This document shows, one piece after another, positions 1-64,000 of a stretch of 64,000 nucleotides of DNA; positions within the stretch are counted from its first letter, which is position 1, and the number at the start of each line of letters is the position of its first letter. The stretch is taken from assembly GCA_041671745.1 (NCBI GenBank), contig JBAZBC010000018.1:31905-95904 (forward strand), read 5' to 3'. The stretch is from Opitutaceae bacterium (lineage in GTDB: Bacteria; Verrucomicrobiota; Verrucomicrobiia; Opitutales; Opitutaceae). A model generated the notes under the pieces. It was not told the origin of the DNA. It saw only the letters and a list, made by a program, of their open reading frames with translations, and did not search any database. Both the position numbers and the translations under genes were made by a program.

Positions 1-247
1 CGGCATGAAGCGGCGGTGCGACGGTTTCCCTGAGCGGTGTGTAGCGGGCACGTAGGGTAGGTCGGCCGGACATCCACGACCAGTTGATCATCGATAAACA
101 GTTTCACCCCGCGCGGGCGGTGGCGATCACGCGGCAGGATTTACCTGGGGTGTACACTGTCCAATCCCATTATGCTCCGCCGGCTTTTTTGACGGAGTCG
201 GAGAGTTCACCGTTGGCGAAGTGAACGGGTGCGGAACCGTCGAGTGG

Positions 248-1588
248 TCACAGCAGGATCGTGCCGGGAAGATTCGTCAGCTCGACGGCGGGAATCGAGG
301 GTGACCGGGCATGCGCGGTCTGCTTGCGGCCCATCCCGTGTATGGTCGCGGTCAGGTGGTCGAGCATGGGTGGGCGCGCCGCGATGGCTGGGGACTTGCG
401 AGGCCAGGCACGGGTGGCGCCGGGCCAGCTGCCATTGTCCAGAAATGCAGTCATGGCCTCGGGCAGGCCGCGCACCCGGATGCGAACGGAGGCCGGGTCA
501 CGGGCATCGGTCACCCGCTCGCGGTCCCCGTCGGGGAACGAAACGATTTCCCCGCTGGAAATGTAGTTGAGAGCGTTGAAGTGAACGAAAGGACGGCAGT
601 CGGAGAGGCGCGTGGCCGGCCGGTGGGATTCGCTGAGCAGGTAGGCGTGGTAGGCAAGATGGTTCTCCAGGATCGAGTCGAAGGGCGGCAGCGCTAGGTG
701 TTCGGTGTGTCCGTTGTTCCAGACGACATCGTAGTGGGAGTCCACTACGTAGTGGATCGTCGCGTTTTCCATCATGAGGGTCTCCGTCTGGGTGTGTTCG
801 CCGGCGCAGGCGTGGGTCATGGCGATGCGGAGGCATGCGCCGGTGTCTGTGGCCGCCTCGGCGAATACCGTGTCGGTTCCCTCGATCTCGTGGCCGCGGT
901 AGAGCTCCGCCTTCACCTCGAGCGGCGCGGCCCAGTCGAGCACGGCGCGGGTGCCCGCCCAGTGAAGCACGTTGTGCACGTAGTGGGACATGGCGTTGGC
1001 GAAGCAGGAGTCCAGGATGAGCTGCCCGTTGGCGGACAGGAGGCAGCCGGCCCAGTCGTTGCGTTGGAAATAGGAGGCGGGGCGGGGCCATTGCGCGAGG
1101 AGGCCCACGCCGGTGAGGCGGCCGAATTCTCCCGCGAGCATACGTTGCTTCAGCGCGAGGCGTGGCTTTTCGACGATGTAATTGAAGCCAACGAGGGTGG
1201 TCTTGGCGGCCGAGCGATCCGTGGTGATCATGGCCTCCAGTTCGGCGGGGTCCAGAGTCGGGGGTTTTTCCAGATAGACGGGGATGCCGTGTTCGACGGC
1301 GGCACGGTGCATCTCGGCGTGTAGTGGAATAGGCGTAGGGATGACGACGTAGTCCAGTTCGGAGTCGCAGGCGCGGAACAGGGTGCGGTAGTCGCCGAAG
1401 ACTCGGATGCCGCGCGCGGAAAAATGCCAGTGGTCGCATTCGGCGGCGAAGTTTCCGGGATGCGGGTCGCAGGTCGCCACCAGGCGCGCGTGTCCAAGCG
1501 CCTCCAACTTGAGGAGGGCTTTGTGGTGGGCGGCGGCGAAGCCGCCCATGCCAATGATCGCGACACGCAAGGCTGATGGTGATGTCAT
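248..1588 (-). CDS. Gfo/Idh/MocA family NAD(P)-dependent oxidoreductase
   Basis: N-terminal Rossmann motif VAIIGMGGFAAAH; 'VVIPTPIPLHAEM' and 'VYLEKPP' signatures; 446 aa ORF. Confidence 0.9.
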   Translation of the reverse strand: MTSPSALRVAIIGMGGFAAAHHKALLKLEALGHARLVATCDPHPGNFAAECDHWHFSARGIRVFGDYRTLFRACDSELDYVVIPTPIPLHAEMHRAAVEHGIPVYLEKPPTLDPAELEAMITTDRSAAKTTLVGFNYIVEKPRLALKQRMLAGEFGRLTGVGLLAQWPRPASYFQRNDWAGCLLSANGQLILDSCFANAMSHYVHNVLHWAGTRAVLDWAAPLEVKAELYRGHEIEGTDTVFAEAATDTGACLRIAMTHACAGEHTQTETLMMENATIHYVVDSHYDVVWNNGHTEHLALPPFDSILENHLAYHAYLLSESHRPATRLSDCRPFVHFNALNYISSGEIVSFPDGDRERVTDARDPASVRIRVRGLPEAMTAFLDNGSWPGATRAWPRKSPAIAARPPMLDHLTATIHGMGRKQTAHARSPSIPAVELTNLPGTILL

Positions 1589-2054
1589 TAGGGAAAGGGT
1601 TCGAATGAACGCTCAGTCGCGTCTAGTTTAAACGCCGAGCGTATGAAATGTTCGCGGAACGGTCATGTAGAGACTCGGGAGGGGCGAAGTCAAAATCGGC
1701 GTAATGGCGGATCTAGTTGAGAAATACATAGAGACCGGAAAGGGTGGGTGGGATTGGAATCCGAGTCTTACTGATCAAGCGTGGACTTATGCGATATTAG
1801 GCTTTGCGGGTGGAGAGCCTGCCGACTCGTGTTGCGTCCATGCCGGTGGTAAATGCCAGGGTTTTCATGATGTGGTGCGCTTGTCCACGCGTGATGAGAA
1901 GGTTTTCACCTTTCCGAGAACGGAACACATAGGTTTCACCGCTGGGCTGGACTGCCAATGTTGCGTGGTAATCAGAGAATGGCTGGATTTAGAATTAGGG
2001 AGATCAGTTGCCGTTAATCAGACTGGTTGCTGAATCTATCGCTCTGCAAAGCTG

Positions 2055-3392
2055 TCAAAAGTGGTCCGACTCGGCGGCGTAGGCGCGGGCGAGGAGAACC
2101 ACGGGGTGGGCGACTTCGGTGGCGGGGTGTCCGTGGGCGGCGAGTCCGCTTTGGATCTGCAAATGACAACCGGGGTTGGCCGTGGCGACGACTTGGGCGT
2201 CGGTCGCGGCGAGGTGGCCGATCTTGCGATCCTGAAGCCACGCGGAGGTGTCGGGCTGCGTGATGTTGTAGATGCCGGCGCTGCCGCAGCACCACTGGGC
2301 TTCGGCGCATTCGCGGAGTTCGACGCCAGGAAGTGACTTGAGGATAGCGCGGGGCTGCGAGCTGACTTTCTGGCCGTGGCAGAGGTGGCAGCTCTCATGA
2401 TAAGTGACGGTGGACGGAGCGCCCGCAAGCGGGCTGCCTAAGGGGGCGGCGGGTTTGCGGAAATTGATTTCGACGAGGTATTCGTGGATGTCCTTCAGTT
2501 TCTTGGACCACGCGGCGGCGCGTTGCGTGTAGACGGGATCGTCGTGGAGAAGGTGATCGTAGGCGCGCAGGTGGGAGCCGCAGCCGCCGGCGTTGCTGAT
2601 GATGGCGTCGAAGTCGTCCGGATTGATGAGATCGAGCTGGCGGCGGGCGAGGACGCGCGCGGTGTCGGTGTCGCCGTTGTGCGCGTGGAGCGAACCGCAG
2701 CAGGGCTGCACGGGCGGCGTGTGGACTTCGCAGCCGTTGGCGAGCAGCACGTCCACGGTGGCGCGGTTGACGTCGGAGAACGCTAGATCTTGCACACAGC
2801 CGGTGAGGACCAAGACGCGGCGTTTCGGCGCGGCGGGTTTCTCGATTGGCCGGATGAGCTGATGAGAAAATTTCGCGCGGATCGTCGGTGCCTGCGGTTC
2901 GAGGCGGCGGAGATTTTTCGGCAGGAGTTTCGTCAGGCCGGCGCGGCGGGCGAGGGATTGCAGACCGCTGGCCTGCCAGAGCCAGAGTGTGCGGCCGACG
3001 AGACGGAGCAGACGCGGGCGCGTGAAGAGGATGCGTAGCACAGACCAGCGGATGAAGTCGCGTTTGGGAGACGCGAGCACGGCGGATTTCTCGACGTCGG
3101 CGCGGGCGGTTTCGAAAAGCTCGGAGTAGTTCACGCCGGCGGGACAGGCGCTGGTGCAGGCGAGGCAGCCGAGGCAGTAATACATTTCTTCGCCGAAGGC
3201 TTTGGTGATCTCGAGTTCTTCGTCGGCGATGGCACGCATGAGGGCGATGCGTCCGCGCGGCGAATTGCGCTCTTCCTTCGTCTCCACGTAGGTCGGGCAG
3301 GTCGGCAGGCACATGCCGCAGTGCATGCACTGCTGGAGGACGGAGTAGTCGAGTCCCTTGAGAAGGTTTTGGGTTTTAACTGCGGAGGACAC
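2055..3392 (-). CDS. glcF: Glycolate/lactate oxidase iron-sulfur subunit (GlcF-like, 2x[4Fe-4S] plus CCG domains)
   Basis: CMHCGMCLPTCP and CLGCLACTSACP ferredoxin motifs; CCG motifs 'CCGSLHAH' and 'CCGSAG'; 'TANPGCHLQ'; directly downstream of glcD. Confidence 0.88.
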   Translation of the reverse strand: MSSAVKTQNLLKGLDYSVLQQCMHCGMCLPTCPTYVETKEERNSPRGRIALMRAIADEELEITKAFGEEMYYCLGCLACTSACPAGVNYSELFETARADVEKSAVLASPKRDFIRWSVLRILFTRPRLLRLVGRTLWLWQASGLQSLARRAGLTKLLPKNLRRLEPQAPTIRAKFSHQLIRPIEKPAAPKRRVLVLTGCVQDLAFSDVNRATVDVLLANGCEVHTPPVQPCCGSLHAHNGDTDTARVLARRQLDLINPDDFDAIISNAGGCGSHLRAYDHLLHDDPVYTQRAAAWSKKLKDIHEYLVEINFRKPAAPLGSPLAGAPSTVTYHESCHLCHGQKVSSQPRAILKSLPGVELRECAEAQWCCGSAGIYNITQPDTSAWLQDRKIGHLAATDAQVVATANPGCHLQIQSGLAAHGHPATEVAHPVVLLARAYAAESDHF

Positions 3393-3408
3393 GGAGATCG
3401 GATTTTTA

Positions 3409-3477
3409 CCGCGGATGGCGCGGATTCCAAGCAGGGAACAATGCGATGTTATCCGCGTTGATCTGCGTTATCCGCGG
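3409..3477. repeat. Intergenic inverted-repeat (REP-like) element between glcD and glcF
   Basis: Left arm ccgcggat-ggcgcggat (3409-3425); right arm atccgcgtt-gatctgcgtt-atccgcgg (3451-3477). CCGCGGAT/ATCCGCGG is a perfect inverted pair. Confidence 0.55.
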
Positions 3478-3484
3478 AATAATT

Positions 3485-4864
3485 TCAGTCGAAGATTTTG
3501 CCGGGGTTGAGGAGGCCTTCGGGGTCGAGGGACTTTTTGACGAGCCGCAACAGATCGTAGGACGCGTCGCCGAGCTGGCGTTTGAGGAAGGGTTTTTTGG
3601 CGAGGCCGACGCCGTGTTCGCCGGTGATGGTGCCGCCGCGTTTCAGGGTTTCGTCGACGATCTCGGTGAAGGCGAGTTCGACGCGGTGCATCTCGGCGGT
3701 GTTACGTTCGTCGGTGAGGATCGTGGGGTGCAGGTTGCCGTCGCCGAAGTGGCCGAAGGTGGCGATGTTGAGGTCGTGTTTTTTGGCGATGACCTCGACC
3801 GCGCGGATCATGCTGGCGAGTTCGCTGCGGGGAACGGTCACGTCTTCGAGGATCGTCGTGGGGCGCAGACGGGCGAGGGCGGAGAACGCGCTGCGGCGCG
3901 CGGTGGCGAGTTGGGCGGCCTCGGCGGCGGTGGCGGCGCGGCGGACCGAGGAGGCTCCGTGGGCGCGGCAGAGTTCCTCGATCTTGGCGGCTTCGTCGGC
4001 GACGGCGGCGGGGTGTCCGTCGGTTTCAACGAGGAGGATGGCGGCGGCGTCGCGGGGCAGGCCGACCTTGGCGAAATCCTCGACGCAGCGGAGCGTCTTC
4101 TGGTCGAGGAACTCCAAGGTGCAGGGAATGATCTTGGCGGCGATGATGGCTGAGACGGTTTCGGCGGCGGCGTCCATCGCGGTGTAGGTGGCGAGGAGTG
4201 TCTGGCGCGCGGCGGGCTTGGGGAGGAGCTTGAGGAGAACCTGGGTGACGACGCCGAGCGTCCCTTCGCTTCCGATGAAGAGATCGCGGAGGTTGTAGCC
4301 GGCGACGTCCTTCACGCACTTGGAGCCAAGCCAGCAGATGGAGCCGTCGGCGAGGACGACCTCGAGGCCCATGACGTAGTCGCGGGTGACGCCGTATTTG
4401 AGTCCGCGGAGGCCGCCGGAGTTTTCGGCGACGTTGCCGCCGATGGTGGAGATTTTCATCGAGCCCGGGTCTGGCGGATAAAAGAGACCGACGGCGTCGG
4501 CGGCGTCGTAGATTTTCTGGGTGATGGCGCCGGCCTCGGCGCGGAGCGTGAGGTTGGCGGTATCGACCTCGAGGATGCGGTCCATCTTCACGAGACAGAG
4601 CACGACGGCGCCGGGAAGAGGGACGCTGCCACCGGAAAGTCCGGTGCCGCTGCCGCGGGTGACCACGGGCGCGCGGTGTTCGCGGGCAAGTTTCAGGACG
4701 GTTGAAACGTCGGCGGCGTCGCGCGGGAACACGACACAGGCGGGCAGTTGTTTGAGCGTGGCGGTGCCGTCGAAGCCGTAGGGCAGGATGTCCTCGCGCG
4801 CGGTGAGCACGCGGTCGGCACCGAGACGGGCTTTGAGTTCATCCATCAGTTGTATTTCGGACAT
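3485..4864 (-). CDS. glcD: FAD-linked oxidase, glycolate oxidase subunit GlcD-like
   Basis: 'RGSGTGLSGG' FAD-binding motif; 'YPPDPGSMKISTIGGNVAENSGG', 'KYGVTRDYV', 'GHFGDGNLH', 'GEHGVG'. Confidence 0.9.
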   Translation of the reverse strand: MSEIQLMDELKARLGADRVLTAREDILPYGFDGTATLKQLPACVVFPRDAADVSTVLKLAREHRAPVVTRGSGTGLSGGSVPLPGAVVLCLVKMDRILEVDTANLTLRAEAGAITQKIYDAADAVGLFYPPDPGSMKISTIGGNVAENSGGLRGLKYGVTRDYVMGLEVVLADGSICWLGSKCVKDVAGYNLRDLFIGSEGTLGVVTQVLLKLLPKPAARQTLLATYTAMDAAAETVSAIIAAKIIPCTLEFLDQKTLRCVEDFAKVGLPRDAAAILLVETDGHPAAVADEAAKIEELCRAHGASSVRRAATAAEAAQLATARRSAFSALARLRPTTILEDVTVPRSELASMIRAVEVIAKKHDLNIATFGHFGDGNLHPTILTDERNTAEMHRVELAFTEIVDETLKRGGTITGEHGVGLAKKPFLKRQLGDASYDLLRLVKKSLDPEGLLNPGKIFD

Positions 4865-4942
4865 CGAGTGGATGCTTTAGGATAAACAGACTAAGCTTCG
4901 ACGGGTCTCACCGGACTGCGGCTTGCGCCGCAAGGAATGGCT

Positions 4943-5704
4943 TCAAAAATACCCGCCCTTTTCAGTGATCTGATGGACCGTCTGACCTTCGGCGACCCAC
5001 GAGAAGATTTTCTTTTCGTTCGTCTTTATCTCTTCGGCGCGAACAAGGACTTCGTAGGCAATGTCACGGGGGATGACTATCACACCATCGATATCACCAA
5101 GCACCACGTCGCCGGGGCGGATGACCGTATCGCCGATCTTGATGGGAATCTGGTAATGCGTGATGAGGCAGCGTCCGAGCGAGCCGTTCGGGATGCGATG
5201 CTTGTAGAATACAGGGAAGTCTTTTTCCAAAATTTGATGTGTATCACGGATGCCGCCGTCGATGATCGCTCCTTTCACGCCAAGGCCGACCGCGGTGGCC
5301 GTCATGACACCGCCCCAGAGTGTGGCGCGCTCATCATTCGAGGTATCCCATACGACCATCGAGTCACGTGGCAGCTCGGTGAGCATTTGCGTGCGAAAGG
5401 TCATCTCGCCGGTGATTTTCACGTTGGGCGCGCTCTTAACCGTAAACGCGATGCCCGCGACGGTGCGTTCGGGACGCAGAGGCTTGATATGTCCGGGCAG
5501 TGCTTGATCAAGCAGGGCGAACTCACGCAACACGTCGCTGATCGCGCCGGTGTAGAGTTGCTCGAAGCGGGAAAGAAGTTCTTTCACGGGAATGGGGAAT
5601 TCCTTGGTCGAGATCGTTTCGCGCGCGGCGATCAATTTTTCGAGGTTCATCATGCCTACTTCTTTTTTGTAGGCTTCGATGTCTGCATTTAGGTTTTTGG
5701 TCAT
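4943..5704 (-). CDS. RraA family protein (HMG/CHA aldolase-like)
   Basis: 'TGAISDVL', 'VAGIAFTV', 'LWGGVMT..A...GVKGAIIDGGIRD', 'PGDVVLGDIDGVIVIP' match RraA-like aldolases. Confidence 0.85.
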   Translation of the reverse strand: MTKNLNADIEAYKKEVGMMNLEKLIAARETISTKEFPIPVKELLSRFEQLYTGAISDVLREFALLDQALPGHIKPLRPERTVAGIAFTVKSAPNVKITGEMTFRTQMLTELPRDSMVVWDTSNDERATLWGGVMTATAVGLGVKGAIIDGGIRDTHQILEKDFPVFYKHRIPNGSLGRCLITHYQIPIKIGDTVIRPGDVVLGDIDGVIVIPRDIAYEVLVRAEEIKTNEKKIFSWVAEGQTVHQITEKGGYF

Positions 5705-5716
5705 AAAAAAAGGGAG

Positions 5717-6487
5717 TCAGGCGAGGCTGAAGCCTCCATCGATAAACAGGTTCTGGCCGGTGATGTAGCGGCCGGCGTCGGAACAGAGAAGCAGGGCGGC
5801 GCCGACACAATCGACGCTCTCGCCAAAGAAGCCGGACGGGATCGCGGCACGGACTTTTCCCGCGTAGGCTTCGTTGGCCAGCGCGACCGTATTGCGATCG
5901 GTCTGGATAACGCCTGGTGCGAGATTGTTGATGGTAATGCCATGCGGGGCGAGCGGCCGGGCGAGGCCGATGACAAGGCCGGTCTGCGCATGCTTGAGCG
6001 ATGAATAGACGAGCATCTCCGGATGAGGTTTTACCTCTTGGGCGCTGCCTAGGGTGAGAATACGACCCCACTTGCAGTCGATCATACCGGGTGCGGCAAG
6101 TTGGAGGAGTTCGAAGCTGCTGCGATAGTTGACCGCGATCTGCCGATCGATTTCGGTGCGGGTAAACTCAAGCCAGGGCTTCTTGATCTGCATCGAGGCG
6201 TTCAGGACCAGGATGTCGATACCGCCAAGCGCGGCGATCGCGCCATCATACGTGAGTCTGGCGCCATCGTCGGTCGCAAGGTCGGCCCCTACGACGCCGG
6301 TTCGCACTCCGGTTGCGGCAATGCGCGCAGAAACGGCGCGGGCCTGATCCATATTGCCCGTGCCATGAATAACCACATCGGCTCCGGCATCAGCCAGTGC
6401 AGTTGCGATGGCTGCTCCGATGCCCTGGCTGGAGCCGGTGACAAGCGCACGACGGCCTTTAAGATCGAAAGAGGGAGGGAGTTTCAT
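5717..6487 (-). CDS. SDR family oxidoreductase (sugar/sugar-acid dehydrogenase-like)
   Basis: TGSSQGIG Rossmann motif; YSSLK catalytic YxxxK; 'NNLAPG', 'ITGQNLFIDGG'. Confidence 0.9.
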   Translation of the reverse strand: MKLPPSFDLKGRRALVTGSSQGIGAAIATALADAGADVVIHGTGNMDQARAVSARIAATGVRTGVVGADLATDDGARLTYDGAIAALGGIDILVLNASMQIKKPWLEFTRTEIDRQIAVNYRSSFELLQLAAPGMIDCKWGRILTLGSAQEVKPHPEMLVYSSLKHAQTGLVIGLARPLAPHGITINNLAPGVIQTDRNTVALANEAYAGKVRAAIPSGFFGESVDCVGAALLLCSDAGRYITGQNLFIDGGFSLA

Positions 6488-6581
6488 GGGGCTAGTGAAT
6501 GGATGTGATTCGTCCAGCGGGCTGAGCTATGCGTGACTGTAAGAGGAGTCGACCGGGTTAATGGACGGGAAGTAGCGGGCG

Positions 6582-7352
6582 TCATTTAGCGGAGGAGGGT
6601 GCCATACGTTGAAGCTGGTTGGAGCAGGCTGTGGTTGCCGCGATCAGATGTTTTGCATGGGCATTACGATGACGACCGGTGAAGTCATGTGAAAAACCCA
6701 CCATGGTCACGGTGCCGACGATTATTCCAGAGCCGTCCCTGACAGCGGCTGAAAGGGCGTAGACACTTGGCTGGTATCCTCCAAAATCGGCACACACACC
6801 GGACCGACGGAAAGTGGCGATGCGTTTCTTTACGTCCAACGGGGTCTGATGCGTCCAACATTCCTTTGGAGCATGATCGATCAGGTGCTGGCTTTCCTTG
6901 GCGGAAAGTTCACTCATCAGCACCGTGCCGGAAGAGCCTAGCGTAAGATGAAACACCGAGCCGACTCGCACGGTAACCGAGGTTTCCCGGGGTGACTCGG
7001 CACGCAGCACGGACACGGCATGTTCTCCTTGTCTGACTGAAAGCTTAACGGAAAGCCCTGTATCAACAGCCAACTTGGTCAGAATGGGCCGGCAGGTTTC
7101 GACCAAAAGTTCATGACGTGCGAGTGGCTGCAGGAGGGGCAGCAGGCCCAGCGACAGTTCGTGCTGCCCCTTTGATGTCTGCCGCACCCAATCTTCCGCG
7201 AGAAATGTTTGCAGAATCCGATAGGTGGTCGACGGAGGTATTTTGAGCGTCTGCGAGAGCGCCTTGGCGGTGGTTTGAGCTTCTTGATCAGATGCAACCG
7301 CATTCAGCAGCGTGATGGCTTTCTTCAGAATGGGAATGGTGTGCGGCTGCAT
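6582..7352 (-). CDS. IclR family transcriptional regulator
   Basis: N-terminal HTH 'LSQTLKIPPSTTYRILQT'; C-terminal effector domain 'VGSVFHLTLGSSG', 'ALSAAVRD'. Confidence 0.88.
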   Translation of the reverse strand: MQPHTIPILKKAITLLNAVASDQEAQTTAKALSQTLKIPPSTTYRILQTFLAEDWVRQTSKGQHELSLGLLPLLQPLARHELLVETCRPILTKLAVDTGLSVKLSVRQGEHAVSVLRAESPRETSVTVRVGSVFHLTLGSSGTVLMSELSAKESQHLIDHAPKECWTHQTPLDVKKRIATFRRSGVCADFGGYQPSVYALSAAVRDGSGIIVGTVTMVGFSHDFTGRHRNAHAKHLIAATTACSNQLQRMAPSSAK

Positions 7353-7413
7353 GAGGATTCCGGAAGGGCGGATTTAGTTTTCTAAAAGTGTGTCCTCATA
7401 CAAGTTTTGTAAT

Positions 7414-7426
7414 GAAAATTATTTTC
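7414..7426. promoter_or_regulatory. Palindrome GAAAAT-T-ATTTTC in the AT-rich region upstream of IclR (candidate operator)
   Basis: Perfect 6-1-6 inverted repeat, imperfectly extendable (TGTAAT...AATACA), about 60 bp upstream of the IclR start. Confidence 0.35.
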
Positions 7427-7498
7427 CAATACATAATATTTTTATGGGTTAATATCCGCTTGCCGTTCCACGCTCGAAATACAGGAACCGTTTCGCTG

Positions 7499-8542
7499 CT
7501 AGGCTCTGCGCACGGTCCGTCCTGATCGCCATTCACCAGGTATCAATACTCCGCGCGGATGCATTGGTGCACCGATTTCATTATTTGCCAGAGCACCGAT
7601 CAGCAAGTCCGTGGCTGCCGCCGCCACCGCCTCGCTTTGCTGAAAAACACCCGAGGTGAACTCGTCGTCGTCGGCAACGTGGAGATGTGCGAAACCGATA
7701 TCCTTTGGCACGCACCATCCATAGGACGTTAGCAGGGCCGGAAGACGTTCCACGGTGGATATGATCGCTTCCGGTTTTTTGGCTCTTATCCATGCGATGA
7801 TCTCACCATCATCATGGGTGACGAGGGGGGCCAATGGTGGTGTGGAAAACTCCTGGCTCAAGGTTGCGAGGTATCCTCCGCAGAAACGATGGTTGACCAC
7901 CGATTCCACCAGGGGGTTTCCGATGTATCCTATTTTACGATACCCGAGACTCCATAATTCCCTCACTGCCGTCTGGGTCGAATGATGCTGGTCATTGGTC
8001 GCGAAATGAAGGGGCGGATGATGGAAACTGGTTCCAACGCTCACCACGGAAAAATGTTCCAGTGCTATCGGAATGTGACCGGCGTGTCCGTCCGCGGCCT
8101 CTGCGAAACCCTGTAATAAAACCCCCTTGATACCGCGTTCCTGCAAGATGTCTGTCAGGCTTCGTCCCTGCAGGCGGGGGGATCGCACCCAGATCCGCTC
8201 CATGGCATAACCCGCCGCCGCCGCTCTTTCCATCGCTCCTTTGTAAAAGGCCTGGCTAACCGGATCACGACGCCACGCCGACGCGGTGGTTTCGAGGTCG
8301 AGCCATGCCAGGTTCCATCGGACAGACGGAGCCCTGCGATTGCGAACCTGCGCCATCAACGCCGCCACCAACGGGTGTGGACGGTGGTGAAGCCGGGCGG
8401 CGATCTGCTTGATCCTTTGGCGGGTCGGCAGCCCGATACGCAGGTCTCCGCGCAGTGCGCGTGACACCGTGCTGGTCGCCACGCCGGCCTCTTGGGCGAT
8501 CTGCGCCAATGATACATGTTGAGGTTCGATGGGGCGTGGCAT
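7499..8542 (-). CDS. LacI family transcriptional regulator (Opitutaceae type)
   Basis: 'SLAQIAQEAGVATSTVSRALRG' HTH and sugar-binding-like C-terminus. Start moved from 8623 to ATG 8542 (MPRP) because the upstream extension precedes the HTH and overlaps the operator-like site. Confidence 0.88.
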   Translation of the reverse strand: MPRPIEPQHVSLAQIAQEAGVATSTVSRALRGDLRIGLPTRQRIKQIAARLHHRPHPLVAALMAQVRNRRAPSVRWNLAWLDLETTASAWRRDPVSQAFYKGAMERAAAAGYAMERIWVRSPRLQGRSLTDILQERGIKGVLLQGFAEAADGHAGHIPIALEHFSVVSVGTSFHHPPLHFATNDQHHSTQTAVRELWSLGYRKIGYIGNPLVESVVNHRFCGGYLATLSQEFSTPPLAPLVTHDDGEIIAWIRAKKPEAIISTVERLPALLTSYGWCVPKDIGFAHLHVADDDEFTSGVFQQSEAVAAAATDLLIGALANNEIGAPMHPRGVLIPGEWRSGRTVRRA

Positions 8543-8582
8543 GCCGAAAGAGCAGTGCATCCAACCGGTCGGTGGCAATTCT

Positions 8583-8602
8583 TTGCGCAACGCATTGCGC
8601 AA
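8583..8602. promoter_or_regulatory. TTGCGCAA-N4-TTGCGCAA site in the divergent LacI/isomerase intergenic region (candidate operator)
   Basis: Two perfect copies of the self-complementary octamer TTGCGCAA separated by CGCA. Confidence 0.5.
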
Positions 8603-8680
8603 CCGATCCGTGCCGGTGCGCACTTTGCGATGGCGATCCCCGCCCTCTCGTAGTCACAACCAAATACCCCTTCAACTATC

Positions 8681-9415
8681 ATGTCACATCCTCCCATTTC
8701 GCTTCAGCTTTGGTCTGTTCACGGTGAAACCCAGCGCGATTTTACCGCCACCGTTGCCGAGGTCGCCCGTATCGGCTACACCGGTGTAGAGCTCGCCGGC
8801 TACGGAAATCTTGATGCCACGCGCGCCAAAATCGCGCTGGATGCCGCCAGGTTGAAAGTTTCCGGCATGCATGTGGGCATCGCCCGCCTGCGTTCCGATC
8901 TCAGCGGCGTCATCGATGATGCACTGCTTTTTGGAACTCGCGATGTCATCTGTCCCCACTGGCCCGAGGGTCAGTTCAACTCGGCGGCCGCCTGTCAAAA
9001 CATCGGTGAGCAATTAGCGGCGATCGGTGCGACTTTGCGCGCTTACGGACTGCGCTTCAGCTTCCACAACCACGCCGTCGAAACCACGTTCTTCGAGGGT
9101 CGGACGGCGCTGGACTGGATGCTGGGCGCGGCGGCCCCCCGTGATCTCTACATGGAGCCGGATGTTTACTGGCTCACGGTCGGCGGACTGCGCCCGGAGA
9201 AATTTCTTCGCGATTACGGAGCACGTATCCCCCTCGTGCACATCAAGGACGAGACCGAACTCGGTTCCGGGCCGGTCAACTTTGAGCCGGTGTTCGCGGC
9301 CATCGATCAGATCGGCTCGGTCGAGTGGCTCGTCGTGGAGCAGGAAAGTTACAACCACGCTCCTCTGACTTCGGTGCGCCTGTGCTTTGAGAAACTCAAA
9401 GCCTGGGGTCGTTAA
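8681..9415 (+). CDS. Sugar phosphate isomerase/epimerase (xylose isomerase-like TIM barrel)
   Basis: 'GYTGVELAG', 'FSFHNHAVE', 'EPDVYW', 'LVHIKD', 'LVVEQE' metal-ligand pattern. Confidence 0.85.
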   Translation: MSHPPISLQLWSVHGETQRDFTATVAEVARIGYTGVELAGYGNLDATRAKIALDAARLKVSGMHVGIARLRSDLSGVIDDALLFGTRDVICPHWPEGQFNSAAACQNIGEQLAAIGATLRAYGLRFSFHNHAVETTFFEGRTALDWMLGAAAPRDLYMEPDVYWLTVGGLRPEKFLRDYGARIPLVHIKDETELGSGPVNFEPVFAAIDQIGSVEWLVVEQESYNHAPLTSVRLCFEKLKAWGR

Positions 9416-9454
9416 ACCACGCATGCATTCACTCATCCAACCTCGCATTATCCC

Positions 9455-10468
9455 ATGAATACTTCCACTCGTGTTATGTTTCCCGTTCCCGGCAAGGCCG
9501 AGCTGCAGAGCTTTCCCATGCCCGTGATCGGCATCCCCACCGATATTCTGATCGAAACGGAATACAGCATCGTCAGCGCAGGAACGGAGCTGGCCTGTCG
9601 CGCCGGCATCGAAAGCTGGGCGCCTCTGCCTTTCTGTCCTGGTTACGGCTCCGTCGGCAAAGTCATTGCCAAAGGTGATGATGCAAAAAATGTCCAAATC
9701 GGCCAGCGCATCCTTACTTTCGGCAAGCATGCCAAACATGCCCTTGTTGAACATGTCGCTGTTCCCGTGCCCGAGGGCCTGAATCCAGCCGAGGCAACCA
9801 TCGCCCGCATGGGGTCCGTCGCCATCACTTCGCTGCGCGCCTCCGACGCCGAACTGGGCGACTTCGTCGCGGTGATCGGACTCGGCGTTGTGGGCAATCT
9901 CGCGGCGCAGCTTTTTTCCCTCTCCGGTTGCGAAGTCATCGGCATCGACTTGTCCGCCGCGCGACGCGATCAGGCCAAGGCCTGCGGCATTGCGCACACC
10001 CTTGCGCCTGGAGGCGATCTTGTCGCCAAAATCACGGCTATCACGGGCGGGCGCATGTGCAACACGGTCGTGGAGGCGACGGGTCTTGCGGTCGTCGCCG
10101 TCGAGACGGCTCCGCTCCTCGTCGGCAAGCAGGGTGAAATTGTCCTGCTCGGCAGTCCCCGGGCACCGTTCCAGACCAATGTCACGCCCTTCCTGAACCA
10201 GCTCCATCTCTGCCGTCCCACCGTTGCGGTGAAGGGAGCCTTGGAGTGGCGCTACCCGGTTCGTGACGACGGCGAAGGTTTCTGCAAACACTCGATCGAG
10301 CGTAATGTCGGTCAGCTTCTGCGACTGCTTGCCCAAGGAAAACTCAAGGCCGCTCCGTTGATCACTCACCTCGCTTCGCCCGCCGACTGCCATGCCGTTT
10401 ACGAGGGCTTGGCGAACCAGAAGGATGTTTACACGGGAGTGGTGCTTGATTGGTCCAAAGTGGGCTGA
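9455..10468 (+). CDS. Medium-chain (zinc-binding-type) alcohol/sugar dehydrogenase
   Basis: GroES-like N-domain 'SIVSAGTE...PGYGSVG'; Rossmann 'VIGLGVVG'; 'VVEATG'. Confidence 0.8.
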   Translation: MNTSTRVMFPVPGKAELQSFPMPVIGIPTDILIETEYSIVSAGTELACRAGIESWAPLPFCPGYGSVGKVIAKGDDAKNVQIGQRILTFGKHAKHALVEHVAVPVPEGLNPAEATIARMGSVAITSLRASDAELGDFVAVIGLGVVGNLAAQLFSLSGCEVIGIDLSAARRDQAKACGIAHTLAPGGDLVAKITAITGGRMCNTVVEATGLAVVAVETAPLLVGKQGEIVLLGSPRAPFQTNVTPFLNQLHLCRPTVAVKGALEWRYPVRDDGEGFCKHSIERNVGQLLRLLAQGKLKAAPLITHLASPADCHAVYEGLANQKDVYTGVVLDWSKVG

Positions 10469-10579
10469 TTCATCACGGTTCATGGTTCCTGGGGAGCTTT
10501 TGCCGACACTGCGTTGATTGCGTTCCCGGGCCTGGCACGTTTGCGCGCAGGCCGGGTGTGAACCCGCTGGTATTCCTCA

Positions 10580-11365
10580 ATGAAATCACTGCCTTCGATT
10601 CCTTCCCTGGTCTGTTTTTGGGATTTTCAAGAACCGGCGGGTGCGCCGCGGGTAAGCCGCGGCGCCTGCGCTTATGCGTTGCGCGAAGCGGCGGGACCGG
10701 TCGCGCGAGTTGATGACGGGGTGTTCGGCCCGGCATCGGCGGAATTGAAGGCGGGACAGTGGTTCGAGATTCCACGCGCCGAATGTCCGGCGCTCGATCT
10801 TCATGGTCCCGAGGCGCAGGTCACGATCGTGGCTTGGTTGCGTCGTCATCGTAAGCGCGAGGTCCAGTGCGAGGCGGTCGCCGGCATGTGGAACGAGTCG
10901 CGCCGCCAGCGCCAATACGCGCTTTTTCTCGACCTGCGCATTCATCAGGCGGGGGATAACGTGGGTGGTCACGTCTCCGCGACGGGTGGCCCCACGCCCG
11001 GCTACCCGTGGTGCATGGACGCGGCGATCGGCGCGAGTTACCTGACCTATTTCGACTGGCACTGCGTCGCGTTTTCGTATGACGGGCAAACCGCCCGCGC
11101 CTACCTCGACGGCGAGTTGGACCATCGCGTGGGATTCAATCCCTACGCTTATTCCGGCGGTCTTTTTGACGCGGGACCGGCGGGTGCGGATTTCACCGTC
11201 GGCGCGGTGCATCGCGGTGGTGAGATGGGCAACTGGTTTTCCGGGAGGATTGGCGGGCTGGCGGTTTTTAACCGGGCTTTGTCAGACGCCGAGCAGCGCA
11301 CGCTTTGCTCGTTGTTGCCCGAGAGTCCCAAGCCCTCGCCTTCCAAGCCTCCTGTTTTGGTGTGA
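10580..11365 (+). CDS. LamG/concanavalin-A-like jelly-roll domain protein
   Basis: 'WHCVAFSYDGQTARAYLDG' and 'FSGRIGGLAVFNRALSDAE' are LamG hallmarks; no signal peptide evident. Confidence 0.75.
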   Translation: MKSLPSIPSLVCFWDFQEPAGAPRVSRGACAYALREAAGPVARVDDGVFGPASAELKAGQWFEIPRAECPALDLHGPEAQVTIVAWLRRHRKREVQCEAVAGMWNESRRQRQYALFLDLRIHQAGDNVGGHVSATGGPTPGYPWCMDAAIGASYLTYFDWHCVAFSYDGQTARAYLDGELDHRVGFNPYAYSGGLFDAGPAGADFTVGAVHRGGEMGNWFSGRIGGLAVFNRALSDAEQRTLCSLLPESPKPSPSKPPVLV

Positions 11366-11386
11366 GCAGGATGGTCCCGGAGTCGT

Positions 11387-12481
11387 TCAGGACTTTGGAG
11401 ATTTTGAGCGCTTTCGAGCTGCGGGAGATGGCGGGGCGGGTGACTGCTTGCGGAGTGTGAAGCCATCCACCCAATGCGGACGTATGAGCACTTCGCGGGG
11501 GACTGAGGGAAACCCGGTCTCCCCTCGGAGCAAGAGAGTGTGGAGAAGTTCGACCGCAGCCTCGCCCGAGGCATCGAGGTGTTGCGATAGACCGGCTGCA
11601 CCAACCGGTTCGCTGAAGTCACGATTAAGCAGGACGAGCCCGAGTTTTTCGGGCACCGAAAAGCCCGCGGCATTTAACCAGTGGAAAATATGTCCATGGT
11701 TGGTGATCACCGCGTCGGGTTTTCCCTTTCTGACCCAATCGAGCAGACTGTCCGGCTCCAGTATGGTGGGAAGGTGTGGTTGCAGAATGGTAAGTCCGGA
11801 ATCGGGCAAGAAATGCTCTTTGGAAATAGCTCCGAGCCATTCGTAGCGCAGCCGCTGCTCGGCGATCATGTGATTGATAAGTCCGATCCGACGATACCCT
11901 AGCTCACGTAGGCGGAGGCAGGCGATATGCATGGCTTGAAATGCATCACTGCCCACACGGTTGATCGGCAGCGACTGCGGCGGATGCCCGAGTCCCACGG
12001 CTGAATATCGGCTCCATTGGAGTTGCGCTATGAGTTCTTGGTTGAAGAGGGGCATCAATATCACGCCCCGGATGCCGCGGCTGTGCAGAAGCCGGTCCGG
12101 TTGGCGCTTTGACCCGAGGTCTCTCTGGAGGTGAATGATATCAAGATTATAACCGAAACGCGCTGAAGAGGCCTGCATGCCGGCGATAAAGCTGTTGAGC
12201 CACTGACTGTGGATCTTGGGATCCCAGCGGTCATCAAGCAGAGCGGCGATGTTGGCATAGGCGCGGTGCTTGCGATTCAGGTCACGACGCGCGACCAGTG
12301 CGGAGAGGATGGGGTCGGGTTTGTAGTGAAGGGACTTGGCCGCCTGCCGCACTTTTTCCTGGGTGGACGGGGTGATGCGCGGATCGTTTCGCAAGGCCAT
12401 CGAAACGGTGGCGGCCGTGACTCCGGCCACTTTGGCAATATCGGACTGAGTGGGGGAGCGCACAGGTTGATGCGTTTTCAT
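11387..12481 (-). CDS. LacI family transcriptional regulator
   Basis: 'TQSDIAKVAGVTAATVSMALRN' HTH; 'PDPILSAL' hinge; divergent from GH10. Confidence 0.9.
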   Translation of the reverse strand: MKTHQPVRSPTQSDIAKVAGVTAATVSMALRNDPRITPSTQEKVRQAAKSLHYKPDPILSALVARRDLNRKHRAYANIAALLDDRWDPKIHSQWLNSFIAGMQASSARFGYNLDIIHLQRDLGSKRQPDRLLHSRGIRGVILMPLFNQELIAQLQWSRYSAVGLGHPPQSLPINRVGSDAFQAMHIACLRLRELGYRRIGLINHMIAEQRLRYEWLGAISKEHFLPDSGLTILQPHLPTILEPDSLLDWVRKGKPDAVITNHGHIFHWLNAAGFSVPEKLGLVLLNRDFSEPVGAAGLSQHLDASGEAAVELLHTLLLRGETGFPSVPREVLIRPHWVDGFTLRKQSPAPPSPAARKRSKSPKS

Positions 12482-12497
12482 TTAATAGATTAAATGA
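12478..12497. promoter_or_regulatory. TCATTTAA-N4-TTAAATGA perfect inverted repeat overlapping the LacI start codon (candidate operator)
   Basis: 8-bp perfect arms with TAGA spacer; the CAT at 12479-12481 is the regulator's start codon. Confidence 0.5.
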
Positions 12498-12591
12498 GCG
12501 ATCCGTTGTGAGGCGGCAAGCCTCTGTGTCTGATCCCCTCAACCCCACAGCCCCGTTCACCGACCGGTAAGTCCCCTATCGTTTCTCGCTC

Positions 12592-13992
12592 ATGAGCCAG
12601 ACCTCTTCCACCTCCCAACATTTGCTCGCGCATTTTCTCAGGCGCGATCCACAGATCGAGTCGCGCATCGCGGCGGGAATTGAGACCCACCGGAAGGGGG
12701 ATGGTCGTCTGCGGTTTGTGGACGATACAGGCTCCCCGGTGTCCAACGTGCGGGTGAGCGTGCGGCAGATGCGCCATGATTTCCTGTTTGGAGCGAATAT
12801 TTTCCAACTCGGAGGTTTTGCCACGGGCCAGAAGAACCAAAGCTATGAGCAGGCGTTCTTGGAGTTGTTTAACACGGCGGTCGTGCCCTTTTACTGGTCC
12901 GATCTCGAGCCCGAGCAAGGCAAGCTGCGTTTTGATGCCGACAGTCCGCCGATCCACCGCCGGCCGCCTCCTGATTTTGTGCTCGATTTTTGCGACCGGC
13001 ATCAACTGGTGCCCAAAGGACATTGCCTGACCTGGCACCAGTGGCTGCCGACCTGGCTGAGTAATTCCCCGTCCGAGACGGATGCAGTGATGCGTGAGCG
13101 CATACGTTTGATCGGCGCGCGCTACGGCCATCGGATTTCGATTTGGGATGTCGTGAACGAGCCGATGGAGAAATACCTTTTTCCCAAGGTGAAGGTGTTT
13201 GCCGATGACTATGCTGAGGCTTCACTGGAAGAGACCGCCAAAGCCTTCCCGGAGGACACATCCCTGTTCGTCAACGAGGCCACCACGTTCTCCTGGCGCG
13301 AGTTTCAAGACGACACCACCGGCTTTCATCTGTTCCTCGAAAATCTCCGCCTGAAAGGCTGCAAGATCGATGGCATCGGCCTGCAGTATCATCTCTTTTT
13401 CTACAATGAGAACGGCCTGACCACGACGGTCGCGGACTTGGTGAAGAATCGTGATTTGTATCTGGACCCGGCCCGTCTGCTCGCGGTGCTGGATTTATAC
13501 GGCAAGCACGGGCTGCCGGTCCATATCTCCGAAATCACGCTGCCAACCTATCCTGATCTGGCCGACGCTGAACAGTTCCAAGCCGATTTGTTGCGCGAGC
13601 TTTACCGTCTTTGGTTCAGTCATCCCTCCGTGGAGGCCATCTACTGGTGGAATCTCAACGATGGAAATGCCAACGCCGAAGAGGGGAAGCTGCGTGGTGG
13701 TTTGCTGGATACACATCTGAACAAAAAGCCGTCCTACGAAACCCTGAACCGTTTGGTCCACGAGGAATGGACGACCGCATTCCAGCTGAACACGGACGCG
13801 GAGTGCAGCTTCCGAGGCTTTTACGGCGATTATGAAGTCGTCACCGAGTATGCCGGCCAGCGGATCGTGCATCAGGTCGGCCTGCATCGCGGGGCAGGGA
13901 ACGAATTTTGTCTGTCCGTCTCGCCCGCTCCCGAATGGGCCGCGTCACACGAATCCCCCAATACCCACACTACCCATGTCTCACTTAAATAA
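12592..13992 (+). CDS. GH10 endo-1,4-beta-xylanase-like hydrolase (no signal peptide)
   Basis: 'KGHCLTW', 'WDVVNEP' (acid/base Glu), 'DGIGLQYH', 'HISE' (nucleophile Glu). Confidence 0.85.
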   Translation: MSQTSSTSQHLLAHFLRRDPQIESRIAAGIETHRKGDGRLRFVDDTGSPVSNVRVSVRQMRHDFLFGANIFQLGGFATGQKNQSYEQAFLELFNTAVVPFYWSDLEPEQGKLRFDADSPPIHRRPPPDFVLDFCDRHQLVPKGHCLTWHQWLPTWLSNSPSETDAVMRERIRLIGARYGHRISIWDVVNEPMEKYLFPKVKVFADDYAEASLEETAKAFPEDTSLFVNEATTFSWREFQDDTTGFHLFLENLRLKGCKIDGIGLQYHLFFYNENGLTTTVADLVKNRDLYLDPARLLAVLDLYGKHGLPVHISEITLPTYPDLADAEQFQADLLRELYRLWFSHPSVEAIYWWNLNDGNANAEEGKLRGGLLDTHLNKKPSYETLNRLVHEEWTTAFQLNTDAECSFRGFYGDYEVVTEYAGQRIVHQVGLHRGAGNEFCLSVSPAPEWAASHESPNTHTTHVSLK

Positions 13993-14893
13993 GATCCTCC
14001 GCCGGGCGCTGCTGCCCGTTTTGACCGCGCTCTCGGTTTCCGCCGCTCACGCGTTTACAATCGATTTTAACACCGGCTACACGGACGGGGCCACCGTCAA
14101 CGCGGTCGATGATCCCAACGTAGTGGGGACGAGCACTTGGGCGACCGCGTTCCTGGCCGGGTCCACTGAGCCCAGTGCCTCTAGTGTTAATCCTGCCGGC
14201 GGCACGGGCCTTGCGATGCGCATAAGCTCCACCACGTCTTCTACCACCTCTGACAGAGCAGCGATAAATCTCGGGGCGGCGGGCGGCCCTGTGGCCACGA
14301 ACGAGATTGTCTTCACGGATCCAACCAAACTGGTTCAAGTGAAATTCGATCTCTCGTTGGCGTCGGGCTTCTCGGGAACCGGTGGAACCAATATCACCTA
14401 TGTTCGTATAGGGAGTGGATTCAATATGTTCAATTCTGGTAATTGGTTTGGCATCGGACTGGATACCGCCGGTCGTTTTGTTATCTCTACAAAGGCCGCG
14501 AGCACCGACACGGGCGCTGTATCGCGCTATGTGGCCAGCGCTTATAGCGCCTTTAACGCGGCCAACTCCGACTATGTGGATTTTGGCAGTTACGGTAGCT
14601 ATGTAACGGTCGACCTTAAATTCGATCCGGTTGCCAAAACCTACACCAGTCTCACGATCGGCGGTCAGGATCTTACCTCTTACGTGGGCGGTTGGTTTCT
14701 ACCTACCAACGGCACCGCCACTCCGACCTCTGAACTTGGCATCATGATGAATGCCGGCATTACCGCGACATTCGATATCGACAACATTGTTATACAAAAT
14801 GTCTCGAGCGTTCCCGAGCCGTCCACCTATGCCGCCCTGGTCGGCGTTGCCGCGCTCGGTTTTGTTATCGTTCGGCGCCGTTCCCGCCTTTGA
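13976..14893 (+). CDS. PEP-CTERM surface protein 1
   Basis: Signal peptide MSHLNKILRRALLPVLTALSVSAAHA; C-terminal VPEPSTYAALVGVAALGFVIVRRRSRL. Start moved to ATG 13976 by similarity with the next gene. Confidence 0.92.
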   Translation: MSHLNKILRRALLPVLTALSVSAAHAFTIDFNTGYTDGATVNAVDDPNVVGTSTWATAFLAGSTEPSASSVNPAGGTGLAMRISSTTSSTTSDRAAINLGAAGGPVATNEIVFTDPTKLVQVKFDLSLASGFSGTGGTNITYVRIGSGFNMFNSGNWFGIGLDTAGRFVISTKAASTDTGAVSRYVASAYSAFNAANSDYVDFGSYGSYVTVDLKFDPVAKTYTSLTIGGQDLTSYVGGWFLPTNGTATPTSELGIMMNAGITATFDIDNIVIQNVSSVPEPSTYAALVGVAALGFVIVRRRSRL

Positions 14894-14953
14894 TTCCTTA
14901 ACCCCCGGGCGACCCGGCGGCGTCACACGAAATTCCCCATACCCTATACTACC

Positions 14954-15811
14954 ATGCTCCATTTCAATCAGGTACTCCGGCGAGCGCTGCTGCCCGTTTT
15001 GACCGTGCTCGCCGGTTCCTCCGTTTACGCCCAATACGCCACTGGATTTGAGACCCCGACTTTTACGGCTGGCTCTACCATCAGCGGACTCGATGGCTGG
15101 GCCACCAGCTTTGGCGTGGCCGGCACCAAGCTGGTGTCCACCGCCAACCCTTATTCGGGAAGTCAGCACCTGCGTCTTACCGACAGCACAACCGGGGCTG
15201 AATCCATCATTAAGAACGTAGGGGCAATTAACGTTACCCAACCGTTCACCGTCAGTTTCGCTTTCGCAGTGAGCAACGTTAGCGATGGAACGGGTGCCCA
15301 GGCCCAGATCTTGTTTGGCACCGCCAACAGCACCGTTGGCAGCAATCCTTACTGGTTTAATGTGTTCTATGATGATTCGTCGGCGGACACATTGGCCAAT
15401 GGATCTCTATTTATCGGAACCAACTCCGCAAGCGGGCTTAGCGTTTCAAACATCAACTTGGGAGCGTTCACTACCTACGCCCCCATTGGTTCATATGTGA
15501 GTTTTTCCATTACAATCGATCCGACGACTTTTAAGTATACTTCGGTTACCATCACGGGTGCCACTTCCGGTTTGGTTGATAAAACTTCCGTGGTGCAGAC
15601 CGGTGGAAGTCTCGGAACCGTTCCCCACTTATCGACTGCAGCCTCGTCAGTCCCGACCGATTTTACGGTTCTCACGGGCGGGAGCGATACGCTAACGCTT
15701 GATTTTGATGCGGTTAGCTTCAGTCAAGTGCCCGAGCCGTCCACCTATGCCGCCCTAGCCGGGATAGTCTCGCTCGGTTTTGTTATCCGCCGTCGCCGTT
15801 GCCGTCGTTGA
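14954..15811 (+). CDS. PEP-CTERM surface protein 2
   Basis: Signal peptide MLHFNQVLRRALLPVLTVLAGSSVYA; C-terminal VPEPSTYAALAGIVSLGFVIRRRRCRR. Confidence 0.92.
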   Translation: MLHFNQVLRRALLPVLTVLAGSSVYAQYATGFETPTFTAGSTISGLDGWATSFGVAGTKLVSTANPYSGSQHLRLTDSTTGAESIIKNVGAINVTQPFTVSFAFAVSNVSDGTGAQAQILFGTANSTVGSNPYWFNVFYDDSSADTLANGSLFIGTNSASGLSVSNINLGAFTTYAPIGSYVSFSITIDPTTFKYTSVTITGATSGLVDKTSVVQTGGSLGTVPHLSTAASSVPTDFTVLTGGSDTLTLDFDAVSFSQVPEPSTYAALAGIVSLGFVIRRRRCRR

Positions 15812-15823
15812 TTCTTTGATAGG

Positions 15824-15847
15824 CAGCTCGCGGCCGCTCGCGAGCTG
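15824..15847. other. GC-rich hairpin between PEP-CTERM 2 and the prepilin-like gene
   Basis: CAGCTCGCG-gccgct-CGCGAGCTG, 9-bp perfect stem; no U-tract, so not called a terminator. Confidence 0.35.
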
Positions 15848-15908
15848 TGTCTCCCAAAGCCGTGCGTGCAGCACGGCGCTCCCACCCCTCTTGTCCGTGT
15901 TTACCCCA

Positions 15909-16571
15909 ATGAAAAAGACATCGGCCTTCACCCTTGTAGAATTACTCACCGTCATCGCCATCATCGGCATTCTGGCGGCCATATTGATTCCTGTCGTTTC
16001 CTCTGTGCGCAGCCGGGCTCGCGCGACCACGTGTTCTTCGAACATGAGACAGGTGGGCACGGCCATGTTGCTCTACAGCCAGGAGACCAAGCCACGCCAC
16101 TTCCCCTACGCCTACCTCCAGGAATTGCCGGGCGGGGGGATTGCACAGCCGTGGGCGTTTACACTCGCGCCTTATCTGGGCCTCGAAAATGCGATTGGTT
16201 GGAATCCGAAGTCCAGTGTGGCCGGTGTCCTCACGTGTCCTGAATGGACGTATGATTCCGCCGTCCGCACTTCGGCCTACGCTTATAATCCCAACATCTC
16301 TCCCAAGAACGGGTCGATCTACGGCAAGCCGATCTGGAATTACAGCGCCTTTATCGAGCGGCCCGCACGCCTGTTTCTCCTGGTGGAGATCGATATGCAG
16401 GCGGAGTTCTATTATCCGTCCATGAATGGCTACGACGTGAAGCGCCGGCATCCGAACAAGGGCGCGAATTTTGTTTTTGCCGACGGGCATGTGGAGACGG
16501 TCAACACCGCCGTTCCCTACGATCTTACCGGTGCAACCGGCGACCCGCGCTGGATCTATTTACTCAACTAA
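15909..16571 (+). CDS. Prepilin-type N-terminal cleavage/methylation domain protein (H-X9-DG/DUF1559-like)
   Basis: MKKTSAFTLVELLTVIAIIGILAAILIPVV type IV pilin leader; 'CSSNMRQVG'; C-terminal 'RHPNKGANFVFADGHVE'. Start set at ATG 15909. Confidence 0.9.
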   Translation: MKKTSAFTLVELLTVIAIIGILAAILIPVVSSVRSRARATTCSSNMRQVGTAMLLYSQETKPRHFPYAYLQELPGGGIAQPWAFTLAPYLGLENAIGWNPKSSVAGVLTCPEWTYDSAVRTSAYAYNPNISPKNGSIYGKPIWNYSAFIERPARLFLLVEIDMQAEFYYPSMNGYDVKRRHPNKGANFVFADGHVETVNTAVPYDLTGATGDPRWIYLLN

Positions 16572-16582
16572 CCGATTATCCC

Positions 16583-17215
16583 ATGCTCCCATCACCTTAT
16601 AATTCCTTCCGTATCGCGGCCCTTGCCTCCCTCTTGATGGTTGGTGCGCTCGCTCCTTCCTACGGACAAACTGCGCAGGCCCGTATCGACATCAGTAGCA
16701 CCGCGTCCGATCCGATTGATCTTATCATCGAGGAGGTCGGCAACGATGGGCGGGCCGATTTTGTTGCCGGAAACCGGCGAACGATCGTGGCGCATTTTCC
16801 CGCCACGACAACCTGGCAGGAGGGGTCGATCACCGTGAGTTCTGAAAAAGCCGGTCGTATCGTCCTTTTGCCGACGGGACCTTGGGTGCAGCTGAATGCG
16901 GAGACCAAATTGATGAACCCCGTGTTCATCGAATACGACAACTTCCAAGTGACGAGAACGTTGTTGGAAAACGGTAGCTTTGAGGAGGTCGGAACTCTGG
17001 ATCAGCCGAAGAACTGGTATAAATCGGATGTTCCCAAGAGCAATCCACCGCTGACTCCAGAAACCAGTGCGCGGGTCATCACGAAAGATGCGCCCGATGG
17101 TAAAAATTATATCCGGGTCTGGCACAATTCGCGGCTGGGCCAGACGGTTGTTATCGATGCCAAGGCGCCGGTGAAAATTACTTTCAGCTATCGCTTGGCG
17201 ACTACGGTACCTTAA
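16583..17215 (+). CDS. Secreted hypothetical protein with CBM4/9-like 'NGSFE' segment
   Basis: Signal-peptide-like N-terminus; 'LLENGSFEEVG....KNW' resembles the start of galactose-binding-like CBM folds; 11 bp after the prepilin gene. Confidence 0.55.
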   Translation: MLPSPYNSFRIAALASLLMVGALAPSYGQTAQARIDISSTASDPIDLIIEEVGNDGRADFVAGNRRTIVAHFPATTTWQEGSITVSSEKAGRIVLLPTGPWVQLNAETKLMNPVFIEYDNFQVTRTLLENGSFEEVGTLDQPKNWYKSDVPKSNPPLTPETSARVITKDAPDGKNYIRVWHNSRLGQTVVIDAKAPVKITFSYRLATTVP

Positions 17216-17410
17216 CGAAACAGTCCGCGGGGAGGTCCTCTTGGACGTGCACAGGCGGCCTCAATTCCGCAGACCTCCGCTCAATCCATTGCGCAGTCGA
17301 ACCGGAGCGGATGTGCAGGCTTTCGCAACCGGTCCATGTGCGGTCGTTCAGGTTGAACTCGAACGGGCGTTTTTCCGCGCCCATCCCGACTTGCCTCCTT
17401 TCTTTTCCCT

Positions 17411-18601
17411 ATGAAAATCGTCGACCTCAAGGTCCGCACCGTAGCCATTCCGCTGACATGTCAGCTTCGCCATAACACCGGTGTACACCCCGGTTATTTT
17501 CTCCGGACCATCCTGGAGCTGATCACCGACGAGGGCATCGTCGGCCTCGGTGAAGTCGGCGGCGGCGACCAGCGCGGCACCCTTCTGAAGCTCAAGCCCC
17601 GCATCGTCGGTCTCGACCCCTTCCACTTGGAGACGATCAAGCTCAAGGTGCTGCGCTCGATCTACTACATGTCGAACGCGCGACTCTATGCCGCGATCGA
17701 AATGGCGTGTCTGGACATCATCGGCAAAGCGATGAACCGCTCGCTGAGCGATCTCCTCGGGGGATCGGTGCGCGACGCGATTCCCATGATCGCCTACCTG
17801 TTCTGGCGGTATGATCGTCCGGACGGCAAGGATGACGAAAAGGCGGAGGATCTGGCCGACTGGTGCGTCGAACTTCACGAAACGCTGGGCGTCAATTCCA
17901 TGAAGTTGAAAGCCGGCGTGATGGACCCCGACGAGGAGGCCCGCGTGCTCGAGCTTTGCCGCGAGCGCCTTGGTCCTCGTTTCGGTCTGCGCATCGATCC
18001 CAATGGTGTCTGGTCGGTGCCCACGGCCGTGCGCATCGGCAAGCGTCTTGAGCCGATCGGCATCGAGTATTTCGAAGACCCTTCGTGGGGGCTCAACGGC
18101 AACGCCGAGGTCCGCAAACAAATCCGGATTCCGATCGCGACCAACATGTATCCGGCGCGCTTCGACGATCTGGCGCCCGCGATCCGCATGGGCTCGGTGG
18201 ACATCGTGCTCACCGACATTCACTACTGGGAGGGGCCGCGCGGGGTTAAGGATCTCGCGGCCGTGTGCCGCACGTTCAACCTCGGTGTGGCCATGCACTC
18301 GGGTGCGGAGTTCGGCATCGAGCTCGCCGCGATGCTGCACACCGCAAGCACCATCCCCGAGATGACCTTCGCCGGAGACGCCCACTACCACTATCTCACC
18401 GACGACATCATCGTAGGCGGGCTGATGAAATACAAAGACGGTGCCATCCCCGTGCCGAAGGGACCCGGCCTCGGTGTTCAACTCGACGAGGACAAGATGG
18501 CCAAATACGAGCGCGAGTTTGAGAAGCGTGGCGATTATTACGCGCGTTTCCACCAGGACCCGCGCCGACCGGAGTGGTATCCCATCGTCGGCGGCATCTG
18601 A
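17411..18601 (+). CDS. Enolase-superfamily acid-sugar dehydratase, glucarate dehydratase-like
   Basis: KLKAG (KxK), 'IDPNGVW', 'FEDP', 'IATNM' (D/E/N ligand pattern of the GlucD subgroup), 'MHS'. Confidence 0.82.
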   Translation: MKIVDLKVRTVAIPLTCQLRHNTGVHPGYFLRTILELITDEGIVGLGEVGGGDQRGTLLKLKPRIVGLDPFHLETIKLKVLRSIYYMSNARLYAAIEMACLDIIGKAMNRSLSDLLGGSVRDAIPMIAYLFWRYDRPDGKDDEKAEDLADWCVELHETLGVNSMKLKAGVMDPDEEARVLELCRERLGPRFGLRIDPNGVWSVPTAVRIGKRLEPIGIEYFEDPSWGLNGNAEVRKQIRIPIATNMYPARFDDLAPAIRMGSVDIVLTDIHYWEGPRGVKDLAAVCRTFNLGVAMHSGAEFGIELAAMLHTASTIPEMTFAGDAHYHYLTDDIIVGGLMKYKDGAIPVPKGPGLGVQLDEDKMAKYEREFEKRGDYYARFHQDPRRPEWYPIVGGI

Positions 18602-18658
18602 TGGCTGTGAATCTCCCCTCCGCGGTTCCTCGCAATAATATCCGCCCCTGTCCGCCTC

Positions 18659-21600
18659 ATGATGTCACGCAGCCCCGCCGCTTCGCTCCCCGGTTGGATT
18701 GACTGGCGATCGCGCGGGTGGCTCGCGGTTGCCCTCGCGATGATGGTCACATCATTGCGGGCGGAGTCGGTGCTGACCTTCGACACCGCCGGATATGTGG
18801 ACGGAGGCGGAGTGCTCGATGTTGCCGATGCGGTTGGCTCGGAAGTGTCGGGCGGCGTATGGACCGCAGTCTATGGCTCGCCGGGGACGGATTTGACAAC
18901 GCCGGCCGGCACCGGCGTGACCGGCCGGTCGCTGCGCGTGACCGATGCCAGTTCCGCGTCTGCGCGCGCCCTCTATCTCGATACTGCGGGCACTCTGCAG
19001 ACCGGGCAGCTTTTCCGCGTCGCCTTCACGTTCAAAGTCACGGGCGCGAGCGCGACCAGCGGCACCAGTCAGCTTACGATTCAGTTCGGCCGGGACTCCG
19101 CGTCGGGAACCACCAAGAACTGGCTCCAGTTTGAATGCAACGGCCCGAACGCGCGGGTTTATGTCGACGCAGGTTCCAATGGCAACCGCACCGCGGTGAA
19201 CATCGGCACTCTGACGGCCGGCAGCTGGATCACGATCGACATCACGATAAATCCGGCGACCAAGCGCTACGAGAAGGTGCTGTTCAACGGCGTGGACGCG
19301 AGCGCCGCGGTCAAGGCGGTGAACAACGGGCTCATTCCGTGGAAAGCCAGTTCGGGTGACACCGTTTTGCCAAACGAGCGACTGTGGATCACGGTCGGCA
19401 CCGACGACATTCTTACCCTCGATCTGGACAATGTCGTTCTGGATAATCCCGACCCCGGTGCGATGACCTTTGACACGGTGGAATACGTCAACGGTGCCAC
19501 CGTGATCGGTGTGGACGATTCCACTGTGCCCGGGGACGTGTGGACGCGGACGTCGGGTGTCGACGCAGACTATACCACGCCGTCAGGTGCGGGAGTCGCC
19601 GGAGATCGTGCGTTGCGCATAGTGGACGCCACCGCCTCGGCGGCGAAGATCGCGGCCATCGACGTGGCCGGTGCGTTCGACACCACGCGCAATATCGCGG
19701 TCTCTTTCGATCTTCGCCTTTCCGGTGCCAACGCGGTCAACGGGGTCCTGCAGGCCGCGCTGCGTCTGGGCGACCATGCGGGGACGGGGGGCATTTCCAA
19801 ATCATGGCTTCAGCTGGATTGCGCGGGGTCGAACCTGCGCCTGTATGTTGACACGACGGGGGAGGGGAATCGAACGCCTGTCGTGGTGGGAACGCTCGCG
19901 AGCGGCGTCTATCAACACGTGAGTGTTGTCATCAATCCCGTCACCAAGCGCGTGGAAAGTGTCGTGGTGGGCGGCGTCGACGTCACGCACCGTCTGCTCG
20001 CGATCAACGGCGGGCTGTTGCCTTGGAAATCATCCGCTGCCGATGCGATCACGCCGGGTCAGGTGCTGTGGCTGGCCACGGGAGTGACGGATCAAGTGAC
20101 GCTCGACTTGGACAACGTCCGCCTTAAGTCGACCTACGAACAGTGGACTTCGGCGGCTTCTGCGGAGTGGTTGCCCTACCTGAAGTCCGGCACCGATATG
20201 AAGGTCCAGGCGGGCACCGCGCTCGATCTCAGCAGCCTCTACGACCGCACCGAGGCGGGAATGAACGCCCGCGGCTTCGCGCATGTGGACCAGGATGGAC
20301 GGCTCGCGTTTGCCGACGGCTCGGCCTTCCGCCTGTTTTGCGCCGCCGAGTTTCTACCCGAGAGCCCGATGTCGGCGGGGACGCTCACCGACCAATCCAT
20401 CCAGGACTACGTGGACCAGATCGCGCGCGCCGGCTACAACGCCTATCGCCCGCATTTTCTCGACGTTTACCTGATGTCGGGATCCACGACTGATCGAGCA
20501 TGGAATACGACCCGCTTCACGCGCTGGCAAAAACTGGCGGCGAAGCTCCGTGCGAAGGGTATTTATCTCATGATGGACGCGACCACCTCGTGGAACTCGT
20601 TTTACGCCGAGTCGCCCAACGCCTTCTTCACCGAGGCGGCCAAGCTGAAGCGCCTCAAGGTAAAGCTCCTCTACGACCAGGACACGCGTGATCACTGGCG
20701 GCTCGCCGTCACCAATCTTTACACGACGCAGAATACAAACGTGCTTTTGCCTTACGGCGGCGTGGCGGCCAACACCGCCCTTCGGTATGATCCGCAGGTC
20801 GTCTACACCAACATGCGCAACGAGCCGTCGCTGAATTTCCAGCTCGCCACCGACGGCCTGCAGAATCCCGCGCTCTACGACGAGCCCGGCTTGGTTGCCG
20901 CCTGGCGCGTATGGTTGCAGGACCAGCAGGCGTATTACGCCACGCCGCAGGCTCTCAGCACCGCCTGGGGCGTGTCGCCCGCCTACACGAGTTTCGACGC
21001 GGTTCCGTTCCCCTACACGACGAACACGGGAGATCCCCGTTATCGGGACATGCGACGCTTCGAGGTGACCCTTGCGCAGGAGACCTACGCCTGGATGTTT
21101 CAAACGATCCGGCAGATCGGGGTGAAGTCCCTCTTTTCGGATTTCAACAACACCGGGGACCTCCCCAACAGCCTGATCCGCGACACCCTGGCGCTGGTGG
21201 ACAACCACACGTATCATGATCATGGATACGAAATCGCTTCGGAGAACCTCTACTGGACTCACATCAACACCAGCGCGATGGACGACGCCATCGGCATGTT
21301 TCGCGGCATGGCCGACACGCGCCAGACGGGGAAGCCTTTCACCATCACCGAATGGGGCCATGTTTATTGGAACCCCTACCGCTACGAGGGCGGACTCTAT
21401 TTCCCCGCCTACGCTTCCTTTCAAGACTGGTCGATGATCGCGCAACACGCCCAGCCCGTCATCATGTCCCCCGCGTATGCCGACCATTTTTTGGTCGGTC
21501 CCGATCCCATCGCCAAGGCGTCCGAATACATGGCGGCGTTCCTGTTCGCCCGCGGCGACGTTGCGACCGCGCAGGTGCGCAGCGAGATGGTCGTGGACGC

Positions 21601-23680
21601 GATCAACACACGCACCGAGGGCGATTCCGGCGGCGGGCTGGATTGGTGGGCTAAAGTATTGCCGTTCGTAACCGGTTTTTCTCTCCGGGTGGACTGGCCT
21701 GAGTCCATCTACGATGATTTCTCCGGTGCAAACCTCGCCGACGTGACCACTTGGAATGTCTCACTGGGCTCAAAGTCCGCGTTCTGGTCCACGGTGCTCA
21801 CGTCCGCTGCCAGCACGGCCACGCTGCAATCCGGACGCCTCGTGCTCACCGCCACCGGTTCCTCATATCCGTCCGCCGCGTTGCGCTCCCCCGCCGGGAC
21901 ACCACTGGATTTTTTCACTCAACCCCTGCAGTTCCGCGTTGCCGGACTGCAACTCTCCACCGATTCCGTGCCGGCCAATCAGCAGGTTCTCCGCTTTGGC
22001 CTGACCAACGGCACGGGGCTGGCCTACTCGGCCACGTCGGCCCTGATCGTGGAGATATTCGGCCATAATCTCGTGAAGGTCGGCTACAAAGTCGGCGCCT
22101 CGGCGGGGGCCGCCTACACTTACGTGGCGACGGTGAACGATCTGGGCACCGCGCCCGGCACGATCACCGGTTTCAGCTTTATTCCGCTGGCGGTGGATCT
22201 CAATGCAGCCTCCACCACCGGGGCGGCGTTTGACCCGACCTTCGATTTGGTGATCCACCTCTCGGGCACGGGCACCCAGCCGGCCTATCGCCACGTGACC
22301 GGACGCTGGAACTCCGTCGCCGGCTCGACCGCGCTCACCGCCGCCGCGTGGGGTGCCACCAATGCCAACACCGTTGTGATGGAAGCGCAAAAGGTGGATG
22401 GCGTCGTGAATACCAAGCAGGTGACGGTCTCGCTCGAGGATTTTACCCTCGGCAGCCGCCCGATCGGTCCCCGGGCCGAGCAGGCCACCGTGCACAAGCA
22501 GATCCCGTTTCCGGGCACCAAACCCACGTTCGCCACCGTGCTCGGCGAGTTGCGGACCGCAGGGCTGTTGTCGGCGTCAAACCAGACCGTCGCGCCCGTG
22601 TCCGAGTCCGGCTCCAATCTCTACACCGGGCGTTACCAGACCGACACGGGGCAGCTCTTCCTCGAGCCGGGCAAGCGACTCTTTCGCGTGATCACTCCGC
22701 GCAGCGAGGGTGTCACGATGCCCGTCATCCTGAGCAATGGCTCTTCTGCGCCGACCAGCGCGACGCTTGACAGCCTGCAGGTGACCAATCTTCCGGCCCC
22801 CGGCGTGCCCACGCCGCTCGGTGTAATGCTCACGTCGCTCGATCCAGCAGGGGCGACCACGCTTGCCGATGCCACGCGGATGTTGCTGGTGGTTTCGTCC
22901 GACGCGCTGAATTCGGCGCAGCGTTTCTCGGATTATCGCCGCCTCGGGCAGATCGACAGTGTCAATGGCGTCAAATACGCGGGCAGGGGAGGCCTGCCGA
23001 TTTTGCTGCGTCGCACCGCCGTCAATGTGCGCATCCGCACACTCAACGCCTCAGTCATGCAGGTGTATCCGCTCAACCACAACGGCGTGCGTCGCCCTGC
23101 GATTCCCACGACTTGGGAATTTGTTGACGGCCAGCCTTGGCTGGTCGCGAGCATCGACACCGGTGCGCTGGGCAACAGTCCGTTGAATGCGAACGGCCTC
23201 ACCGATCCGGCGGTGTTCTTCGAGATCGCGACAGCGACACCGGTGACGGGAGCGCTGCAAGCCTGGCGGGTGAAGTATTGGGGCACGCCGGTCGCGTCTG
23301 GGCTTTCGGCCGATTCGGCCGATGCCGACGGGGACGGCGTGGCCAACCTTCTCGAATATACCCTGGGCACCTCGCCGGTTTCGGCGGCCTCCGTCGCGCG
23401 CCCCGTTGTTGAGCGGGGGGGCATTGCAGGTTCCGAATATCTGACGCTGGCCTTCGCGCGGGATCGCGCCGTGACCGACGTCACGCTCACGGTCGAGGCG
23501 AGCTCCGATCTCTCCGCCGGAAGCTGGACGGTCATCGATCCCCTGTTGTCGGTCAACCAGGTGTCCGTCCAGGTCGGCGCGCCGGCTGCGGGCTTTGACA
23601 CCTACACGATCCGCGATGTCCAGCCGCTCTCCGCTTTTCCTCGCCGCTTCATGCGGCTCCGGGCCACCGCTTCACCGTGA
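18659..23680 (+). CDS. 1673-aa secreted modular clan GH-A glycoside hydrolase (2 tandem beta-rich N-domains, GH5/GH148-like barrel, inserted domain, verrucomicrobial C-terminal tail)
   Basis: Signal peptide; tandem repeats 18764-19447 and 19463-20131; 'AGYNAYRPHFLD', 'RNEP', 'DNHTYHDH', 'ITEWG'; tail 'DADGDGVANLLEYTLG...RRFMRLRA'. Confidence 0.75.
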   Translation: MMSRSPAASLPGWIDWRSRGWLAVALAMMVTSLRAESVLTFDTAGYVDGGGVLDVADAVGSEVSGGVWTAVYGSPGTDLTTPAGTGVTGRSLRVTDASSASARALYLDTAGTLQTGQLFRVAFTFKVTGASATSGTSQLTIQFGRDSASGTTKNWLQFECNGPNARVYVDAGSNGNRTAVNIGTLTAGSWITIDITINPATKRYEKVLFNGVDASAAVKAVNNGLIPWKASSGDTVLPNERLWITVGTDDILTLDLDNVVLDNPDPGAMTFDTVEYVNGATVIGVDDSTVPGDVWTRTSGVDADYTTPSGAGVAGDRALRIVDATASAAKIAAIDVAGAFDTTRNIAVSFDLRLSGANAVNGVLQAALRLGDHAGTGGISKSWLQLDCAGSNLRLYVDTTGEGNRTPVVVGTLASGVYQHVSVVINPVTKRVESVVVGGVDVTHRLLAINGGLLPWKSSAADAITPGQVLWLATGVTDQVTLDLDNVRLKSTYEQWTSAASAEWLPYLKSGTDMKVQAGTALDLSSLYDRTEAGMNARGFAHVDQDGRLAFADGSAFRLFCAAEFLPESPMSAGTLTDQSIQDYVDQIARAGYNAYRPHFLDVYLMSGSTTDRAWNTTRFTRWQKLAAKLRAKGIYLMMDATTSWNSFYAESPNAFFTEAAKLKRLKVKLLYDQDTRDHWRLAVTNLYTTQNTNVLLPYGGVAANTALRYDPQVVYTNMRNEPSLNFQLATDGLQNPALYDEPGLVAAWRVWLQDQQAYYATPQALSTAWGVSPAYTSFDAVPFPYTTNTGDPRYRDMRRFEVTLAQETYAWMFQTIRQIGVKSLFSDFNNTGDLPNSLIRDTLALVDNHTYHDHGYEIASENLYWTHINTSAMDDAIGMFRGMADTRQTGKPFTITEWGHVYWNPYRYEGGLYFPAYASFQDWSMIAQHAQPVIMSPAYADHFLVGPDPIAKASEYMAAFLFARGDVATAQVRSEMVVDAINTRTEGDSGGGLDWWAKVLPFVTGFSLRVDWPESIYDDFSGANLADVTTWNVSLGSKSAFWSTVLTSAASTATLQSGRLVLTATGSSYPSAALRSPAGTPLDFFTQPLQFRVAGLQLSTDSVPANQQVLRFGLTNGTGLAYSATSALIVEIFGHNLVKVGYKVGASAGAAYTYVATVNDLGTAPGTITGFSFIPLAVDLNAASTTGAAFDPTFDLVIHLSGTGTQPAYRHVTGRWNSVAGSTALTAAAWGATNANTVVMEAQKVDGVVNTKQVTVSLEDFTLGSRPIGPRAEQATVHKQIPFPGTKPTFATVLGELRTAGLLSASNQTVAPVSESGSNLYTGRYQTDTGQLFLEPGKRLFRVITPRSEGVTMPVILSNGSSAPTSATLDSLQVTNLPAPGVPTPLGVMLTSLDPAGATTLADATRMLLVVSSDALNSAQRFSDYRRLGQIDSVNGVKYAGRGGLPILLRRTAVNVRIRTLNASVMQVYPLNHNGVRRPAIPTTWEFVDGQPWLVASIDTGALGNSPLNANGLTDPAVFFEIATATPVTGALQAWRVKYWGTPVASGLSADSADADGDGVANLLEYTLGTSPVSAASVARPVVERGGIAGSEYLTLAFARDRAVTDVTLTVEASSDLSAGSWTVIDPLLSVNQVSVQVGAPAAGFDTYTIRDVQPLSAFPRRFMRLRATASP

Positions 23681-23703
23681 TGCGATATTTTATTTCAAAC
23701 CCC

Positions 23704-26442
23704 ATGTCTTATCCCTCCCCGCTTCGTCGTCTGTTTTTCGTCCTGTCTGCGTCCTTCGCGGTTACTCTGTCGGCGGCTACGTTGCCTCTGGATTTTTCCC
23801 GCGCCGCCAACATGGGCTTGCGTGACGAAGTCCCGGGTGATCGCCGGGGCGGCTGGACGGATCAAGGTCGCGCCAACGATCTGGCCGACTTGAAGCCCGG
23901 CGTGTTTGAGCGCGATGGACTTACTTTCACCATTCTTGATCCCGCGCGGAACAACAACCGGGCCTGCATCGTTCTTGCCGGTCCCAATCGCGGCTATTTG
24001 CCACGCTCGGCGGCGGTGACGGTTTCGTCGGCGGCAGGCTTCGGCTATCTTTATCTGCTTCACGGCACGGCTTGGACACCTGGCGGCGCGCCCGTCGCCG
24101 GTGTGATCGTGGTGCGCTATGCGGACGGCGCCGAGCAGCGCATTGAAGCGAAAGTGGGGCGCGATGTGGCCGATTGGTGGGGGCCATCGCGTCTGCCCAA
24201 TGGTTCGCCCGTCTGGACCCGTGAAGGAGTTGATGGCACGCTCGGTCTCTACGCGTCCAAGTTCGCCATCCAGAACAAGCCGGTGCGCGAGGTCCGCTTC
24301 GAGAGTTCCGGCGCGGTCGTGTGGGGCGTCGTCGCCGCCACGCTGTCGGACCAGGACATCGCCTTTTCGAAGGAGAACCGCGTGACCTATCAGGCGGGCC
24401 GCGAATGGGCGTCGCTACCGGCCGTTTCGCTCGATGTGCGCAAAGACGGCGTGTTTGATTTCTCCCGTTTGATTGACGCCCCCGCAGGCAAATACGGCGC
24501 TATCCGGGCGACGCCCGCCGGTCATCTGGAGTTTGAGGGACGTGCCGGAGAACGCGTTCGTTTCTGGGGCGTGAATCTCACCTTTGGCGCGTTGTTTCCC
24601 GACAAGGAGGCGGCCGACCTTCTCGCCGAGCGTCTGGCCCGCTCCGGTTATAACACGGTCCGCTTGCACCACTATGATCGCGACCTGCTGCGGCGCGGCG
24701 GGAAAAACTCCTACGACTTCGATCCGGAAAAGTTGGACCGGCTCAACTACCTCTTTGCCGCGTTCAAAAAACGCGGGCTCTACATCAGCATGGATCTTTA
24801 CACCGTGCGCAGCTTCGGCGCGGACGAAATTCCGGAGTGGGGCAAGCCCGTGCAGTATGCCTTCAAGGGACTCGTGCCGATTTACGACAGCGCTTTCATG
24901 GCTTGGAAGAATTTCGCCGAACGCCTGCTCACGCGCAAAAATCCCTACACCGGGCTGACTTGGGCCGAGGATCCCGCGCTCGTCGGCATCTGTCCGATCA
25001 ACGAGGACACGCTCACCAAGATCGTAAAGTCCTACGGCCTGGAAGAACTCTACGCCACCGAGTTTGAAAAATGGATCGCGCGTCCCGAAAACGCCGCGGA
25101 AACCAATCTGGAGCGTCCGGTGGCCTACAATCGTTTTCTCATCGACACGCAGCGTCGCTCCGATGGCCGCATGCACGCCTATCTGCGTTCCATCGGAACG
25201 AAAGCCCTGCTCACCGGAGCGAACTGGATGACGTTCGAGGAGACCAATTATCTTCGCGACCACTACGACTACGCCGATCTGCACAATTATTGGGATCACC
25301 CGCAGTGGGCGCCCGGCTGGGGCCTGCCCGCCAAATACAACCAGGCCTCCGCAGTCGCGCGTTTCGCCTCCCATCCGCGGTCGCTCATGCCGACGCGTAT
25401 TTTTGGAAAACCCTTCGTCGTGACCGAGACCAACTATTGCTGGCCCAACTCCCGCCGCGCCGAGGGCACGGGGCTGCTGGCCGCCTACGCGGGCCTGCAG
25501 GATTGGGACGGCATCTACACCTTCAACTATAGCGATGTGACCGGCGACACGAGCTACCGCGCCACCGCTTTCGAACTCGCGAGCGATCCGCTGCGTCTCG
25601 TCGCCGACCGGGTGGGCGCGTTGATTTTCCGTCAAGGTCAGGTCACCCCGGCGAAGGCTGCGGTGGCGATCGCGGTTCACGAGGAAACGGCGTTCACCGG
25701 CAACAAGGATTTCCGGTGGCCCTTTAACATGCTTGGTCTCGTCACTCGCGTGGGAAGTTTCAACGGCGACACCGGCCTGCCGGACAGTTTGTCGGCGGTC
25801 GCGGGTCTGAAAGCCGTCGTATCCGAAATGCCCGAAAAATTGTCCGAAAAAACCACGTTGCCCGTGCTGCCTGCGAACACCGCCATGGTGGATCAGCTCA
25901 AAGACTCGGGCGTGATCGCGACCGACTCGATCAATGCGAAACTCACGCGCTTTGTGAGCGAGACGGGGCAGGCGCGCCTGCGCTCCGACGAAGGTGTTTT
26001 CACCCTCGTAACTGATCGCACCGAGGTGCTCGTCGCCCCTGCGGGCATCGCGGTCGCCGGACGCCTCGCCGCGCTCACCGACTCTTCCACCTACGCGTCC
26101 GTTTACGTGGCTGCCGTGGACGGCAAGCCTCTCGAGGCCAGCAAGCGAATCCTCGTTCTTTTTCTCACCGATTGCCTCAACACCGGCACGCGCCTGAGCG
26201 GGGAAAACCTGGAGGTGCTCGAAGATTTCGGACGTCTGCCGTATCTCGTGCGGCGCGGCACGGCACAGCTTTCGCTGGGTCTGCCCAACGCGTCCGGCTG
26301 GCGCGCCTGGCCGGTTGATACCACCGGCATGCGTCTGCCCGAGCTTAAGCTCAACACCGTGGCCGGCCGCCTCGTTCTCCCTATCGACAACACCGCCGCG
26401 CCCGCCGGGCCGGTTTTCGCCTACGAACTTGCCCGCGACTGA
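23704..26442 (+). CDS. Secreted clan GH-A glycoside hydrolase (GH5/GH148-like) with N-terminal 'GGWTDQG..NDL' beta domain
   Basis: Signal peptide from ATG 23704; 'RFWGVNL', 'GYNTVRLHHYD', 'INED', 'DLHNYWDHP', 'VTETN', 'LQDWDG'. Confidence 0.78.
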   Translation: MSYPSPLRRLFFVLSASFAVTLSAATLPLDFSRAANMGLRDEVPGDRRGGWTDQGRANDLADLKPGVFERDGLTFTILDPARNNNRACIVLAGPNRGYLPRSAAVTVSSAAGFGYLYLLHGTAWTPGGAPVAGVIVVRYADGAEQRIEAKVGRDVADWWGPSRLPNGSPVWTREGVDGTLGLYASKFAIQNKPVREVRFESSGAVVWGVVAATLSDQDIAFSKENRVTYQAGREWASLPAVSLDVRKDGVFDFSRLIDAPAGKYGAIRATPAGHLEFEGRAGERVRFWGVNLTFGALFPDKEAADLLAERLARSGYNTVRLHHYDRDLLRRGGKNSYDFDPEKLDRLNYLFAAFKKRGLYISMDLYTVRSFGADEIPEWGKPVQYAFKGLVPIYDSAFMAWKNFAERLLTRKNPYTGLTWAEDPALVGICPINEDTLTKIVKSYGLEELYATEFEKWIARPENAAETNLERPVAYNRFLIDTQRRSDGRMHAYLRSIGTKALLTGANWMTFEETNYLRDHYDYADLHNYWDHPQWAPGWGLPAKYNQASAVARFASHPRSLMPTRIFGKPFVVTETNYCWPNSRRAEGTGLLAAYAGLQDWDGIYTFNYSDVTGDTSYRATAFELASDPLRLVADRVGALIFRQGQVTPAKAAVAIAVHEETAFTGNKDFRWPFNMLGLVTRVGSFNGDTGLPDSLSAVAGLKAVVSEMPEKLSEKTTLPVLPANTAMVDQLKDSGVIATDSINAKLTRFVSETGQARLRSDEGVFTLVTDRTEVLVAPAGIAVAGRLAALTDSSTYASVYVAAVDGKPLEASKRILVLFLTDCLNTGTRLSGENLEVLEDFGRLPYLVRRGTAQLSLGLPNASGWRAWPVDTTGMRLPELKLNTVAGRLVLPIDNTAAPAGPVFAYELARD

Positions 26443-26463
26443 TCCTCCTTTTTTTCCAACGTC

Positions 26464-28527
26464 ATGAAAACTTCCCGTGTCTCCCGCTCCCTCGCCCTTG
26501 CGAGCCTGCTGTTGTCTCTCGCCGTTCCTGCGGCTTGGGGCGAAGTCAGTCTGCCGCCGCTTTTCTCCTCTCACGCGGTGTTGCAAAAAGCGCCCCGCGT
26601 TCCCGTCTGGGGCAAGGCCTCCGCCGGGGAACGCATTACCGTGACCCTCGGCACCGCCTCGGCTTCCGCCACTGCGGGGGCTGATGGCAAATGGAGCGCC
26701 TCGCTCGATCTCGCGCAGTCCGGTCCGGGTCCTTTTGACCTTGTGGTCAAGGGCACCAACACGCTCACCGTGAGCGATGTCGTCGTGGGCGAAGTCTGGC
26801 TGGCCTCGGGCCAGTCCAACATGGAGTGGGTCGCTTACAACACGACGGGAGCCAAGGAGGAGATGGCGCAATCCGCCAACCCGCAGGTGCGCCAGTTTCT
26901 CGTGAGGAAAAACACTTCGCCCACGCCTCTCGATGACATGCAGGGCGAGTGGAAGGTCGCCGGCCCGTCCACCACGGGCGGGTTCACCGCCACCGGTTAT
27001 TTTTTCGCCAAGTCGGTCCAGCAGGCGCTGGGACGGCCCGTGGGGTTGCTGAACTCCAGTTGGGGCGGAACGAACGTCGAGGGCTGGACCAGTGCCGACG
27101 GCGTAGCGCGCCTGCCCGCGCTCAAGGAAAGCACCGCCAAATATGGAGCCGAGGAGCAGTCCTTCCCGGTGCGGATCAAGGAATTCGCCACCGTTTTCTC
27201 CGACTGGACGGCGAAGACGGGGCGCGAAGATAAAAAGGCGCTCTCCAGCACGGACGTTCTGGGTGCCGCTTCCACCGTCGCGTGGCAGCCGGTCACATTG
27301 CCGGCGACCGCTGGCGCCGGGCTTCCCGCGAACGGCGGCGTGGTCTGGCTTCGGCGCACCGTGAACGTCCCGGCGGGCAGCGCGGGGCTCCAGCAATCGC
27401 TCGATGTCGGTCGCATCGACGGATTCTTCACCATCTATTTCAACGGGGAAAAGGTCAGCGAGGTCACGCCGGCGACCGGTCTGCCGCGTCCGGGGGCCTT
27501 TTACGTCAAGGGCGACCTCATCAAGGCGGGCGATAACACGCTTGCGCTGCGGATCTACCATCCCGCCGCGATGCCCGCCGTGGTCGACGGCCAGCCGTTC
27601 CGCTTTATCTATCGTCCGATTTCCGGCGAGTGGCAGGCGCACGTGGAGCAGGAGTTCCCTGCGCTTGCCGCCGATGCGCGGTCCACGCTGCCTCCGACGC
27701 CGGTGCGTCCCATGAACCGCCAGGACATCGGTGGCTATCTCTACAACGGCATGATCCATCCGATGATCCCCTACGGCATCCGCGGCGTCATCTGGTATCA
27801 AGGCGAGAGTAACGGCTGGCGCGCCGCGCAGTATCGCGAGTTTTTTCCGAACCTGATCACCGACTGGCGCGCCCGCTGGGGCATGAGCGATCTGCCCTTC
27901 TATTTTTGCCAGCTGGCGAACTTCGGCGGGAAGAGCTCCGAGTTTAAGGAGAACTCCACCGCCGAGCTGCGCGAAGCCCAGTCGCTCGCGCTGAAGCTGC
28001 CCAACACCGGCCAGGCGGTCCTCATCGACGTCGGCGAGGCCGACGACATCCATCCGCGCAACAAGCGCGACGTGGGCGCGCGGCTCGCGCGTATCGCTTT
28101 GGCGAATACCTATGGCCGCAAAGACATCACTTTTTCGGGCCCCGTCTATCAGGCGCAGCGCATCGAGGGTGAGCGCATCCGCATCGCCTTTACCCAGGCA
28201 AACGGCGGGCTGGTGGCAAAGGAGCTTCCCGCCACCTACGCGCCGCGCTCGACGGTGGATCGCACGCTGCCCCTGGAGAAATACAGCGCCGGCAGCGACC
28301 TGCAGGGTTTCGCCATCTGCGGCGCGGACCGCAAGTGGGTCTGGGCGCAGGCGAAGATCGACGGCGACAAGGTCGTCGTCTGGTCCTCCGCCGTGAAATC
28401 GCCCATCGCGGTGCGCTACGGCTGGGCGTCCAACCCGACGTGCAACCTCTACAACGGCGCCGGCCTGCCGGCCTCGCCCTTCCGCACCGACGATTTTCCT
28501 CTGAGCACGCTCGCCAACAAATACTGA
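26464..28527 (+). CDS. Sialate O-acetylesterase (SASA) family carbohydrate esterase with inserted sugar-binding domain
   Basis: 'GEVWLASGQSNM', 'GVIWYQGESN', 'DIHPRNKRDVG', 'AVRYGW','LYNGAGLPASPFRTD'; signal peptide. Confidence 0.9.
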   Translation: MKTSRVSRSLALASLLLSLAVPAAWGEVSLPPLFSSHAVLQKAPRVPVWGKASAGERITVTLGTASASATAGADGKWSASLDLAQSGPGPFDLVVKGTNTLTVSDVVVGEVWLASGQSNMEWVAYNTTGAKEEMAQSANPQVRQFLVRKNTSPTPLDDMQGEWKVAGPSTTGGFTATGYFFAKSVQQALGRPVGLLNSSWGGTNVEGWTSADGVARLPALKESTAKYGAEEQSFPVRIKEFATVFSDWTAKTGREDKKALSSTDVLGAASTVAWQPVTLPATAGAGLPANGGVVWLRRTVNVPAGSAGLQQSLDVGRIDGFFTIYFNGEKVSEVTPATGLPRPGAFYVKGDLIKAGDNTLALRIYHPAAMPAVVDGQPFRFIYRPISGEWQAHVEQEFPALAADARSTLPPTPVRPMNRQDIGGYLYNGMIHPMIPYGIRGVIWYQGESNGWRAAQYREFFPNLITDWRARWGMSDLPFYFCQLANFGGKSSEFKENSTAELREAQSLALKLPNTGQAVLIDVGEADDIHPRNKRDVGARLARIALANTYGRKDITFSGPVYQAQRIEGERIRIAFTQANGGLVAKELPATYAPRSTVDRTLPLEKYSAGSDLQGFAICGADRKWVWAQAKIDGDKVVVWSSAVKSPIAVRYGWASNPTCNLYNGAGLPASPFRTDDFPLSTLANKY

Positions 28528-28558
28528 ACCCACGCCCGCCGGTTAACGAAAACACGCC

Positions 28559-29614
28559 ATGACAATCACACTCACTCAAGTCGCCAGGGAGGCCGGTGTC
28601 GCTTTGTCCACCGCGTCTTATGCCTTGCGGGGCAACCCGCTGATCAACGAACGCACCGCGCGGGTCGTGCGCGAGACCGCGAGCCGCCTGGGCTACCGGC
28701 CCAACGCGCAGGTTGCCGCGCTCATGACCCACATCCGCGCCGGCCGCGCCGTCCGCGAGGCCGAGCGCATCGCCTTTGTGCGGATCGACTCATTCGCGCC
28801 AGGCACGGAGCACGGGATGGCGGACGCGATCCTGGCGGCTGCGCGGCTGCGCGCCCGCGAGGCCGGCTATGGCATGGATGAATTCAATCTGGCCGATCCC
28901 GGCATGTCGCCGCGCCGGCTCGCCGCGGTCCTGCACGCGCGCGGCATCAGCGGCGTGTTGCTCTGCCCGTTGCCCGGCCGGGCGTCCCTCTCGCTGGACT
29001 GGAATTGGGACTGGTTCGCCACCGCTGTGATCGGCAACACCGCCTGCGATCCGGAGCTGCATCACGCGGGGCTGGACCATTACGCCGCGGTGCGGCTGGC
29101 CATGCGCAAGCTCCGAGAGTCGGGGGCGCGCACGATCTTCGGCTTGCTCGAAGGCGGCATCAACATCACGGCGAAGGAGGCGGTGGCGGCGGCCTTCGTC
29201 GAGCACCACCCGGAGCCCGCCCGCGCGCGCCGCTGGCTTGATCTGGGTCATGGTTGCGACACCGCGATGCGCCGCCGCCTGGACAAGCTGAGGCCCGACG
29301 CCGTGCTCACGACCTGGGCGCGGTGGAACGCGGCCTGCACCGCCGAAGGACCTTTGTCGTCGGGCGTGCGCGTGGCGCTGACCGACTGGCGGCCCAACAT
29401 CGCGGGGCTCCCCGGCGTGGATCATTGCGAGGCCGAGATCGCCGCCAGCGCGGTTGACCTCGTGGTGATGCAATTGCAGCGGAACCAACTCGGTCCGCCG
29501 GCGATGCCGCACATGCTCTCCTTTCCGGGCATCTGGCGCGAAGGGGTCGCGCGAGCGACGGCCACCGCGCCGGTCTCGACCGCATTGTGCGTCGGGCTGT
29601 CGTCGGCGGCTTGA
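28559..29614 (+). CDS. LacI family transcriptional regulator
   Basis: 'TLTQVAREAGVALSTASYALRG' HTH; 'YRPNAQVAALM' hinge. Confidence 0.88.
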   Translation: MTITLTQVAREAGVALSTASYALRGNPLINERTARVVRETASRLGYRPNAQVAALMTHIRAGRAVREAERIAFVRIDSFAPGTEHGMADAILAAARLRAREAGYGMDEFNLADPGMSPRRLAAVLHARGISGVLLCPLPGRASLSLDWNWDWFATAVIGNTACDPELHHAGLDHYAAVRLAMRKLRESGARTIFGLLEGGINITAKEAVAAAFVEHHPEPARARRWLDLGHGCDTAMRRRLDKLRPDAVLTTWARWNAACTAEGPLSSGVRVALTDWRPNIAGLPGVDHCEAEIAASAVDLVVMQLQRNQLGPPAMPHMLSFPGIWREGVARATATAPVSTALCVGLSSAA

Positions 29615-29638
29615 GTCCGACCGGCGGAGAAGGCGGGC

Positions 29639-30502
29639 TCAGAAATTTTTGAGCCGGTAGGCGCGCGGACTCAGGCCGAAGTGTTTTTTGAAGAGCCGGG
29701 AAAAATGAAAGGGATCTTCGTAGCCCGCCTGAAGGGCGACAGCGGCGATGTTGAGCGTGCGGTCGGCGAGCAGGCGCGTGGCGTGGTGCATGTGGTGCTG
29801 GGTCAGGCATTGCACCGGCGAGACGCCGAACACCGCTTTGAAGCGGGCGCAAAAATGCGGGACGGACATGCCCGCGAGCGCCGCCATCTCGCTCAAGCTG
29901 ATGTGGCGGGCCGGCGCGGTGCCGATGAGCCGGCGGACCGCGAGCAGATTTTCCGGAATGCGCACGTTCATCGCGGAAGGCGCGACGCTGCGCACCAGAT
30001 CACGCAGCGCGTTTTCCAGCAGGTTGCCCACGATCACGACATCGGGTCGCGCGTAGGCGACGATTTCGCCGTGCATGTCGAGCAGGCCCTGTTGGAACAG
30101 CGCGGTGCGGATGCCGAAGGGCTGGAGGAGCGGAACGCGGGCTTCCTCCAGAATGCGGGCGACGCGACGACCGGTGCAATGAACCCAGCTATGGCAGAAG
30201 GGAGCGTTGGGATTGCCGTAATATTGGGAAGATCCGGGCGTCCAGACCATCATGGTTTCCGCTGGTGAAAGGGCCTCGTCCCGCGCAGTCGCGGAGATGA
30301 CCGCCGGGTCGTGAAACAACATGATGAGGTAGTCATCGGTGCCGCGCGTCCGGTTGATCATGCATGGGGGCATGGCCTCGCGCACGCCGATACCGCGCAC
30401 ATTCAGTTCGGGCGAGTCGAGCAGTTGTGGCGTGAAGAACTGACGAAAGCCGGGCACCGGGGCGCGGGAGGGGGATTTGGGAGACATGACGGGTAGGGGC
30501 AT
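29639..30502 (-). CDS. AraC family transcriptional regulator
   Basis: Cupin-like N-domain 'HSWVHCTG'; C-terminal double HTH 'AGMSVPHFCARFK...AGYEDPFHFSRLFKKHFGLSPRAYR'. Start uncertain (30502 or 30487; the longest ORF starts at 30535). Confidence 0.88.
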   Translation of the reverse strand: MPLPVMSPKSPSRAPVPGFRQFFTPQLLDSPELNVRGIGVREAMPPCMINRTRGTDDYLIMLFHDPAVISATARDEALSPAETMMVWTPGSSQYYGNPNAPFCHSWVHCTGRRVARILEEARVPLLQPFGIRTALFQQGLLDMHGEIVAYARPDVVIVGNLLENALRDLVRSVAPSAMNVRIPENLLAVRRLIGTAPARHISLSEMAALAGMSVPHFCARFKAVFGVSPVQCLTQHHMHHATRLLADRTLNIAAVALQAGYEDPFHFSRLFKKHFGLSPRAYRLKNF

Positions 30503-30511
30503 AATTTTATC

Positions 30512-30537
30512 CATGTTTATTAGATGACCGGCCATGT
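30512..30537. promoter_or_regulatory. CATGT direct repeat at 21-bp period (candidate AraC-type site) in the AraC/GH116 divergent region
   Basis: CATGT at 30512 and 30533; TATGTT (-10-like) at 30559-30564 downstream. Confidence 0.4.
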
Positions 30538-30624
30538 TATTTTAAGGCTGTTTTCGAGTATGTTTTGGGGAGTCCATCGGATGCGGGACGACCCCGTTCC
30601 CGCACGTATGGCAGACGAAACGCC

Positions 30625-33222
30625 ATGAACCCCGCAGAGCCCCTTTTCCCCTTCCGTTACCGTGACGATTTGCAAGTCGCGCTGCCCATCGGTGGCATCG
30701 GCGCCGGGTGCCTGTGCCTGAATGGCTCGGGCGGCCTGCAGGATTTTTCCCTGCGCAACCGTCCCTCGACGACCGCAGTGCCGGATCATTTGCCCTACGG
30801 TTGCCAGAACGCCGCCTTTGCCTTGCTCCACATCAAGGGGGACAAGCCTGTCACCCGGCTGATCGAAGGCCCCATCCCGCCGGAGAAAATCTACGACCAG
30901 GGTTTGCAGACCCAGGGCTTTCGTCACGGCGGACACGAGGGGTTGCCGCGTTTTTCCAAATCATCGTTTTCGGCCGGTTATCCTTTTGGGCGCGTGCAGC
31001 TGTCCGACCCCAAGGTGCCGGTCACGGCGGAAGTCACCGGGTTCAATCCGTTCATTCCCCTCGACGCCAAAAATTCAGGCATTCCCTGCGCCGTGCTGGA
31101 ATACACCCTTAAAAACACGTCGCGTCGCGAGGTGTCGCTGGAGTTCTCGTTCCACTGGTCGCACCCGGCGGTCAATATTGGCGATGGCGAGCAAGCGGCC
31201 CGCAATGCGGGCGAGCGCGAGTCGCGCACGGCCGTGGTCGACGGACGCGGAGTCAAATTTTTCAACACGTCGGTGCCCACGGCCGAGCAGTTCGGCACTG
31301 CGTGTCTGCTCGCGCCGAAGGGCAAGCCGTTGGTCAAGGCGATGTGGTTTCGCGGAGGCTGGTTCGACTCGATTTCGCAGCTCTGGCGCGAAGTATCGAC
31401 CGGCTCCTTCACGCCCAACGACGGCTGGGACGGCATCGACACCGACGAGCGCAACGGTGGCTCGATCCTGCTGCGCGCCCGGTTGAAACCCGGCCAGAGC
31501 ATCACGCATCCGGTCATTCTCAGCTGGCATTTTCCCAACGGCTACCAGGCGCAGGCGCACGGCGAGATGGGCTGGGCCAACGGTCGCGACCGCACCGACG
31601 GGCCGTGGTGGCGTCCCTACTACGCGGGCGTATGGGCGGACGCGGTCGAGGTGGCGCAATATGTGGCGGACAACTACCGGAGCCTGCGCGAGCGCACCGT
31701 CGCCTTCAACCGCGCGCTGTTTTCCTCGACGCTCCCGATGCCGGTGCTCGATGCAGTGTCGGCGAATCTGGCGATCATCAAGTCGCCCACGGTTCTTCGG
31801 CTGGAGGGCGGACAGTTGTGGGGTTGGGAGGGCTGTTATCCGGGCTGGGGCTGTTGCCCCGGCAGCTGCACGCATGTGTGGAACTACGCGCAGTCCATTC
31901 CGCATTTGTTTCCCGAACTGGAGCGCACGCTGCGTTCGCTGGAATGGGAACGCTCGATGGACGCTTCGGGCAAGGTCGCGTTCCGCGCGGCGCTGCCGAT
32001 CGGGCCGGCGCGGTTTAAGCACTGCGCGGCGGCCGATGGACAACTGGGGGGCATGCTGAAGCTTTACCGCGACTGGCACATCTCCGGCGACACGCCGTGG
32101 ATGGCCGGCCTGTATCCGCTCGCGCGGCTCAGTCTCGAATATGCCATCGAGACCTGGGACCCCGAGCGCACGGGATTGCTGGTCGAGCCGCATCACAACA
32201 CCTACGACATCGAGTTCTGGGGCCCGGACGGCATGTGCACGAGCATCTACATCGCCGCGTTGAGCGCGATGGCGCGTCTGGCCGCCGCACTCGGGCGAAG
32301 CAAAGACGAGCAGGCCTACGCCGCGCTCGCCGAACGCGGCGCGAAGGCCATGGCGGCGGAGTTGTTCAACGGCGAGTATCTCCAGCAGCGGGTGCGTTAC
32401 GCCGATCTGCGCGACAAATCTTTCCTGCAAGAGCTCGAGGCCCGCCTCGCCAAGGGCGGCCAGCGCGCGGCGCTCCTCAAGAACGAGGGACCGAAATACC
32501 AATATGGTTCGGGCTGTCTTTCCGACGGCGTGATCGGCGCCTGGATGGCGCGGATCTACGGCGTGGAGGCGCCCTTCGACCAGTCCCAGATCCGCTCAAC
32601 ATTGAGCGCCATTCACCGGCATAATTTCCGGAGCGATCTCGCGGAGCACGCCAACTGCCAGCGGCCGGGCTACGCCCTGGGCCATGAAGCCGGGTTGTTG
32701 TTGTGCTCCTGGCCGCGCGGCGAAAAACCCACGCTGCCCTTCGTCTATTCCGACGAGGTGTGGACCGGCATCGAATACCAGGTGGCGACGCATCTGATCG
32801 CCGAAGGCATGGTCAAGGAGGGCCTGGCGTTGGTGAAGGCGGTGCGGTCGCGCTACGACGGCCGCGTGCGCAATCCGTTCAACGAATACGAATGCGGCGG
32901 CTACTACGCGCGGGCGATGGCGAGCTACGCGTTGCTCGGCACGCTGTCCGGCTTCCGCTACTCGGCGGTCGAGCGCACGCTCTGGTTCGGCCCGAAGCTG
33001 CGCACGCTCCCGTTCCAGGTGTTTTTCTCCGCCGCCGAAGGGTGGGGCACCGTGCGCCTGGAAAAAGACCGGCTCGTGGTCTCGCTCGTCGAGGGCCGCC
33101 TGCCGTTGAAACGCATCCTCGTGGAAACCGCCGGGACCGTTCGCGAGCTCGTGGTGGACAAGGTCGTCAAGGCCGGTTCGCCGGTTTCCTTCCGCCTCGG
33201 CGCAACCCGGCGGCCTCGCTGA
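30625..33222 (+). CDS. GH116 family glycosidase (DUF608/GBA2-like)
   Basis: 'ALPIGGIGAG', 'GWEG...GSCTHVWNYAQ', 'AADGQLG', 'HNTYDIEFWG', 'EVWTGIEY', 'NPFNEYECG.YYARAMASY'. Start set at ATG 30625. Confidence 0.88.
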   Translation: MNPAEPLFPFRYRDDLQVALPIGGIGAGCLCLNGSGGLQDFSLRNRPSTTAVPDHLPYGCQNAAFALLHIKGDKPVTRLIEGPIPPEKIYDQGLQTQGFRHGGHEGLPRFSKSSFSAGYPFGRVQLSDPKVPVTAEVTGFNPFIPLDAKNSGIPCAVLEYTLKNTSRREVSLEFSFHWSHPAVNIGDGEQAARNAGERESRTAVVDGRGVKFFNTSVPTAEQFGTACLLAPKGKPLVKAMWFRGGWFDSISQLWREVSTGSFTPNDGWDGIDTDERNGGSILLRARLKPGQSITHPVILSWHFPNGYQAQAHGEMGWANGRDRTDGPWWRPYYAGVWADAVEVAQYVADNYRSLRERTVAFNRALFSSTLPMPVLDAVSANLAIIKSPTVLRLEGGQLWGWEGCYPGWGCCPGSCTHVWNYAQSIPHLFPELERTLRSLEWERSMDASGKVAFRAALPIGPARFKHCAAADGQLGGMLKLYRDWHISGDTPWMAGLYPLARLSLEYAIETWDPERTGLLVEPHHNTYDIEFWGPDGMCTSIYIAALSAMARLAAALGRSKDEQAYAALAERGAKAMAAELFNGEYLQQRVRYADLRDKSFLQELEARLAKGGQRAALLKNEGPKYQYGSGCLSDGVIGAWMARIYGVEAPFDQSQIRSTLSAIHRHNFRSDLAEHANCQRPGYALGHEAGLLLCSWPRGEKPTLPFVYSDEVWTGIEYQVATHLIAEGMVKEGLALVKAVRSRYDGRVRNPFNEYECGGYYARAMASYALLGTLSGFRYSAVERTLWFGPKLRTLPFQVFFSAAEGWGTVRLEKDRLVVSLVEGRLPLKRILVETAGTVRELVVDKVVKAGSPVSFRLGATRRPR

Positions 33223-33239
33223 TCCAGTTCATCTCCCCC

Positions 33240-34952
33240 ATGTATACCCTTGGCATTGATTACGGCACCAACTCCGTCCGCGCCCTTGTCGTCCGCTGCT
33301 CGGACGGTGCGGAGCTCGGCACCGGCATCGTCAACTATCCCGGCGGCCATCAGGGCGTGCTGCTGGATTCGCGCGATCACTCGCTCGCGCGGCAGAATCC
33401 GGCGGACTACCTGTTCGGCCTCGAAAAATCGGTGAAGCTGGCGCTCGCCGGGGCGCGCAAAACGAAGGGCTTCGACGTGCGTCGCGTGGCTGGCATCGGC
33501 GTCGATACGACCGGTTCGAGTCCGCTTCCGGTCGATGCGGGCAACGTCCCGCTCGCCTTCCAAAAAAAATGGGCGGACAACCTCGCCGCGCAGTGCTGGC
33601 TGTGGAAGGACCACACCAGCGCCGCCGAGGCCGCCGAGATCACCGCGCTCGCCGCCCGCCTGCGTCCGCACTATCTCGCCAAGTGCGGCGGCGCGTATTC
33701 GTCCGAGTGGTTCTGGTCGAAAACCCTGCATTGCCGCCGCACCGCGCCGAAGGTGTTTTCCGCCGCTTACTCGTGGGTGGAACTGGCCGACTGGATACCT
33801 TCCGTGCTGGCGGGTGTCACCGATCCGCGCGCGGTCGTCCGCGGTGTTTGCTGCGCCGGACACAAGGCGCTCTACGCGGATGACTGGGGCGGTCTGCCCG
33901 ACGCCAAGTTTCTTGCGAAGCTGGACCCCGGCTTGGCCGCGCTGCGCGACCGCCTCTACAAAAAAGCGCACGATGCCACGACGGCCGCCGGGGCGCTCTG
34001 CGAGAAGTGGGCCGATAAACTCGGTCTGCCCGCCGGCATCCCCATCGCCATCGGCGAGATGGACGTCCACTACGGAGCCATCGGCTCCGGCGTCGCCGAA
34101 GGCACGCTGGTCAAGGTCATCGGAACCTCCAGCTGCGACTGCGGTGTGGTCCCGATCAAGCGACGCGTGGCCGACATCCCCGGAATCTGCGGCATCGTGA
34201 AAGGCGCGATTCTTCCCGGCTTCCACGGTCTGGAAGCGGGGCAGTCCGCCGTCGGCGATATTTTCAAATGGTTCGTCGAGGGCGTGCTCGGAGATGTGTC
34301 GCTGCACGCCGGGCTCACCGCCGAGGCCGCGAAGCTCAAGCCCGGTCAATCGGGTCTGCTGGCGTTGGATTGGAACAACGGCAATCGCACGGTGCTGGCC
34401 GATCCGCTCCTCTCCGGCCTGCTTCTCGGGCAGACGCTCTACAGCACGCGTGCGGAAATTTATCGCGCGCTGATCGAAGCCACGGCGTTCGGGGCGCGCG
34501 CGATCATCGAGCGTTTTCGGGAATACGGCGTGCGCGTCGATCGCGTCGTCTGCGCCGGCGGCATCGCCGAAAAAAATCCGCTGCTCATGCAGATCTATGC
34601 GGACGTCACCGGTTGCACGATGCGTGTCGCCGGTTCGGCGCAGGCCTGCGCGCTTGGCGCCGCGTTGTCCGCGGCCGTCCTGGCCGGGGAGCATCCGGAC
34701 TTTGCGACCGCGCAGCGGAAGATGACGCGGTTGAAACCAATCGCCTTCAAACCCCGCCCCGCCGAGGCGCGCGTCTACGAACAGCTCTACGCGCTGTATC
34801 GGAAACTCCATGACGCGTTTGGCGGAGTCGGCGGGGCCGTCGATCTCTCCGGGGTGATGAAAGAACTCATCGCCATCAAGTCCGCCGCGCACGGTCCGGC
34901 GAAGAAAACGAGCCGGGCCAAATCCACCGCCCGCGCCCGCCGCAAATCCTGA
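33240..34952 (+). CDS. araB: Ribulokinase (FGGY family)
   Basis: 'YTLGIDYGTNSVRA', 'IGVDTTGSSP', 'LWKDHT', 'YSSEWFWSK', 'AGHKA', 'LDWNNGNRT', 'IEATAFG'. True start is ATG 33240; the ORF-track start 32703 overlaps GH116. Confidence 0.88.
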   Translation: MYTLGIDYGTNSVRALVVRCSDGAELGTGIVNYPGGHQGVLLDSRDHSLARQNPADYLFGLEKSVKLALAGARKTKGFDVRRVAGIGVDTTGSSPLPVDAGNVPLAFQKKWADNLAAQCWLWKDHTSAAEAAEITALAARLRPHYLAKCGGAYSSEWFWSKTLHCRRTAPKVFSAAYSWVELADWIPSVLAGVTDPRAVVRGVCCAGHKALYADDWGGLPDAKFLAKLDPGLAALRDRLYKKAHDATTAAGALCEKWADKLGLPAGIPIAIGEMDVHYGAIGSGVAEGTLVKVIGTSSCDCGVVPIKRRVADIPGICGIVKGAILPGFHGLEAGQSAVGDIFKWFVEGVLGDVSLHAGLTAEAAKLKPGQSGLLALDWNNGNRTVLADPLLSGLLLGQTLYSTRAEIYRALIEATAFGARAIIERFREYGVRVDRVVCAGGIAEKNPLLMQIYADVTGCTMRVAGSAQACALGAALSAAVLAGEHPDFATAQRKMTRLKPIAFKPRPAEARVYEQLYALYRKLHDAFGGVGGAVDLSGVMKELIAIKSAAHGPAKKTSRAKSTARARRKS

Positions 34953-34976
34953 ATTTTCCCGTCCATTTTTCCCATC

Positions 34977-36053
34977 ATGAGCAACTCATTCTATACCGCA
35001 TCGCTGGGGGGACTCTCCCAGCTTACACGCGCCCGCACGCGCTCGATCAGTCCGGAGAATCCCACCGGTGAAAAAGGGCGCGGCGGCATGGCCACCGACG
35101 GCACCGGCGCGAAGGCCGCCCGCGATCTCGGGATCGGCTGGAAACTTTCACCCGCCTGGGACATCGCCCCGAAAACCATCTACGAGCTCGCGCGAATCGA
35201 CGGCCCGGGCGTGATCCAGCAAATCTGGATGACACCCACCGGCATCTGGCGGAACCTGATTCTGCGCATCTACTGGGACGGACAGGAGCACCCCTCGGTC
35301 GAGTGCCCGGTGGGCGATTTTTTTGCGAACGGCTGGGGCAGTTATGCGCGGGTCGATTCGCAGGCGGTGTGCGTGAACCCGGGCAGCGCCTTCAATTGCT
35401 ACTGGCCGATGCCTTTCCGCAAAGGCTGCCGCATCACCTACGAAAATATCGGCGACGATCCCTGCCGCCTGTATTTTCAAATCAACTACGCCGAGCAGGA
35501 GATCCCGGAGGACGCGGCTTATTTCCACGCGCAGTTCCGCCGGGTGAATCCGCTGCCTTACAAGGAAGTCTACACCATCCTCGACGGCGTCGAGGGCTGG
35601 GGACACTACGCGGGCACCTACATGGCCTGGGGCGTGAACAACGCGGGTTGGTGGGGCGAGGGCGAAATCAAGTTCTACCTCGATGGTGACGAGTATCCCA
35701 CGATCTGCGGAACGGGGACCGAGGATTATTTCTGCGGCTCCTACAACTTCGAGAACCGTATCACCAAGCAATACGACACGTTCAATTCGGCCTACGCCGG
35801 ACTGCCGCAGATTATCCGTCCGGATGGCACCTACGCGTCGCAGACGCGTTTCGGGATGTATCGCTGGCACCTGATGGATCCGGTCCGCTTCGAGAAGGAC
35901 CTGAAGGTCACGATCCAGGCGCTCGGCTGGCGCCACGGCGGGCGTTATCTCCCGCTGCAGGACGACATCGCATCGGTCGCCTACTGGTATCAGCAGAAGC
36001 CGTCGAAGCCGTTCCCGCCTCTGCCGGAACGCGACTACTTGGAAATCGTCTGA
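34977..36053 (+). CDS. DUF2961 / GH172 family glycosidase (paralog 1)
   Basis: 'RSISPENPTGEKGRGG', 'LRIYWDG', 'PVGDFF', 'YWPMPF', 'WWGEGEIKFYLDGD','GTGTEDYF'. Confidence 0.9.
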   Translation: MSNSFYTASLGGLSQLTRARTRSISPENPTGEKGRGGMATDGTGAKAARDLGIGWKLSPAWDIAPKTIYELARIDGPGVIQQIWMTPTGIWRNLILRIYWDGQEHPSVECPVGDFFANGWGSYARVDSQAVCVNPGSAFNCYWPMPFRKGCRITYENIGDDPCRLYFQINYAEQEIPEDAAYFHAQFRRVNPLPYKEVYTILDGVEGWGHYAGTYMAWGVNNAGWWGEGEIKFYLDGDEYPTICGTGTEDYFCGSYNFENRITKQYDTFNSAYAGLPQIIRPDGTYASQTRFGMYRWHLMDPVRFEKDLKVTIQALGWRHGGRYLPLQDDIASVAYWYQQKPSKPFPPLPERDYLEIV

Positions 36054-36068
36054 GCAGACGAAAGGCCG

Positions 36069-36103
36069 GCCGCCCCGTCTGCGATCAACGCGGACGGGGC
36101 GGC
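36069..36103. terminator. Long GC hairpin between convergent GH172 and hypothetical genes
   Basis: GCCGCCCCGTCTGCG-atcaa-CGCGGACGGGGCGGC: 15-bp stem with one G.U pair, between converging stop codons at 36053 and 36110. Confidence 0.6.
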
Positions 36104-36109
36104 GCGCAA

Positions 36110-37402
36110 TCAATGGCGGGGCGGGTTGCCCAGCAGCCAGGCGTATTCGGCGAAGAAACCGAAGGAGCCGCGCAGCGATGTCCACGGCACGCGGGCGATG
36201 AACGGAGAGAGTTTTCCGGAAATCTTCAGGTCCGCATCGGCGCCGGGCGCGAGCAGCGCGATGGCGGCGGCGCAGAGCGGTTCGCGAATGGTCGAATTCT
36301 CCAGGTTGCGCCCGTGGTTTTTCCAATCGCCGAGTTCCGACAGGGCGAGGGCCACGGCGTCGTCGACGGTCGCCTGGGCGTGCCAGTGCGCATTGAGCGC
36401 GCGCCAGTCGGTGTCCATCGGCGCGAGCGAGACGTCGGCCGTCGGGGCCGCGACGATCCGGGGGGCGACGGTCACGGCGTTGAGACGCAGGGCCGCGAGG
36501 TATTTTTCGCGGATGGCCGGGCGCGATTCCAGGTCAACCAAGGCGCGCAGCATCGCCTGCGGGTTCACGCTGATCCAGAGCTGCCGGTCCATGCCGTGAC
36601 TTTGCGCGAAGAGGCCGGGCAGGCCTGCCTCGACATAATCGAGCATCGTCTTGCCGGTGCGCGTCGGGGCGGTGAGCGCGTTTTCATAGGCGTGCAGCCA
36701 GGATGAATCCCGCGTGATCTCGTAGATGATCCGGGTGATGAAAAGTTGACGGCAGGCGCTGCGGAAATCGGGAGCCGCCAGGGTGCCGCGAATCTGGCCG
36801 GGCGGAAGTCCGCCGGAGGAATCGCAAGGCAGATACCATTTCAGCCCGCGCAAGGTCGTGGCCAGCGCGACCATTTTTGCCTCGATCTTTGTTTTCTCCT
36901 CCGGGGTCGCGGCGCCCGAGCGGACGTAGGCCCAGAGACCTTGGAACCACGGGGCGGTCTGGTCGTCGGAGCCGATGGCGTAGTGGCTCTTGCCGTCGGC
37001 CGACACGTTGCGGGCGACGAAACCCGGCACGTCGGAGACTGAAGCGGCGAGCAGGAGACCGCGGGCCAGTTTGCCTGCGTTCGCGCGGTCGGCGGCGGCA
37101 CCGGTGAGCTGCCAGCGACGCACCGCGGCATCGAGGTAGATGCCGGTGAAGAAGGTGCCGTTTTCGACCGGCGTCCACCAGGCGAGCGCGTTGGGTTTGC
37201 CCTCAAGGCACTCCGACGCGGTGGGCAGTTCGATATTCCCGGACGGCGTGGTGTAGTCGAGCAGGAGTCCGTTCGGCTGCACGAAGCGGGTCCACAGATC
37301 TTTGTGAATGGTCTCGATCAGCGCGGGCAGGGCGGCTGCCGAAGCCGCCGATGGCAAGGCAAGAGACAGAAGAGCCACCAAGGTCACGAGGGGTAAACGC
37401 AT
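36110..37402 (-). CDS. Secreted hypothetical protein, probably helical (six-hairpin-glycosidase-like)
   Basis: Clear signal peptide MRLPLVTLVALLSLALPSAASA; Trp/Asp/Glu-rich segments 'WWTPVENG', 'GFVARNV', 'SDDQ'; no family recognised. Confidence 0.6.
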   Translation of the reverse strand: MRLPLVTLVALLSLALPSAASAAALPALIETIHKDLWTRFVQPNGLLLDYTTPSGNIELPTASECLEGKPNALAWWTPVENGTFFTGIYLDAAVRRWQLTGAAADRANAGKLARGLLLAASVSDVPGFVARNVSADGKSHYAIGSDDQTAPWFQGLWAYVRSGAATPEEKTKIEAKMVALATTLRGLKWYLPCDSSGGLPPGQIRGTLAAPDFRSACRQLFITRIIYEITRDSSWLHAYENALTAPTRTGKTMLDYVEAGLPGLFAQSHGMDRQLWISVNPQAMLRALVDLESRPAIREKYLAALRLNAVTVAPRIVAAPTADVSLAPMDTDWRALNAHWHAQATVDDAVALALSELGDWKNHGRNLENSTIREPLCAAAIALLAPGADADLKISGKLSPFIARVPWTSLRGSFGFFAEYAWLLGNPPRH

Positions 37403-37503
37403 GGCGATTTTCTCTAAGTGAGAACGATTGCCGGCACGAGCCGCCTTGAGCGGATTTCAACGGTCTCGATGATTTATCCCGGGGTGAATTGAAGGGGCTC
37501 TGA

Positions 37504-38742
37504 TCAAGCGTTGGCGGATGTCAGGGAGGCAGGCCCGAGCTTAAGATTCATGATTCTTTCCTCCACCGGTCGCAATGCGGGCAAGCCGTTCTCCGGCGCA
37601 TCGAGGTAAAAGTAGGCCGCACCGCTCCAGTCGTCGCAGCGATAAAAATTGCACCAACGTTCGGCCAGGGCCGGGTCACCGAGATCGGGTTCGCCGTCTT
37701 CCTTCAAGCGCCACAGCCAGGATTTTCCCGGGCCGAGCGGGTTCTGTCCATCCCACGAAAGACTGATCGGATCCAACGGCACGCCGGCCGTTCGCTTTTG
37801 ATGAACCCAGGCGGCCTGGCATCCTCCGATGGTGTCCAACACGGCGCGAAAATCCGTGTGAAAATACACCGGGTCGACCGTGTGGAATCTATACATGCCG
37901 AACTGGCGTGCGCCTCCATCGGCCAGCGTGCAACCCTGCGTGGGGTGTGAGAAAAGACCCTGGCAATAGCCCGTCCCGATATAATCCTCCTCGCCCGTGC
38001 CGCAGAGCGTTGGATGACGTTCGTCTCCATCGAGCCACGCCTTGAATTCGCCTTCGCCCCACCAGGAACCATCGTAGATCGGATCTAGATTCACGCCGAA
38101 ATGGGTGCCGAGAAAGCGGCCGCGCCCTGACACGCGCGGAAGCAGGGTGAACGGTTCGCCCAACACGTTCGGGGATTCACGTCTCCAGTGGGTGTGAAAA
38201 TACAGGGCTTCGGCGGGATGCTCCACGCCCATGAGCAGATTCACATCGTAGAAAAAATGTTTGAGGCAATGGGGCCCCTCGTTGGTGACGGTGATGCGAG
38301 CGGAACGTCGGAATGGCATCGGCACGAAGCAATTGAAAGAGCGTCCCTCGGGGGAAGAGAAGAATTGATTGGCGAAGGGCAACGCACGCGCGAGCGAGGC
38401 ACCAAAGAAATCGCCGATCGGAGCGGATACGGCGGGAGTGGTCGCACCGTCCCAGAACATGTCGATCCGCAGCGCGCGCAACATGGAGGCCGGTTTCCCC
38501 TCGAAGGTCAGATCAAACAGGGTCGCCCAGATGCGGGTGATCAGCCCACTGCCTTCAACATCCAGGAGGGTCTTGCTTTCGCCGGGGTGGATGCAGCACC
38601 AGGCCGACCCCTTGGCACCCCGGTTGGTAGTCGCGGCGGTTCCCTTGCCGGCGGAGGGATTTTCGAAGCTGGCCCACCGGGTCTGCCAGGAGCGAGGGGC
38701 ACTGTGATAGAGGGGGAGGGTCAGGGGATCGGGCGGTGTCAT
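37504..38742 (-). CDS. DUF2961 / GH172 family glycosidase (paralog 2)
   Basis: 'WASFENP', 'LRIDMFWDG', 'PIGDFFG', 'FVPMPF', 'WWGEGEFKAWLDGD', 'GTGEEDYIG', 'YRFH..DP'. Confidence 0.9.
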   Translation of the reverse strand: MTPPDPLTLPLYHSAPRSWQTRWASFENPSAGKGTAATTNRGAKGSAWCCIHPGESKTLLDVEGSGLITRIWATLFDLTFEGKPASMLRALRIDMFWDGATTPAVSAPIGDFFGASLARALPFANQFFSSPEGRSFNCFVPMPFRRSARITVTNEGPHCLKHFFYDVNLLMGVEHPAEALYFHTHWRRESPNVLGEPFTLLPRVSGRGRFLGTHFGVNLDPIYDGSWWGEGEFKAWLDGDERHPTLCGTGEEDYIGTGYCQGLFSHPTQGCTLADGGARQFGMYRFHTVDPVYFHTDFRAVLDTIGGCQAAWVHQKRTAGVPLDPISLSWDGQNPLGPGKSWLWRLKEDGEPDLGDPALAERWCNFYRCDDWSGAAYFYLDAPENGLPALRPVEERIMNLKLGPASLTSANA

Positions 38743-38782
38743 CAGGGGAGCCTACACGTTAACCGGATTTGCGGAAAGCGTC

Positions 38783-38808
38783 CATGTAGCAAGTTCCCGA
38801 AAACATGT
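38783..38808. promoter_or_regulatory. Second CATGT direct repeat at 21-bp period in the GH172/MFS divergent region
   Basis: CATGT at 38783 and 38804, same spacing as at 30512/30533. Confidence 0.4.
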
Positions 38809-38954
38809 CGGATCTTATGAAGTTTCCGGATTCTGGCGCGGGGAAGCGAAATTGAACGGATTCGATACCGTCGCATTTGCGCACACCATGCCGGAAGATG
38901 AATTCGTAGGGTTGGTTGGCGCGGGTGAATATTCACGCCGTTGCGGCCAACCCG

Positions 38955-40469
38955 ATGACCACCCAGGCCCATATCAACGAACGCGACCGCATCCCATTTC
39001 TCCAGAAGCTGATGTTCAGCCTCGGCATCAATATGGACTATGTGGCCACGGGCTTGATCACGGGCGTTCTTTGGATGCCTTTTTTCAACATCGGGCTGGG
39101 CATGTCGCCGACCGTGTTGGGAATCATCCTGATGGTCCTGCGATTTTGGGATGCGATGACGAATCCGGTCATCGGCAACCTTTCGGACAACGCGCGCACA
39201 CGCTGGGGGCGCCGCCGGCCCTTCATGTTCGTCGGGGCGATCACGACCGCCGCGATTTATCCGCTGTTCTGGTATATTCCCGCCGGCCTTGGCGACACCG
39301 GGCGCATCGTTTACCTGACCGTGATCGGACTGGTTTTCTTCACCAGCTTCACCGTGTGGTCGATGCCCTACTACTCGTTGCAGATGGAGCTGACGCCCGA
39401 CTACGACGAGCGCACGCGGCTCACGGCCTGGATGACGTTTTTCGGGAAAGGCTCCTTCCTGGTCGGAAGCTGGATACTGGCGTTTGTCATTTTGCTCGGC
39501 GGGGTGGCGCTGAACCAGCCGGCGGTTTTTGAGGGGCACGACGGATTTGCTGGGTCGTTGCTCCGGTGGTTGCAGCCGCTGCTGGCGGTCTTCGGGTCCA
39601 ACGCTGCGGATGAAAAGCCGGTTGTGGTCGGCATGCGGATCTGCAGCTGGTTCATCGCGCTGGGTATATTGGTGTTCGGCTTGCTGCCTGCGATTTTTGT
39701 GAAGGAGCGGCCCCTGCCGGCGGTAATCGGGAAAAAGGATCGCGAGCCGTTTTGGCAGAGCGTGCGAGACTCGGCGCGATCGATGCCGCTCTGGTCGCTG
39801 ATCAGCATCTCGTTCTTTCTGGTGCTGGGATCGACGGCGGTGGGAAGCCTCGGCCAGTATTTGAATATCTACTACGTCTTCCACGGCGATCTTGGCGCCG
39901 CGGCCTACGTCGCCGGCTGGAAAGGCTCGGTCCTCGTGACGGCGGGAATCATCTCGATCCCCTTTTTCACCTGGCTGGGGGAAAAGTGGGACAAGCGCAC
40001 CGTGGTGCTCGTGATGCTTGGGGTGAGCATGGCGGGCCATTTTTTGAACCTGTTCATGATGACGCCGGAGCATCCCTACTGGCAGCTGATTCCGGGAGTG
40101 ACGGAGTCGTGCGGCATCGCGGCGATCTGGCTGTTCCTGCCCTCGATGAAGGCGGATGTGGCCGACGCCGACGAACTCAAGACCGGGCGCCGGCGCGAAG
40201 GCTCGATCAACTCGTTTTTTTCCTGGTTTCTCAAACTGGCGTTCACCGCCTCGATGGGAATCGGCGGCGTGCTGCTCGAGCTGTCGGGCTTTGATGCGAA
40301 AATCAACGACCAGCCGCCCGAGGTGCTCCATCGCATGATGTGGCTCTACATCGCGCTGCCGACCGTCATCTGGGGTATCGCGATGGTGTCGTGCTGGTAT
40401 TTCCCGCTCGGACGCAAAAAGTGCGCCGAGATCCGCGCGGAGCTGGAAGCCCGCCGAGGACAACGCTGA
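38955..40469 (+). CDS. MFS transporter, glycoside-pentoside-hexuronide (MelB/GPH) family
   Basis: About 12 hydrophobic segments; 'WDAMTNPVIGNLSD.ARTRWGRRRPF', 'ELTPDYDERT', 'ADVADADE..TGRRREG'. Start set at ATG 38955. Confidence 0.9.
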   Translation: MTTQAHINERDRIPFLQKLMFSLGINMDYVATGLITGVLWMPFFNIGLGMSPTVLGIILMVLRFWDAMTNPVIGNLSDNARTRWGRRRPFMFVGAITTAAIYPLFWYIPAGLGDTGRIVYLTVIGLVFFTSFTVWSMPYYSLQMELTPDYDERTRLTAWMTFFGKGSFLVGSWILAFVILLGGVALNQPAVFEGHDGFAGSLLRWLQPLLAVFGSNAADEKPVVVGMRICSWFIALGILVFGLLPAIFVKERPLPAVIGKKDREPFWQSVRDSARSMPLWSLISISFFLVLGSTAVGSLGQYLNIYYVFHGDLGAAAYVAGWKGSVLVTAGIISIPFFTWLGEKWDKRTVVLVMLGVSMAGHFLNLFMMTPEHPYWQLIPGVTESCGIAAIWLFLPSMKADVADADELKTGRRREGSINSFFSWFLKLAFTASMGIGGVLLELSGFDAKINDQPPEVLHRMMWLYIALPTVIWGIAMVSCWYFPLGRKKCAEIRAELEARRGQR

Positions 40470-40495
40470 ACCGGTTGCCACATCTTTTTTCACGC

Positions 40496-42556
40496 ATGAG
40501 TTCCATCGCATCCCTTCCTCTTGCCGGGCTTGAAGCCGGCACCCTTTCACTTGGCGGCGCACCCGTGCTGCACGGCTTGCCGGCCGACTGGACGCTGAAC
40601 GCGGTGCCCGGCGGCGCGTTCCTCCGCGCCGCGCCGAAAGAGTGTCACTGTTTCCTGGAGTTGCCGGCCGGCCGCATCGCCGGGCTCTCGCGGTTCACGA
40701 GCTGCTACCGGTTCGTGCCGTTCTGGATGAAACCGGCGGGCGGCCGCACCGAGGCGGACGTCAAACCGGAGACGATGTGGATACTGGCGGAGACGGCGTC
40801 CGGTTACGCGTTGATTGTGCCGCTGCTCGACGGCGTCAACCGCTACAGCCTCACGGGCACGGCGACGGGGCTCTCGCTCGTGATCGAGACGGGCGACCCG
40901 ACGATCCCGTGCACGGCGGGCACGGCGCTCTTCGTTGCAACGGGTCAGGACCCTTACTCGCTGCTCACGGAGTCGGCGCGCATCGTGGGTGCTCATTTTG
41001 GCGGACGGCGTTTGCGCACGGAAAAGCCGGTTCCTGATTTCGTGGAGCTGTTCGGCTGGTGCACGTGGGACGCTTTCTACAAGGAAGTGACCGAGGAAAA
41101 AGTGCTGGCGGGCCTGGAGGTGTTTGCGGCAGGCGGAGTGCGTCCGCCGCTGCTGATCCTGGATGACGGCTGGCAAAGCTACGAACGCTTCCCGACGGGG
41201 GAGGACCGGTTGGTGAGTCTTAAGCCGAACGCACGTTTCAACGGCGACCTCACTCCGCTGGTTCGCGCGAGCAAGGAGCGTTACGGCGTGCGCAGCTTTT
41301 TTGTGTGGCACGCGTTCATGGGTTACTGGGGCGGGGTCGATCCGCAGGCGCTGCCCGCCTATGGCTCGCGCACGATGCCGCGCAGTTTCGGGCCGCATGT
41401 GCTGCGGCAGGAGTGGACCTGGAACGTCTGGCCTTGGGGTGCCCTGGTCTCGGTGCCGGCGGCGGACCGCATCGCGGCGTTTTACGACGACTACCATTCA
41501 GGACTGGTCGCGCAGGGCGTGGACGGCGTGAAGGTGGATGTGCAGGGCATGGTCGAGGCCGTCGCCTCCGGTCAGGGCGGGCGCGTGGCGCTGCATCGCG
41601 CGTATCGGGCGGCGTTGGACGGATCGGTTAACAGGCACTTCGCCGGACGTCTGATCAATTGCATGTCGAGCACCTCGGAGTGCGCCTATCTGGCAGACAC
41701 CGCGGTCTTGCGAAGCTCGGACGATTTTTATCCGCAAAAGCCCGGAAGCCACGGCATGCACCTGTTCGCCAACGCGCAGGTCGGCCTCTGGTTTGGCGAG
41801 TTCATGCTGCCCGACTGGGACATGTTTCAGACGACGCACGACTACGGGGCCTTCCACGCGGCTTCGCGGGCGATCTCCGGCGGGCCGGTTTATATTTCGG
41901 ACAAAGCCGAGGCTCATGATTTCGTGCTGCTGCGGAAACTGATGCTTTCCGACGGCACGATCCTGCGCGCCGACCATCAGGCGAAACCGACTCCGGATTG
42001 CCTTTTCTCCGATCCGACGGCCGAGGATGTGTTGTTGAAGATTTTCAACCGCAACGGGGATTGCGGCGTGGTGGGACTGTTCAATGTCCGTCCCCCATCC
42101 GGCGTAGTAAATGCACCCAAGGCGATCACCGGCGAAGTCTCGCCGGCGGATATCCCCGGCTTCGCCACGGATGACGCGGACTTTATCGGCTATGCGCACC
42201 AGGCGGACCGCTTGTGGCGGGCAGGGCGGGGCGGGCACGAAACCTTTGAGCTGATCGAAGGCGCGTGGGAGCTCGTGTCGTTCGCCCCGGTTGAAAACGA
42301 TTTCGCGGCGCTTGGTCTGGCGGACAAGTTCAACTCGACCGGCGCGGTGACTGCGCGCGAGTGGCACGGGCCAAAAGGGGTCGAGGTGACTTTGCGTGAC
42401 GGCGGACGATTCTTGGCCTGGTCGAAAGTGTGCCCGGCCTCGGTGCGGACTGCGGCGGGCGAAGCGCTGGCGTTCGATTACGACATGCATTCCGGCCGGC
42501 TCACGGTCGACCTTGCCGCCAAGGGACCGGTGACCGTTCTGGTTACCTTTGCCTGA
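40496..42556 (+). CDS. GH36 alpha-galactosidase, Sip1/raffinose-synthase type
   Basis: 'FGWCTWDAFY', 'ILDDGWQ', 'VWHAFMGYWGG', 'DGVKVD', 'SSDDFYP', 'PDWDMF', 'ISGGPVYISD'. Start set at ATG 40496. Confidence 0.9.
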   Translation: MSSIASLPLAGLEAGTLSLGGAPVLHGLPADWTLNAVPGGAFLRAAPKECHCFLELPAGRIAGLSRFTSCYRFVPFWMKPAGGRTEADVKPETMWILAETASGYALIVPLLDGVNRYSLTGTATGLSLVIETGDPTIPCTAGTALFVATGQDPYSLLTESARIVGAHFGGRRLRTEKPVPDFVELFGWCTWDAFYKEVTEEKVLAGLEVFAAGGVRPPLLILDDGWQSYERFPTGEDRLVSLKPNARFNGDLTPLVRASKERYGVRSFFVWHAFMGYWGGVDPQALPAYGSRTMPRSFGPHVLRQEWTWNVWPWGALVSVPAADRIAAFYDDYHSGLVAQGVDGVKVDVQGMVEAVASGQGGRVALHRAYRAALDGSVNRHFAGRLINCMSSTSECAYLADTAVLRSSDDFYPQKPGSHGMHLFANAQVGLWFGEFMLPDWDMFQTTHDYGAFHAASRAISGGPVYISDKAEAHDFVLLRKLMLSDGTILRADHQAKPTPDCLFSDPTAEDVLLKIFNRNGDCGVVGLFNVRPPSGVVNAPKAITGEVSPADIPGFATDDADFIGYAHQADRLWRAGRGGHETFELIEGAWELVSFAPVENDFAALGLADKFNSTGAVTAREWHGPKGVEVTLRDGGRFLAWSKVCPASVRTAAGEALAFDYDMHSGRLTVDLAAKGPVTVLVTFA

Positions 42557-42596
42557 AGCGCAATCAGTCCGCGCGTGACGTCCTTCCCAAGTGATC

Positions 42597-43808
42597 ATGA
42601 CCACACAAAAGGGGGACAGTTGGAATGAGTCGGAAGCCTATGCCGATCCGCTTTCGGGGCGCCGTATCCAACGGCTGACGTCGGCCGGTTTCTACAACAT
42701 GACGCCCAACTATCACACGGGAACGGCGTTCACGGCGGATGGGCGGTCGTTGATTCTGGCGAGCGGACGGCAGCAGGGCAGTGCCTTGTTCAAGGCGGAG
42801 GTCGAAACCGGCCGGTTGACGCAGTTGACCGGTTGGTTTCCCGACTACGGTTCGATTGATGAGATTCACAAGCATGGGCAGGGACGTTGCATTCTTGGCG
42901 GAAAGGGTGGCGGCGTCACCATGTTGTCCTGCGTGGCTCCTCATCGGAGGTTTGCGGTTTTTGTGCTTGGCCGCGCGGTGCGCCTGGTCGACATCGAAAC
43001 ACTGGCTGAACGCGTGTTGTGTCCGGATGTGGGGACGGAGTGGATCCCGGGCATGCCTAGCATCTCGCCCGATGAGGAGACGCTGTTGATTCCGCTCATG
43101 TCGTCGCATCCGGAGATCGCCGCCGGCCAGCCGATCACCCGGTCCTACATGGAGCATTTTGCGGAGGCCGGTCCGCAGTTCCGTCTGCTCGAAATCGAGG
43201 TGTCAACGGCGACGGCGCGCGTGGTGTATCAGGAGAAATGCGGGGGGTGCGCGCATTCACCCCACAGTCCGGCGGACGCCGGGAGGGTTTTGCTGGATCG
43301 TGATCGTTCGCCCGGATTGTGGGCCTATGGGCCGCCCGGGGTGAGCCGGGCGTGGACGCTCAACTTGCGAGACGGAGGATTGACCGCTTTGACGCCCCGC
43401 AATGCGCAGACGTTTCAGACCCACTCGGTGTGGACGCATGACGGCGAGGCGATTCTTTATCATGGTCCGGCGGCCGGGGGCGGGCAGTTCATCGGGGCGA
43501 TCAGTCCCGCCGGGCAGGTTCTCAAGGAATATGTTTTTCCCGAAGCCAAGGGCTACGGCCATGTGGCAGCTCTCGCCGGACGGAAGGGGATCATCCTAGA
43601 CGGCGACTTGGCGAAGGACCGCCTGCAGCTACTTGATTTCGAGACGGCGGGGCCTTGTGTGGAAACGCTGGCCCTGCATGGGAGCGACCTGGGTTGCATG
43701 CCCTGGCAATACGCGCATGTGCACCCCCAGTCGGATTGGCAAGGGCGGCGCGTATCATTCAATCGGGCCGTCGGCGGGCGCAGTGATGTGCTGGTGGTTG
43801 ATGTATAG
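42597..43808 (+). CDS. Oligogalacturonate lyase (PL22/Ogl)-like beta-propeller protein
   Basis: 'DPLSGRRIQRLT....YHTGTAFTADGRSL' N-terminus and 'HVHPQSD....VSFN' C-terminus resemble Ogl/TolB-type propellers; activity not established. Confidence 0.6.
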   Translation: MTTQKGDSWNESEAYADPLSGRRIQRLTSAGFYNMTPNYHTGTAFTADGRSLILASGRQQGSALFKAEVETGRLTQLTGWFPDYGSIDEIHKHGQGRCILGGKGGGVTMLSCVAPHRRFAVFVLGRAVRLVDIETLAERVLCPDVGTEWIPGMPSISPDEETLLIPLMSSHPEIAAGQPITRSYMEHFAEAGPQFRLLEIEVSTATARVVYQEKCGGCAHSPHSPADAGRVLLDRDRSPGLWAYGPPGVSRAWTLNLRDGGLTALTPRNAQTFQTHSVWTHDGEAILYHGPAAGGGQFIGAISPAGQVLKEYVFPEAKGYGHVAALAGRKGIILDGDLAKDRLQLLDFETAGPCVETLALHGSDLGCMPWQYAHVHPQSDWQGRRVSFNRAVGGRSDVLVVDV

Positions 43809-44044
43809 TATATCGATGAATTTCAGGAGGGGGCATCTCCGCGCCGGGTCGTTTCTTTCGGGGCTCATGACCGGTTTCTATGCGAGTTTGAACGATTTCG
43901 AGTTCGGCGAGATTATCGAAACGGTCGATTGGCGGTCAGCTTGCGGAAAACCACACCGTCTGTTTTTATGCAGTTGCCGCCGCCGCCCTCCCGGCAGACG
44001 CCCGCTGCATCCCCTTTGGTGAAATTGCAGCGGAGCCTCACCCC

Positions 44045-47000
44045 ATGAAAATATCCAAACCCAACTCGGGTTTCGCACTGCTGATAACGATCACGCTGCT
44101 GGCGTTTCTTGTCCTCCTGCTGGTTTCCCTGGCGAGTTTGACGCGCGTGGAGACCCAGGTGGCGAGCAACAACCAGCAGCTGTCGCAGGCCCGCCAGAAT
44201 GCGCTGATGGCGCTGCAGCTTTCCCTCGGCCAGTTGCAGAAACTCGCCGGCCCCGACCAGCGGGCGACTACCACGGCGGAGATCAACGCCACCGGGCAGA
44301 ACGGCACGCGTTTCTGGACGGGCGTGTGGGGCAACGGAAACACTGCGGACGATTACCAGAGCACGCCGCGGTTGTTGAACTGGCTGGTGAGCGGCAACGA
44401 GCAGATCGCGTTCACCGCCGAAACCACCGCGGCCGCCTTCGGCCAGATTTCCGCGACGGCAACACCGGACCATGTTCCCACGGAGGCGGTGGTGCTGGGC
44501 GCTGCGACGACGACCGGCGCCCTGACGACAGACGCCACGCTCAAGGCCCAGCCCGCCCGTGTGCTGATGGGGCCGGGCAGCGTGCTCGACGCGAAGGACT
44601 ACGTGCTGGCGCCGCTGGTAAACATCGAGGTGCCGGCGAGCACGGTGCCGGGCTTGAGCGGCGCGACCGCGACGACCGTGGGGCGCTATGCCTGGTGGGT
44701 GGGCGACGAAGGGGTCAAGGCGAAGCTCAACACCGTTGATCGCTGGCGGACTACGGCCTCCACCAATGCTGAGCGGTTCAACCGGCTGCTGGTGACGGAG
44801 CGCTATGGAATCGAGCAGGTTTCGACCGACATCTATTCGGCGGCAACTCCGGCGGTGTTTGGGGCCGCAGTTTACAACGAGTCCGACCAGGCGTTCCGCG
44901 AAAGCCTGGCCAAGGTTACCAATTATTCCCAAGCGGGGTTGCTTACCGGATTTTCGACGGCGGCCCCCAAGGCGGGCATTAGCCGGCGGCGGCACGACCT
45001 GAGCACCTATTCGACGGGCGTGCTGGCCGACCAGAGGCGCGGCGGACTGCGCAAGGACCTCACGGTGCTATTCGACACCAACCCGGGGGCCTGGACGGGC
45101 GCGCTCAAGACCAGTTTGGACGAGGCCAGTTACATCTATTCGGACGGCGTGCGTCGCGTGGCAGATTTCCAGAGTGGCCGGCTGTATGGCACCGCTTATT
45201 CGATGAATCCGGGCGTGGCAAAGGACGGACGTTCGCCGAAAGCCGCTACGTGGGAGCAGCTCGGTAGTTATTACCGGCTCGCGCAGACCAACACCGGCAC
45301 GACAACCGCGACGGCGCAGACCAACACGCAGATGGCGGTTTTCCCCGTGGTTCAGTGGGCGCGAATCGCGTTCGACGTGACCTGCGCGGCGGATGGGAGC
45401 GGAGGCCAGCTTCACTTCATTCCACAGGTCGCGCTCTGGAATCCCTACAACACCACGCTGCGCGGCGAATACCGCATCCGCTTCGAGTTCTCGCCGGACT
45501 GGAACGCGCCTTACACGACGCTTTCGTATCTCTATCTGGCCTCCTACGCTCTCAATCCCGACGGGACGCCGAATACGGGTGCACCGCTGGAAGTCTATCG
45601 GCGCGAGTTGTTCGCCGCTCCGCGGCCAGGCACGGGTAAATACGCCAATAACACACTCGAGTTCCTCATCGAGCTGGGCGATATCCCGGCGGGACAGGCG
45701 CGAATCTTCACGCCCAAGGTGACGTCGGGTTACAACACCAACGGCAATAACACACTGGCCAACGCCGTAAACACGACGACTTCGTTTACGCGCCCGATCG
45801 GCCATGCGTTCACTCCGACGCAGGTGAGCGACACCGCGCTGGCTTTTGCCTCAACAGGGACGGCAGGCGGATTGCTCTGTATTCATTTGTTGGATAATGC
45901 AGGCATACCGCTGCAATTGGTGGACGGCATGGGGTTGATCCCGACGGTTGCGCTCAGTTCCACCGCCGATCCCGCGTCGGCCACGCCAAAGCCGACACTT
46001 TCAAGCACTTATACCGCTTCGCTGCGCGCTTTGAGCACTCCGCGCAATCTTACCGGCGGGGTGGACTACCGGCACCACATCGGCTTCAGCTACGGCAATC
46101 ATCTCCAGGCAAACGAACAAAGGCTCAACTGGCTGGCGCAGTATAACGTGCGTGCGCCGTCCCTCGGGCGGACGTTCACCGAACTGGGCGCCGGCATAGG
46201 TTACTCAGGCAACGGGGGTGCCAACACATCCTATCAGACCAACCACTCCTCCTGGGATATCACCGAGCTTCCGTCCGATTCGAAGCGCACTTACACCGGC
46301 CCGAGATTTGACACCACCGGGCTGCCCGAGGCGGTTTTGTTCAGTCTTCCCCGGCCCGAAACCCCCGTTCTCTCGGTCGGGCAGTTGCAGCATGCGGTCA
46401 CGAGTTTCATGCCCTCGGGCCAGGAGCCGACCTATCCCCTGGGCAACGCCTATGCGTCGCCCTACATCCAGCAGGACAAACTGCTCCGGCCCAATACCGT
46501 CGCCTCGGCAACGACCGGCGCCGGCGCCGAGGCGCATCTCACCGACGTGTCCTTCCTGCTTAACCACGCGCTGTGGGACCGATTTTTCTTTTCCTCCACG
46601 CCCAACGTCACTGCGGCCCAGTTGCAGGCGCAGATCGCCGCAGGCACGCCTCCGGCCAATGCACGTATCCACTATCTGGGCACGCCGGCCGCCGCCGATG
46701 TGCGCGACTTCAGCCGCGCCGCCGCACACTTGATCGTCGACGGCGCGTTCAACGTGAACTCGACCTCGGTGGAGGCATGGACCGCGCTGTTCGCCAGCCT
46801 GCGCAATGTCGGCGTGTCGCCGGCTGACGGCAGCGCCGCCGCTCCCGTTGCGGCCAGTCCGTTTGTGCGCACACCGTTCGTGACGGGCGGGGCGGACACC
46901 GCCAGCCGGACCGACCAGTGGACCGGTTACCGCAGCCTGACCAATGAACGCGTTCTGGCCGTCGAGGTGGTGAACGAGATCCGGACGCGCGGCCCGTTCC

Positions 47001-47584
47001 TGTCCTTGGGCGATTTTGTGAACCGCCGGCTGGCCGCATATCCCGATGTGACAGGCTTGCGCGGCACCTTGCAGGCGGCGCTCGACCGGTTGAACACGCT
47101 CAACCGCCCCGTGCTGGATCAGGACAAGCCGGCGAGCTCCGTCAACGACGTGCCGACCGGTGCGGCCGAAGTCTGGACGGTGAACACGAGCAGCTACTAC
47201 CTGCAGGCGATCAAGGCGCCCCGCAGCGCTTCAAGCACTCCGGCCACCAGCAAGGCGGCGATGGCCCCGGGCTTCCTGAGCCAGGCCGATCTGTTGTCGG
47301 CGCTAGGCCCGGTGCTCTCGGCGCGCTCGGACACGTTTGTGGTGCGAGCATATGGAGAAACCGTGAACCCCTTGCTGGCCGCCGCCGATGCCGGTTACGT
47401 GACCGGTCGCGCCTGGTGCGAAGCCGTGGTGCAGCGCCTGCCGGACTACGTGGACTCGACCGGCAACGCCGCCGAAATCGCTCCCGTCACCGGCGCGACC
47501 GTGAACCTTACATCCGACAACCAGAAGTTTGGCCGCCGGTTCAAAGTGGTCTCGTTCCGCTGGCTCAGCCCCGCCGACATCTAA
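44045..47584 (+). CDS. Giant PilX/Verru_Chthon cassette protein A-like protein
   Basis: Pilin-like N-terminus 'SGFALLITITLLAFLVLLLVSLASL'; 'QARQNALMALQLSLGQLQKLAGPDQRAT', 'GRYAWWVGDEGVKAK', 'FNVNSTSVEAW', 'RGPFLSLGDFVNR', 'ARSDTFVVRAYG', 'FGRRFKVVSFRWL'. Confidence 0.8.
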   Translation: MKISKPNSGFALLITITLLAFLVLLLVSLASLTRVETQVASNNQQLSQARQNALMALQLSLGQLQKLAGPDQRATTTAEINATGQNGTRFWTGVWGNGNTADDYQSTPRLLNWLVSGNEQIAFTAETTAAAFGQISATATPDHVPTEAVVLGAATTTGALTTDATLKAQPARVLMGPGSVLDAKDYVLAPLVNIEVPASTVPGLSGATATTVGRYAWWVGDEGVKAKLNTVDRWRTTASTNAERFNRLLVTERYGIEQVSTDIYSAATPAVFGAAVYNESDQAFRESLAKVTNYSQAGLLTGFSTAAPKAGISRRRHDLSTYSTGVLADQRRGGLRKDLTVLFDTNPGAWTGALKTSLDEASYIYSDGVRRVADFQSGRLYGTAYSMNPGVAKDGRSPKAATWEQLGSYYRLAQTNTGTTTATAQTNTQMAVFPVVQWARIAFDVTCAADGSGGQLHFIPQVALWNPYNTTLRGEYRIRFEFSPDWNAPYTTLSYLYLASYALNPDGTPNTGAPLEVYRRELFAAPRPGTGKYANNTLEFLIELGDIPAGQARIFTPKVTSGYNTNGNNTLANAVNTTTSFTRPIGHAFTPTQVSDTALAFASTGTAGGLLCIHLLDNAGIPLQLVDGMGLIPTVALSSTADPASATPKPTLSSTYTASLRALSTPRNLTGGVDYRHHIGFSYGNHLQANEQRLNWLAQYNVRAPSLGRTFTELGAGIGYSGNGGANTSYQTNHSSWDITELPSDSKRTYTGPRFDTTGLPEAVLFSLPRPETPVLSVGQLQHAVTSFMPSGQEPTYPLGNAYASPYIQQDKLLRPNTVASATTGAGAEAHLTDVSFLLNHALWDRFFFSSTPNVTAAQLQAQIAAGTPPANARIHYLGTPAAADVRDFSRAAAHLIVDGAFNVNSTSVEAWTALFASLRNVGVSPADGSAAAPVAASPFVRTPFVTGGADTASRTDQWTGYRSLTNERVLAVEVVNEIRTRGPFLSLGDFVNRRLAAYPDVTGLRGTLQAALDRLNTLNRPVLDQDKPASSVNDVPTGAAEVWTVNTSSYYLQAIKAPRSASSTPATSKAAMAPGFLSQADLLSALGPVLSARSDTFVVRAYGETVNPLLAAADAGYVTGRAWCEAVVQRLPDYVDSTGNAAEIAPVTGATVNLTSDNQKFGRRFKVVSFRWLSPADI

Positions 47585-47602
47585 CCGCGCAGCCCCTACT
47601 TC

Positions 47603-48403
47603 ATGATAACTTCACGAATCTCTTTCTTGGCGCTGGGTCTGGTCCTGGCGGTGTCGACCATCATCTTGCCGGTGCGCGCGGCGGAGGCGGCCGCGCCGCA
47701 GCGGGTGACCCTGCGCGTGATCGCGATGGACGGTATGATCACCGATCTGGCGGTGCGATCCGCGACGGGGCGCGCGGCGTTGGTCGCGCGCGCCACCGCC
47801 TTCACGCCGGACATCGACGCGCTGGCGCTGGACGGATCGGTCAATTTTTATCGGAAGATCTCAGCACCGACTCCGGCTCCGTCGCCTGCGGTGGGCGGAG
47901 GCGCACCGGTGCCGGACCCGCTGGCGGCTTCATTTCAGATCGAGCCGGGCGTGGTGCGTTATCTGGTGGTCGTGCTGGCTGCGGGGCCGGTCAACCAGCG
48001 CAGTTACCGCGTGTATGCCGTGCCTGATCCCGAAGGTGCATTGCCCGCCGGCTCGGCGCGGATCGTCAACTTCACGAGTTCGGCCATGGCGGTGCAACTG
48101 GGGACCGCCACGTCGGTGGTCGGAGTTTCCGGTTCGGCCGTGCTGCCCTGCAAACCGGGCGAGGATACCCAGGTGGCGTTGCGGGTGGCAGTGTCGTCGG
48201 GGACGGACCAGTGGCAGCTGGTGAGCAGCACGCGGCTGGCGGTGCCGGCGGAGCGCCGGGTGTTGATGTTCATCACGCCGAATGCCGCGACGCAGCAGGT
48301 TGAGGGGGCACCGATCACGATCAGCGGCGGGCCGATCTCCATCAAAACCGTGTTCGATACCGTGCCGCCGCCCGCGAAGCCCGCTGTGCCGGGGCAGTTC
48401 TAG
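47603..48403 (+). CDS. Secreted hypothetical protein (beta-rich), co-oriented partner of the PilX-like giant
   Basis: Signal peptide MITSRISFLALGLVLAVSTIILPVRA; starts 18 bp after the upstream stop; 'RIVNFTS..MAVQLG' beta-sandwich-like. Confidence 0.6.
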   Translation: MITSRISFLALGLVLAVSTIILPVRAAEAAAPQRVTLRVIAMDGMITDLAVRSATGRAALVARATAFTPDIDALALDGSVNFYRKISAPTPAPSPAVGGGAPVPDPLAASFQIEPGVVRYLVVVLAAGPVNQRSYRVYAVPDPEGALPAGSARIVNFTSSAMAVQLGTATSVVGVSGSAVLPCKPGEDTQVALRVAVSSGTDQWQLVSSTRLAVPAERRVLMFITPNAATQQVEGAPITISGGPISIKTVFDTVPPPAKPAVPGQF

Positions 48404-48486
48404 TCCGTGAACTATAAAATAACCCGGGCCGGAGTGGGTGGGAAAGGGGCTCGGACGAGGTCGTTTCGGCCAAAGATTGTTGGACG

Positions 48487-51400
48487 ATGCTTCCTCGCGC
48501 TCAACTAGCCGCTGCCCCCACGAGCCGCAGCCTGCATGCCCTGCGCGCGCTTGCTGTTTTTGTTTTGTTGTCGGTTCAGGCTGATTGCGCCGAGTCGCGG
48601 ACCGATCTGGCTGTCACGCACACGCTGCCAAGGGTCACGCTGCGCGGCTTCGGTGAGCTGTCCGCTGTTTTTTGGCAGAACCCCGCGCGCGATGCCTCGC
48701 TCCTGGTCGTGACCTGCGAAAACGAGGCACGCGCCCGGCTTACCCACGCCAAGTATCTCTCCGACCTCGCGATTTTGCCCGGCCTTGAGTCGGTCCGTCT
48801 GTCCGCTGTGGAGCCCGTTATCCATGCGTGGCGGCGGAGCGGCGACGGGGCACTTTTCGCCGCCGCATGGCGCGAACGGCGCGTGGTCATCCTGGCCGCG
48901 GCGAACGAGGAGCGTCTTCGCGGCCTTCTGGCTGCGGGTGCCCCCGGACTGCGCTCCGACGATTTCGCTCCCGGCGACGAGGTGCCTATGTGGCTTGATC
49001 GCTGGGATAAGTTCGGTTTCCGCTTCTATTATCGAGCTTGGGAGCTGCCGCCCGGTGCGCGCTCTTTCGCCGACTACGACTTCGCCCGCGATTTTGACTT
49101 TGCGGAGCAGAGCGGCCGCACCGGGCTGGTTTTCTGGGCCAACGCCGAGGAGATGGACAGCGCCGAGGGCATGACCAACGAGCCGTGGTGGCGCTGGGCC
49201 TTTGACGAGGCCGCTGCTCGCCGGCTACCCGTCGGATTCAACCTCAATGTCGACGCCATCGGTCAGGGCTGGTTTTTCAATCGGCACCGCGATCAGACCT
49301 CGCTCAAAGCGCCCCAATTCTCCGGCAGCACCCACAAGATTGCCAACCCCTACTTCAACGGCTCCGGCCTGCTTTCGTGGAGCGCCACGGGTGCGCGTGA
49401 TGAGGTTCTGGGACTGCTTCAAGGCGCGCTGCGCCGCGTCGCGGACACGCCGGGGTTGGTTTCCATTCTGGAGCCGCACGGCGAACTCCGGCACGGGCAG
49501 CACGACATCCTTCTCGATTATGGGCCTGTCGCGGACGCCGGCTTGCGGCGTTTCTTGCGCCGTCGTTATGCCGCTCCCGCTGACTGGGTGGAGGCGTGGG
49601 GCCTGCCCCGTTCCTTCACATGGGCGGATGTCCGCGCGCCGGAACCGGCTTCCTTCGTCGGCTGGGGGCCGAAGGCGCTCGATCTGGCCGGCGTATGGAA
49701 AGTCGGATACGAGCCGCTGGACCGCGAGCCTGAGCCCGACTACCAAGGCGGGCGTTCCAACGATCCCGTGCCGAGCCGTGGCGCGCGAGAAGAGTGGTTT
49801 GCGGAAAAACACGACGACCGAGACTGGCCGGAGGTCGTCGCGCCGGGGCACGACCGGACCATGTTTCTTCCCTCCCGCCCCGCCGTTTACCGGCGCGAGT
49901 TCGACGTGACGTCCGCATGGCATTCGTCGCGCACCCGTGTCTGGCTCTACGTGTGGGATCTCAACACCGCGACGGGCGATACCCTGCGCGTCGCGCTCAA
50001 TGGGCGCATGGTCGGCGAGGACCGCCTGCGTCACGCCACGCCCCACTGGGGAGCCTACGAGGTGACCGGGATTCTCCGCGCCGGAAAAAACCAGCTTAGC
50101 ATCCGCCTGCCCAAGGGCGTCCTCGCCTACCGCGTCTATCTGTCGCCCGAGCCACCGCGCCAATATCCCGGCCTCGGCCGGGCAGGCAACGCGCGCTGGG
50201 TCGATTTCTCGGACTGGATCGCCGACTCGCGCGCCGACGCCGTGCGCCGCGGGCTGGAGATGATCCGTCAGGTGGATACCGTGCGACCGATCGTGCTGAT
50301 GGCACCCGAGGGCTTCGAGGACGGTGTGCGCCGCCTCGCCAAGGACTATGGCGGAGCCTTCCATAACACCGGCTACATGAGTGCGTTTTGGGCGGATCCG
50401 CTGCCCGCGCTTATGCGCGGCTCGAGACTGCCCTTTTCACTCGAACCGGGCGAACCGGCCCGCACTCTCCCCGAGTTCAAGCAACAGATCGGCCTCTACT
50501 CGACGTCCGGCGTGCAGGGCGTCGATTACTTTATCCACATCGGGGACGTGCTGTGGCGTCCCGAGCTGCGCCGCCACTTCGAGGAACAGCTCCCTTTGCT
50601 CAAGTTGCTGGGCAAATACCACGCGCCGGATGCCGAGGTCGCCGCGCTTTATGCGACGCGTAACGAACGCCTTCGCTCCTTTCCGTGGACCCGCGATTCC
50701 AATTCCAACGCCGGCTCCGGCTACTGGAGCTGTGATCCGCGCGGGGTCTTGCGCGGACTCCACGAAAGCGATGCGCTGACCGAGTCTTCCTTCGCCGAGG
50801 GCGACGCCGGTCGCTACCGTGTTGTCATCGACTCCAACACCTCGATTCTCGATGCGAGGTTGCTCGCCGAGATCGAGCGCTATGTGCGCGCCGGCGGCGT
50901 CTTCGTCACCCTGGGCCAGACCGGACGCCACGATCCTCTCTCGCCCGACTCCTGGCCAATATCCCGGCTCTCCGGTTTCGCGGTTGAAGGCATCGACTCG
51001 CTTGAGTCCGATGGGTCGCCGACGCGGGTGCGCGCCCTCCGGTCCGCGCCCGGCCAGGACGTGTTTCCCGCAGACTGGGCCGGATTTCGCGGTCACGGGC
51101 TTTCCCTCCGGGCATGCGAGTCCGACGCGATGCCGCTCCTTCTGTGGGAAGACGGCTCGGTGGCCGCAGGCGCGCGAAAACTCGGCTCGGGTTACCTCAT
51201 TCAACTTGGCTGCCGACCCGACCACGCCGAGCTGCGTCGCCTGCTCGCCCGTCTCCTTGCGTGGAGGAAAATCCCCCGCGCCGCGGGTGCATTTACGCCC
51301 GAGAATAGTGGAGTCATTCTTCGACATTACTTGTCCAACAACGGCCTGTTTGACGTGTGGGCGCTGTGGAACGAACGCTCCGATGCGAGCGTGACCGGGG

Positions 51401-52404
51401 AGCTCCGCCTCGACGAGGCGGGCGCGCGGATCGACGCAGCCTGGGATGTGGGCCGCGGGGTGGAGCTTGACGTCGCCGAGGCCCGGCTGCCTCTGACGCT
51501 CGCTCCGCTGGAAACACGGGTATTCCTGACACCGCGCGCCGCGCCCACCACCGCGCCGCTCAACTGGCTTGAGTTGCAGCGGGACTGGTGGCGGCGGTCT
51601 GTGACGGCTTCGCCGGTGCCTTTGCCCGCACCCGCCCATCGTTACTCCGTCGACCTTTCCACCGGTTGGTCGCATGATGGCGCGGTGGGAGCGAAGGGCG
51701 CGGTGGTTGACCTCGGCGTGTGGAAAACGCCCGGCGCCGTCCCCGGTGGCCGAGAAACTTTGCACAGATCCTTCACCGTGCCGGCACACTGGCCGGAGGG
51801 TGACGTCACGCTGTCCTTCATGGCTTGGAGTCCGCCGACTTTTATCGGTCGCGGCCGTGTGAGCCTGGATTCGGCGCCGCTCACCGGCTGGGGGACGGAC
51901 GGCATCATGCACGCGAATCCGTCGGGGGTGCTTCGTCCCGGCTCCACTCACATCCTGGCGCTCGAGTTGGAGAGTGCGGGGCGGTGGACGGGCACGCGCG
52001 GCACTGCGTGGCTCTGGTTGTGGGCAAAACCTGAGGCGGCACTCGACCTCGCCGGGGAATGGAGGGCGAGCAAAGATGCGCTGCGTTACGATCAGTCGAT
52101 CCGCCTGCCCGGGCCTTATGCGACGCGAATGTTTCGCCGGCGCGTGCTTGTCCCCGAGGAGCAACGCGGTCGCAATGTGATGCTCGAAGTCGAGGCCACC
52201 GGCACGCTCACCGGTGTGTTGGTCAATGGCACCTGGTTGCGCCGTCTGCACCACCACATCGGCACGCGCTTTGACCTGAACATCACGCCATGGATCAAGT
52301 TCGGTGAGGAGAACGAGATCGAGCTGGTGTGCATGCAGGGTGCCGGGAGCGGCGAGGTTCGCTTCGTCCGTCTCGGCTTCCACCGCCCCGAGCTGTATCC
52401 CTGA
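48487..52404 (+). CDS. 1305-aa multidomain clan GH-A (GH42-like) hydrolase with trimerisation-type domain and three GH2-like sugar-binding jelly rolls
   Basis: 'ILEPHGE' and 'FSLEPG' candidate catalytic Glu segments; 'LAEIERYVRAGGVFVTLGQTGRHD' GH42 trimerisation-like; repeats 'LDLAGVWKV', 'VDLSTGW', 'LDLAGEWRA'. Confidence 0.6.
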   Translation: MLPRAQLAAAPTSRSLHALRALAVFVLLSVQADCAESRTDLAVTHTLPRVTLRGFGELSAVFWQNPARDASLLVVTCENEARARLTHAKYLSDLAILPGLESVRLSAVEPVIHAWRRSGDGALFAAAWRERRVVILAAANEERLRGLLAAGAPGLRSDDFAPGDEVPMWLDRWDKFGFRFYYRAWELPPGARSFADYDFARDFDFAEQSGRTGLVFWANAEEMDSAEGMTNEPWWRWAFDEAAARRLPVGFNLNVDAIGQGWFFNRHRDQTSLKAPQFSGSTHKIANPYFNGSGLLSWSATGARDEVLGLLQGALRRVADTPGLVSILEPHGELRHGQHDILLDYGPVADAGLRRFLRRRYAAPADWVEAWGLPRSFTWADVRAPEPASFVGWGPKALDLAGVWKVGYEPLDREPEPDYQGGRSNDPVPSRGAREEWFAEKHDDRDWPEVVAPGHDRTMFLPSRPAVYRREFDVTSAWHSSRTRVWLYVWDLNTATGDTLRVALNGRMVGEDRLRHATPHWGAYEVTGILRAGKNQLSIRLPKGVLAYRVYLSPEPPRQYPGLGRAGNARWVDFSDWIADSRADAVRRGLEMIRQVDTVRPIVLMAPEGFEDGVRRLAKDYGGAFHNTGYMSAFWADPLPALMRGSRLPFSLEPGEPARTLPEFKQQIGLYSTSGVQGVDYFIHIGDVLWRPELRRHFEEQLPLLKLLGKYHAPDAEVAALYATRNERLRSFPWTRDSNSNAGSGYWSCDPRGVLRGLHESDALTESSFAEGDAGRYRVVIDSNTSILDARLLAEIERYVRAGGVFVTLGQTGRHDPLSPDSWPISRLSGFAVEGIDSLESDGSPTRVRALRSAPGQDVFPADWAGFRGHGLSLRACESDAMPLLLWEDGSVAAGARKLGSGYLIQLGCRPDHAELRRLLARLLAWRKIPRAAGAFTPENSGVILRHYLSNNGLFDVWALWNERSDASVTGELRLDEAGARIDAAWDVGRGVELDVAEARLPLTLAPLETRVFLTPRAAPTTAPLNWLELQRDWWRRSVTASPVPLPAPAHRYSVDLSTGWSHDGAVGAKGAVVDLGVWKTPGAVPGGRETLHRSFTVPAHWPEGDVTLSFMAWSPPTFIGRGRVSLDSAPLTGWGTDGIMHANPSGVLRPGSTHILALELESAGRWTGTRGTAWLWLWAKPEAALDLAGEWRASKDALRYDQSIRLPGPYATRMFRRRVLVPEEQRGRNVMLEVEATGTLTGVLVNGTWLRRLHHHIGTRFDLNITPWIKFGEENEIELVCMQGAGSGEVRFVRLGFHRPELYP

Positions 52405-52568
52405 GCCGCTCCAGCCCCGCTCAGTTATATGATCACGGGCGGAAAAGTAGGCACGGATGGAATCGCATCATTGGCGATTCTCCGGGAGGCCGGCTCAGGC
52501 AGCTTGCCCGGAGTTTATTCAGAAGACAGTGCCGGAAGCGTTTTAATTAACGGAGCTTCGCCGCAGGA

Positions 52569-54869
52569 TCACGGCACGGCCAGTTCGATGTAGCTCACGG
52601 GGCCGTCGGCGAGCGCGGCGGTGTCGATTTCAAAGGTCGCCCAGCCGTCGGCGACGGTCACGGGCAATTCCTGCTGACGCTGTCCGTCTTCGCGCAGGGC
52701 CCAGGCTTTGAAGCGCGCGGCGTTTTCGTTTTTGATCGAGAAGCGCGCGCGGAAAGCGCGCAACAACACAGGCGCGGAGCCCGGCTCGTCGAGAATCTCG
52801 CGGTTCTTTTCACGGTGGGTGCGGAGGCCCGAGTTGTGCGAATCGGTGGCGCCGAAGAGCAGGATGCGGGTGCTTTTTTCCAGCGGTTGGGAATCGAGCG
52901 CGCTGGCGCAGACCGCGACCGGGGTTCCGTCGGTCTCGACCTTGAGGCGGGGCGATTCGAAGAGCCGGAGTTCAGGGGTGAGCACGCTGCCGACGGTGCG
53001 CGACGTCTCGACGGTCATCGTCTTCGCGCGGGTGTTGAGCAGGAGTTCAGCGGTGTCGCTTTCGTAAAGGCCCGCGCCGACATCGGTGCGGTTGCCGGGC
53101 GCGAGGTAATCGGCCTGGCGCAGGGCGGACAGCCAGCGCCCCTGGACGGAGGTATCGCCGCCGGAGTCGTTGACGGCGGCGCCGAGGATGATGGTCATGC
53201 CCGCGCCGCGCCCGGGGGTGAACTGGAGATCGGCGGCCGGGGCGGCTTTCGGGCGGGCGAGGGAGACGCCGGTGACGAGGCCGACGCGGAGAAGGTCGTT
53301 GGAGATGTTGTTGGTCGGCCCCATTTCGAAGGCGATCTTCTCGTCCATGGCGATGGTCGTCTGGCGCTTCGCGGGGGCGACGTCGCCGCGCAGGTAGAGC
53401 AGGGCGGAGGAGCGTTCGCCGGCGCGGGCGGTGGGGTCGTTGAAGATGTGGAAGATGCGGATGAAGTTGTTGTCGCCGAGCGCGACCGGCCATCCGTGGT
53501 GCGCGAGCAGGCTGAAGCCTTGGAAGGAGGCGTAGGCGGGGGCGAAGAGCAGGTCTTCGTGGCGATATTCGTTCCAATAAGGCACGCCCCATTCGGTGAT
53601 GAAGAGGGCTTTTCCGCGGAGACGGGAACCGGCGAGGGCGAGGAAGTCCTTGCCGCTGGCACCGAGCAGACTGGTGTTGGCCATGGTGGCACCGGCGTAT
53701 TCGACGCCCTTGGGTCCGCCGTTGGGGTGATCGTGGTAACCGTGGTTTTCGACGACGTCCATGGCTTCGCGGACGAGGGCGGTCTGGCTGGAGCTGATGA
53801 CGTTGAAATCGACGACGGCCACTTTCACGCCGAGGTTGCGAAGGGCGTTTTTCTGCCAGGCGTAGAGGTCGCGTTCCGAGTCGAGGACGAAGCGCATAAA
53901 ATCCTCGAAGTCGCGTCCGCCGCCGCCCCACGCAGGGTAGCCGACCTCGGCAAAGGATTTGGCGCGCGTGAGGGAGGCGGGACGGCTGCCGCCGGCGGTC
54001 CAGGTTTTTTCGAGAGCGGAAAAGGTGGCGTATTTTTTCTTGAGCCAGAGACGGAAATTCTCGCCGAGAAAATCCGGATAGCGCGCGGGATTGTTGCCGC
54101 GGATGCCGAGGAGGAAGTGGATGCCTTTCTCGTTGCGCGTTTCGAAGGCGACGACTTGGGGTTCGTCTTTCAAGGCGACGCCGGTGTGAGGGTTGACGTG
54201 CTCAAGGAGGGCCTTGGCGCCGGCGAGCCAGTTCTGGCGGGCGGAGTCCTGCCAATACATCTTGAAGGCGAGGAGCGGATCGCCGCGTTTGTCGCGCGAA
54301 GGAAAAGCGTCAAAGAGCGGGTGGTCGGTGGTGATATCGACGTAGAGATAGATGCCGCGTTTTTTGAGGGCGGCGGTGAGGCGGTCGAAGATCTCAAGCT
54401 GGGCGGGATTGAAGACGCCGGGTTTGTCCGAACCGAGCATGAGCATCTGGTCGAGAAAGTGGGTGCGGACGAGGTTGTAGCCGTTGAGGACGAGCTGGTC
54501 GGCGAAGGCGTCGATCTGCTCCTGGGTTTTGTAGGGCCACCAGCTCATCATCATGGTGGTGGCCTGCAGAAACCGCACGGGGCGCTCGGGATCCTCGGCG
54601 AAGACCATCTGGCCGTCGGCGCGGACCTGCGCGAAACCGTGGCGGCCGGCCGGACCGGGCTCGACCAGCGAGGAAAAGTCCAGCGCGGAGCCGGGGACGA
54701 TGGCCGAGTAGTGGCGGTTTTCGAGCGGGAGGTAGAGCGGCTCCGCCCGGGATGGCAGCGGTTGGCCGGAGGCAAGCGGGCACACCCATGACGAGCCTCC
54801 GAGAAGGCCGGCGAGTCCAAGCAGGGCAATGTGACGAAGGCGGGCCGTGAACGAAAAGCGTGGGATCAT
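52569..54869 (-). CDS. Secreted clan GH-A glycoside hydrolase (GH5/GH148-like), third paralog
   Basis: 'LDFSSLVE', 'GYNLVRTHFLD', 'GIYLYVD', 'RNEK', 'ENHGYHDHP', 'ITEWG', 'YESDTAELLLN'. Start set at ATG 54869 (signal peptide follows). Confidence 0.75.
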   Translation of the reverse strand: MIPRFSFTARLRHIALLGLAGLLGGSSWVCPLASGQPLPSRAEPLYLPLENRHYSAIVPGSALDFSSLVEPGPAGRHGFAQVRADGQMVFAEDPERPVRFLQATTMMMSWWPYKTQEQIDAFADQLVLNGYNLVRTHFLDQMLMLGSDKPGVFNPAQLEIFDRLTAALKKRGIYLYVDITTDHPLFDAFPSRDKRGDPLLAFKMYWQDSARQNWLAGAKALLEHVNPHTGVALKDEPQVVAFETRNEKGIHFLLGIRGNNPARYPDFLGENFRLWLKKKYATFSALEKTWTAGGSRPASLTRAKSFAEVGYPAWGGGGRDFEDFMRFVLDSERDLYAWQKNALRNLGVKVAVVDFNVISSSQTALVREAMDVVENHGYHDHPNGGPKGVEYAGATMANTSLLGASGKDFLALAGSRLRGKALFITEWGVPYWNEYRHEDLLFAPAYASFQGFSLLAHHGWPVALGDNNFIRIFHIFNDPTARAGERSSALLYLRGDVAPAKRQTTIAMDEKIAFEMGPTNNISNDLLRVGLVTGVSLARPKAAPAADLQFTPGRGAGMTIILGAAVNDSGGDTSVQGRWLSALRQADYLAPGNRTDVGAGLYESDTAELLLNTRAKTMTVETSRTVGSVLTPELRLFESPRLKVETDGTPVAVCASALDSQPLEKSTRILLFGATDSHNSGLRTHREKNREILDEPGSAPVLLRAFRARFSIKNENAARFKAWALREDGQRQQELPVTVADGWATFEIDTAALADGPVSYIELAVP

Positions 54870-55029
54870 GGGGTATGGCGGATAAGGCGGGCGGCGAGGA
54901 TCAATCCGGACGAGAGAATGGCTGCGGCGGGATGGCACGCCAACAGGGGAATCATGGCGCGATTCTGCAGATAAGAGCGCAACGCGAGCGGTTATGAAAT
55001 CGTTCAATCGGTTCGCGTGGCGGGTTCAT

Positions 55030-55061
55030 AAAAAAGCGGGGGCCGTCCGCACGGCACCCGC
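55030..55061 (-). terminator. Intrinsic terminator downstream of GH10-CBM60
   Basis: Minus strand reads GCGGG-T-GCCGT-gcgg-ACGGC-C-CCCGC-TTTTTT, about 25 bp after the 55086 stop. Confidence 0.7.
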
Positions 55062-55085
55062 GGGTTCCCTTGACTGTGCGCCGGA

Positions 55086-56657
55086 TCAGTATCCGGCAGC
55101 CCAGCCAAAATCGACGTAGCCGTTGGACCAGATTCCTTGGTAGCCTCCGGTCACACTCCCGGCCGAGTTGGGAAAGTATTCCGCCTCCTTGACGAGGCCG
55201 TTGATGGAGATGCGGTCGAGAAGGATGTTCTTGTCCTTGCCGGTGAGGGACAGGCCGTCGTTGGTGAAGGCGATCCTGATATTGTGAACGCCGGTGTAGC
55301 TGCCGGTGTAGCAGTAGTCGGTCAATTCCTTCGACAAATACCAGGTCGCGACGGAGACACCGTCGACGAGCAGTTCCATGCGCTCGCCACCGGCGGTGCC
55401 CCGGGCGCGGATGTAGAACTTGCTGGTGTCGACGAGAGAATATTGGACGCCGTAGTAGGAGGGTTTGGCCGTGTTGTAATCGTCGCCGGTGAAAAAGAGC
55501 GGATACTTGCTGATCTGGTCATAGAGCGGAGGCCGGCTGGTCTGCCACGAGCTGGCATCGGACAGGCCCCAGCTGCAGATCATGTCCACGCCGACTTCAC
55601 GGCAGGCTTTGACGAAGATGTAGTAGCGCTGTTTCTGCACGTTTTGGTAGTTGGCGTCATTGTAGACCATGCCCGCGCCGGTGAGGACGATGTCGAGTTC
55701 GTTAACGTAAACCCGCAGGCCGATGGCCTTGAATTTGGTGACGAGTTGCTTGAACCCGGTCAGGTTGGGCGGGGTGTTGATATCCCAGCTAAAATGGCAC
55801 TGGAGGCCGACGGCATCGAGCTGGGCCCCGCTTTTCACCAGATGCAGGGCGAGTTGGTAGTAGGCCTTGGCGCGATCCGAATTCGGATCGGTTTCCATGC
55901 CGTTTTCGCGAAGTTCGAGGATCTTGCCGGCAGTGCTGCCGGAGGCGGTCCGTGCGCGATCAAGGATGTAGCGGATATATTTGGGGTGTTGGGGATGGAT
56001 TTTATCGGTGCCGGTGAGGCCGGACAAATCGTCTTCCCATCCAAGAGCGTTGAGGACGCATCGGGAGTCAGGCCGGTAGTCCTTAACATTGAGTCCGTTG
56101 GGGACGTCGGAGAAGGCGTTGAAGGGCTCGTTAACGACGTTCCAGATGTCGACCTTGGCGGCGTTGCCGTTGCCGGTTATCACCTGGTTGATCAGAGAAT
56201 CCAGGTGAGTCTTCAGCTGGTCGGGAGTGTAGCTGTTGGTGGCCAACCACGGCGGCATGTAGGAATCGGGGCCGAGCGGGAAGTGGACCAGGAGCTTTTT
56301 GCCATTGGGTCCCGCCCAACTGGTCCAGGTGTTAAGGTTGGTGATGGTGTAGGTATCCACCCCCGGGCTGTTCCAGTGAGAGTAAAACGTGGGCTGGATC
56401 AGATTGCACTCGCGGGCGAGGACCGTCGAAAGCGGGCTCCACTGGTAATATTGGTTGTTGCCGTAACCCGCGTCGGTCTCGGAGCCAATCTCGGTGGCAG
56501 TGGGATCGGTCGCACTCGGGATGTCTTTCCAGCGAAGGCCGGAGGGAATCGTCTGGGCGGTGAGGGCGGCGCCCAAGGAAGCCAGCAGGCTGGCGACGAT
56601 GAAACGCAACGGGGTAACGCGGAGGGAAGGCTCCGCGAGGGGACGTGAGGATAGCAT
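55086..56657 (-). CDS. Secreted GH10 xylanase-like hydrolase with C-terminal Ca-dependent xylan-binding module (CBM60-like)
   Basis: Signal peptide; 'WNVVNEP', 'DAVGLQCH', 'VNELD'; C-terminal 'IRARGTAGGERMELLVDG...IAFTNDG...DKNILLDRISING'. Confidence 0.82.
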   Translation of the reverse strand: MLSSRPLAEPSLRVTPLRFIVASLLASLGAALTAQTIPSGLRWKDIPSATDPTATEIGSETDAGYGNNQYYQWSPLSTVLARECNLIQPTFYSHWNSPGVDTYTITNLNTWTSWAGPNGKKLLVHFPLGPDSYMPPWLATNSYTPDQLKTHLDSLINQVITGNGNAAKVDIWNVVNEPFNAFSDVPNGLNVKDYRPDSRCVLNALGWEDDLSGLTGTDKIHPQHPKYIRYILDRARTASGSTAGKILELRENGMETDPNSDRAKAYYQLALHLVKSGAQLDAVGLQCHFSWDINTPPNLTGFKQLVTKFKAIGLRVYVNELDIVLTGAGMVYNDANYQNVQKQRYYIFVKACREVGVDMICSWGLSDASSWQTSRPPLYDQISKYPLFFTGDDYNTAKPSYYGVQYSLVDTSKFYIRARGTAGGERMELLVDGVSVATWYLSKELTDYCYTGSYTGVHNIRIAFTNDGLSLTGKDKNILLDRISINGLVKEAEYFPNSAGSVTGGYQGIWSNGYVDFGWAAGY

Positions 56658-56824
56658 GGGGTTGTGGGGTCGGTTTTCCGGCGTGGACTTTTCCGGGCGC
56701 GAGAAACAGTTGGGGGGAAGCCGGCGCGCCGTAGTTTGGGGTGGCGACGCTCCGGAGGGGGAGAAAACAAGGCGTTCCTATGCGCGGGCCGTGCCCGGCG
56801 AAAGACCTCTGGTTGCGAAACCGT

Positions 56825-58564
56825 TCAATTCGCCGGACGCGGTTTCCCTTGTCCCGCGGCGTGTGCCTGGAAGAGGGCTTTCACAGCGGCGTAAGCGGCC
56901 TTGGGGCGGCGGTATTCGTCGAGCGTGCCTTTGTTGTTGAAGGTGCGCGGGCGTCGCAGGGAGCGCCCGCCGCCATAGGTGCGCACATCGCTGAAGTGCC
57001 ACAATGCGATGCCGGAACAGCGCGGGTGTTCCAACGCCGAAGAAATGGCCTCGGACAGGTAACGCGCCTGATGTTCCTCGGAGAAAAAATCGTCGTGCGG
57101 ATCGCGCCAGCCGTAGAGCGCCTCTGCTCCGATTTCGCCAACGATAACCGGTTTGTCGGCGAAGCCCGCGCGGTCGATGTGCGCAAAGCAGGCGTGCATG
57201 TGGGGACGGATCAGACTCAACGGATTTTCCACGCCTTCGCAGTCATACCAGCCGGGATAGATGTTGATGGCGATGAGATCGACCAGGTCGTAGTGGCGAT
57301 CCGTCAACGCCACGCGGCTTGCATAGCTGATGAGACGGGACGGATCCAGCGAGCGCAGCAAGCGGACGGATTCCTCCATGATCGGACGGACCGCGTCGGT
57401 GTCCGTCTCGGTCTCGTTAAGAAAGCCCCAGATGATCACGCAGGGGTGATTAAAACTGGCGCGCACCATTGCGCGCATCGCGGCGGCGTGGTCGGCTTGG
57501 AATTTGGGCAGTGCAAACGTGGCCGCGTGCTGGCCCCATCCGAGATTTTCCTCCCACACCAGCATGCCGAGCTCGTCGCACAGATCGAGGAAACGTTGGT
57601 CTTGCGGGTAGTGGGAGCCGCGCACGAAGTTGCAGCCGAGGTCGCGCAGCAGGCGAAGGTCGGAGGCCATCTGAAGCACGGGAGTGGACGGGCCGAAATT
57701 CGGGTGCCACTCGTGGCGGTTGTAGCCGCGCAGGACGAGTTTTTTGCCGTTGAGCCAGAGCGCGCCGGCGCGCGCCTCGATGCGGCGCAGGCCGAAACGC
57801 GCCTGCATGGCATCGGTTTTCACGCCACTCGGATCCAGCAGGGTAACGGACACGGTATGCAGGCGGGGTGTCTCCAGCGTCCAGAGGTGCGCGTCGGGAA
57901 CCGTGGCAGAAAAAACAACCTGATCATCGCGCACGGCATGATCGCGCAATGTCTGCCAGGCGCCTCCATCGAACGAAACCATCAGTCGGGCGCTGCCGCC
58001 GACCTGTCCGCGGAAACGCACGGACACCTCGACCGAACCGTCCCGGTATGACGACGTCGGAAGGACATGGATGGAATCGATCCAGGCGCCCGCAGCCGGC
58101 AGGACATGCAGATGAACATCCCGGATGATGCCGCCGTGCTGGTAGAAATCGAAGAACTCCTCATGCATCGGCGCGCGCTCCCGGTTGAAGCGGTTGTCAA
58201 CGAGGACCAGCACCTCGCGGCGGGACGAGCCGGACGGGGCGATATCGACCTCGAATGGGGCATAGCCGCAGCCGTGGTCGGCCACCGCCCGGCCATCGAC
58301 AAAAACGCGCGCCCAGATTGAGACCGCGCCGAAGACGATCTTCGCGGGCTGACCGGAAGGCACTTCAACGAACCGGCGATAGACGGCCAGACCGCGTTTG
58401 CCGGCATACGGGGTGAGTGCATCGAAGGCCGCCGGCACCGGCATGAGGTCGGCGGGCGCGAAGGAGGCCGGGGAAAACTCCGCGGGATCGAAGGCCCCGA
58501 GGAAGGAAAAATCCCAGAGGCCGTTCAAATCGATTATGGGACGGATCAGTGCGGAGGTTGACAT
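56825..58564 (-). CDS. GH2 beta-glucuronidase/beta-galactosidase-like hydrolase
   Basis: 'LWLNGKKLVLRGYNRHE', 'NFVRGSHYP', 'NHPCVIIWGFLNE', 'VGEIGA', 'NNKG'; no signal peptide. Confidence 0.88.
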   Translation of the reverse strand: MSTSALIRPIIDLNGLWDFSFLGAFDPAEFSPASFAPADLMPVPAAFDALTPYAGKRGLAVYRRFVEVPSGQPAKIVFGAVSIWARVFVDGRAVADHGCGYAPFEVDIAPSGSSRREVLVLVDNRFNRERAPMHEEFFDFYQHGGIIRDVHLHVLPAAGAWIDSIHVLPTSSYRDGSVEVSVRFRGQVGGSARLMVSFDGGAWQTLRDHAVRDDQVVFSATVPDAHLWTLETPRLHTVSVTLLDPSGVKTDAMQARFGLRRIEARAGALWLNGKKLVLRGYNRHEWHPNFGPSTPVLQMASDLRLLRDLGCNFVRGSHYPQDQRFLDLCDELGMLVWEENLGWGQHAATFALPKFQADHAAAMRAMVRASFNHPCVIIWGFLNETETDTDAVRPIMEESVRLLRSLDPSRLISYASRVALTDRHYDLVDLIAINIYPGWYDCEGVENPLSLIRPHMHACFAHIDRAGFADKPVIVGEIGAEALYGWRDPHDDFFSEEHQARYLSEAISSALEHPRCSGIALWHFSDVRTYGGGRSLRRPRTFNNKGTLDEYRRPKAAYAAVKALFQAHAAGQGKPRPAN

Positions 58565-58699
58565 GCGCGAGCCGGCAGGCGGACCAATGAAAGCAGGGAG
58601 AGCTTTCCATCAGAGTCATTCCCCCGGCGCTCGAATCCGTTCAAATGCCTTGGGTTTTATCTGATGGAGACCGCATGTCCGAAGACGGTCCGCCCGGGC

Positions 58700-60796
58700 T
58701 CAAGGTGTGAACAGGCGCAGTTCCTTGACGCGCACGTAGGTGCCGTCCGTCGACAGGAGGCGGATGCGGCTCGTGGAAATGCGATTAAATGACAGGGAGC
58801 GGAACGTGCTCGTGTTTCCCGTGACCTGTGTGCCGGGAATGTCGGACCAGCTGGCTCCATTGTTCCAGGAGGACTGCAGGACGAAGTTGGAGATGGGCAC
58901 GGACGTGCTGTAGCCGGTTTCAACCTCGGCGCGGTTGATCGTGTAGGTCGCGCCCAGATCGATGGCCACCCAATGATTCACGGCGGTGCTTTCGCTGACC
59001 CATCGATTCGCGTCGGAGGTGTTGTCATCGATCGCCATGCCCGGATGGCAGCCAGGCAGATAGCTGTCCGCGGAGGCGGACTTGAATTTCGCCACGTTTG
59101 TGCTGGCGGCGGGCGCGGCGGGCCATTGCCAGGTATCGAGCAGGAAATAATCCATGCTCCGTGCCTGGGTGACGGTGTCGCGCACCGTCACCACCACGAC
59201 GAAGCGACCCGAACCGGAGAACGCGTGCGTCACCGTCGGACTGGCGGTGGTCAGGGTGGCGGAGCCATCGCCGAAGTTCCAGGTGTAGTCGAGGGCGTGG
59301 CCGAGGTTGCCGGTCGCCTTGACGCCGAACTGGGTGGATTGGTTCACGGCGGGCATCGCAGGTTTCGCCCAGCTTTCCAGGGTGATGGTCGGCGCCGGGT
59401 TCGTGGACGACGTGCCGACGGTGAAGAACACCTGTTGAACATCCCTCATATAGCCATCGTCGACGACGAGGATGGCCTGATGCACGCCGGAGGGGAAGGA
59501 CTTGGAGGGATTGGCCTGAAGAGACACGGAACCATCGCTGAAATACCATTGATAACCGAGAGCGCTGCGGCCCTGGCCCGGGTGGGAACCGGCGCTGGAG
59601 AACGCGATCGTCGTCCATGCGGCCGTCGGTCCCACGGGCTGAATCTGCGCGCGGATGACGTTGTCGGCGATTTTGCGGTTTTCCAATCCCTGCCAGACAT
59701 ACGGCCACGCATTCAGCACTTGGCTGACCGAGGTGCCGGACGGCGTGAAGAAGATCTGTGCATGCAAGTGTGGATCGCCGCTGGCCAAGCCGGAATCGCT
59801 GGAGAGTGCCCAGAGCTGGTTGACGCCGACTGAGGAGCCCATGGGCACGATGTGGCCGCCGACGACGCTGCCGTAGCTCGCGATGTCGCAGTGGTGGCTG
59901 CCGAATTCCCAGTGGTCGCCATTGGGGCGCGTGAGATCGTAATAAAAACGACCTTCGCCGTAAGGATCGTATTCCACCCGGCCGGCGACGACGCCGTAGA
60001 TTTCGGTGAGCTCAGGCACGGAGAAATCCAGTCCAGTGTGCACGACGGCTTCGCTGGTGTCGCCTGATTTGCCGAGCCAACTGGTCTTGTTGTCGAGCAA
60101 GGACAACACAGTGGTGGAGCCGCGCACGTCGCGATCAAGGCGTATCCGATAGTCGGGACGTTGCGGCCAGACGGGCGGATTGCTGCCGCCGACGAGCGGG
60201 GCGCCGTCGCGATCCTGTAACAACTGGAACCACAAGCCGGCGGGCGTGCCGGGCGATGTTCCGGAGACGACAACGGGCTTCGTGGCGTCGTTCACCCAGA
60301 TGCGCACATCCCTGTAAGTGATTGCATTCTGGCTGCCGCTTTTGAGCCCCACGGTTGCGTCGTAGTTTTTGATCGTTTCCAAGCCTATGCGCAGGCCGTC
60401 GATCACCTTGGGTTCGTAGAGCGCCTTCATGTGAAACGGTTGGTAAAGGAGCCGGTGCGGATGTCCGTCGACGGTGATGTCCGCCCAGATCAACCACTGC
60501 GCGGGTTTGCTGGTGTCGAGATCGTTGTAGGTGGTTACACCCTTGTTCAGAATGACGATCGAACGTGTGGCGCCGGAGCTCAGCGTGAAATTCAGCGTGT
60601 CGTTGATGTTGAGTTCCATGATCGTGGGAAACGTATCCCAGGTCTTGGAGTAGACGGTCGCATCGGCGCGCGGACAGGCGGCGAACCAGAGGACTGCGCC
60701 GAGCGCGACGAGGTTGAGATGGGCGAGGCCGCGTTTGCCGGCGAGTCTGACGGCGGCGAAAAAACGGAGACGCGGACAATCGATTGAAGAGTGCAT
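58700..60796 (-). CDS. Secreted M23 (LytM-type) metallopeptidase-like domain plus 2 PKD domains plus F5/8 type C domain
   Basis: HTGLD (60026-60040) and HLH (59762-59770) M23 zinc motifs; PKD 'YQWYFSDG' and 'YTWNFGDG'; discoidin 'AIDDNTSDANRWVS..WVAIDLG'. Start set at ATG 60796; the longer ORF extension overlaps GH2. Confidence 0.72.
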   Translation of the reverse strand: MHSSIDCPRLRFFAAVRLAGKRGLAHLNLVALGAVLWFAACPRADATVYSKTWDTFPTIMELNINDTLNFTLSSGATRSIVILNKGVTTYNDLDTSKPAQWLIWADITVDGHPHRLLYQPFHMKALYEPKVIDGLRIGLETIKNYDATVGLKSGSQNAITYRDVRIWVNDATKPVVVSGTSPGTPAGLWFQLLQDRDGAPLVGGSNPPVWPQRPDYRIRLDRDVRGSTTVLSLLDNKTSWLGKSGDTSEAVVHTGLDFSVPELTEIYGVVAGRVEYDPYGEGRFYYDLTRPNGDHWEFGSHHCDIASYGSVVGGHIVPMGSSVGVNQLWALSSDSGLASGDPHLHAQIFFTPSGTSVSQVLNAWPYVWQGLENRKIADNVIRAQIQPVGPTAAWTTIAFSSAGSHPGQGRSALGYQWYFSDGSVSLQANPSKSFPSGVHQAILVVDDGYMRDVQQVFFTVGTSSTNPAPTITLESWAKPAMPAVNQSTQFGVKATGNLGHALDYTWNFGDGSATLTTASPTVTHAFSGSGRFVVVVTVRDTVTQARSMDYFLLDTWQWPAAPAASTNVAKFKSASADSYLPGCHPGMAIDDNTSDANRWVSESTAVNHWVAIDLGATYTINRAEVETGYSTSVPISNFVLQSSWNNGASWSDIPGTQVTGNTSTFRSLSFNRISTSRIRLLSTDGTYVRVKELRLFTP

Positions 60797-60981
60797 TGGG
60801 CGGAACTTTTTTTGGGGTAACGGACCAGCGGGGAAACTGGCGAAATTGATGGTGGATGAATCATCCGCACCAAGTTCTGAACGGGGCAGGTTACCTCGCG
60901 GCAACCGGGTTGTTGGACTGGGGACCTGCAGGGGCTGGCAAGCACACTGAGTGAGCGAGCCGTTGACTCTACAGCTTTGAT

Positions 60982-63528
60982 CTAGAAGCCGTTCAAATTC
61001 ACGGCCTGCCTCGGCATTTGCGTGAAAACGACATTCGCCGGCGGGAGTCCGTCGGAGGAAACGTGGAGGCCGGCTATGCTGCCGGTGGAGCTGTTGGTCA
61101 TCCGCAGTATCGCCAGGGCGAGCCCGTTGAACGCGCGACGTTCGGACGAGTAGAAAGGAGTGAGGTCGGTGGGATCGCCGTTGTCGGTGGCGATGAGTCC
61201 GGCGGGACCTTCGACGCGAAAACACAACTGGTTTTTCGCGCGCGGTGCGGGCAGGCCGGCGGCATCGACCAGCATCGCGACCACGTGGACCAGATCGCCT
61301 GCGCCGGATGGCGGACGCTCGACCGACAGTGTGATGCGGGCGGCCGGGCCGGCGGTTCGGCGTTCTCCGCGCGCCCATTCACGGCCGTGGCGATAGGCGA
61401 TGACCGAGAGAACGCCGGGCTCGTAGCGCACCTCATCCCAGCGCAGACGATGATCAACCGGAGACTTGGATTTCCGGCCCAGCGAACGGCCGTTGAGAAA
61501 AAGTTCTGCCTCGTCACCCGACGTGTAGAGATGCACGGGCGTGATTTCGCCTTCGCGGCCGGGCCAGGTCCAGTGCGGCAGCAGATGGGCGAGCGGCAGG
61601 TCGGGACGCCAGCGCGATTGGTAGAGAAAAAAGCGGTCCTTCTTGAAGCCGGCGAGGTCCAGGATGCCGAAGTAGGAACTGCGCGAAGGGACCGGCACAC
61701 GGCCGAGACGCTCGAGCTCGGCGGCGGCCCGGGCACGTTCCGCTGGATCATGGAAGTTGGAAAGAAGGGTGAGGTCTTCGTTGTAGGGCGTGGGTTCGCC
61801 GAGATAGTCGAAACCGGTCCAGACAAACTCTCCGGCAACGGCGGGTAATGCGTCTTGCGCGCGGAACTCCGCGTCGGGCGGCTGGGCCCAGCCTGGCGCG
61901 TAGAGATCGTAGGCGCTCACATGAAAGCGTGAGCGGCCGCCAGCCTGATCTTCATCGACCGGGAACAGATATTCGCCACGCGAGCCGAGGCACGACGCCG
62001 TTTCGCTACCATAAAGCGGAAGGCCGGGATTGGCGGCGAGAAAGCGGGCGTAGAGATGCGGTTTGTAATTGTAACCGAATACATCGAGCGTGAGCTGGAA
62101 TCCGTTGAAGCCGGCGTCCGGCCGGTCGCAACCCGCGGTGACAGGCCGGGAAGGATCTTCGGCACGGACGAGTGTGGCGAGGCGCAGCGAGACGGCGAGG
62201 CCGGCTTCGTCGTCCTGTTCGGCGACTTCGTTGCCGATGCTCCAAAGGATGACGCACGGATGGTTGCGGTCGCGACGGATCATGGCGCGCAAGTCTAGCG
62301 CGTGCCAGTCGTCGAAGAGGCGGGCGTAGCCGTTGGGTTTTTTGGCGCGGGCCCAGGTGTCGGAAAATTCGTCGATGACAAGAAAGCCCAGCTGATCACA
62401 AAGATCGAGCAGGCTGGGATCGGGCGGATTGTGGGCGCAGCGGATGGCGTTGCAGCCCATCTCGCGCAGGAGCAGAAGCTGGCGTTCGATGGCGTCCAGG
62501 TGGACGGCCGCGCCGAGTGCGCCGAGATCGTGATGCAGGCAGACGCCGCGCAAGGGCACGGGTTTGCCGTTGAGCAGAAAACCCCGGCTGGCGTCAAAAA
62601 CGGCGGTGCGGATTCCGAACGGCGTGTCCACGCAGTCGAGTTGAGTGCCGTTCTCCGAGAGGAGCTTGGTGCGCGCAAGATAGAGGCACGGGTTTTCGGG
62701 ACTCCAAAGCGCGGGGTGATCCACGGTGAGCTCGATGGTGAGAGTGTTGGTCCCGTCGGGAAATATGGCGTCGGTTGCGACGTGAAGAGCGCCGGTGTTC
62801 GGATCGAGAAGGGAGGTGCGCAGGAGCACGCGCGACGTGTCGGTCCGGTCGATGTTCACGGTGATGCGCACACGGGCGGCGTCGGTGCCAACGCGGGGCG
62901 TGGTGATGGCCACTCCGTGCCGGGCGATGGCGGTGTGAGAGGTTTTCACCAGCCAGACGCGACGGTAGATGCCGCCGCCGGGATACCAGCGCGAGGAATC
63001 CGGCGGATTATCCAGACGGATGGAAAGCACATTGCGCGAGCCGGTCGTGATGTGCGGGGTGAGATCGACGCGAAAGGAGGTGTAGCCACAGGCCCAGCCG
63101 CCGGCGAGGCGGCCATTGATCCAGACGGAGGCGTGCGACATTGCGCCGTCCACTTCCAGGTAGATGCGACGCCCTTGGTCGGAAGCGGGCACATCGAAGG
63201 TTTTTCGATACCAGGCCACGCCCCACCAAGGGAGCTTTGCGGTCTCGCCGGGCAGGTTCAGGTCGAAGGGCGACTCGACGCCCCAGTCATGGGGAAGGTC
63301 GAGCACGCGCCAGGCGGAATCGTCGAAGTCGACGTGGGTAAACGCGGGAACAAGGTCGTCCAGATTTCCTGGCGGCAACGGGAGAGGTGTATCGGACAGG
63401 GCGTTGCCGGTGGCTAGCAGCCAGGGCTTGAGCCGTTCGTAGGTGAGCGATGACGCTTCGCCCGGGACGTCGTCGCGGCGAAAACGCCAGCCTGAGGTGA
63501 AAAGAACGCGTTCTCGTGAAGAAGGCAT
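60982..63528 (-). CDS. GH2 beta-galactosidase-like hydrolase (with DUF4982-type C-terminal region)
   Basis: 'LDLPHDW', 'WYRKTF', 'GVCLHHDLGALG', 'NAIRCAHNP', 'NHPCVILWSIGNE', 'GSETAS', 'FVWTGFDYLGEP', 'HLLPHWTW'. Start set at ATG 63528. Confidence 0.9.
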   Translation of the reverse strand: MPSSRERVLFTSGWRFRRDDVPGEASSLTYERLKPWLLATGNALSDTPLPLPPGNLDDLVPAFTHVDFDDSAWRVLDLPHDWGVESPFDLNLPGETAKLPWWGVAWYRKTFDVPASDQGRRIYLEVDGAMSHASVWINGRLAGGWACGYTSFRVDLTPHITTGSRNVLSIRLDNPPDSSRWYPGGGIYRRVWLVKTSHTAIARHGVAITTPRVGTDAARVRITVNIDRTDTSRVLLRTSLLDPNTGALHVATDAIFPDGTNTLTIELTVDHPALWSPENPCLYLARTKLLSENGTQLDCVDTPFGIRTAVFDASRGFLLNGKPVPLRGVCLHHDLGALGAAVHLDAIERQLLLLREMGCNAIRCAHNPPDPSLLDLCDQLGFLVIDEFSDTWARAKKPNGYARLFDDWHALDLRAMIRRDRNHPCVILWSIGNEVAEQDDEAGLAVSLRLATLVRAEDPSRPVTAGCDRPDAGFNGFQLTLDVFGYNYKPHLYARFLAANPGLPLYGSETASCLGSRGEYLFPVDEDQAGGRSRFHVSAYDLYAPGWAQPPDAEFRAQDALPAVAGEFVWTGFDYLGEPTPYNEDLTLLSNFHDPAERARAAAELERLGRVPVPSRSSYFGILDLAGFKKDRFFLYQSRWRPDLPLAHLLPHWTWPGREGEITPVHLYTSGDEAELFLNGRSLGRKSKSPVDHRLRWDEVRYEPGVLSVIAYRHGREWARGERRTAGPAARITLSVERPPSGAGDLVHVVAMLVDAAGLPAPRAKNQLCFRVEGPAGLIATDNGDPTDLTPFYSSERRAFNGLALAILRMTNSSTGSIAGLHVSSDGLPPANVVFTQMPRQAVNLNGF

Positions 63529-63541
63529 AAGGACGCCCGGC

Positions 63542-64000
63542 TCAGGCGTAGCACCGCACCTCGTAGATCTGGGCGGAAGGATCACCGTTGGTGGCTGTAA
63601 CCACGATTCGAATACGATTTGACGTGATAGCGGTTGCGAGCGCATGGCGGCGGTGCCGCTGGTAGTTGCCCTCGGTCGCGACAACGGTGTTCCAGCCGCC
63701 CTCCGTCAGGGCCTCGATGCGATAATCGCGCGGGCACTGCGGATCGCGGGAAAAGGGAGCGTAGGCGTGATATTCGGTGAAGAGGTTGCCGGGGAACGTG
63801 AGTTCAATCTGTCGCACTGTTTGCGGCGAGGACCACGAAAGTTCCAGCGACTGGGGCAGCGGTTGAGCGGGAACGGAGCGCCAGAGATTGGTCCAGCGAT
63901 GAGGCCGGGCGGCGCCGGCAAGGACATTGGCCGGTTCGTAGACGGGTTGGGGCGGGTGCACGCGGAAACAGGCGGTGATACCGCAGCCGTGCCGCCGCAT
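63542..64000 (-). CDS. 3' end of a gene running off the window; C-terminal F5/8-type-C-like beta domain (often seen on FAD-dependent oxidoreductases)
   Basis: Open frame to the window edge; 'NVLAGAARPHRWTNLWRS...LPQSLELSW', 'NYQRHRRH', 'IYEVRCY'. The N-terminal part is not visible. Confidence 0.55.
   Translation of the reverse strand: MRRHGCGITACFRVHPPQPVYEPANVLAGAARPHRWTNLWRSVPAQPLPQSLELSWSSPQTVRQIELTFPGNLFTEYHAYAPFSRDPQCPRDYRIEALTEGGWNTVVATEGNYQRHRRHALATAITSNRIRIVVTATNGDPSAQIYEVRCYA

Follow-up and report, generated by a model that had tools for sequence, protein, structure and literature searches.

Why does one module of about 230 residues occur four times in a single sugar-degradation gene cluster of an Opitutaceae bacterium (Verrucomicrobiota), and what is its function there? 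One copy is found in each of two predicted surface-anchored proteins, PEP1 and PEP2, and two copies (R1 and R2) are carried by a giant glycosidase (Table 1). No fifth copy was found by a six-frame HMM scan of the window, i.e., the whole 64,000-nt stretch of DNA that was analysed. The four-copy module had been proposed in a first-pass annotation, and every peptide quoted in its support was found in place.

Table 1. Genes and domains of the gene run, with positions in the window.
Feature	Position	Strand	Description
LacI gene, second	11387-12481	-	upstream of GH10 gene; PF00356
GH10 gene	12592-13992	+	PF00331, E 5e-30
PEP1	13976-14893	+	signal peptide 13976-14053, module 14054-14806, PEP-CTERM tail 14807-14890
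PEP2	14954-15811	+	signal peptide, module 15032-15724, PEP-CTERM tail 15725-15808
Prepilin-type N-methylation/DUF1559 (H-X9-DG) gene	15909-16571	+	PF07963 and PF07596
210-aa secreted protein gene	16583-17215	+	signal peptide, 'ENGSFEE' motif
Giant enzyme, 1673 aa	18659-23680	+	GH42-like, R1 and R2 N-terminal
Giant, signal peptide	18659-18763	+
Giant, R1	18764-19447	+	residues 36-263
Giant, R2	19463-20131	+	residues 269-491
Giant, GH42-like catalytic region	about 20138-21700	+
Giant, inserted beta-rich region	about 21701-22537	+
Giant, C-terminal beta domain	about 22538-23239	+
Giant, terminal domain, 146 aa	23240-23677	+	end FMRLRATASP
921-aa secreted protein	23677-26442	+	signal peptide; distantly paralogous to the giant over its catalytic and C-terminal domains
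SASA-family carbohydrate esterase	26464-28527	+	PF03629, E 2e-19; order repeated in L025
LacI-family regulator	28559-29614	+	end of gene run; PF00356

Homology and Selective Constraint

The cores of the four copies, with signal peptides and PEP-CTERM tails trimmed off beforehand, were compared by BLASTP. R1 and R2 are the closest pair (E 8e-59 at 43% identity), followed by R1 and PEP2 (E 1e-13), R2 and PEP2 (E 3e-11), PEP1 and either repeat (E 2e-8 to 4e-8) and, finally, PEP1 and PEP2 (E 2e-4). Identity among PEP1, PEP2 and R1/R2 is just 24-31%, and none is the closest relative of another across these groups. An independent HMM, built from 39 stand-alone relatives of other organisms and containing no window sequence, recovered all four copies at Z = 1.8e9: PEP2 with an E-value of 5e-47, R2 with 3e-38, R1 with 2e-35 and PEP1 with 7e-30. 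The profile-profile comparison of the PEP passengers with the hydrolase repeats, set beforehand as the refuting test, revealed significant similarity as well (hhalign of GH-fused against stand-alone modules: E 1e-55, probability 100%). Judged by these alignments, the four copies are homologous. Furthermore, all four are under purifying selection, with dN/dS values of 0.19 (PEP1), 0.16 (PEP2), 0.11 (R1) and 0.13 (R2) against a relative of 94% identity.

Fold and Conserved Residues

The AlphaFold model of R2 is all-beta, with a pLDDT of 92.2 and a pTM of 0.89. A Foldseek search with this model against the PDB returned the concanavalin-A (ConA)-like lectin/glucanase fold with a probability of 1.0 and E-values of 1e-7 to 1e-5. 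The best matches are the Hcn domain of NTNH/BoNT, calreticulin, VIP36/ERGIC-53, legume lectins and the lectin domains of sialidase and galactocerebrosidase, all at the superfamily level only (TM 0.45-0.58, 8-16% identity). The module is thus predicted to be a beta-sandwich jelly-roll of ConA-like fold, bearing out the lectin-like character suggested earlier. It also deserves to be called unnamed: no Pfam or NCBIfam model covers it, and no PDB sequence matches it.

Conserved positions comprise W27, W115, Y8, Y150, Y164 and several Asp residues (D19, D158, D215, D217); W27, G103, W115 and D217 are invariant in the module alignments, which are collinear over their full length. The family signature reads F-[ED]-x3-Y ... 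D ... W ... G ... W ... G-x-Y-x7-D-P-x4-Y-T ... T-x-D-x-D. Such a set of aromatic and Asp residues would be in keeping with a binding domain that contains a metal site of structural function.

Sequences of this kind are compositionally biased, and a word-indexed search was swamped by unrelated candidates, so that a chance resemblance among secreted proteins rich in Ala, Gly, Ser and Thr had to be considered. It is ruled out by composition-adjusted BLASTP, with E-values to 1e-13, and by the independent profile, with 1e-35 at the 1.8e9 scale; the collinearity, the invariant residues and the confident fold prediction also speak against it.

The Foldseek matches also include PL7, PL18, GH131 and Cip1, with E-values similar to those of the lectins, and R52, Q97 and Y150 are moderately conserved. 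The module could therefore be a ConA-fold enzyme, e.g., an endo-glycanase or polysaccharide lyase with a distant likeness to PL7, PL18, GH16 or GH131. This is very improbable. The residues usual in ConA-fold enzymes, either an acidic pair (of the ExDxxE type) or an Arg/Gln/His/Tyr set, are not conserved in the family: a conserved His is absent, Q97 is kept in only 61% of the sequences and R52 in 72%. Moreover, the 54 members scanned gave no Pfam lyase or hydrolase match, even a weak and consistent one, and tandem duplication at the N-terminus of an enzyme is typical of binding modules.

The Giant Enzyme and Its Neighbours

The giant itself has no Pfam match at E <=0.01. Weak Pfam matches to GH42/GH5 were obtained for its orthologues and paralogues, and its PDB profile match is the GH42 beta-galactosidase 6y2k (E 0.007, segment after the NEP motif). 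Across the orthologues, which are 43-45% identical, R720-N721-E722 and E898-W899 are invariant; as in GH42 and clan GH-A generally, these would be the NEP acid/base and E-W nucleophile motifs. On the basis of the invariant motifs and weak matches, the giant is probably a GH42-like glycosidase of clan GH-A. The single module of these orthologues aligns to R2, and R1 has no counterpart in them. Compared with the shorter paralogues, the giant possesses two N-terminal modules, an insertion of ~280 aa and the 146-aa terminal domain in addition. One such paralogue, of 921 aa, is encoded directly downstream (25% identity, E 2e-16; C-terminal domain E 3e-5, BLASTP), its start overlapping the giant's stop by 4 nt.

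The tails of PEP1 and PEP2 match PF07589 with 26.6 bits (cutoff 20.7) and 27.7 bits, respectively. For PEP1, gene callers working on the near-identical contig L002 use the start that corresponds to 13976, passing over the ATG further upstream (13832), and a signal peptide follows the chosen start directly. This start is overlapped by 17 nt by the stop of the GH10 gene, whose product has no evident signal peptide at its N-terminus. The idea holds that the module has two uses in one plus-strand run: as a stand-alone protein with signal peptide and PEP-CTERM tail, and at the N-terminus of an enzyme that bears a signal peptide. No exosortase gene was found within the window. Downstream of PEP2 lie the DUF1559 gene, whose product reads FTLVELLTVIAIIGILAAILIP ... 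FADGHVETV, and the gene of the 210-aa secreted protein, which has no Pfam, NCBIfam or PDB match.

Family Range and Recurrence in Other Loci

The family is rare, with 62 representatives in 1.84 billion proteins, and is hosted by Verrucomicrobiota and Phycisphaerales. About 47 of the 62 consist of signal peptide, module and PEP-CTERM tail; the remainder are fusions to GH42-like or GH10-like enzymes, a C25-like protease or an esterase. GH42-like enzymes (the giant, P0004, P0010, P0064) and the GH10-like P0003 carry the module at the N-terminus, the Peptidase_C25-like/fn3 proteins P0014 and P0041 carry it at the C-terminus, and in the alpha/beta-hydrolase P0057 it is internal. By these architectures, the module appears to behave like a mobile accessory domain.

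Its linkage to glycosidases is not a one-off, since a 43%-identical orthologous locus is present in another Verrucomicrobiota MAG, and further lineages show it too. Of 12 independent contexts of stand-alone module genes, 10 have a LacI or GntR-PBP regulator next to the cassette, and 10 have glycosidases within ~10 kb, whose families vary (GH10, GH42-like, GH113, GH78, GH20, GH2). In seven, a prepilin-like DUF1559 gene is either the immediate neighbour or separated by a single gene, and a homologue of the 210-aa protein is nearby in four (identities of 38% in L003, E 6e-45; 37.5% in L011, E 1e-42; 30% in L025, E 5e-20). The earlier model of the gene run was right in linking module and enzyme, but left out these two conserved partners. 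In L014, a stand-alone module gene lies directly upstream of a module-less GH42-like paralogue (37% identity to the giant's catalytic region); in L025, which also repeats the gene order of the window, a 206-aa gene stands between the two.

These pairings bear on a possible docking role, in which the module would be a homotypic or heterotypic protein-protein domain in the manner of cohesin and dockerin, and anchored PEP1 and PEP2 would retain the unanchored giant via module-module or DUF1559 pilin-like contacts. The giant indeed has a signal peptide and no PEP-CTERM tail, while its neighbours carry anchors; oligomers formed by sheet extension are common among legume-type lectin folds, and the conserved prepilin-like gene points to a surface assembly of several proteins. 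However, since the GH42-like paralogues of L014 and L025 are module-less, module-module docking cannot be general; the low mutual identity of PEP1, PEP2 and R1/R2, which are not mutual closest relatives, would also be unusual for a matched docking pair. Such a role is considered unlikely.

Two contexts misfit a purely catabolic role: in L027, a tandem pair of stand-alone module genes is located in an exopolysaccharide (EPS) locus, beside Wzy_C, a priming transferase and several glycosyltransferases, and in L020, the divergent fused member P0057 lies among cell-envelope genes (glycosyltransferase/GlmS/GlmU). EPS loci are the classical setting of PEP-CTERM/exosortase (TIGR02595) systems. The module might thus bind a glycan that the cell makes itself, either exopolysaccharide or part of the envelope, the stand-alone proteins being matrix or EPS exosortase cargo and the module on enzymes a cell-retention domain. 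This explanation is doubtful, as the usual neighbours are catabolic-type regulators and glycosidases, not EPS synthesis genes, and the partner in the fused-versus-split relation is a glycosidase.

Proposed Role

The best reading, with a probability of about one half, is that the module forms a new, non-catalytic family of ConA-like fold that most likely binds polysaccharide. This is because of the homology and selective constraint of the copies, the confident model with its lectin-type matches, the mobile accessory-domain placement, the fused (giant) versus split (L025, L014) pairing with one enzyme type, the regulator and glycosidase contexts, and the lack of a conserved ConA-enzyme residue set. 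The module is a good candidate for a new carbohydrate-binding module (CBM), its novelty being judged against Pfam, NCBIfam and the PDB.

In such a polysaccharide-binding system, a LacI-type regulator would control a run of secreted hemicellulose-active proteins. PEP1 and PEP2, as deeply diverged copies, would be exported via their signal peptides, passed to the exosortase through their PEP-CTERM tails and, we infer, presented on the cell envelope. The tandem R1-R2 would direct the GH42-like glycosidase to the polymer and raise avidity in the fashion of CBMs, and PEP1 and PEP2, once anchored, would retain the polymer on the cell surface, like SusE/SusF-type proteins of Bacteroidota. This capture apparatus probably also includes the prepilin-like DUF1559 protein and the 210-aa secreted protein, which would cooperate with the module proteins. 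Both carbohydrate binding and surface display are thus putative properties of the module proteins.

Against this reading, protein-protein contact is another function of ConA-like domains, and enzymes occur among them too. The wide spread of glycosidase families fits a generic component of the apparatus equally well as a substrate-specific binder. The exopolysaccharide and envelope contexts and a window without its own exosortase gene likewise run counter to this reading.

Comparison with Known Systems

The module resembles the CBMs and lectin domains of the ConA superfamily (sialidase N-terminal lectin domains, the L-type lectins VIP36/ERGIC-53, the calreticulin globular domain and BoNT/NTNH Hcn) in its predicted two-sheet jelly-roll of ~220-250 residues, its tandem arrangement and its attachment to glycosidases. 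It differs in having its own signature, the likeness being one of superfamily only.

With PEP-CTERM cargo (TIGR02595, PF07589; PepA of Zoogloea, NF038120, NF038129), the stand-alone proteins share the order of signal peptide, passenger and C-terminal PEP motif, TM helix and Arg cluster. None of the curated PEP-CTERM family models covers the passenger domain: the best match, about 1.6e-10, is under the cutoffs, and weak sub-threshold matches to NF038120 and NF038129 span the last strands plus the tail. Unlike such cargo, the module also occurs tail-less in enzyme fusions, and its neighbours are mostly genes of catabolism, not of EPS synthesis.

A stand-in for SusD-like proteins, as first suggested, is tenable as a loose functional analogy but not as structural kinship: SusD, the lipoprotein partner of SusC, is alpha-helical and TPR-like, whereas the module is predicted to be a beta-sandwich. 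In this respect, it is closer to a CBM or to the SusE/SusF-type surface glycan-binding proteins (SGBPs) of Bacteroidota polysaccharide utilization loci. The latter are surface-targeted, non-catalytic stand-alone proteins in regulator-controlled glycosidase operons, often two per locus, as is predicted for PEP1 and PEP2. The SGBPs are lipidated, whereas PEP-CTERM/exosortase tails are used here; a SusC/TonB partner is absent, and the partner genes encode the prepilin-like DUF1559 and 210-aa secreted proteins.

Four Copies of One Module

One domain of ~230 residues occurs four times in the window (see the table). Two copies are the passengers of the stand-alone proteins PEP1 and PEP2, each built of a signal peptide, a passenger of ~230–250 aa and a PEP-CTERM tail. 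The other two, R1 and R2, lie on a secreted enzyme of unusual length, hereafter the giant. All peptides quoted in the first-pass annotation, which had proposed a single module in four copies, are found in the translations of PEP1, PEP2 and the giant, and BLASTP, HMM and hhalign comparisons bear the proposal out. With signal peptides and tails removed beforehand, BLASTP aligned R1 with R2 at 43% identity (E = 8e-59), R1 with PEP2 at E = 1e-13, R2 with PEP2 at E = 3e-11, PEP1 with R1 and R2 at E = 2e-8 to 4e-8, and PEP1 with PEP2 at E = 2e-4. An independent HMM, made from 39 stand-alone relatives of other organisms and excluding the window sequences, gave E-values between 7e-30 and 5e-47 for the four copies, scaled to 1.8e9 sequences. 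Enzyme-borne and stand-alone modules matched in hhalign with a probability of 100% (E = 1e-55); the kinship of the PEP passengers and the hydrolase repeats thus also holds between profiles. The fourfold occurrence is real and statistically solid, and chance likeness can practically be dismissed. A six-frame scan of the window found no fifth copy. A third copy within the giant (residues ~988–1294) was considered and rejected on present evidence, its hhalign match to the family not being significant.

Compared with the syntenic contig L001 (94% identical), the four copies have dN/dS values of 0.11–0.19. This purifying selection indicates that they are constrained sequences of expressed proteins. 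The dS values are strongly mosaic across 12592–26442: ~0.13–0.17 for PEP1, R1, R2 and the dehydratase gene, 0.27 for PEP2, 0.40–0.55 for the remainder of the giant and its 921-aa paralogue, 0.66 for the GH10 gene and 1.07 for the gene of a secreted 210-aa protein. Such a pattern suggests that recombination may have acted inside the cluster.

The neighboring PEP genes are not the recent source of R1 and R2, which share only 24–25% identity with them. The nearest relatives of R1 and R2 (33–39% identity) are the modules of the database proteins P0004, P0003 and P0010 and the stand-alone P0027. Because orthologues of the giant with 43–45% identity carry one module, R1 is a lineage-specific tandem duplicate.

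Table. Coordinates of the features discussed (other contigs are named in the second column).
Feature	Contig	Coordinates	Strand	Remarks
Laminin_G_3 protein	window	10580–11365
Laminin_G_3 protein	L018	3102–5621
Laminin_G_3 protein	L022	19710–20822
Laminin_G_3 protein	L025	1099–1968
GH10 gene	window	12592–13992	+	no evident signal peptide; stop overlaps PEP1 start by 17 nt
PEP1	window	13976–14893	+	305 aa
PEP1 signal peptide	window	13976–14053
PEP1 tail	window	14807–14890
PEP2	window	14954–15811	+	285 aa
PEP2 signal peptide	window	14954–15031
PEP2 tail	window	15725–15808
DUF1559 (H-X9-DG) gene	window	15909–16571
DUF1559 gene	L021	9278–9958
DUF1559 gene	L022	12633–13319
DUF1559 gene	L023	10921–11658
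DUF1559 gene	L024	10931–11737
DUF1559 gene	L025	3217–3876
DUF1559 gene	L026	11024–11662
210-aa family, secreted (200–210 aa)	window	16583–17215
210-aa family	L003	5039–5647
210-aa family	L011	4266–4895
210-aa family	L025	4898–5518
Giant ORF	window	18659–23680	+	1673 aa; signal peptide, then tandem R1, R2
R1	window	18764–19447	+	module copy on giant
R2	window	19463–20131	+	module copy on giant
Giant terminal domain	window	23240–23677		residues 1528–1673, 146 aa; DADGDGVANLLEYTLG ... FMRLRATASP; no database match
921-aa paralogue of giant	window	23677–26442	+	secreted, no module, 25% identity; 4-nt overlap with giant stop; no Pfam match
Paralogue of giant	window	52569–55007	-	secreted, no module, 34% identity
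ORFs without any Pfam match	window	36110–37402; 38742–40562	-
ORFs without any Pfam match	window	42591–43808; 44045–47584; 47603–48403	+
Two tandem modules	L027	174–2077

Sorting Signals of the Stand-Alone Copies

Both stand-alone proteins exceed the cutoff of PF07589 (26.6 bits for PEP1 and 27.7 bits for PEP2; cutoff 20.7), and their tails (VPEPSTYAAL...RRR) contain the PEP motif, a hydrophobic helix and a basic cluster. By inspection, the signal peptides are MSHLNKILRRALLPVLTALSVSAAHA, followed by F, and MLHFNQVLRRALLPVLTVLAGSSVYA, followed by Q. By tail and signal peptide, PEP1 and PEP2 are predicted PEP-CTERM cargo (PF07589 / TIGR02595). No exosortase (EpsH/Xrt) was detected among the scanned ORFs of the window.

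The two passengers are merely ~25–31% identical, unlike their ends: 16 of 26 residues are common to the signal peptides and 20 of 27 to the tails (VPEPSTYAAL...GFVI.RRR). This likeness may reflect either strong constraint from a common sorting machinery or gene conversion at the ends. The leader motif RRAL[LT]PV also occurs in the family members P0029 and P0054.

Predicted Fold and Family Membership

An AlphaFold model based on the four sequences was mediocre (pLDDT 66), while R2 modeled with a 54-sequence alignment reached a pLDDT of 92.2 and a pTM of 0.89, and is almost all beta. Searched against the PDB with Foldseek, the R2 model gave 189 matches (E ≤ 1e-3); those listed with the best scores all have the concanavalin-A-like lectin/glucanase fold (best E 9e-8, TM 0.45–0.58, identity 8–16%); the weaker model was concordant. 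They comprise the Hcn domains of NTNH/BoNT, the N-terminal domain of the phage esterase vb_24B_21, calreticulin, VIP36, ERGIC-53, legume lectins, the lectin domains of sialidase and galactocerebrosidase, PL7 and PL18 lyases, and Cip1. The predicted structure is a two-sheet curved beta-sandwich (jelly-roll), which places the module in the ConA-like superfamily. The lectin-like jelly roll suggested earlier is hence right at the level of the predicted fold, the module forming a family of its own.

Apart from the PEP tail, none of the four copies matches Pfam-A or NCBIfam at E ≤ 0.01, and no sequence membership was found in the named families of the ConA clan (Laminin_G_3, Lectin_legB, Sialidase N-terminal and DUF1080, among others). 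Scanning 54 members singly against Pfam at E ≤ 1 gave scattered noise and no consistent weak match, and for the 41 full-length stand-alone members PEP-CTERM families were matched only below threshold, through the tail and the final strands. The module corresponds to none of the CBM models in Pfam, the single-member matches to CBM_17_28 and CBM_4_9 at E ~0.1 being noise, and PDB sequence searches with the module profiles were empty. Judged by sequence, the module would represent a new family of a known fold with respect to Pfam-A, NCBIfam and PDB sequences, occurring as a CBM-like module and as putative exosortase-anchored cargo.

The conserved signature comprises (in R2 numbering) F3, E/D4, Y8, D19, W27, P44, G47, R52, G103, W115, G148, Y150, D158, P159, Y164, G171, D173, P187, P198, D215 and D217, of which W27, G103, W115 and D217 are invariant. 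That the module is itself an enzyme of the ConA fold is very unlikely, as no catalytic set (an acid pair or an Arg/Gln/His/Tyr group) is conserved in the alignment, although lyases of this fold are among its structural matches.

Distribution and Architectures

When 1.84 billion cluster representatives were searched exhaustively with HMMER, 62 family members emerged at E ≤ 1e-3, and 56 passed E ≤ 1e-10. Some 47 of these 62 are proteins of 240–335 aa that combine the module with a signal peptide and a PEP-CTERM tail. In the others, the module can be N-terminal, as in the giant's orthologues P0004, P0010 and P0064 (a single module, aligned to R2) and in the GH10-like P0003; C-terminal, as in the Peptidase_C25-like/Calx-beta/fn3 proteins P0014 and P0041; or internal, as in the alpha/beta-hydrolase P0057. 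In the GH42-like giant, its orthologues and P0003, it is a discrete contiguous module inside a carbohydrate-active enzyme, as a CBM is in CAZy. The dual use proposed earlier, as a stand-alone protein of the cell-anchored type and as an enzyme-borne domain in the same gene run, holds, given the PEP-CTERM tails and R1/R2 on the giant.

The members fall in clusters of 1–4 sequences, under source names such as "hypothetical protein" (Verrucomicrobiota bacterium JB024) and "PEP-CTERM sorting domain-containing protein" (a Phycisphaerales MAG). The window locus was detected in one groundwater metagenome run only, and in no RNA run. Further loci were sought with a hand-built degenerate DNA pattern (G-x-Y-[VIL]-x4-[TS]-[IV]-D-P-x-[TS]-x2-[YF]-T), which gave 13 metagenome matches with true members at just two loci, and from an alignment of the giant's orthologues. 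No such module or cassette turned up in literature searches that paired PEP-CTERM with CAZymes, lectins or Verrucomicrobia, or that looked for DUF1559 or H-X9-DG.

The Giant Enzyme

The giant itself has no Pfam match; weak matches to GH42 and GH5 come from its orthologues, P0004 passing the GH42 threshold (21.8 vs. 21 bits). The catalytic region (residues ~494–1014) and a C-terminal beta domain (1294–1527) have paralogues matching GH42 at threshold (24.5 and 32 bits). N721-E722 (RNEPS) and E898 (ITEWGH) are invariant in four orthologues, and the orthologue profile matched the GH42 beta-galactosidase 6y2k in the PDB (E = 0.007); sequence searches of the PDB with the part downstream of R2 and with the terminal domain were empty. 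The giant is likely a GH42-like glycosidase of clan GH-A. The GH42-matching paralogues are the reverse-strand one in the window and those on L014 (37% identity), L003 and L004; the 921-aa protein is a more distant paralogue.

P0014, P0024, P0037 and P0041 each have a homologue of the terminal domain (31–49% identity) directly preceding the module; in P0057 the homologue follows the module, and in P0053 it is close to the C-terminus. This unnamed domain hence travels with the module.

Gene Run and Recurring Neighborhoods

The four copies belong to a run on the forward strand that encodes the GH10 enzyme, PEP1, PEP2, the prepilin-like DUF1559 protein, the 210-aa protein, an enolase-superfamily dehydratase, the giant, its 921-aa paralogue, an SASA esterase and LacI, with intergenic gaps of -17 to 195 nt. 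Upstream, on the reverse strand, is another LacI gene. The GH10 product looks like a cytoplasmic xylo-oligosaccharide enzyme, whose translation would be coupled to that of a surface protein. A scan for promoters and terminators over 11300–30000 gave no more than expected by chance. Around this run, the window forms a CAZyme island, with three GH2 genes, GH10+CBM60, GH116, two DUF2961 genes and a raffinose-synthase-like gene; five sizeable ORFs of the island, one of 1179 aa, lack any Pfam match.

Stand-alone members were compared in 12 independent contexts: the window (with its close relatives L001 and L002), L003, L011, L014, L018 and L021–L027. A sugar regulator of the LacI or GntR/periplasmic-binding type adjoins the cassette in 10 of the 12, and glycosidases (GH10, GH42-like, GH113, GH78, GH20, GH2, ASD1-type) lie within ~10 kb in as many. 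Together with the fusions to GH42-like and GH10-like enzymes, this upholds the linkage of the module to glycoside hydrolases. Two family members stand in tandem or close together in five contexts (window, L003, L011, L014, L027).

A prepilin N-methylation/DUF1559 gene is adjacent to the module gene in six contexts and one gene away in a seventh (window, L021–L026). A locus of ~20 kb usually has no other such gene, which suggests a functional pair; by our rough estimate, ~0.1 adjacencies per locus would be expected by chance. The 210-aa family (30–38% identity across four lineages) accompanies stand-alone module genes in four contexts, being immediately downstream in L003 and L025 and separated by one gene in the window and L011. 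The protein has no Pfam, NCBIfam or PDB match. Its ENGSFEE motif is reminiscent of CBM4/9-type domains, and the L011 homologue has a weak CBM_4_9 match (E = 0.008). Near the cassette, four lineages also encode a Laminin_G_3 (ConA-like) protein; the one in the window has no detectable sequence relationship to the module family (hhalign probability 0.1%).

L003, from a Verrucomicrobiota MAG, encodes a giant orthologue of just 43% identity with one module, along with two stand-alone PEP-CTERM module genes, GH10-like, GH5 and GH42-like enzymes, a GDSL esterase and LacI. L025 repeats the window cassette (LacI, DUF1559, module, 206-aa protein, GH42-like, 696-aa protein, SASA), but its GH42-like enzyme lacks a module; in L014, two module genes lie immediately upstream of a GH42-like paralogue that also lacks one. 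Of the computational evidence that the module works with this glycosidase family, the contrast of fused (window, L003) and split (L025, L014) forms is the strongest. A role of the module as a docking scaffold is weakened by these module-free paralogues and is unlikely.

Two neighborhoods are exceptions to the catabolic contexts. In L027, the tandem modules lie beside Wzy_C, a Bac_transf priming transferase, GT4 glycosyltransferases and an acyltransferase, by gene content an exopolysaccharide-synthesis locus; the divergent fusion P0057 (L020) has an envelope-synthesis neighborhood. Both would fit a module that binds the exopolysaccharide of the cell itself, but the catabolic contexts speak against it, and we consider this improbable.

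We favor, at a probability of roughly 0.5, a candidate non-catalytic glycan-binding module. Stand-alone copies would reach the envelope by PEP-CTERM/exosortase sorting and be displayed there, and the module would be appended, here in tandem, to a secreted GH42-like enzyme, both forms serving one regulator-controlled hemicellulose-utilization cassette. A bolder reading, against which we put the odds, is that the anchored lectin-fold protein cooperates with the DUF1559 and 210-aa proteins in a putative substrate-inducible glycan-capture apparatus specific to Planctomycetota-Verrucomicrobiota, heading CAZyme operons under LacI/GntR control. Functionally it would be a counterpart of SusC/D-E/F, with the module as a new CBM family and a first role for DUF1559.

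Comparison with Known Systems

The Verrucomicrobiota and Planctomycetota, which rank among the major degraders of polysaccharides in soil, groundwater and the sea, lack, to our knowledge, the SusC/D machinery that accounts for glycan capture in Bacteroidota. The module is a concrete, testable candidate for how they hold polymers: small, predicted to fold well, surface-type as well as glycosidase-borne, and part of a conserved DUF1559 cassette. Should binding be demonstrated, the module would constitute a new CBM family. A class of PEP-CTERM cargo would then have its first function, and so, possibly, would the hugely expanded DUF1559 proteins, whose conserved pairing with the module is an additional lead.

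The earlier proposal of a stand-in for SusD-like proteins survives as a loose analogy, failing for structure and partner genes. SusD is an alpha-helical TPR-like lipoprotein with an adjacent SusC TonB-dependent transporter, whereas the module model is almost all beta and no SusC- or SusD-type Pfam matches occur among the scanned window ORFs. Where SusD has a lipobox cysteine, the leaders of PEP1 and PEP2 are followed by Phe or Gln. In structure and partner genes, the module proteins are not SusD-like. In its stand-alone form, the candidate resembles the beta-sandwich surface glycan-binding proteins of Bacteroidota (SusE/SusF), and its mode of working, given the predicted fold, may be likened to that of CBM and lectin domains.

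Follow-up and report, generated by a model that had tools for sequence, protein, structure and literature searches.

A three-gene operon combining predicted cytoplasmic D-arabinofuranosidases with an AraB-type ribulokinase in an Opitutaceae bacterium

What glycan, if any, is served by a cluster in which a GH116 gene, a ribulokinase gene, two GH172 genes (GH172a and GH172b) and a GPH transporter gene lie side by side? A preliminary description of the region, made from its sequence, proposed a D-arabinan utilisation locus. We examined these genes within the window, that is, the whole 64 kb stretch of DNA analysed. The host is a groundwater verrucomicrobium of the class Opitutae.

Searches of Pfam and NCBIfam confirmed that the five genes are real and correctly placed (Table 1), and the WWGEGE and GTG.EDY motifs reported for the GH172 paralogues were intact in both. 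The secreted 430-aa ORF, the divergent AraC regulator and the alpha-galactosidase-like gene behind the GPH gene had been omitted from the preliminary description.

Table 1. Positions of genes and sequence elements in the window.
Feature	Position	Strand	Match or presumed role
AraC-family regulator gene	29639-30535	-	HTH_18 4.3e-24, HTH_AraC 5e-21
Divergent intergenic region, 89 nt, AT-rich	30536-30624		presumed promoter/operator
GH116 gene	30625-33222	+	Glyco_hydr_116N 3.5e-44, DUF608 2e-47 (Pfam)
AraB-type ribulokinase gene (FGGY family)	33240-34952	+	NF003154 615 bits vs cut-off 428 (NCBIfam)
GH172a gene	34977-36053	+	DUF2961 3.8e-96 (Pfam)
GC-rich hairpin between convergent genes	36065-36107		probable bidirectional terminator, closing the operon
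Predicted secreted 430-aa ORF, between the two GH172 genes	36110-37402	-	without Pfam/NCBIfam match
GH172b gene	37504-38742	-	DUF2961 7.3e-64 (Pfam)
GPH/MFS_2 glycoside:cation symporter gene	38916-40469	+	MFS_2 4.8e-65, TIGR00792 1.7e-47
Raffinose-synthase/alkaline alpha-galactosidase-like gene	40493-42556	+	Raffinose_syn 8.9e-137

The GH116, ribulokinase and GH172a genes (30625-36053, + strand) form a predicted tight three-gene operon core with the hairpin at its end. The gaps between them measure 17 nt (GH116-kinase) and 24 nt (kinase-GH172a), and no terminator-like site was found inside either. The hairpin has a 15-bp stem and a folding energy of -39 kcal/mol (z = -5.3; 0 of 200 shuffled sequences folded equally well). 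Because the same-strand gaps are short and a terminator stands solely after GH172a, the three genes are presumably co-transcribed. The AraC-family regulator, divergent from and directly upstream of GH116, probably controls the operon; homologues flank such genes in other Verrucomicrobiota, lying directly upstream of an orphan GH116 gene (L001, 53% identity) and, in one Verrucomicrobiota MAG, of a GH172a orthologue (L025, 49% identity). One sigma-70-like match near the AraC/GH116 region (30477-30505) was no better than expected by chance.

Homology supported the proposal that GH116 and GH172a are D-arabinofuranosidases: in the PDB such enzymes were their top matches, some 100 orders of magnitude ahead of the rest. 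The known enzymes concerned, ExoMA1 and ExoMA2, release D-arabinose from cell-wall glycans of the mycobacterial type. The best match of GH116 was 8IC6, the exo-beta-D-arabinofuranosidase ExoMA2 (E = 2.7e-120), whereas beta-glucosidases reached only about 1e-11. Identity to ExoMA2 was only about 33–38%, and E402, H417, R454 and D528 aligned with ExoMA2 residues E431, H446, R483 and D557, all four being conserved; three motifs of the protein were kept in 117 of 120 close homologues. GH172a was 57% identical to ExoMA1, the exo-alpha-D-arabinofuranosidase of Microbacterium (PDB 8IC8, 2e-131), and retained the acid/base and nucleophile glutamates (E228 and E249), the neighbouring D250, and Asn257. 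The last corresponds to Asn253 of ExoMA1, which excludes fructofuranose. No signal peptide was detected on GH116, the ribulokinase or GH172a. These features strongly back the prediction of GH116 as a subfamily-4-like cytoplasmic exo-beta-D-arabinofuranosidase and of GH172a as a cytoplasmic exo-alpha-D-arabinofuranosidase of the ExoMA1 type.

The novelty claimed for the Opitutaceae was overstated. ExoMA1-type GH172 genes (66–75% identity), often accompanied by GH116, are spread over about 19 phyla, Verrucomicrobiota among them, and over habitats ranging from rumen and human gut to groundwater, and were found in several Verrucomicrobiota MAGs and one Cephaloticoccus (Opitutaceae) MAG; our literature search found no link between D-arabinan and Verrucomicrobiota. 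In 80 independent loci with GH172a orthologues, drawn from many phyla, GH116 lay within 10 kb in 9 and directly adjacent in 7. Because it was the single commonest neighbour in these loci, the co-location of GH116 and GH172 exceeds chance. Gene orders included FucI-GH172-GH116 (L082), GH172-GH116-MFS_2 (L015), and an FGGY kinase, a FucI-like gene and GH172 (L064). Most of the orthologues had no conserved neighbours, with GH183 mostly missing nearby, and the closest GH116 homologues (60–66% identity) were orphans in unrelated contexts; on both counts, any natural substrate named for so widespread a set of genes is presumptive. The operon is thus a further example of a known, very widespread enzyme pair, not a new type of system.

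The kinase gives this pair a twist, namely an AraB captured in a predicted D-arabinofuranosidase operon. Its call as a ribulokinase held (best structural match PDB 3QDK, 7e-111), but it is not a dedicated D-arabinose enzyme: its relatives at 58–81% identity sit in araB-araA-araD operons. Among the 80 closest, 51 adjoined AraA and 48 AraD, and none had a GH116 or GH172 neighbour. The protein was about 80% identical to its nearest araBAD-context relative and deviated at 1 of 189 conserved columns (median 2), with no unusual substitutions. By sequence it is an ordinary AraB (L-ribulokinase) orthologue, indistinguishable from the L-ribulokinases of araBAD operons. An AraB-type kinase was also absent from all 80 GH172a-orthologue loci, so among the sampled loci its linkage to GH116 and GH172a is unique to this lineage, and it could be incidental.

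Beyond the hairpin, the assignments were less secure. GH172b belongs to GH172 and its catalytic E230, E252 and D253 are intact, but its specificity may differ from the one proposed: it shares 36% identity with ExoMA1 and 34% with GH172a, and sequence comparison places it in a large, divergent, uncharacterised clade. At the specificity position it carries Tyr259-Cys260, compared with W-N in ExoMA1, W-G in alphaFFase1 and W-C in Dg79; 111 of 120 clade members have the alphaFFase1-like W-G pair. The 430-aa protein had no Pfam, NCBIfam or PDB sequence match and only 34 homologues. Its AlphaFold model (pLDDT 92.4) indicates an (alpha/alpha)6-barrel fold, with GH76 and epimerase barrels as best Foldseek matches (E = 1e-2), and the protein is predicted to be secreted; its membership of the D-arabinofuranoside module is uncertain. 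The GPH symporter is a candidate oligosaccharide importer. The gene call stood, but its assignment to D-arabinan is in doubt, the linkage being tighter to the raffinose-synthase-like gene (PDB 7EXF, AtRS6, 3.9e-118). Only 23 nt separate the two, an order kept in a 95%-identical contig; they are probably co-transcribed, and the symporter may serve the alpha-galactosidase-like gene instead.

The closest known system is the D-arabinan PUL of Microbacterium arabinogalactanolyticum, which comprises EndoMA1/2 (GH183), ExoMA1 (GH172) and ExoMA2 (GH116) and also encodes an isomerase, a kinase and an ABC transporter (Shimokawa et al. 2023, PMC10509167). The present locus shares the exo-enzyme pair with its catalytic and specificity residues, the missing signal peptides, which match the intracellular exo-enzyme model of Microbacterium, and the accompanying sugar kinase. 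It differs in its verrucomicrobial host, its AraB-type kinase, a GPH rather than an ABC candidate transporter, and the extra divergent GH172 and secreted protein of no assigned family. Neither a GH183 endo-D-arabinanase nor a D-arabinose/fucose isomerase, araA or araD was found in the 64 kb window. PUL42 of Dysgonomonas gadei contains three GH172 genes, two GH183 genes, a putative GH116 and a fucose isomerase (Al-Jourani et al. 2023, PMC10115798; Ross et al. 2026 preprint). It likewise combines several divergent GH172 paralogues with GH116, and GH172b has the Cys of Dg79 at the specificity position; however, the window lacks SusC/D as well, and GH172b is no close relative of the D. gadei enzymes (7.6e-27 to Dg79). 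The araBAD operons of the host's relatives (LacI-araB-araA-araD) resemble the locus in their kinase, which here also passes the NCBIfam ribulokinase cut-off, but they have a LacI-type rather than an AraC-type neighbour, and here the kinase gene lies between D-arabinofuranosidase homologues. The Bifidobacterium dentium DFA I synthase/hydrolase alphaFFase1 shares the family, fold and catalytic Glu pair of the GH172 proteins at low similarity (1.4e-41 for GH172a, 4e-26 for GH172b), but where it has the fructofuranose-admitting Gly299, GH172a carries Asn and GH172b carries Cys.

Instead of a complete D-arabinan locus, the window holds at most an exo-acting or scavenging module. We lean towards reading the operon as a finishing module that completes the breakdown of D-arabinofuranosyl oligosaccharides in the cytoplasm. 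GH116 would strip terminal beta-D-Araf caps and GH172a would take off alpha-D-Araf residues, yielding free D-arabinose; a FucI-like isomerase encoded elsewhere would convert this to D-ribulose, and the operon's AraB-type kinase would form D-ribulose-5-phosphate for the pentose phosphate pathway. Because the window holds no endo-D-arabinanase, the host is probably a scavenger of pieces that others have freed from D-arabinan of the Mycobacteriales type or from other D-Araf glycans, and uptake may proceed via the neighbouring GPH symporter. The kinase step has a counterpart in EHEC, where AraB phosphorylates D-ribulose physiologically (Aau/AraB; Cottam et al. 2025, PMC12307932). There, however, the araB gene has stayed in araBAD and the cell takes up D-ribulose itself (PMC12307932), whereas here the gene lies among enzymes predicted to release D-Araf and an isomerase step is required.

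The kinase could instead be the host's plain L-ribulokinase for L-arabinose, brought to its position by rearrangement or a shared 'arabinose' regulon, in which case released D-arabinose would be broken down by another route or left unused. The araBAD contexts of its relatives, its undiverged sequence, the lack of an isomerase in the window and an arrangement seen in no other sampled locus all suit this view, which we nevertheless regard as unlikely: the spacing and terminator placement point to co-transcription, the absence of AraA and AraD from the window argues against a displaced ara operon, AraB works well enough as a D-ribulokinase in vivo, and characterised D-arabinan loci carry a kinase besides the isomerase (PMC10509167). 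Somewhat more doubtful is that the enzymes cut D-arabinofuranosides of a more widespread glycan than actinobacterial arabinogalactan/lipoarabinomannan, for instance the alpha-1,5-D-Araf glycans of pilins or other polysaccharides of bacterial surfaces. The phylum and habitat range of ExoMA1-type genes, mostly lacking nearby GH183, would fit, as would the degradation of P. aeruginosa pilin D-Araf oligosaccharides by D. gadei GH172 enzymes. Against it, the recurrent pairing of alpha- and beta-D-arabinofuranosidases suits a glycan with both linkages; the D-arabinans of AG and LAM have both, and the pilin glycan is described solely as alpha-1,5-linked (cited D-Araf literature). Moreover, Mycobacteriales too are found widely in soils and waters.

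The alternative substrates of the preliminary description, alpha-D-fructofuranosides or difructose dianhydrides, appear very improbable. GH172 does include alphaFFase1, and the W-G pair predominates in the clade of GH172b, but Asn257 disfavours fructoside specificity for GH172a, GH172b has Y-C and resembles Dg79, which is without DFA I activity, GH116 matches a beta-D-arabinofuranosidase, and the kinase belongs with the pentulose kinases rather than the fructokinases. It is quite possible, if short of probable, that the region, in a genome dense in CAZymes, comprises two or three units with no relation to one another: AraC, GH116, araB and GH172a; GH172b and the secreted 430-aa protein; and the GPH, alpha-galactosidase-like and PL22-like genes for alpha-galactoside uptake. 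GH172b and GPH would then be unconnected to D-arabinan. This can hold together with the finishing-module reading, which is independent of GH172b and GPH. The strong hairpin parts the first unit from the second, the GPH gene keeps its AtRS6-like partner, GH172b-clade and 430-aa-family genes occur elsewhere in unrelated contexts, those of the 430-aa family having no link to D-arabinan, and at least 10 other GH genes lie in the window. Conversely, three divergent GH172 enzymes work together in D. gadei PUL42, an MFS_2 gene follows the GH172-GH116 pair in L015, and GH172b and GPH have a 173-nt divergent intergenic region in common.

Re-annotation of the region, which derives from a groundwater metagenome, by ORF listing and by Pfam and NCBIfam searches confirmed the presence and the coordinates of the five genes named in the preliminary description, namely a GH116, two GH172 (DUF2961) paralogues (GH172a and GH172b), a ribulokinase and a GPH transporter. 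Both GH172 proteins carried the WWGEGE and GTG.EDY motifs reported for them. Three further genes had not been mentioned: an AraC-family regulator, a 430-aa secreted ORF and a raffinose-synthase-like gene 3' of the GPH gene. Proteins named Verrucomicrobiota, Opitutaceae and Ruficoccus occurred in the 90%-identity cluster of a neighbouring enolase-family protein, so that assignment to class Opitutae is well supported and assignment to family Opitutaceae plausible only.

Genes of the GH116/GH172 region, in window positions
Feature	Position	Strand	Remark
AraC-family regulator	29639-30535	-	divergent from GH116
GH116	30625-33222	+	
FGGY ribulokinase	33240-34952	+	
GH172a	34977-36053	+	
Secreted 430-aa ORF	36110-37402	-	between the two GH172 genes
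GH172b	37504-38742	-	
GPH/MFS_2 symporter	38916-40469	+	
Raffinose-synthase-like gene	40493-42556	+	starts 23 nt past the GPH gene; a PL22-like beta-propeller gene comes next

GH172a contained a full-length DUF2961/GH172 double jelly-roll domain (PF11175, 3.8e-96, profile positions 1-235 of 235). Its best solved relative was 8IC8, the structure of ExoMA1, the exo-α-D-arabinofuranosidase of Microbacterium arabinogalactanolyticum (E = 2e-131, 57% identity over 351 residues), whereas the match to αFFase1, the DFA I synthase/hydrolase of Bifidobacterium dentium, had an E-value of 1.4e-41. The acid/base E228 (WWGEG), the nucleophile E249 and Asp250 (GTGTED) aligned with E270, E291 and D292 of αFFase1 and with the equivalent residues of ExoMA1. 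Shimokawa et al. (PMC10509167) reported that Asn253 of ExoMA1 blocks the 1-hydroxymethyl group of fructofuranose; αFFase1 has Gly299 at this position. In the alignment, Asn257 of GH172a occupied the position of Asn253, and Y-N was the consensus at this specificity position (51 of 66 orthologues). These results support the prediction that GH172a is an ExoMA1-type exo-α-D-arabinofuranosidase.

In GH116, both the N-terminal β-sandwich (PF12215, 3.5e-44) and the (α/α)6 catalytic domain (PF04685, 2e-47) were found. Among solved structures, ExoMA2 (8IC6/8IC7), the exo-β-D-arabinofuranosidase of the same Microbacterium, was far closer (2.7e-120) than β-glucosidases, glucosylceramidases and GBA2 (about 1e-11; 7e-11 or weaker). 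E402 (WEG) and D528 (NTYDIEF) aligned with the nucleophile E431 and the acid/base D557 of ExoMA2, and R454 and H417 aligned with R483 and H446, the Arg-His pair by which ExoMA2 recognises O2 of Araf and which sets Araf recognition apart from that of Glcp; the β-glucosidase TxGH116 has His and Asp instead. GH116, with an identity to ExoMA2 of only about 33-38%, is thus supported as a predicted exo-β-D-arabinofuranosidase of subfamily 4 (ExoMA2 type). The proposal that GH116 and GH172a act as D-arabinofuranosidases was therefore upheld by homology and by the retained catalytic and specificity residues. No signal peptide was predicted on either protein, in agreement with the Microbacterium model, in which the exo-enzymes act inside the cell. 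The closest homologues of GH116 (60-66% identity; Terrimicrobiaceae and Acidobacteriota) were orphan genes, and the literature search found no report of a new GH116 subfamily-4 activity. These subfamily-4-like orphans of Verrucomicrobiota and Acidobacteriota (loci L001-L004; proteins P0002, P0017 and P0091) lay among housekeeping genes and kept the ExoMA2 catalytic motifs.

The second paralogue, GH172b, shared 36% identity with ExoMA1 and 34% with GH172a, and its catalytic residues E230, E252 and D253 were present. Because Cys260 replaces the Asn of ExoMA1 at the specificity position and the identity to ExoMA1 is so low, GH172b is classified from its sequence as a GH172 member that is not ExoMA1-type. 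Its clade comprised thousands of uncharacterised proteins in unrelated contexts, and 111 of 120 members (P0155-P0274) carried an αFFase1-like W-G pair at the specificity position. GH172b and its two nearest relatives had Y-C, resembling the W-C of BACUNI_00161 and of the Dysgonomonas gadei enzyme Dg79, an α-1,5-D-Araf-ase without DFA I activity. The change between Y-C and W-G within this clade may represent a specificity switch. No conserved partners of GH172b were found, the two homologues examined being orphans.

The genes for GH116, the kinase and GH172a follow one another on the same strand, spaced 17 and 24 nt apart, and no terminator-like site was found in either gap. Promoter and terminator consensus scans gave chance-level results. 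The one element that stood out was a GC-rich hairpin at 36065-36107 (15-bp stem, -39 kcal/mol, z = -5.3), located where GH172a and the 430-aa gene converge. No RNA runs that might show co-transcription hold the sequence; only groundwater metagenome DNA runs do. The AraC gene is separated from GH116 by an 89-nt AT-rich spacer. AraC homologues were likewise divergent beside an orphan GH116 (L001, 53% identity) and, in a further Verrucomicrobiota MAG (L025, 49% identity), beside an orthologue of GH172a, and this double association suggests that one regulator type serves both GH116 and GH172a in Verrucomicrobiota.

The kinase scored above the NCBIfam ribulokinase cut-off (615 versus 428 bits) and matched the Bacillus halodurans ribulokinase 3QDK at 7e-111. 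Among 80 relatives from a metagenome scan (58-81% identity), 51 adjoined an L-arabinose isomerase gene and 48 an L-ribulose-5-P 4-epimerase gene, often accompanied by a LacI regulator, an SSS transporter and a mutarotase. The kinase is an AraB orthologue of the araBAD type. Neofunctionalisation was considered and rejected, as substitutions at conserved columns were not in excess: of 189 highly conserved columns the kinase departs from the orthologue consensus at 1, and the other orthologues at a median of 2. An araBAD L-arabinose operon holds araA and araD as well as araB, whereas tblastn found neither araA nor araD in the 64-kb window. The LacI gene of the window (28559-29614) was also tried as the ara-operon LacI of these relatives and rejected, being only about 29% identical. 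No GH116 or GH172 gene was found near any of the 80 kinase relatives, and no AraB-type kinase occurred in the loci of the best 80 of at least 595 GH172a relatives; the GH116-AraB-GH172a arrangement is therefore lineage-specific. This embedded araBAD-type kinase is the sole unusual trait of the locus.

The region had been described as a candidate D-arabinan utilisation locus. This description held for the core (AraC, GH116, AraB-type kinase and GH172a) but not for a complete pathway. A complete locus of the Microbacterium/Dysgonomonas type would include a GH183 (DUF4185) endo-D-arabinanase, a fucose-type isomerase, a dedicated oligosaccharide transporter and a pentulose kinase. The window has a pentulose kinase inside the operon, although one of AraB type. 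No GH183 match was found among the scanned ORFs of the window, nor was a D-arabinose (fucose-type) isomerase detected in it by tblastn with the FucI of L082, a Neglectibacter locus, and FucI-like queries. In characterised D-arabinan loci, an isomerase and a kinase lead to D-ribulose-5-P. In EHEC, AraB phosphorylates D-ribulose and is needed for its use (PMC12307932). By analogy, the embedded kinase would fit a D-arabinose route, in which the isomerase step is unaccounted for in the window. Whether a promiscuous L-ribulokinase can serve D-pentose catabolism could be tested on it in a simple setting.

The 430-aa protein carries a signal peptide and was considered as a hidden endo-arabinanase. 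Searches of Pfam, NCBIfam and PDB sequences gave no match to it. Its model was a confident (α/α)6-barrel (pLDDT 92.4), and the invariant residues of its family include several Asp, Glu and Trp. In Foldseek, however, even the top matches (to GH76, AGE-type epimerases and PL2) reached E-values of only about 1e-2, and the homologues, only 34 and mostly from Verrucomicrobiota with Paenibacillus and Devosia, sit in unrelated contexts, with GH42-like, melibiase-like and SBP genes as neighbours. The evidence neither supports nor excludes an endo-arabinanase. The protein is a candidate for a new carbohydrate-active family. We consider it improbable that two things hold jointly: that the AraB-type kinase was captured and feeds scavenged D-arabinose into the pentose phosphate pathway, and that the 430-aa protein supplies an extracellular endo-activity replacing GH183.

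D-Arabinan is a hallmark glycan of Mycobacteriales cell walls, and to our knowledge its turnover in nature has barely been studied. Enzymes that degrade it became known only in 2023, from Actinomycetota and a single Bacteroidota. When species-representative genomes were scanned, at least 595 stretches encoded GH172a relatives. The best 80 of these were 66-75% identical and came from about 19 phyla, including Chloroflexota, Armatimonadota, Acidobacteriota, Planctomycetota, Bacillota, Bacteroidota and Gemmatimonadota, together with several Verrucomicrobiota and one Cephaloticoccus (Opitutaceae) MAG. Such identity of ExoMA1-type GH172 across phyla suggests strong constraint or extensive horizontal transfer. 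Actinomycetota were absent from the best 80, and the habitats of these loci (L005-L084) included rumen, human gut, sludge, soil and groundwater.

The neighbourhoods of the GH172a orthologues varied widely. GH116 was the commonest neighbour (9 of 80 loci, directly adjacent in 7), as in FucI-GH172-GH116 in the Neglectibacter locus and GH172-GH116-MFS_2 in a Caldicoprobacterales locus (L015); an Anaerolineales locus (L064) had an FGGY kinase, a FucI-like gene and GH172. DUF4185 was not among the top families of 11 GH172a-orthologue loci. The two exo-enzymes thus form a module that recurs across many groups, in most cases with no endo-enzyme, which lowers the novelty of its presence in a verrucomicrobium. 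No paper connecting D-arabinan with Verrucomicrobiota came up in the literature search. The locus is a further instance of an already known exo-enzyme pair and presents no new mechanism; the enzyme activities, the in vivo substrate of the kinase, the role of the transporter and the natural glycan are all inferred. Together with the survey, it indicates that the exo GH172/GH116 pair is widespread in environmental bacteria, Verrucomicrobiota included. That the pair usually occurs without the endo-enzyme suggests either that scavengers of D-Araf oligosaccharides make up a broad guild or that some common D-Araf substrate has gone unrecognised, and the locus adds divergent candidates for enzyme tools in LAM/AG structural analysis.

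In three phyla, a protein of about 500-550 aa without a Pfam match adjoined an ExoMA1-type GH172 (L054, 3883-5478; L064, 8134-9789; L057, 5547-7061). Its resemblance to L-fucose isomerase was faint (24-26% identity, E 1e-8 to 4e-4), and it may represent an unrecognised D-arabinose isomerase family.

The GPH symporter, included in the preliminary description as the transporter of the D-arabinan locus, is present beside GH172b, and an MFS_2 gene accompanies the enzyme pair in L015. However, the GPH gene is tightly linked to the raffinose-synthase-like gene, which matched the alkaline α-galactosidase RS6 of Arabidopsis (AtRS6) at 3.9e-118, and a contig of a different sample, 95% identical, showed the same gene order. 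Uptake of α-galactosides is at least as likely as uptake of arabino-oligosaccharides. Next to the plant-type raffinose-synthase homologue comes the gene of a 405-aa protein with weak similarity to oligogalacturonate lyase (PL22, 1.2e-4; both within 40493-43808, forward strand), and these two genes and the GPH gene apparently form one operon.

Elsewhere in the window, four very large ORFs (1673, 921, 1179 and 1305 aa) at 18659-26442, 44045-47584 and 48487-52404 on the forward strand had no or marginal Pfam matches and lay in CAZyme-dense surroundings (GH10, GH2, GH42-like, SASA esterase and PEP-CTERM proteins). A GFO/IDH/MocA oxidoreductase gene (248-1588) had an identical copy on a contig of another sample (L170). 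That copy was flanked by transposase fragments and McrBC/HNH genes, unlike the neighbours in the window, so that samples differ at the window's left edge.

Follow-up and report, generated by a model that had tools for sequence, protein, structure and literature searches.

GH183, GH172 and GH116 occur together in the D-arabinan systems described to date (PMC10509167, PMC10115798). What the GH183 (DUF4185) endo-D-arabinanases share with P0001, the protein studied here, is limited to a proposed role, that of an exported protein encoded beside GH172 and GH116 genes; unlike them, P0001 gives no PF13810 match, and its linkage to GH172 and GH116 is not conserved. P0001 is encoded in a 64,000-nucleotide stretch of Opitutaceae DNA, referred to below as the window.

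Enzymes of the AGE superfamily (PF07221) resemble P0001 in length (about 400 aa) and, as far as its predicted fold goes, in being all-alpha toroids (2afa, Foldseek E 7.4e-3; 2zbl, TM 0.42 and probability 0.99), whereas the P0001 family shows no profile relation to them, has no conserved His pair and includes exported proteins as half of its members. AGE enzymes use such a His pair, located in their C-terminal half, for catalysis. The GH76 alpha-1,6-mannanases (PF03663), which adopt an (alpha/alpha)6 fold, are exported like P0001, and their structures 4mu9, 9r4o, 6y8f, 4c1s, 7nl5 and 4bok appear in the top 50 Foldseek matches of P0001. Their mechanism relies on an adjacent Asp-Asp catalytic pair, of which D146 and D147, adjacent residues that open an inner helix in P0001, are reminiscent. 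However, the TM scores are 0.29-0.42, PF03663 is detected below threshold in one of 93 family members (E 0.014), hhalign against one GH76 sequence returns 6%, and D146 varies across the family, so that a retaining pair of two Asp is not a family feature. The PL2 pectate lyases and the lyase BACCELL_00875 are likewise weak Foldseek matches (2v8j, TM 0.42; 5no8), with the family's invariant Arg as a further likeness, but no sequence relation to them was detected, and genes of a uronate pathway are absent from the vicinity of P0001 in the window.

The P0001 locus

The genes and DNA elements around P0001 are as follows.

36110..37402, minus strand: target gene P0001, a predicted exported protein of 430 aa from an unnamed, probably six-hairpin-like family
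37334..37402, minus strand: signal peptide codons (residues 1-23), predicted from the translation to be cleaved after ASA
34977..36053, plus strand: GH172/DUF2961 paralog 1 (GH172a, P0004), convergent with the target, no signal peptide
37504..38742, minus strand: GH172/DUF2961 paralog 2 (GH172b, P0002), upstream of the target and co-oriented with it, no signal peptide
36062..36104, no strand: GC-rich hairpin separating the stop codons of the convergent genes GH172a and P0001
37403..37503, minus strand: intergenic gap of 101 nt between GH172b and the target
38916..40469, plus strand: MFS_2 (GPH-type) sugar symporter

The first-pass annotation had described a 430-aa reading frame with a signal peptide, sandwiched between two GH172 genes, co-oriented with the second and downstream of it. 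All of this agrees with our analysis: full-length DUF2961/GH172 proteins are encoded on either side (Pfam E 7e-64 and 4e-96), 101 nt separate P0001 from GH172b, and a Sec leader can be read from the translation. The N-terminus is MRLPLVTLVALLSLALPSAASA, with Ala following the predicted cleavage site; it contains an AxA motif for cleavage, lacks a lipobox Cys and, as judged from the translation, is a typical Sec/SPase I signal. Because this is a plain SPase I signal in a diderm, P0001 is predicted to reside in the periplasm, which is its most likely location, possibly with further secretion. The description of P0001 as the one protein of the 30-40 kb block that is exported also stands, as a signal-like N-terminus is absent from the translations of GH116, the ribulokinase, GH172a and GH172b. 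Elsewhere in the surrounding gene island, exported proteins include a SASA esterase, GH42-like proteins of 921 and 812 aa, and a 1673-aa protein.

P0001 is certainly a real gene, because it has 34 close homologues, a pN/pS of 0.19 when compared with a copy of 95% identity in the Logan assembly of sequencing run SRR13608732, and a confident AlphaFold2 model. The hairpin between the convergent stops has a folding energy of -35 kcal/mol (z -3.1; none of 200 shuffles folds equally well) and is likely to act as a bidirectional terminator for GH172a and P0001. When the 101-nt gap between GH172b and P0001 was searched for a terminator-like or promoter-like site, neither was found, and therefore co-transcription of the two genes is plausible. 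On the other side of GH172b, a minus-strand reading frame at 38742-40562 was rejected as a gene, being a shadow of the MFS_2 gene. Relatives of this symporter with 51-57% identity lie near relatives of the target in loci L001, L002 and L100.

A family without a name

At a threshold of E up to 1e-3, the P0001 family comprises about 544 clusters at 50% identity in a library of 1.8 billion proteins, with members in Verrucomicrobiota, Planctomycetota, Lentisphaerota, Cytophagales, Paenibacillaceae and some Alphaproteobacteria. P0001 had been called unassigned, and so it proved: it has no family match in Pfam or NCBIfam, and no match among PDB sequences, whether searched as a single sequence or as profiles of 35 and 93 members. 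Ten distant family members also matched nothing in Pfam, and 93 members searched individually at E up to 1 returned isolated sub-threshold matches only. The carbohydrate-related traces among the latter are single matches to GH76 (given above), GH127 (E 0.026) and C5-epimerase (E 0.03), which are three six-hairpin families. Since there is no match in Pfam, NCBIfam or the PDB and the hhalign probabilities reach only 6% (GH76) and 11% (AGE), P0001 appears to be a member of a new family. In the databases its members are named 'hypothetical protein', with the exception of one from Devosia that UniRef labels automatically as 'Mannose or cellobiose epimerase, AGE family'. Keyword searches of the literature returned no account of the family, although one might exist under another name.

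A maximum-likelihood tree places P0001 together with P0005 in a verrucomicrobial clade of 16 sequences (support 100/100), in which the P0001/P0005 lineage sits on a long stem branch of 0.65. The basal and sister members of this clade are longer proteins of about 580 aa, and the genome itself encodes a long paralog, at 68755-70689 of contig C7, with 44% identity to P0001. The additional C-terminal domain of the long forms (125 aa) is modelled as a beta-sandwich (pLDDT 89) and resembles accessory domains of the GH2 beta-glucuronidase 6hpd (TM 0.70) and of GH138. Across the family we observed fusions to GH123, beta-helix, BNR/sortilin, GT2 and Golvesin_C modules and, in one case, to an FGE-sulfatase-like module. 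A Golvesin_C-containing neighbour, considered as a conserved partner, was discarded because it is a tandem paralog from the family itself.

Not all members are exported. A simple hydrophobic-stretch test found a signal-like N-terminal segment in 40 of 90 full-length members, and a few of the other 50 resemble mis-called starts. One leaderless member, from Paenibacillus, is encoded beside an ABC sugar-binding protein and an AraC regulator, and another, from Devosia, has a LacI regulator and a full CUT1-type sugar ABC transporter as neighbours. Because these cytoplasmic members sit with sugar importers, an oligosaccharide substrate is likelier than the activity of an endo-polysaccharidase. The extracellular endo step that had been proposed for P0001 fits poorly with a family of which about half is leaderless and of which the two leaderless members checked lie beside sugar-uptake genes.

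Predicted fold and conserved residues

The AlphaFold2 model of P0001 (pLDDT 92.9, pTM 0.92) consists entirely of helices, about 14 long ones, as the helical look of the sequence had led the first-pass annotation to expect. Searching the PDB with this model using Foldseek, we found that almost all of the top 50 matches are sugar enzymes with (alpha/alpha)6/7 toroids, at probabilities of up to 0.99. These neighbours include AGE epimerases and isomerases, YihS, GH76, PL2, AprG and BACCELL_00875. The matches are weak, with a best E of 7.4e-3, TM scores of 0.29-0.42 and rmsd values above 10 A. P0001 thus probably belongs to the six-hairpin fold class, outside any named family, an assignment based on a Foldseek list that is consistent but low-scoring. 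The earlier wording, an unclassified (alpha/alpha)-barrel enzyme family, is a fair description in view of these toroid neighbours, whose TM scores are at most 0.42.

In an alignment of 93 members, the columns conserved at 90% or above are P60, P70, N71, W75, E80, G82, G87, G115 and L116, followed by G127, F128, R131, D136, S145, D147, Q148, P151 and W152 in the middle of the protein, and by G260, L288, E292, W333 and E368 towards its end. Most of these columns map to the long loops preceding helices H3 (82-100), H5 (146-162) and H13 (346-360), and N71, W75, E80, R131, D136, S145, D147, Q148, W152 and W333 lie in or beside these loops. It is the long-loop face that carries the active-site funnel in six-hairpin enzymes. 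Two motifs picked out in the first-pass annotation, WWTPVENG and SDDQ, are indeed present and rank highest among the conserved blocks of the family.

37157..37180, minus strand: WWTPVENG codons (residues 75-82), with W75 and E80, in the near-invariant loop on the N71 side
36959..36970, minus strand: SDDQ codons (residues 145-148), with S145, D147 and Q148 each at least 97% conserved

D147 is conserved in 98% of members, and D146 is replaced by Asn, Gln or Ser in many of them. On topological grounds, E80 and D147 are candidate catalytic carboxylates. Across the 93 aligned members, conservation of His stays below 85% in every column; the one His that is fairly conserved, and this within the close set only, is H33 of the N-terminal helix. 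Position 253 is an Arg in 88% of members and a Met in P0001 and its nearest relatives, and from this substitution P0001 may depart from the family norm.

The top Foldseek matches (2afa, YihS, and cellobiose and glucose 2-epimerases) all belong to the AGE family, raising the question of whether P0001 is a remote isomerase or epimerase of that superfamily, similar to cellobiose 2-epimerase or YihS and acting on an oligosaccharide. The automatic label of the Devosia member, the transporter-linked cytoplasmic members and the GH130 genes found in two loci of the close clade are all in line with this assignment. GH130 enzymes partner with cellobiose 2-epimerase in mannan catabolism. However, PF07221 matches none of the 93 members at E up to 1, the family profile aligned with seven AGE sequences gives an hhalign probability of only 11%, and the family is devoid of a conserved His (at least 85%). 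In addition, about half of the members are exported and several are encoded in SusC/SusD loci, which would be unusual for isomerases. Overall, we consider it unlikely that P0001 is an AGE-type enzyme.

Genomic partners across the family

The closest relatives of P0001, as well as the genome's own paralog on contig C7, are encoded in tight operons with a DUF1559/prepilin-like gene directly upstream, adjacent genes for GH42/GH5-like clan-A proteins of about 770 aa, and GDSL esterase genes downstream. GH130, GH113, GH51-like, GH29, GH65, LacI and MFS_2 genes are found near these close-clade loci. Several of the partners have relatives elsewhere in the window: LacI at 11.4-12.5 kb, PEP-CTERM proteins at 13.8-15.8 kb, pseudopilins at 15.8-17.2 kb, GH42-like segments at 20.1-21.7, 24.4-26.4 and 52.6-54.7 kb, and the nearby MFS_2 gene. 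The last of the GH42-like segments falls within the following gene.

52569..55007, minus strand: GH42/GH5-like protein of 812 aa, predicted to be exported

Relatives of this 812-aa protein (35-39% identity) share operons with P0001's nearest relatives and with the paralog on contig C7. A 777-aa neighbour in locus L011, considered as a further GH42-like relative, was rejected.

Tandem pairs of paralogs occur in 11 of 70 loci. In Larkinella, Spirosoma and Dyadobacter such a pair closes an operon that reads ECF sigma factor, FecR, SusC, SusD, paralog A, paralog B, and the two tandem family members are the only enzyme candidates in these SusC/SusD operons. GH42-like genes were found near five loci and sulfatase genes near seven. 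Together, the genomic context of the family is largely carbohydrate-related.

The sulfatases, together with the single FGE-sulfatase-like fusion, bring to mind enzymes acting on uronate-containing, often sulfated glycans, and P0001 could accordingly be viewed as a polysaccharide lyase or an unsaturated-uronyl hydrolase similar to PL2, PL27 or GH88/GH105. The Foldseek matches to PL2 (2v8j) and BACCELL_00875 (5nok, 5no8) point in the same direction, as do the invariant R131 and the conserved Asn, Gln and Tyr, which are found in lyase sites, and the resemblance of the long-form C-terminal domain to that of a GH2 beta-glucuronidase. Nevertheless, none of the 93 members matches a lyase or GH88/GH105 (PF07470) family in Pfam, GH88/GH105 structures are absent from the Foldseek top 50, and the 28-44 kb block of the window holds no uronate catabolic genes. 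R253, a candidate anion-binding residue, is moreover replaced by Met in P0001 itself. For these reasons, we assign a low probability to a lyase or uronyl hydrolase function.

The immediate co-oriented neighbours of the family, examined in 70 loci, are very heterogeneous and in some cases housekeeping genes, for example at the P0006 locus; LGT, cation efflux, PdxA, efflux pump and GreA genes are among the non-glycan neighbours. Such surroundings would also be in keeping with P0001 serving in binding or as a scaffold, without catalysis, or being an alpha-toroid enzyme for a substrate other than a carbohydrate. Terpene cyclases, LanC and thioester domains likewise adopt alpha-toroid folds (6tav is in the Foldseek list), and the enzymatic activity of the family members is putative. 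The near-invariant Glu, Asp, Arg, Asn and Gln and the several Trp residues are, on the other hand, typical of catalytic sites that bind sugars, and SusC/SusD loci, neighbouring sugar ABC transporters and fusions to glycoside hydrolase domains also speak against a function away from glycans, which we regard as improbable.

Search for an association with GH172 and GH116

The first-pass annotation had linked P0001 functionally to GH172, GH116 and D-arabinan. We scanned one genome per species, which gave 360 loci with relatives of P0001, and took the best 80 of 360 with flanks of up to 10 kb; these were searched by tblastn with the GH172a, GH172b, GH116, ribulokinase and GH36-like proteins of the window. 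No GH172, GH116, ribulokinase (FGGY) or GH36 gene was detected within 10 kb of the relatives in any of these best 80 loci. The only syntenic locus is that of the 95%-identical copy (Logan SRR13608732), which retains the GH172b, MFS_2 and GH36-like genes. The P0001 family was absent from all 23 other genomes of the same genus and from 60 further genera of the host's taxonomic family. GH172 is present in 4 of the 23 congeneric genomes, each of which is devoid of the P0001 family, and one congener has an AraC-GH172a pair in which GH172a is 83% identical to that of the window; neither GH116 nor ribulokinase, the target, GH172b or MFS_2 lies within 10 kb of this pair. Because relatives show no linkage to GH172 and the congener's pair occurs without P0001, the arrangement in the window reads as a lineage-specific mosaic, and the position of P0001 between two GH172 genes is specific to the host lineage. 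In the best 80 of 360 loci, homologues thus co-occurred with neither GH172 nor GH116, and only the 95%-identical copy kept the synteny with GH172b, the outcome that the first-pass annotation itself had named as counting against its proposal.

These results bear on the idea that P0001 takes the place of GH183 (DUF4185): as an otherwise missing extracellular endo-D-arabinanase, or as an endo-enzyme of another kind, it would supply the cytoplasmic GH172, GH116 and ribulokinase. Several observations speak for it. No other protein of the 30-40 kb block is exported, co-transcription of P0001 with GH172b is plausible, the 95%-identical copy retains the arrangement, and the long stem branch (0.65) and the R253M substitution are compatible with a shift in specificity. 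As had been stated, a Pfam search finds no DUF4185 gene in the window; a genome-wide PF13810 search was silent as well, but so was its control, which makes that search uninformative. Against this stand the lack of GH172, GH116 and FGGY genes within 10 kb at all of the best 80 of 360 loci and the four congeners that have GH172 in a genus where none of 23 genomes encodes the family, as well as the congener with an AraC-GH172a pair and no target. The clade of P0001 is tied instead to GH42-like, GDSL and GH130 genes, and the cytoplasmic half of the family, with its transporter-linked members, fits oligosaccharides rather than polymers. D-arabinan is, furthermore, only a presumed substrate of the GH172 enzymes of this very locus. 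An endo-enzyme feeding the GH172 pathway is therefore highly improbable, and P0001 is not supported as a component of a D-arabinan pathway.

Discussion

The explanation that we favour, with a probability somewhat above even, is that P0001 belongs to a new six-hairpin-like family of carbohydrate-active enzymes and works in the periplasm or after secretion, probably as a glycosidase that acts on oligosaccharides upstream of the MFS_2 importer. What the analysis establishes is the gene with its export signal, the size, distribution and conservation of the family, the predicted fold class, the neighbouring genes and the missing linkage to GH172. For P0001 itself we infer enzymatic activity, hydrolase chemistry, the catalytic residues, a periplasmic site and an oligosaccharide substrate. 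In the mechanism that we propose, P0001 would be exported via Sec to the periplasm, where it would function, preferably as a glycoside hydrolase, by cleaving or trimming soluble oligosaccharides, and the trimmed sugars would then be imported by the adjacent GPH/MFS_2 symporter. Catalysis would involve E80 and D147 as the carboxylates, located in a funnel formed by the long loops before alternate helices.

For the family as a whole we suggest, more tentatively and at somewhat less than even probability, a new family of glycoside hydrolases (or lyases) with a divergent six-hairpin fold and a catalytic apparatus of its own built on E80 and D147, with which PVC bacteria, Cytophagales and Paenibacillaceae would attack a glycan linkage outside the current CAZy families. 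The tandem SusC/SusD loci of Cytophagales would, on the same tentative proposal, represent a new minimal glycan-utilisation system.

For the host, the comparison reveals the GH116-ribulokinase-GH172 block as a mosaic insertion in a wider glycan island that is conserved among verrucomicrobia and whose genes encode GH42-like proteins, a DUF1559 pseudopilin, PEP-CTERM proteins, an esterase and MFS_2. The result takes a tempting but unsupported piece out of the proposed D-arabinan pathway. At the same time it brings to light a family of several hundred clusters that is nameless in the copies of Pfam, NCBIfam and the PDB searched, is found inside glycan-utilisation loci, and is hosted by abundant polysaccharide degraders of soil and freshwater. 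If its members are enzymes, the family would add a family to CAZy and would explain SusC/SusD loci that otherwise appear 'enzyme-less', making it a worthwhile lead for enzyme discovery.

Apparent assembly of the GH172 cluster

A locus from a genome of the same genus (L103, G006:C45, 10084-12146) holds a divergent AraC-GH172a pair only, which we compared with window 29639-36053; its AraC protein is 48% and its GH172a 83% identical to the window counterparts. In the window, GH116 and ribulokinase genes lie between AraC and GH172a, followed by the target (the 430-aa exported protein), GH172b and an MFS_2 symporter. Because L103 carries the AraC-GH172a pair alone and the window the fuller set, the window cluster appears, judging from gene content, to have been built up stepwise.

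The Arg/His/Gln-rich 606-aa ORF at 38742-40562 (-) was rejected as a gene, being the opposite-strand shadow of the MFS_2 gene (38916-40469, +). Downstream of a GH36-like gene, 42591-43808 (+) encodes a 405-aa protein that is also kept in the syntenic copy L085, and for which no Pfam or NCBIfam family was found.

Features of the target family

A family position occupied by Arg in 88% of members is Met in the target (P0001) and in its relatives P0005 and P0006, and the stem branch of the P0001/P0005 lineage is unusually long (0.65 in the tree).

36644-36646, -, codon 253 of the target

The long-form members end in a beta-sandwich domain of ~125 aa, following a Pro/Thr-rich linker; it has no Pfam name, resembles accessory domains of a GH2 beta-glucuronidase (6hpd) and of GH138, and was found once as a small stand-alone ORF (L011:15318-15809). 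The target, the window's copy of the family, has lost this domain.

C-terminal beta-sandwich domain in long forms
L002:11345-11728
C7:70309-70686, host's own genome
Further loci: L001, L057, L101, L102, L014

In Larkinella terrae (L077, 1804-20902), an ECF-sigma/FecR/SusC/SusD unit occurs twice in succession, the first closing with a tandem pair from the target's unnamed family and the second with a PF12831 FAD-dependent oxidoreductase and a 416-aa protein without a Pfam family. Such units are also present in L072, L076 and L031.

Clan-A proteins and a recurrent gene set

The window holds three paralogous GH42/GH5-like clan-A regions.

52569-55007, -, 812-aa protein
23677-26442, +
20141-21691, within 18659-23680, +

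Solved GH42 beta-galactosidases match the 812-aa protein at E ~5e-5 at best over ~160 aligned residues, and NCBIfam gives it no name; it may represent another uncharacterised hydrolase family.

One gene set repeatedly surrounds close relatives of the target in several Verrucomicrobiota, and is scattered across the window too.

Occurrences of the gene set
Window: 11387-17215, 18659-28527, 52569-55007
Host's own genome: C7:63133-74145
Other loci: L001-L005, L057, L083, L100, L101

It encodes LacI, PEP-CTERM proteins and pseudopilins of the DUF1559/prepilin-like (H-X9-DG) type, together with an MFS_2 symporter, esterases (GDSL or SASA) and GH42/GH5-like proteins that are exported and ~770 aa long. 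Altogether, the set looks like a conserved verrucomicrobial module for glycan utilisation.
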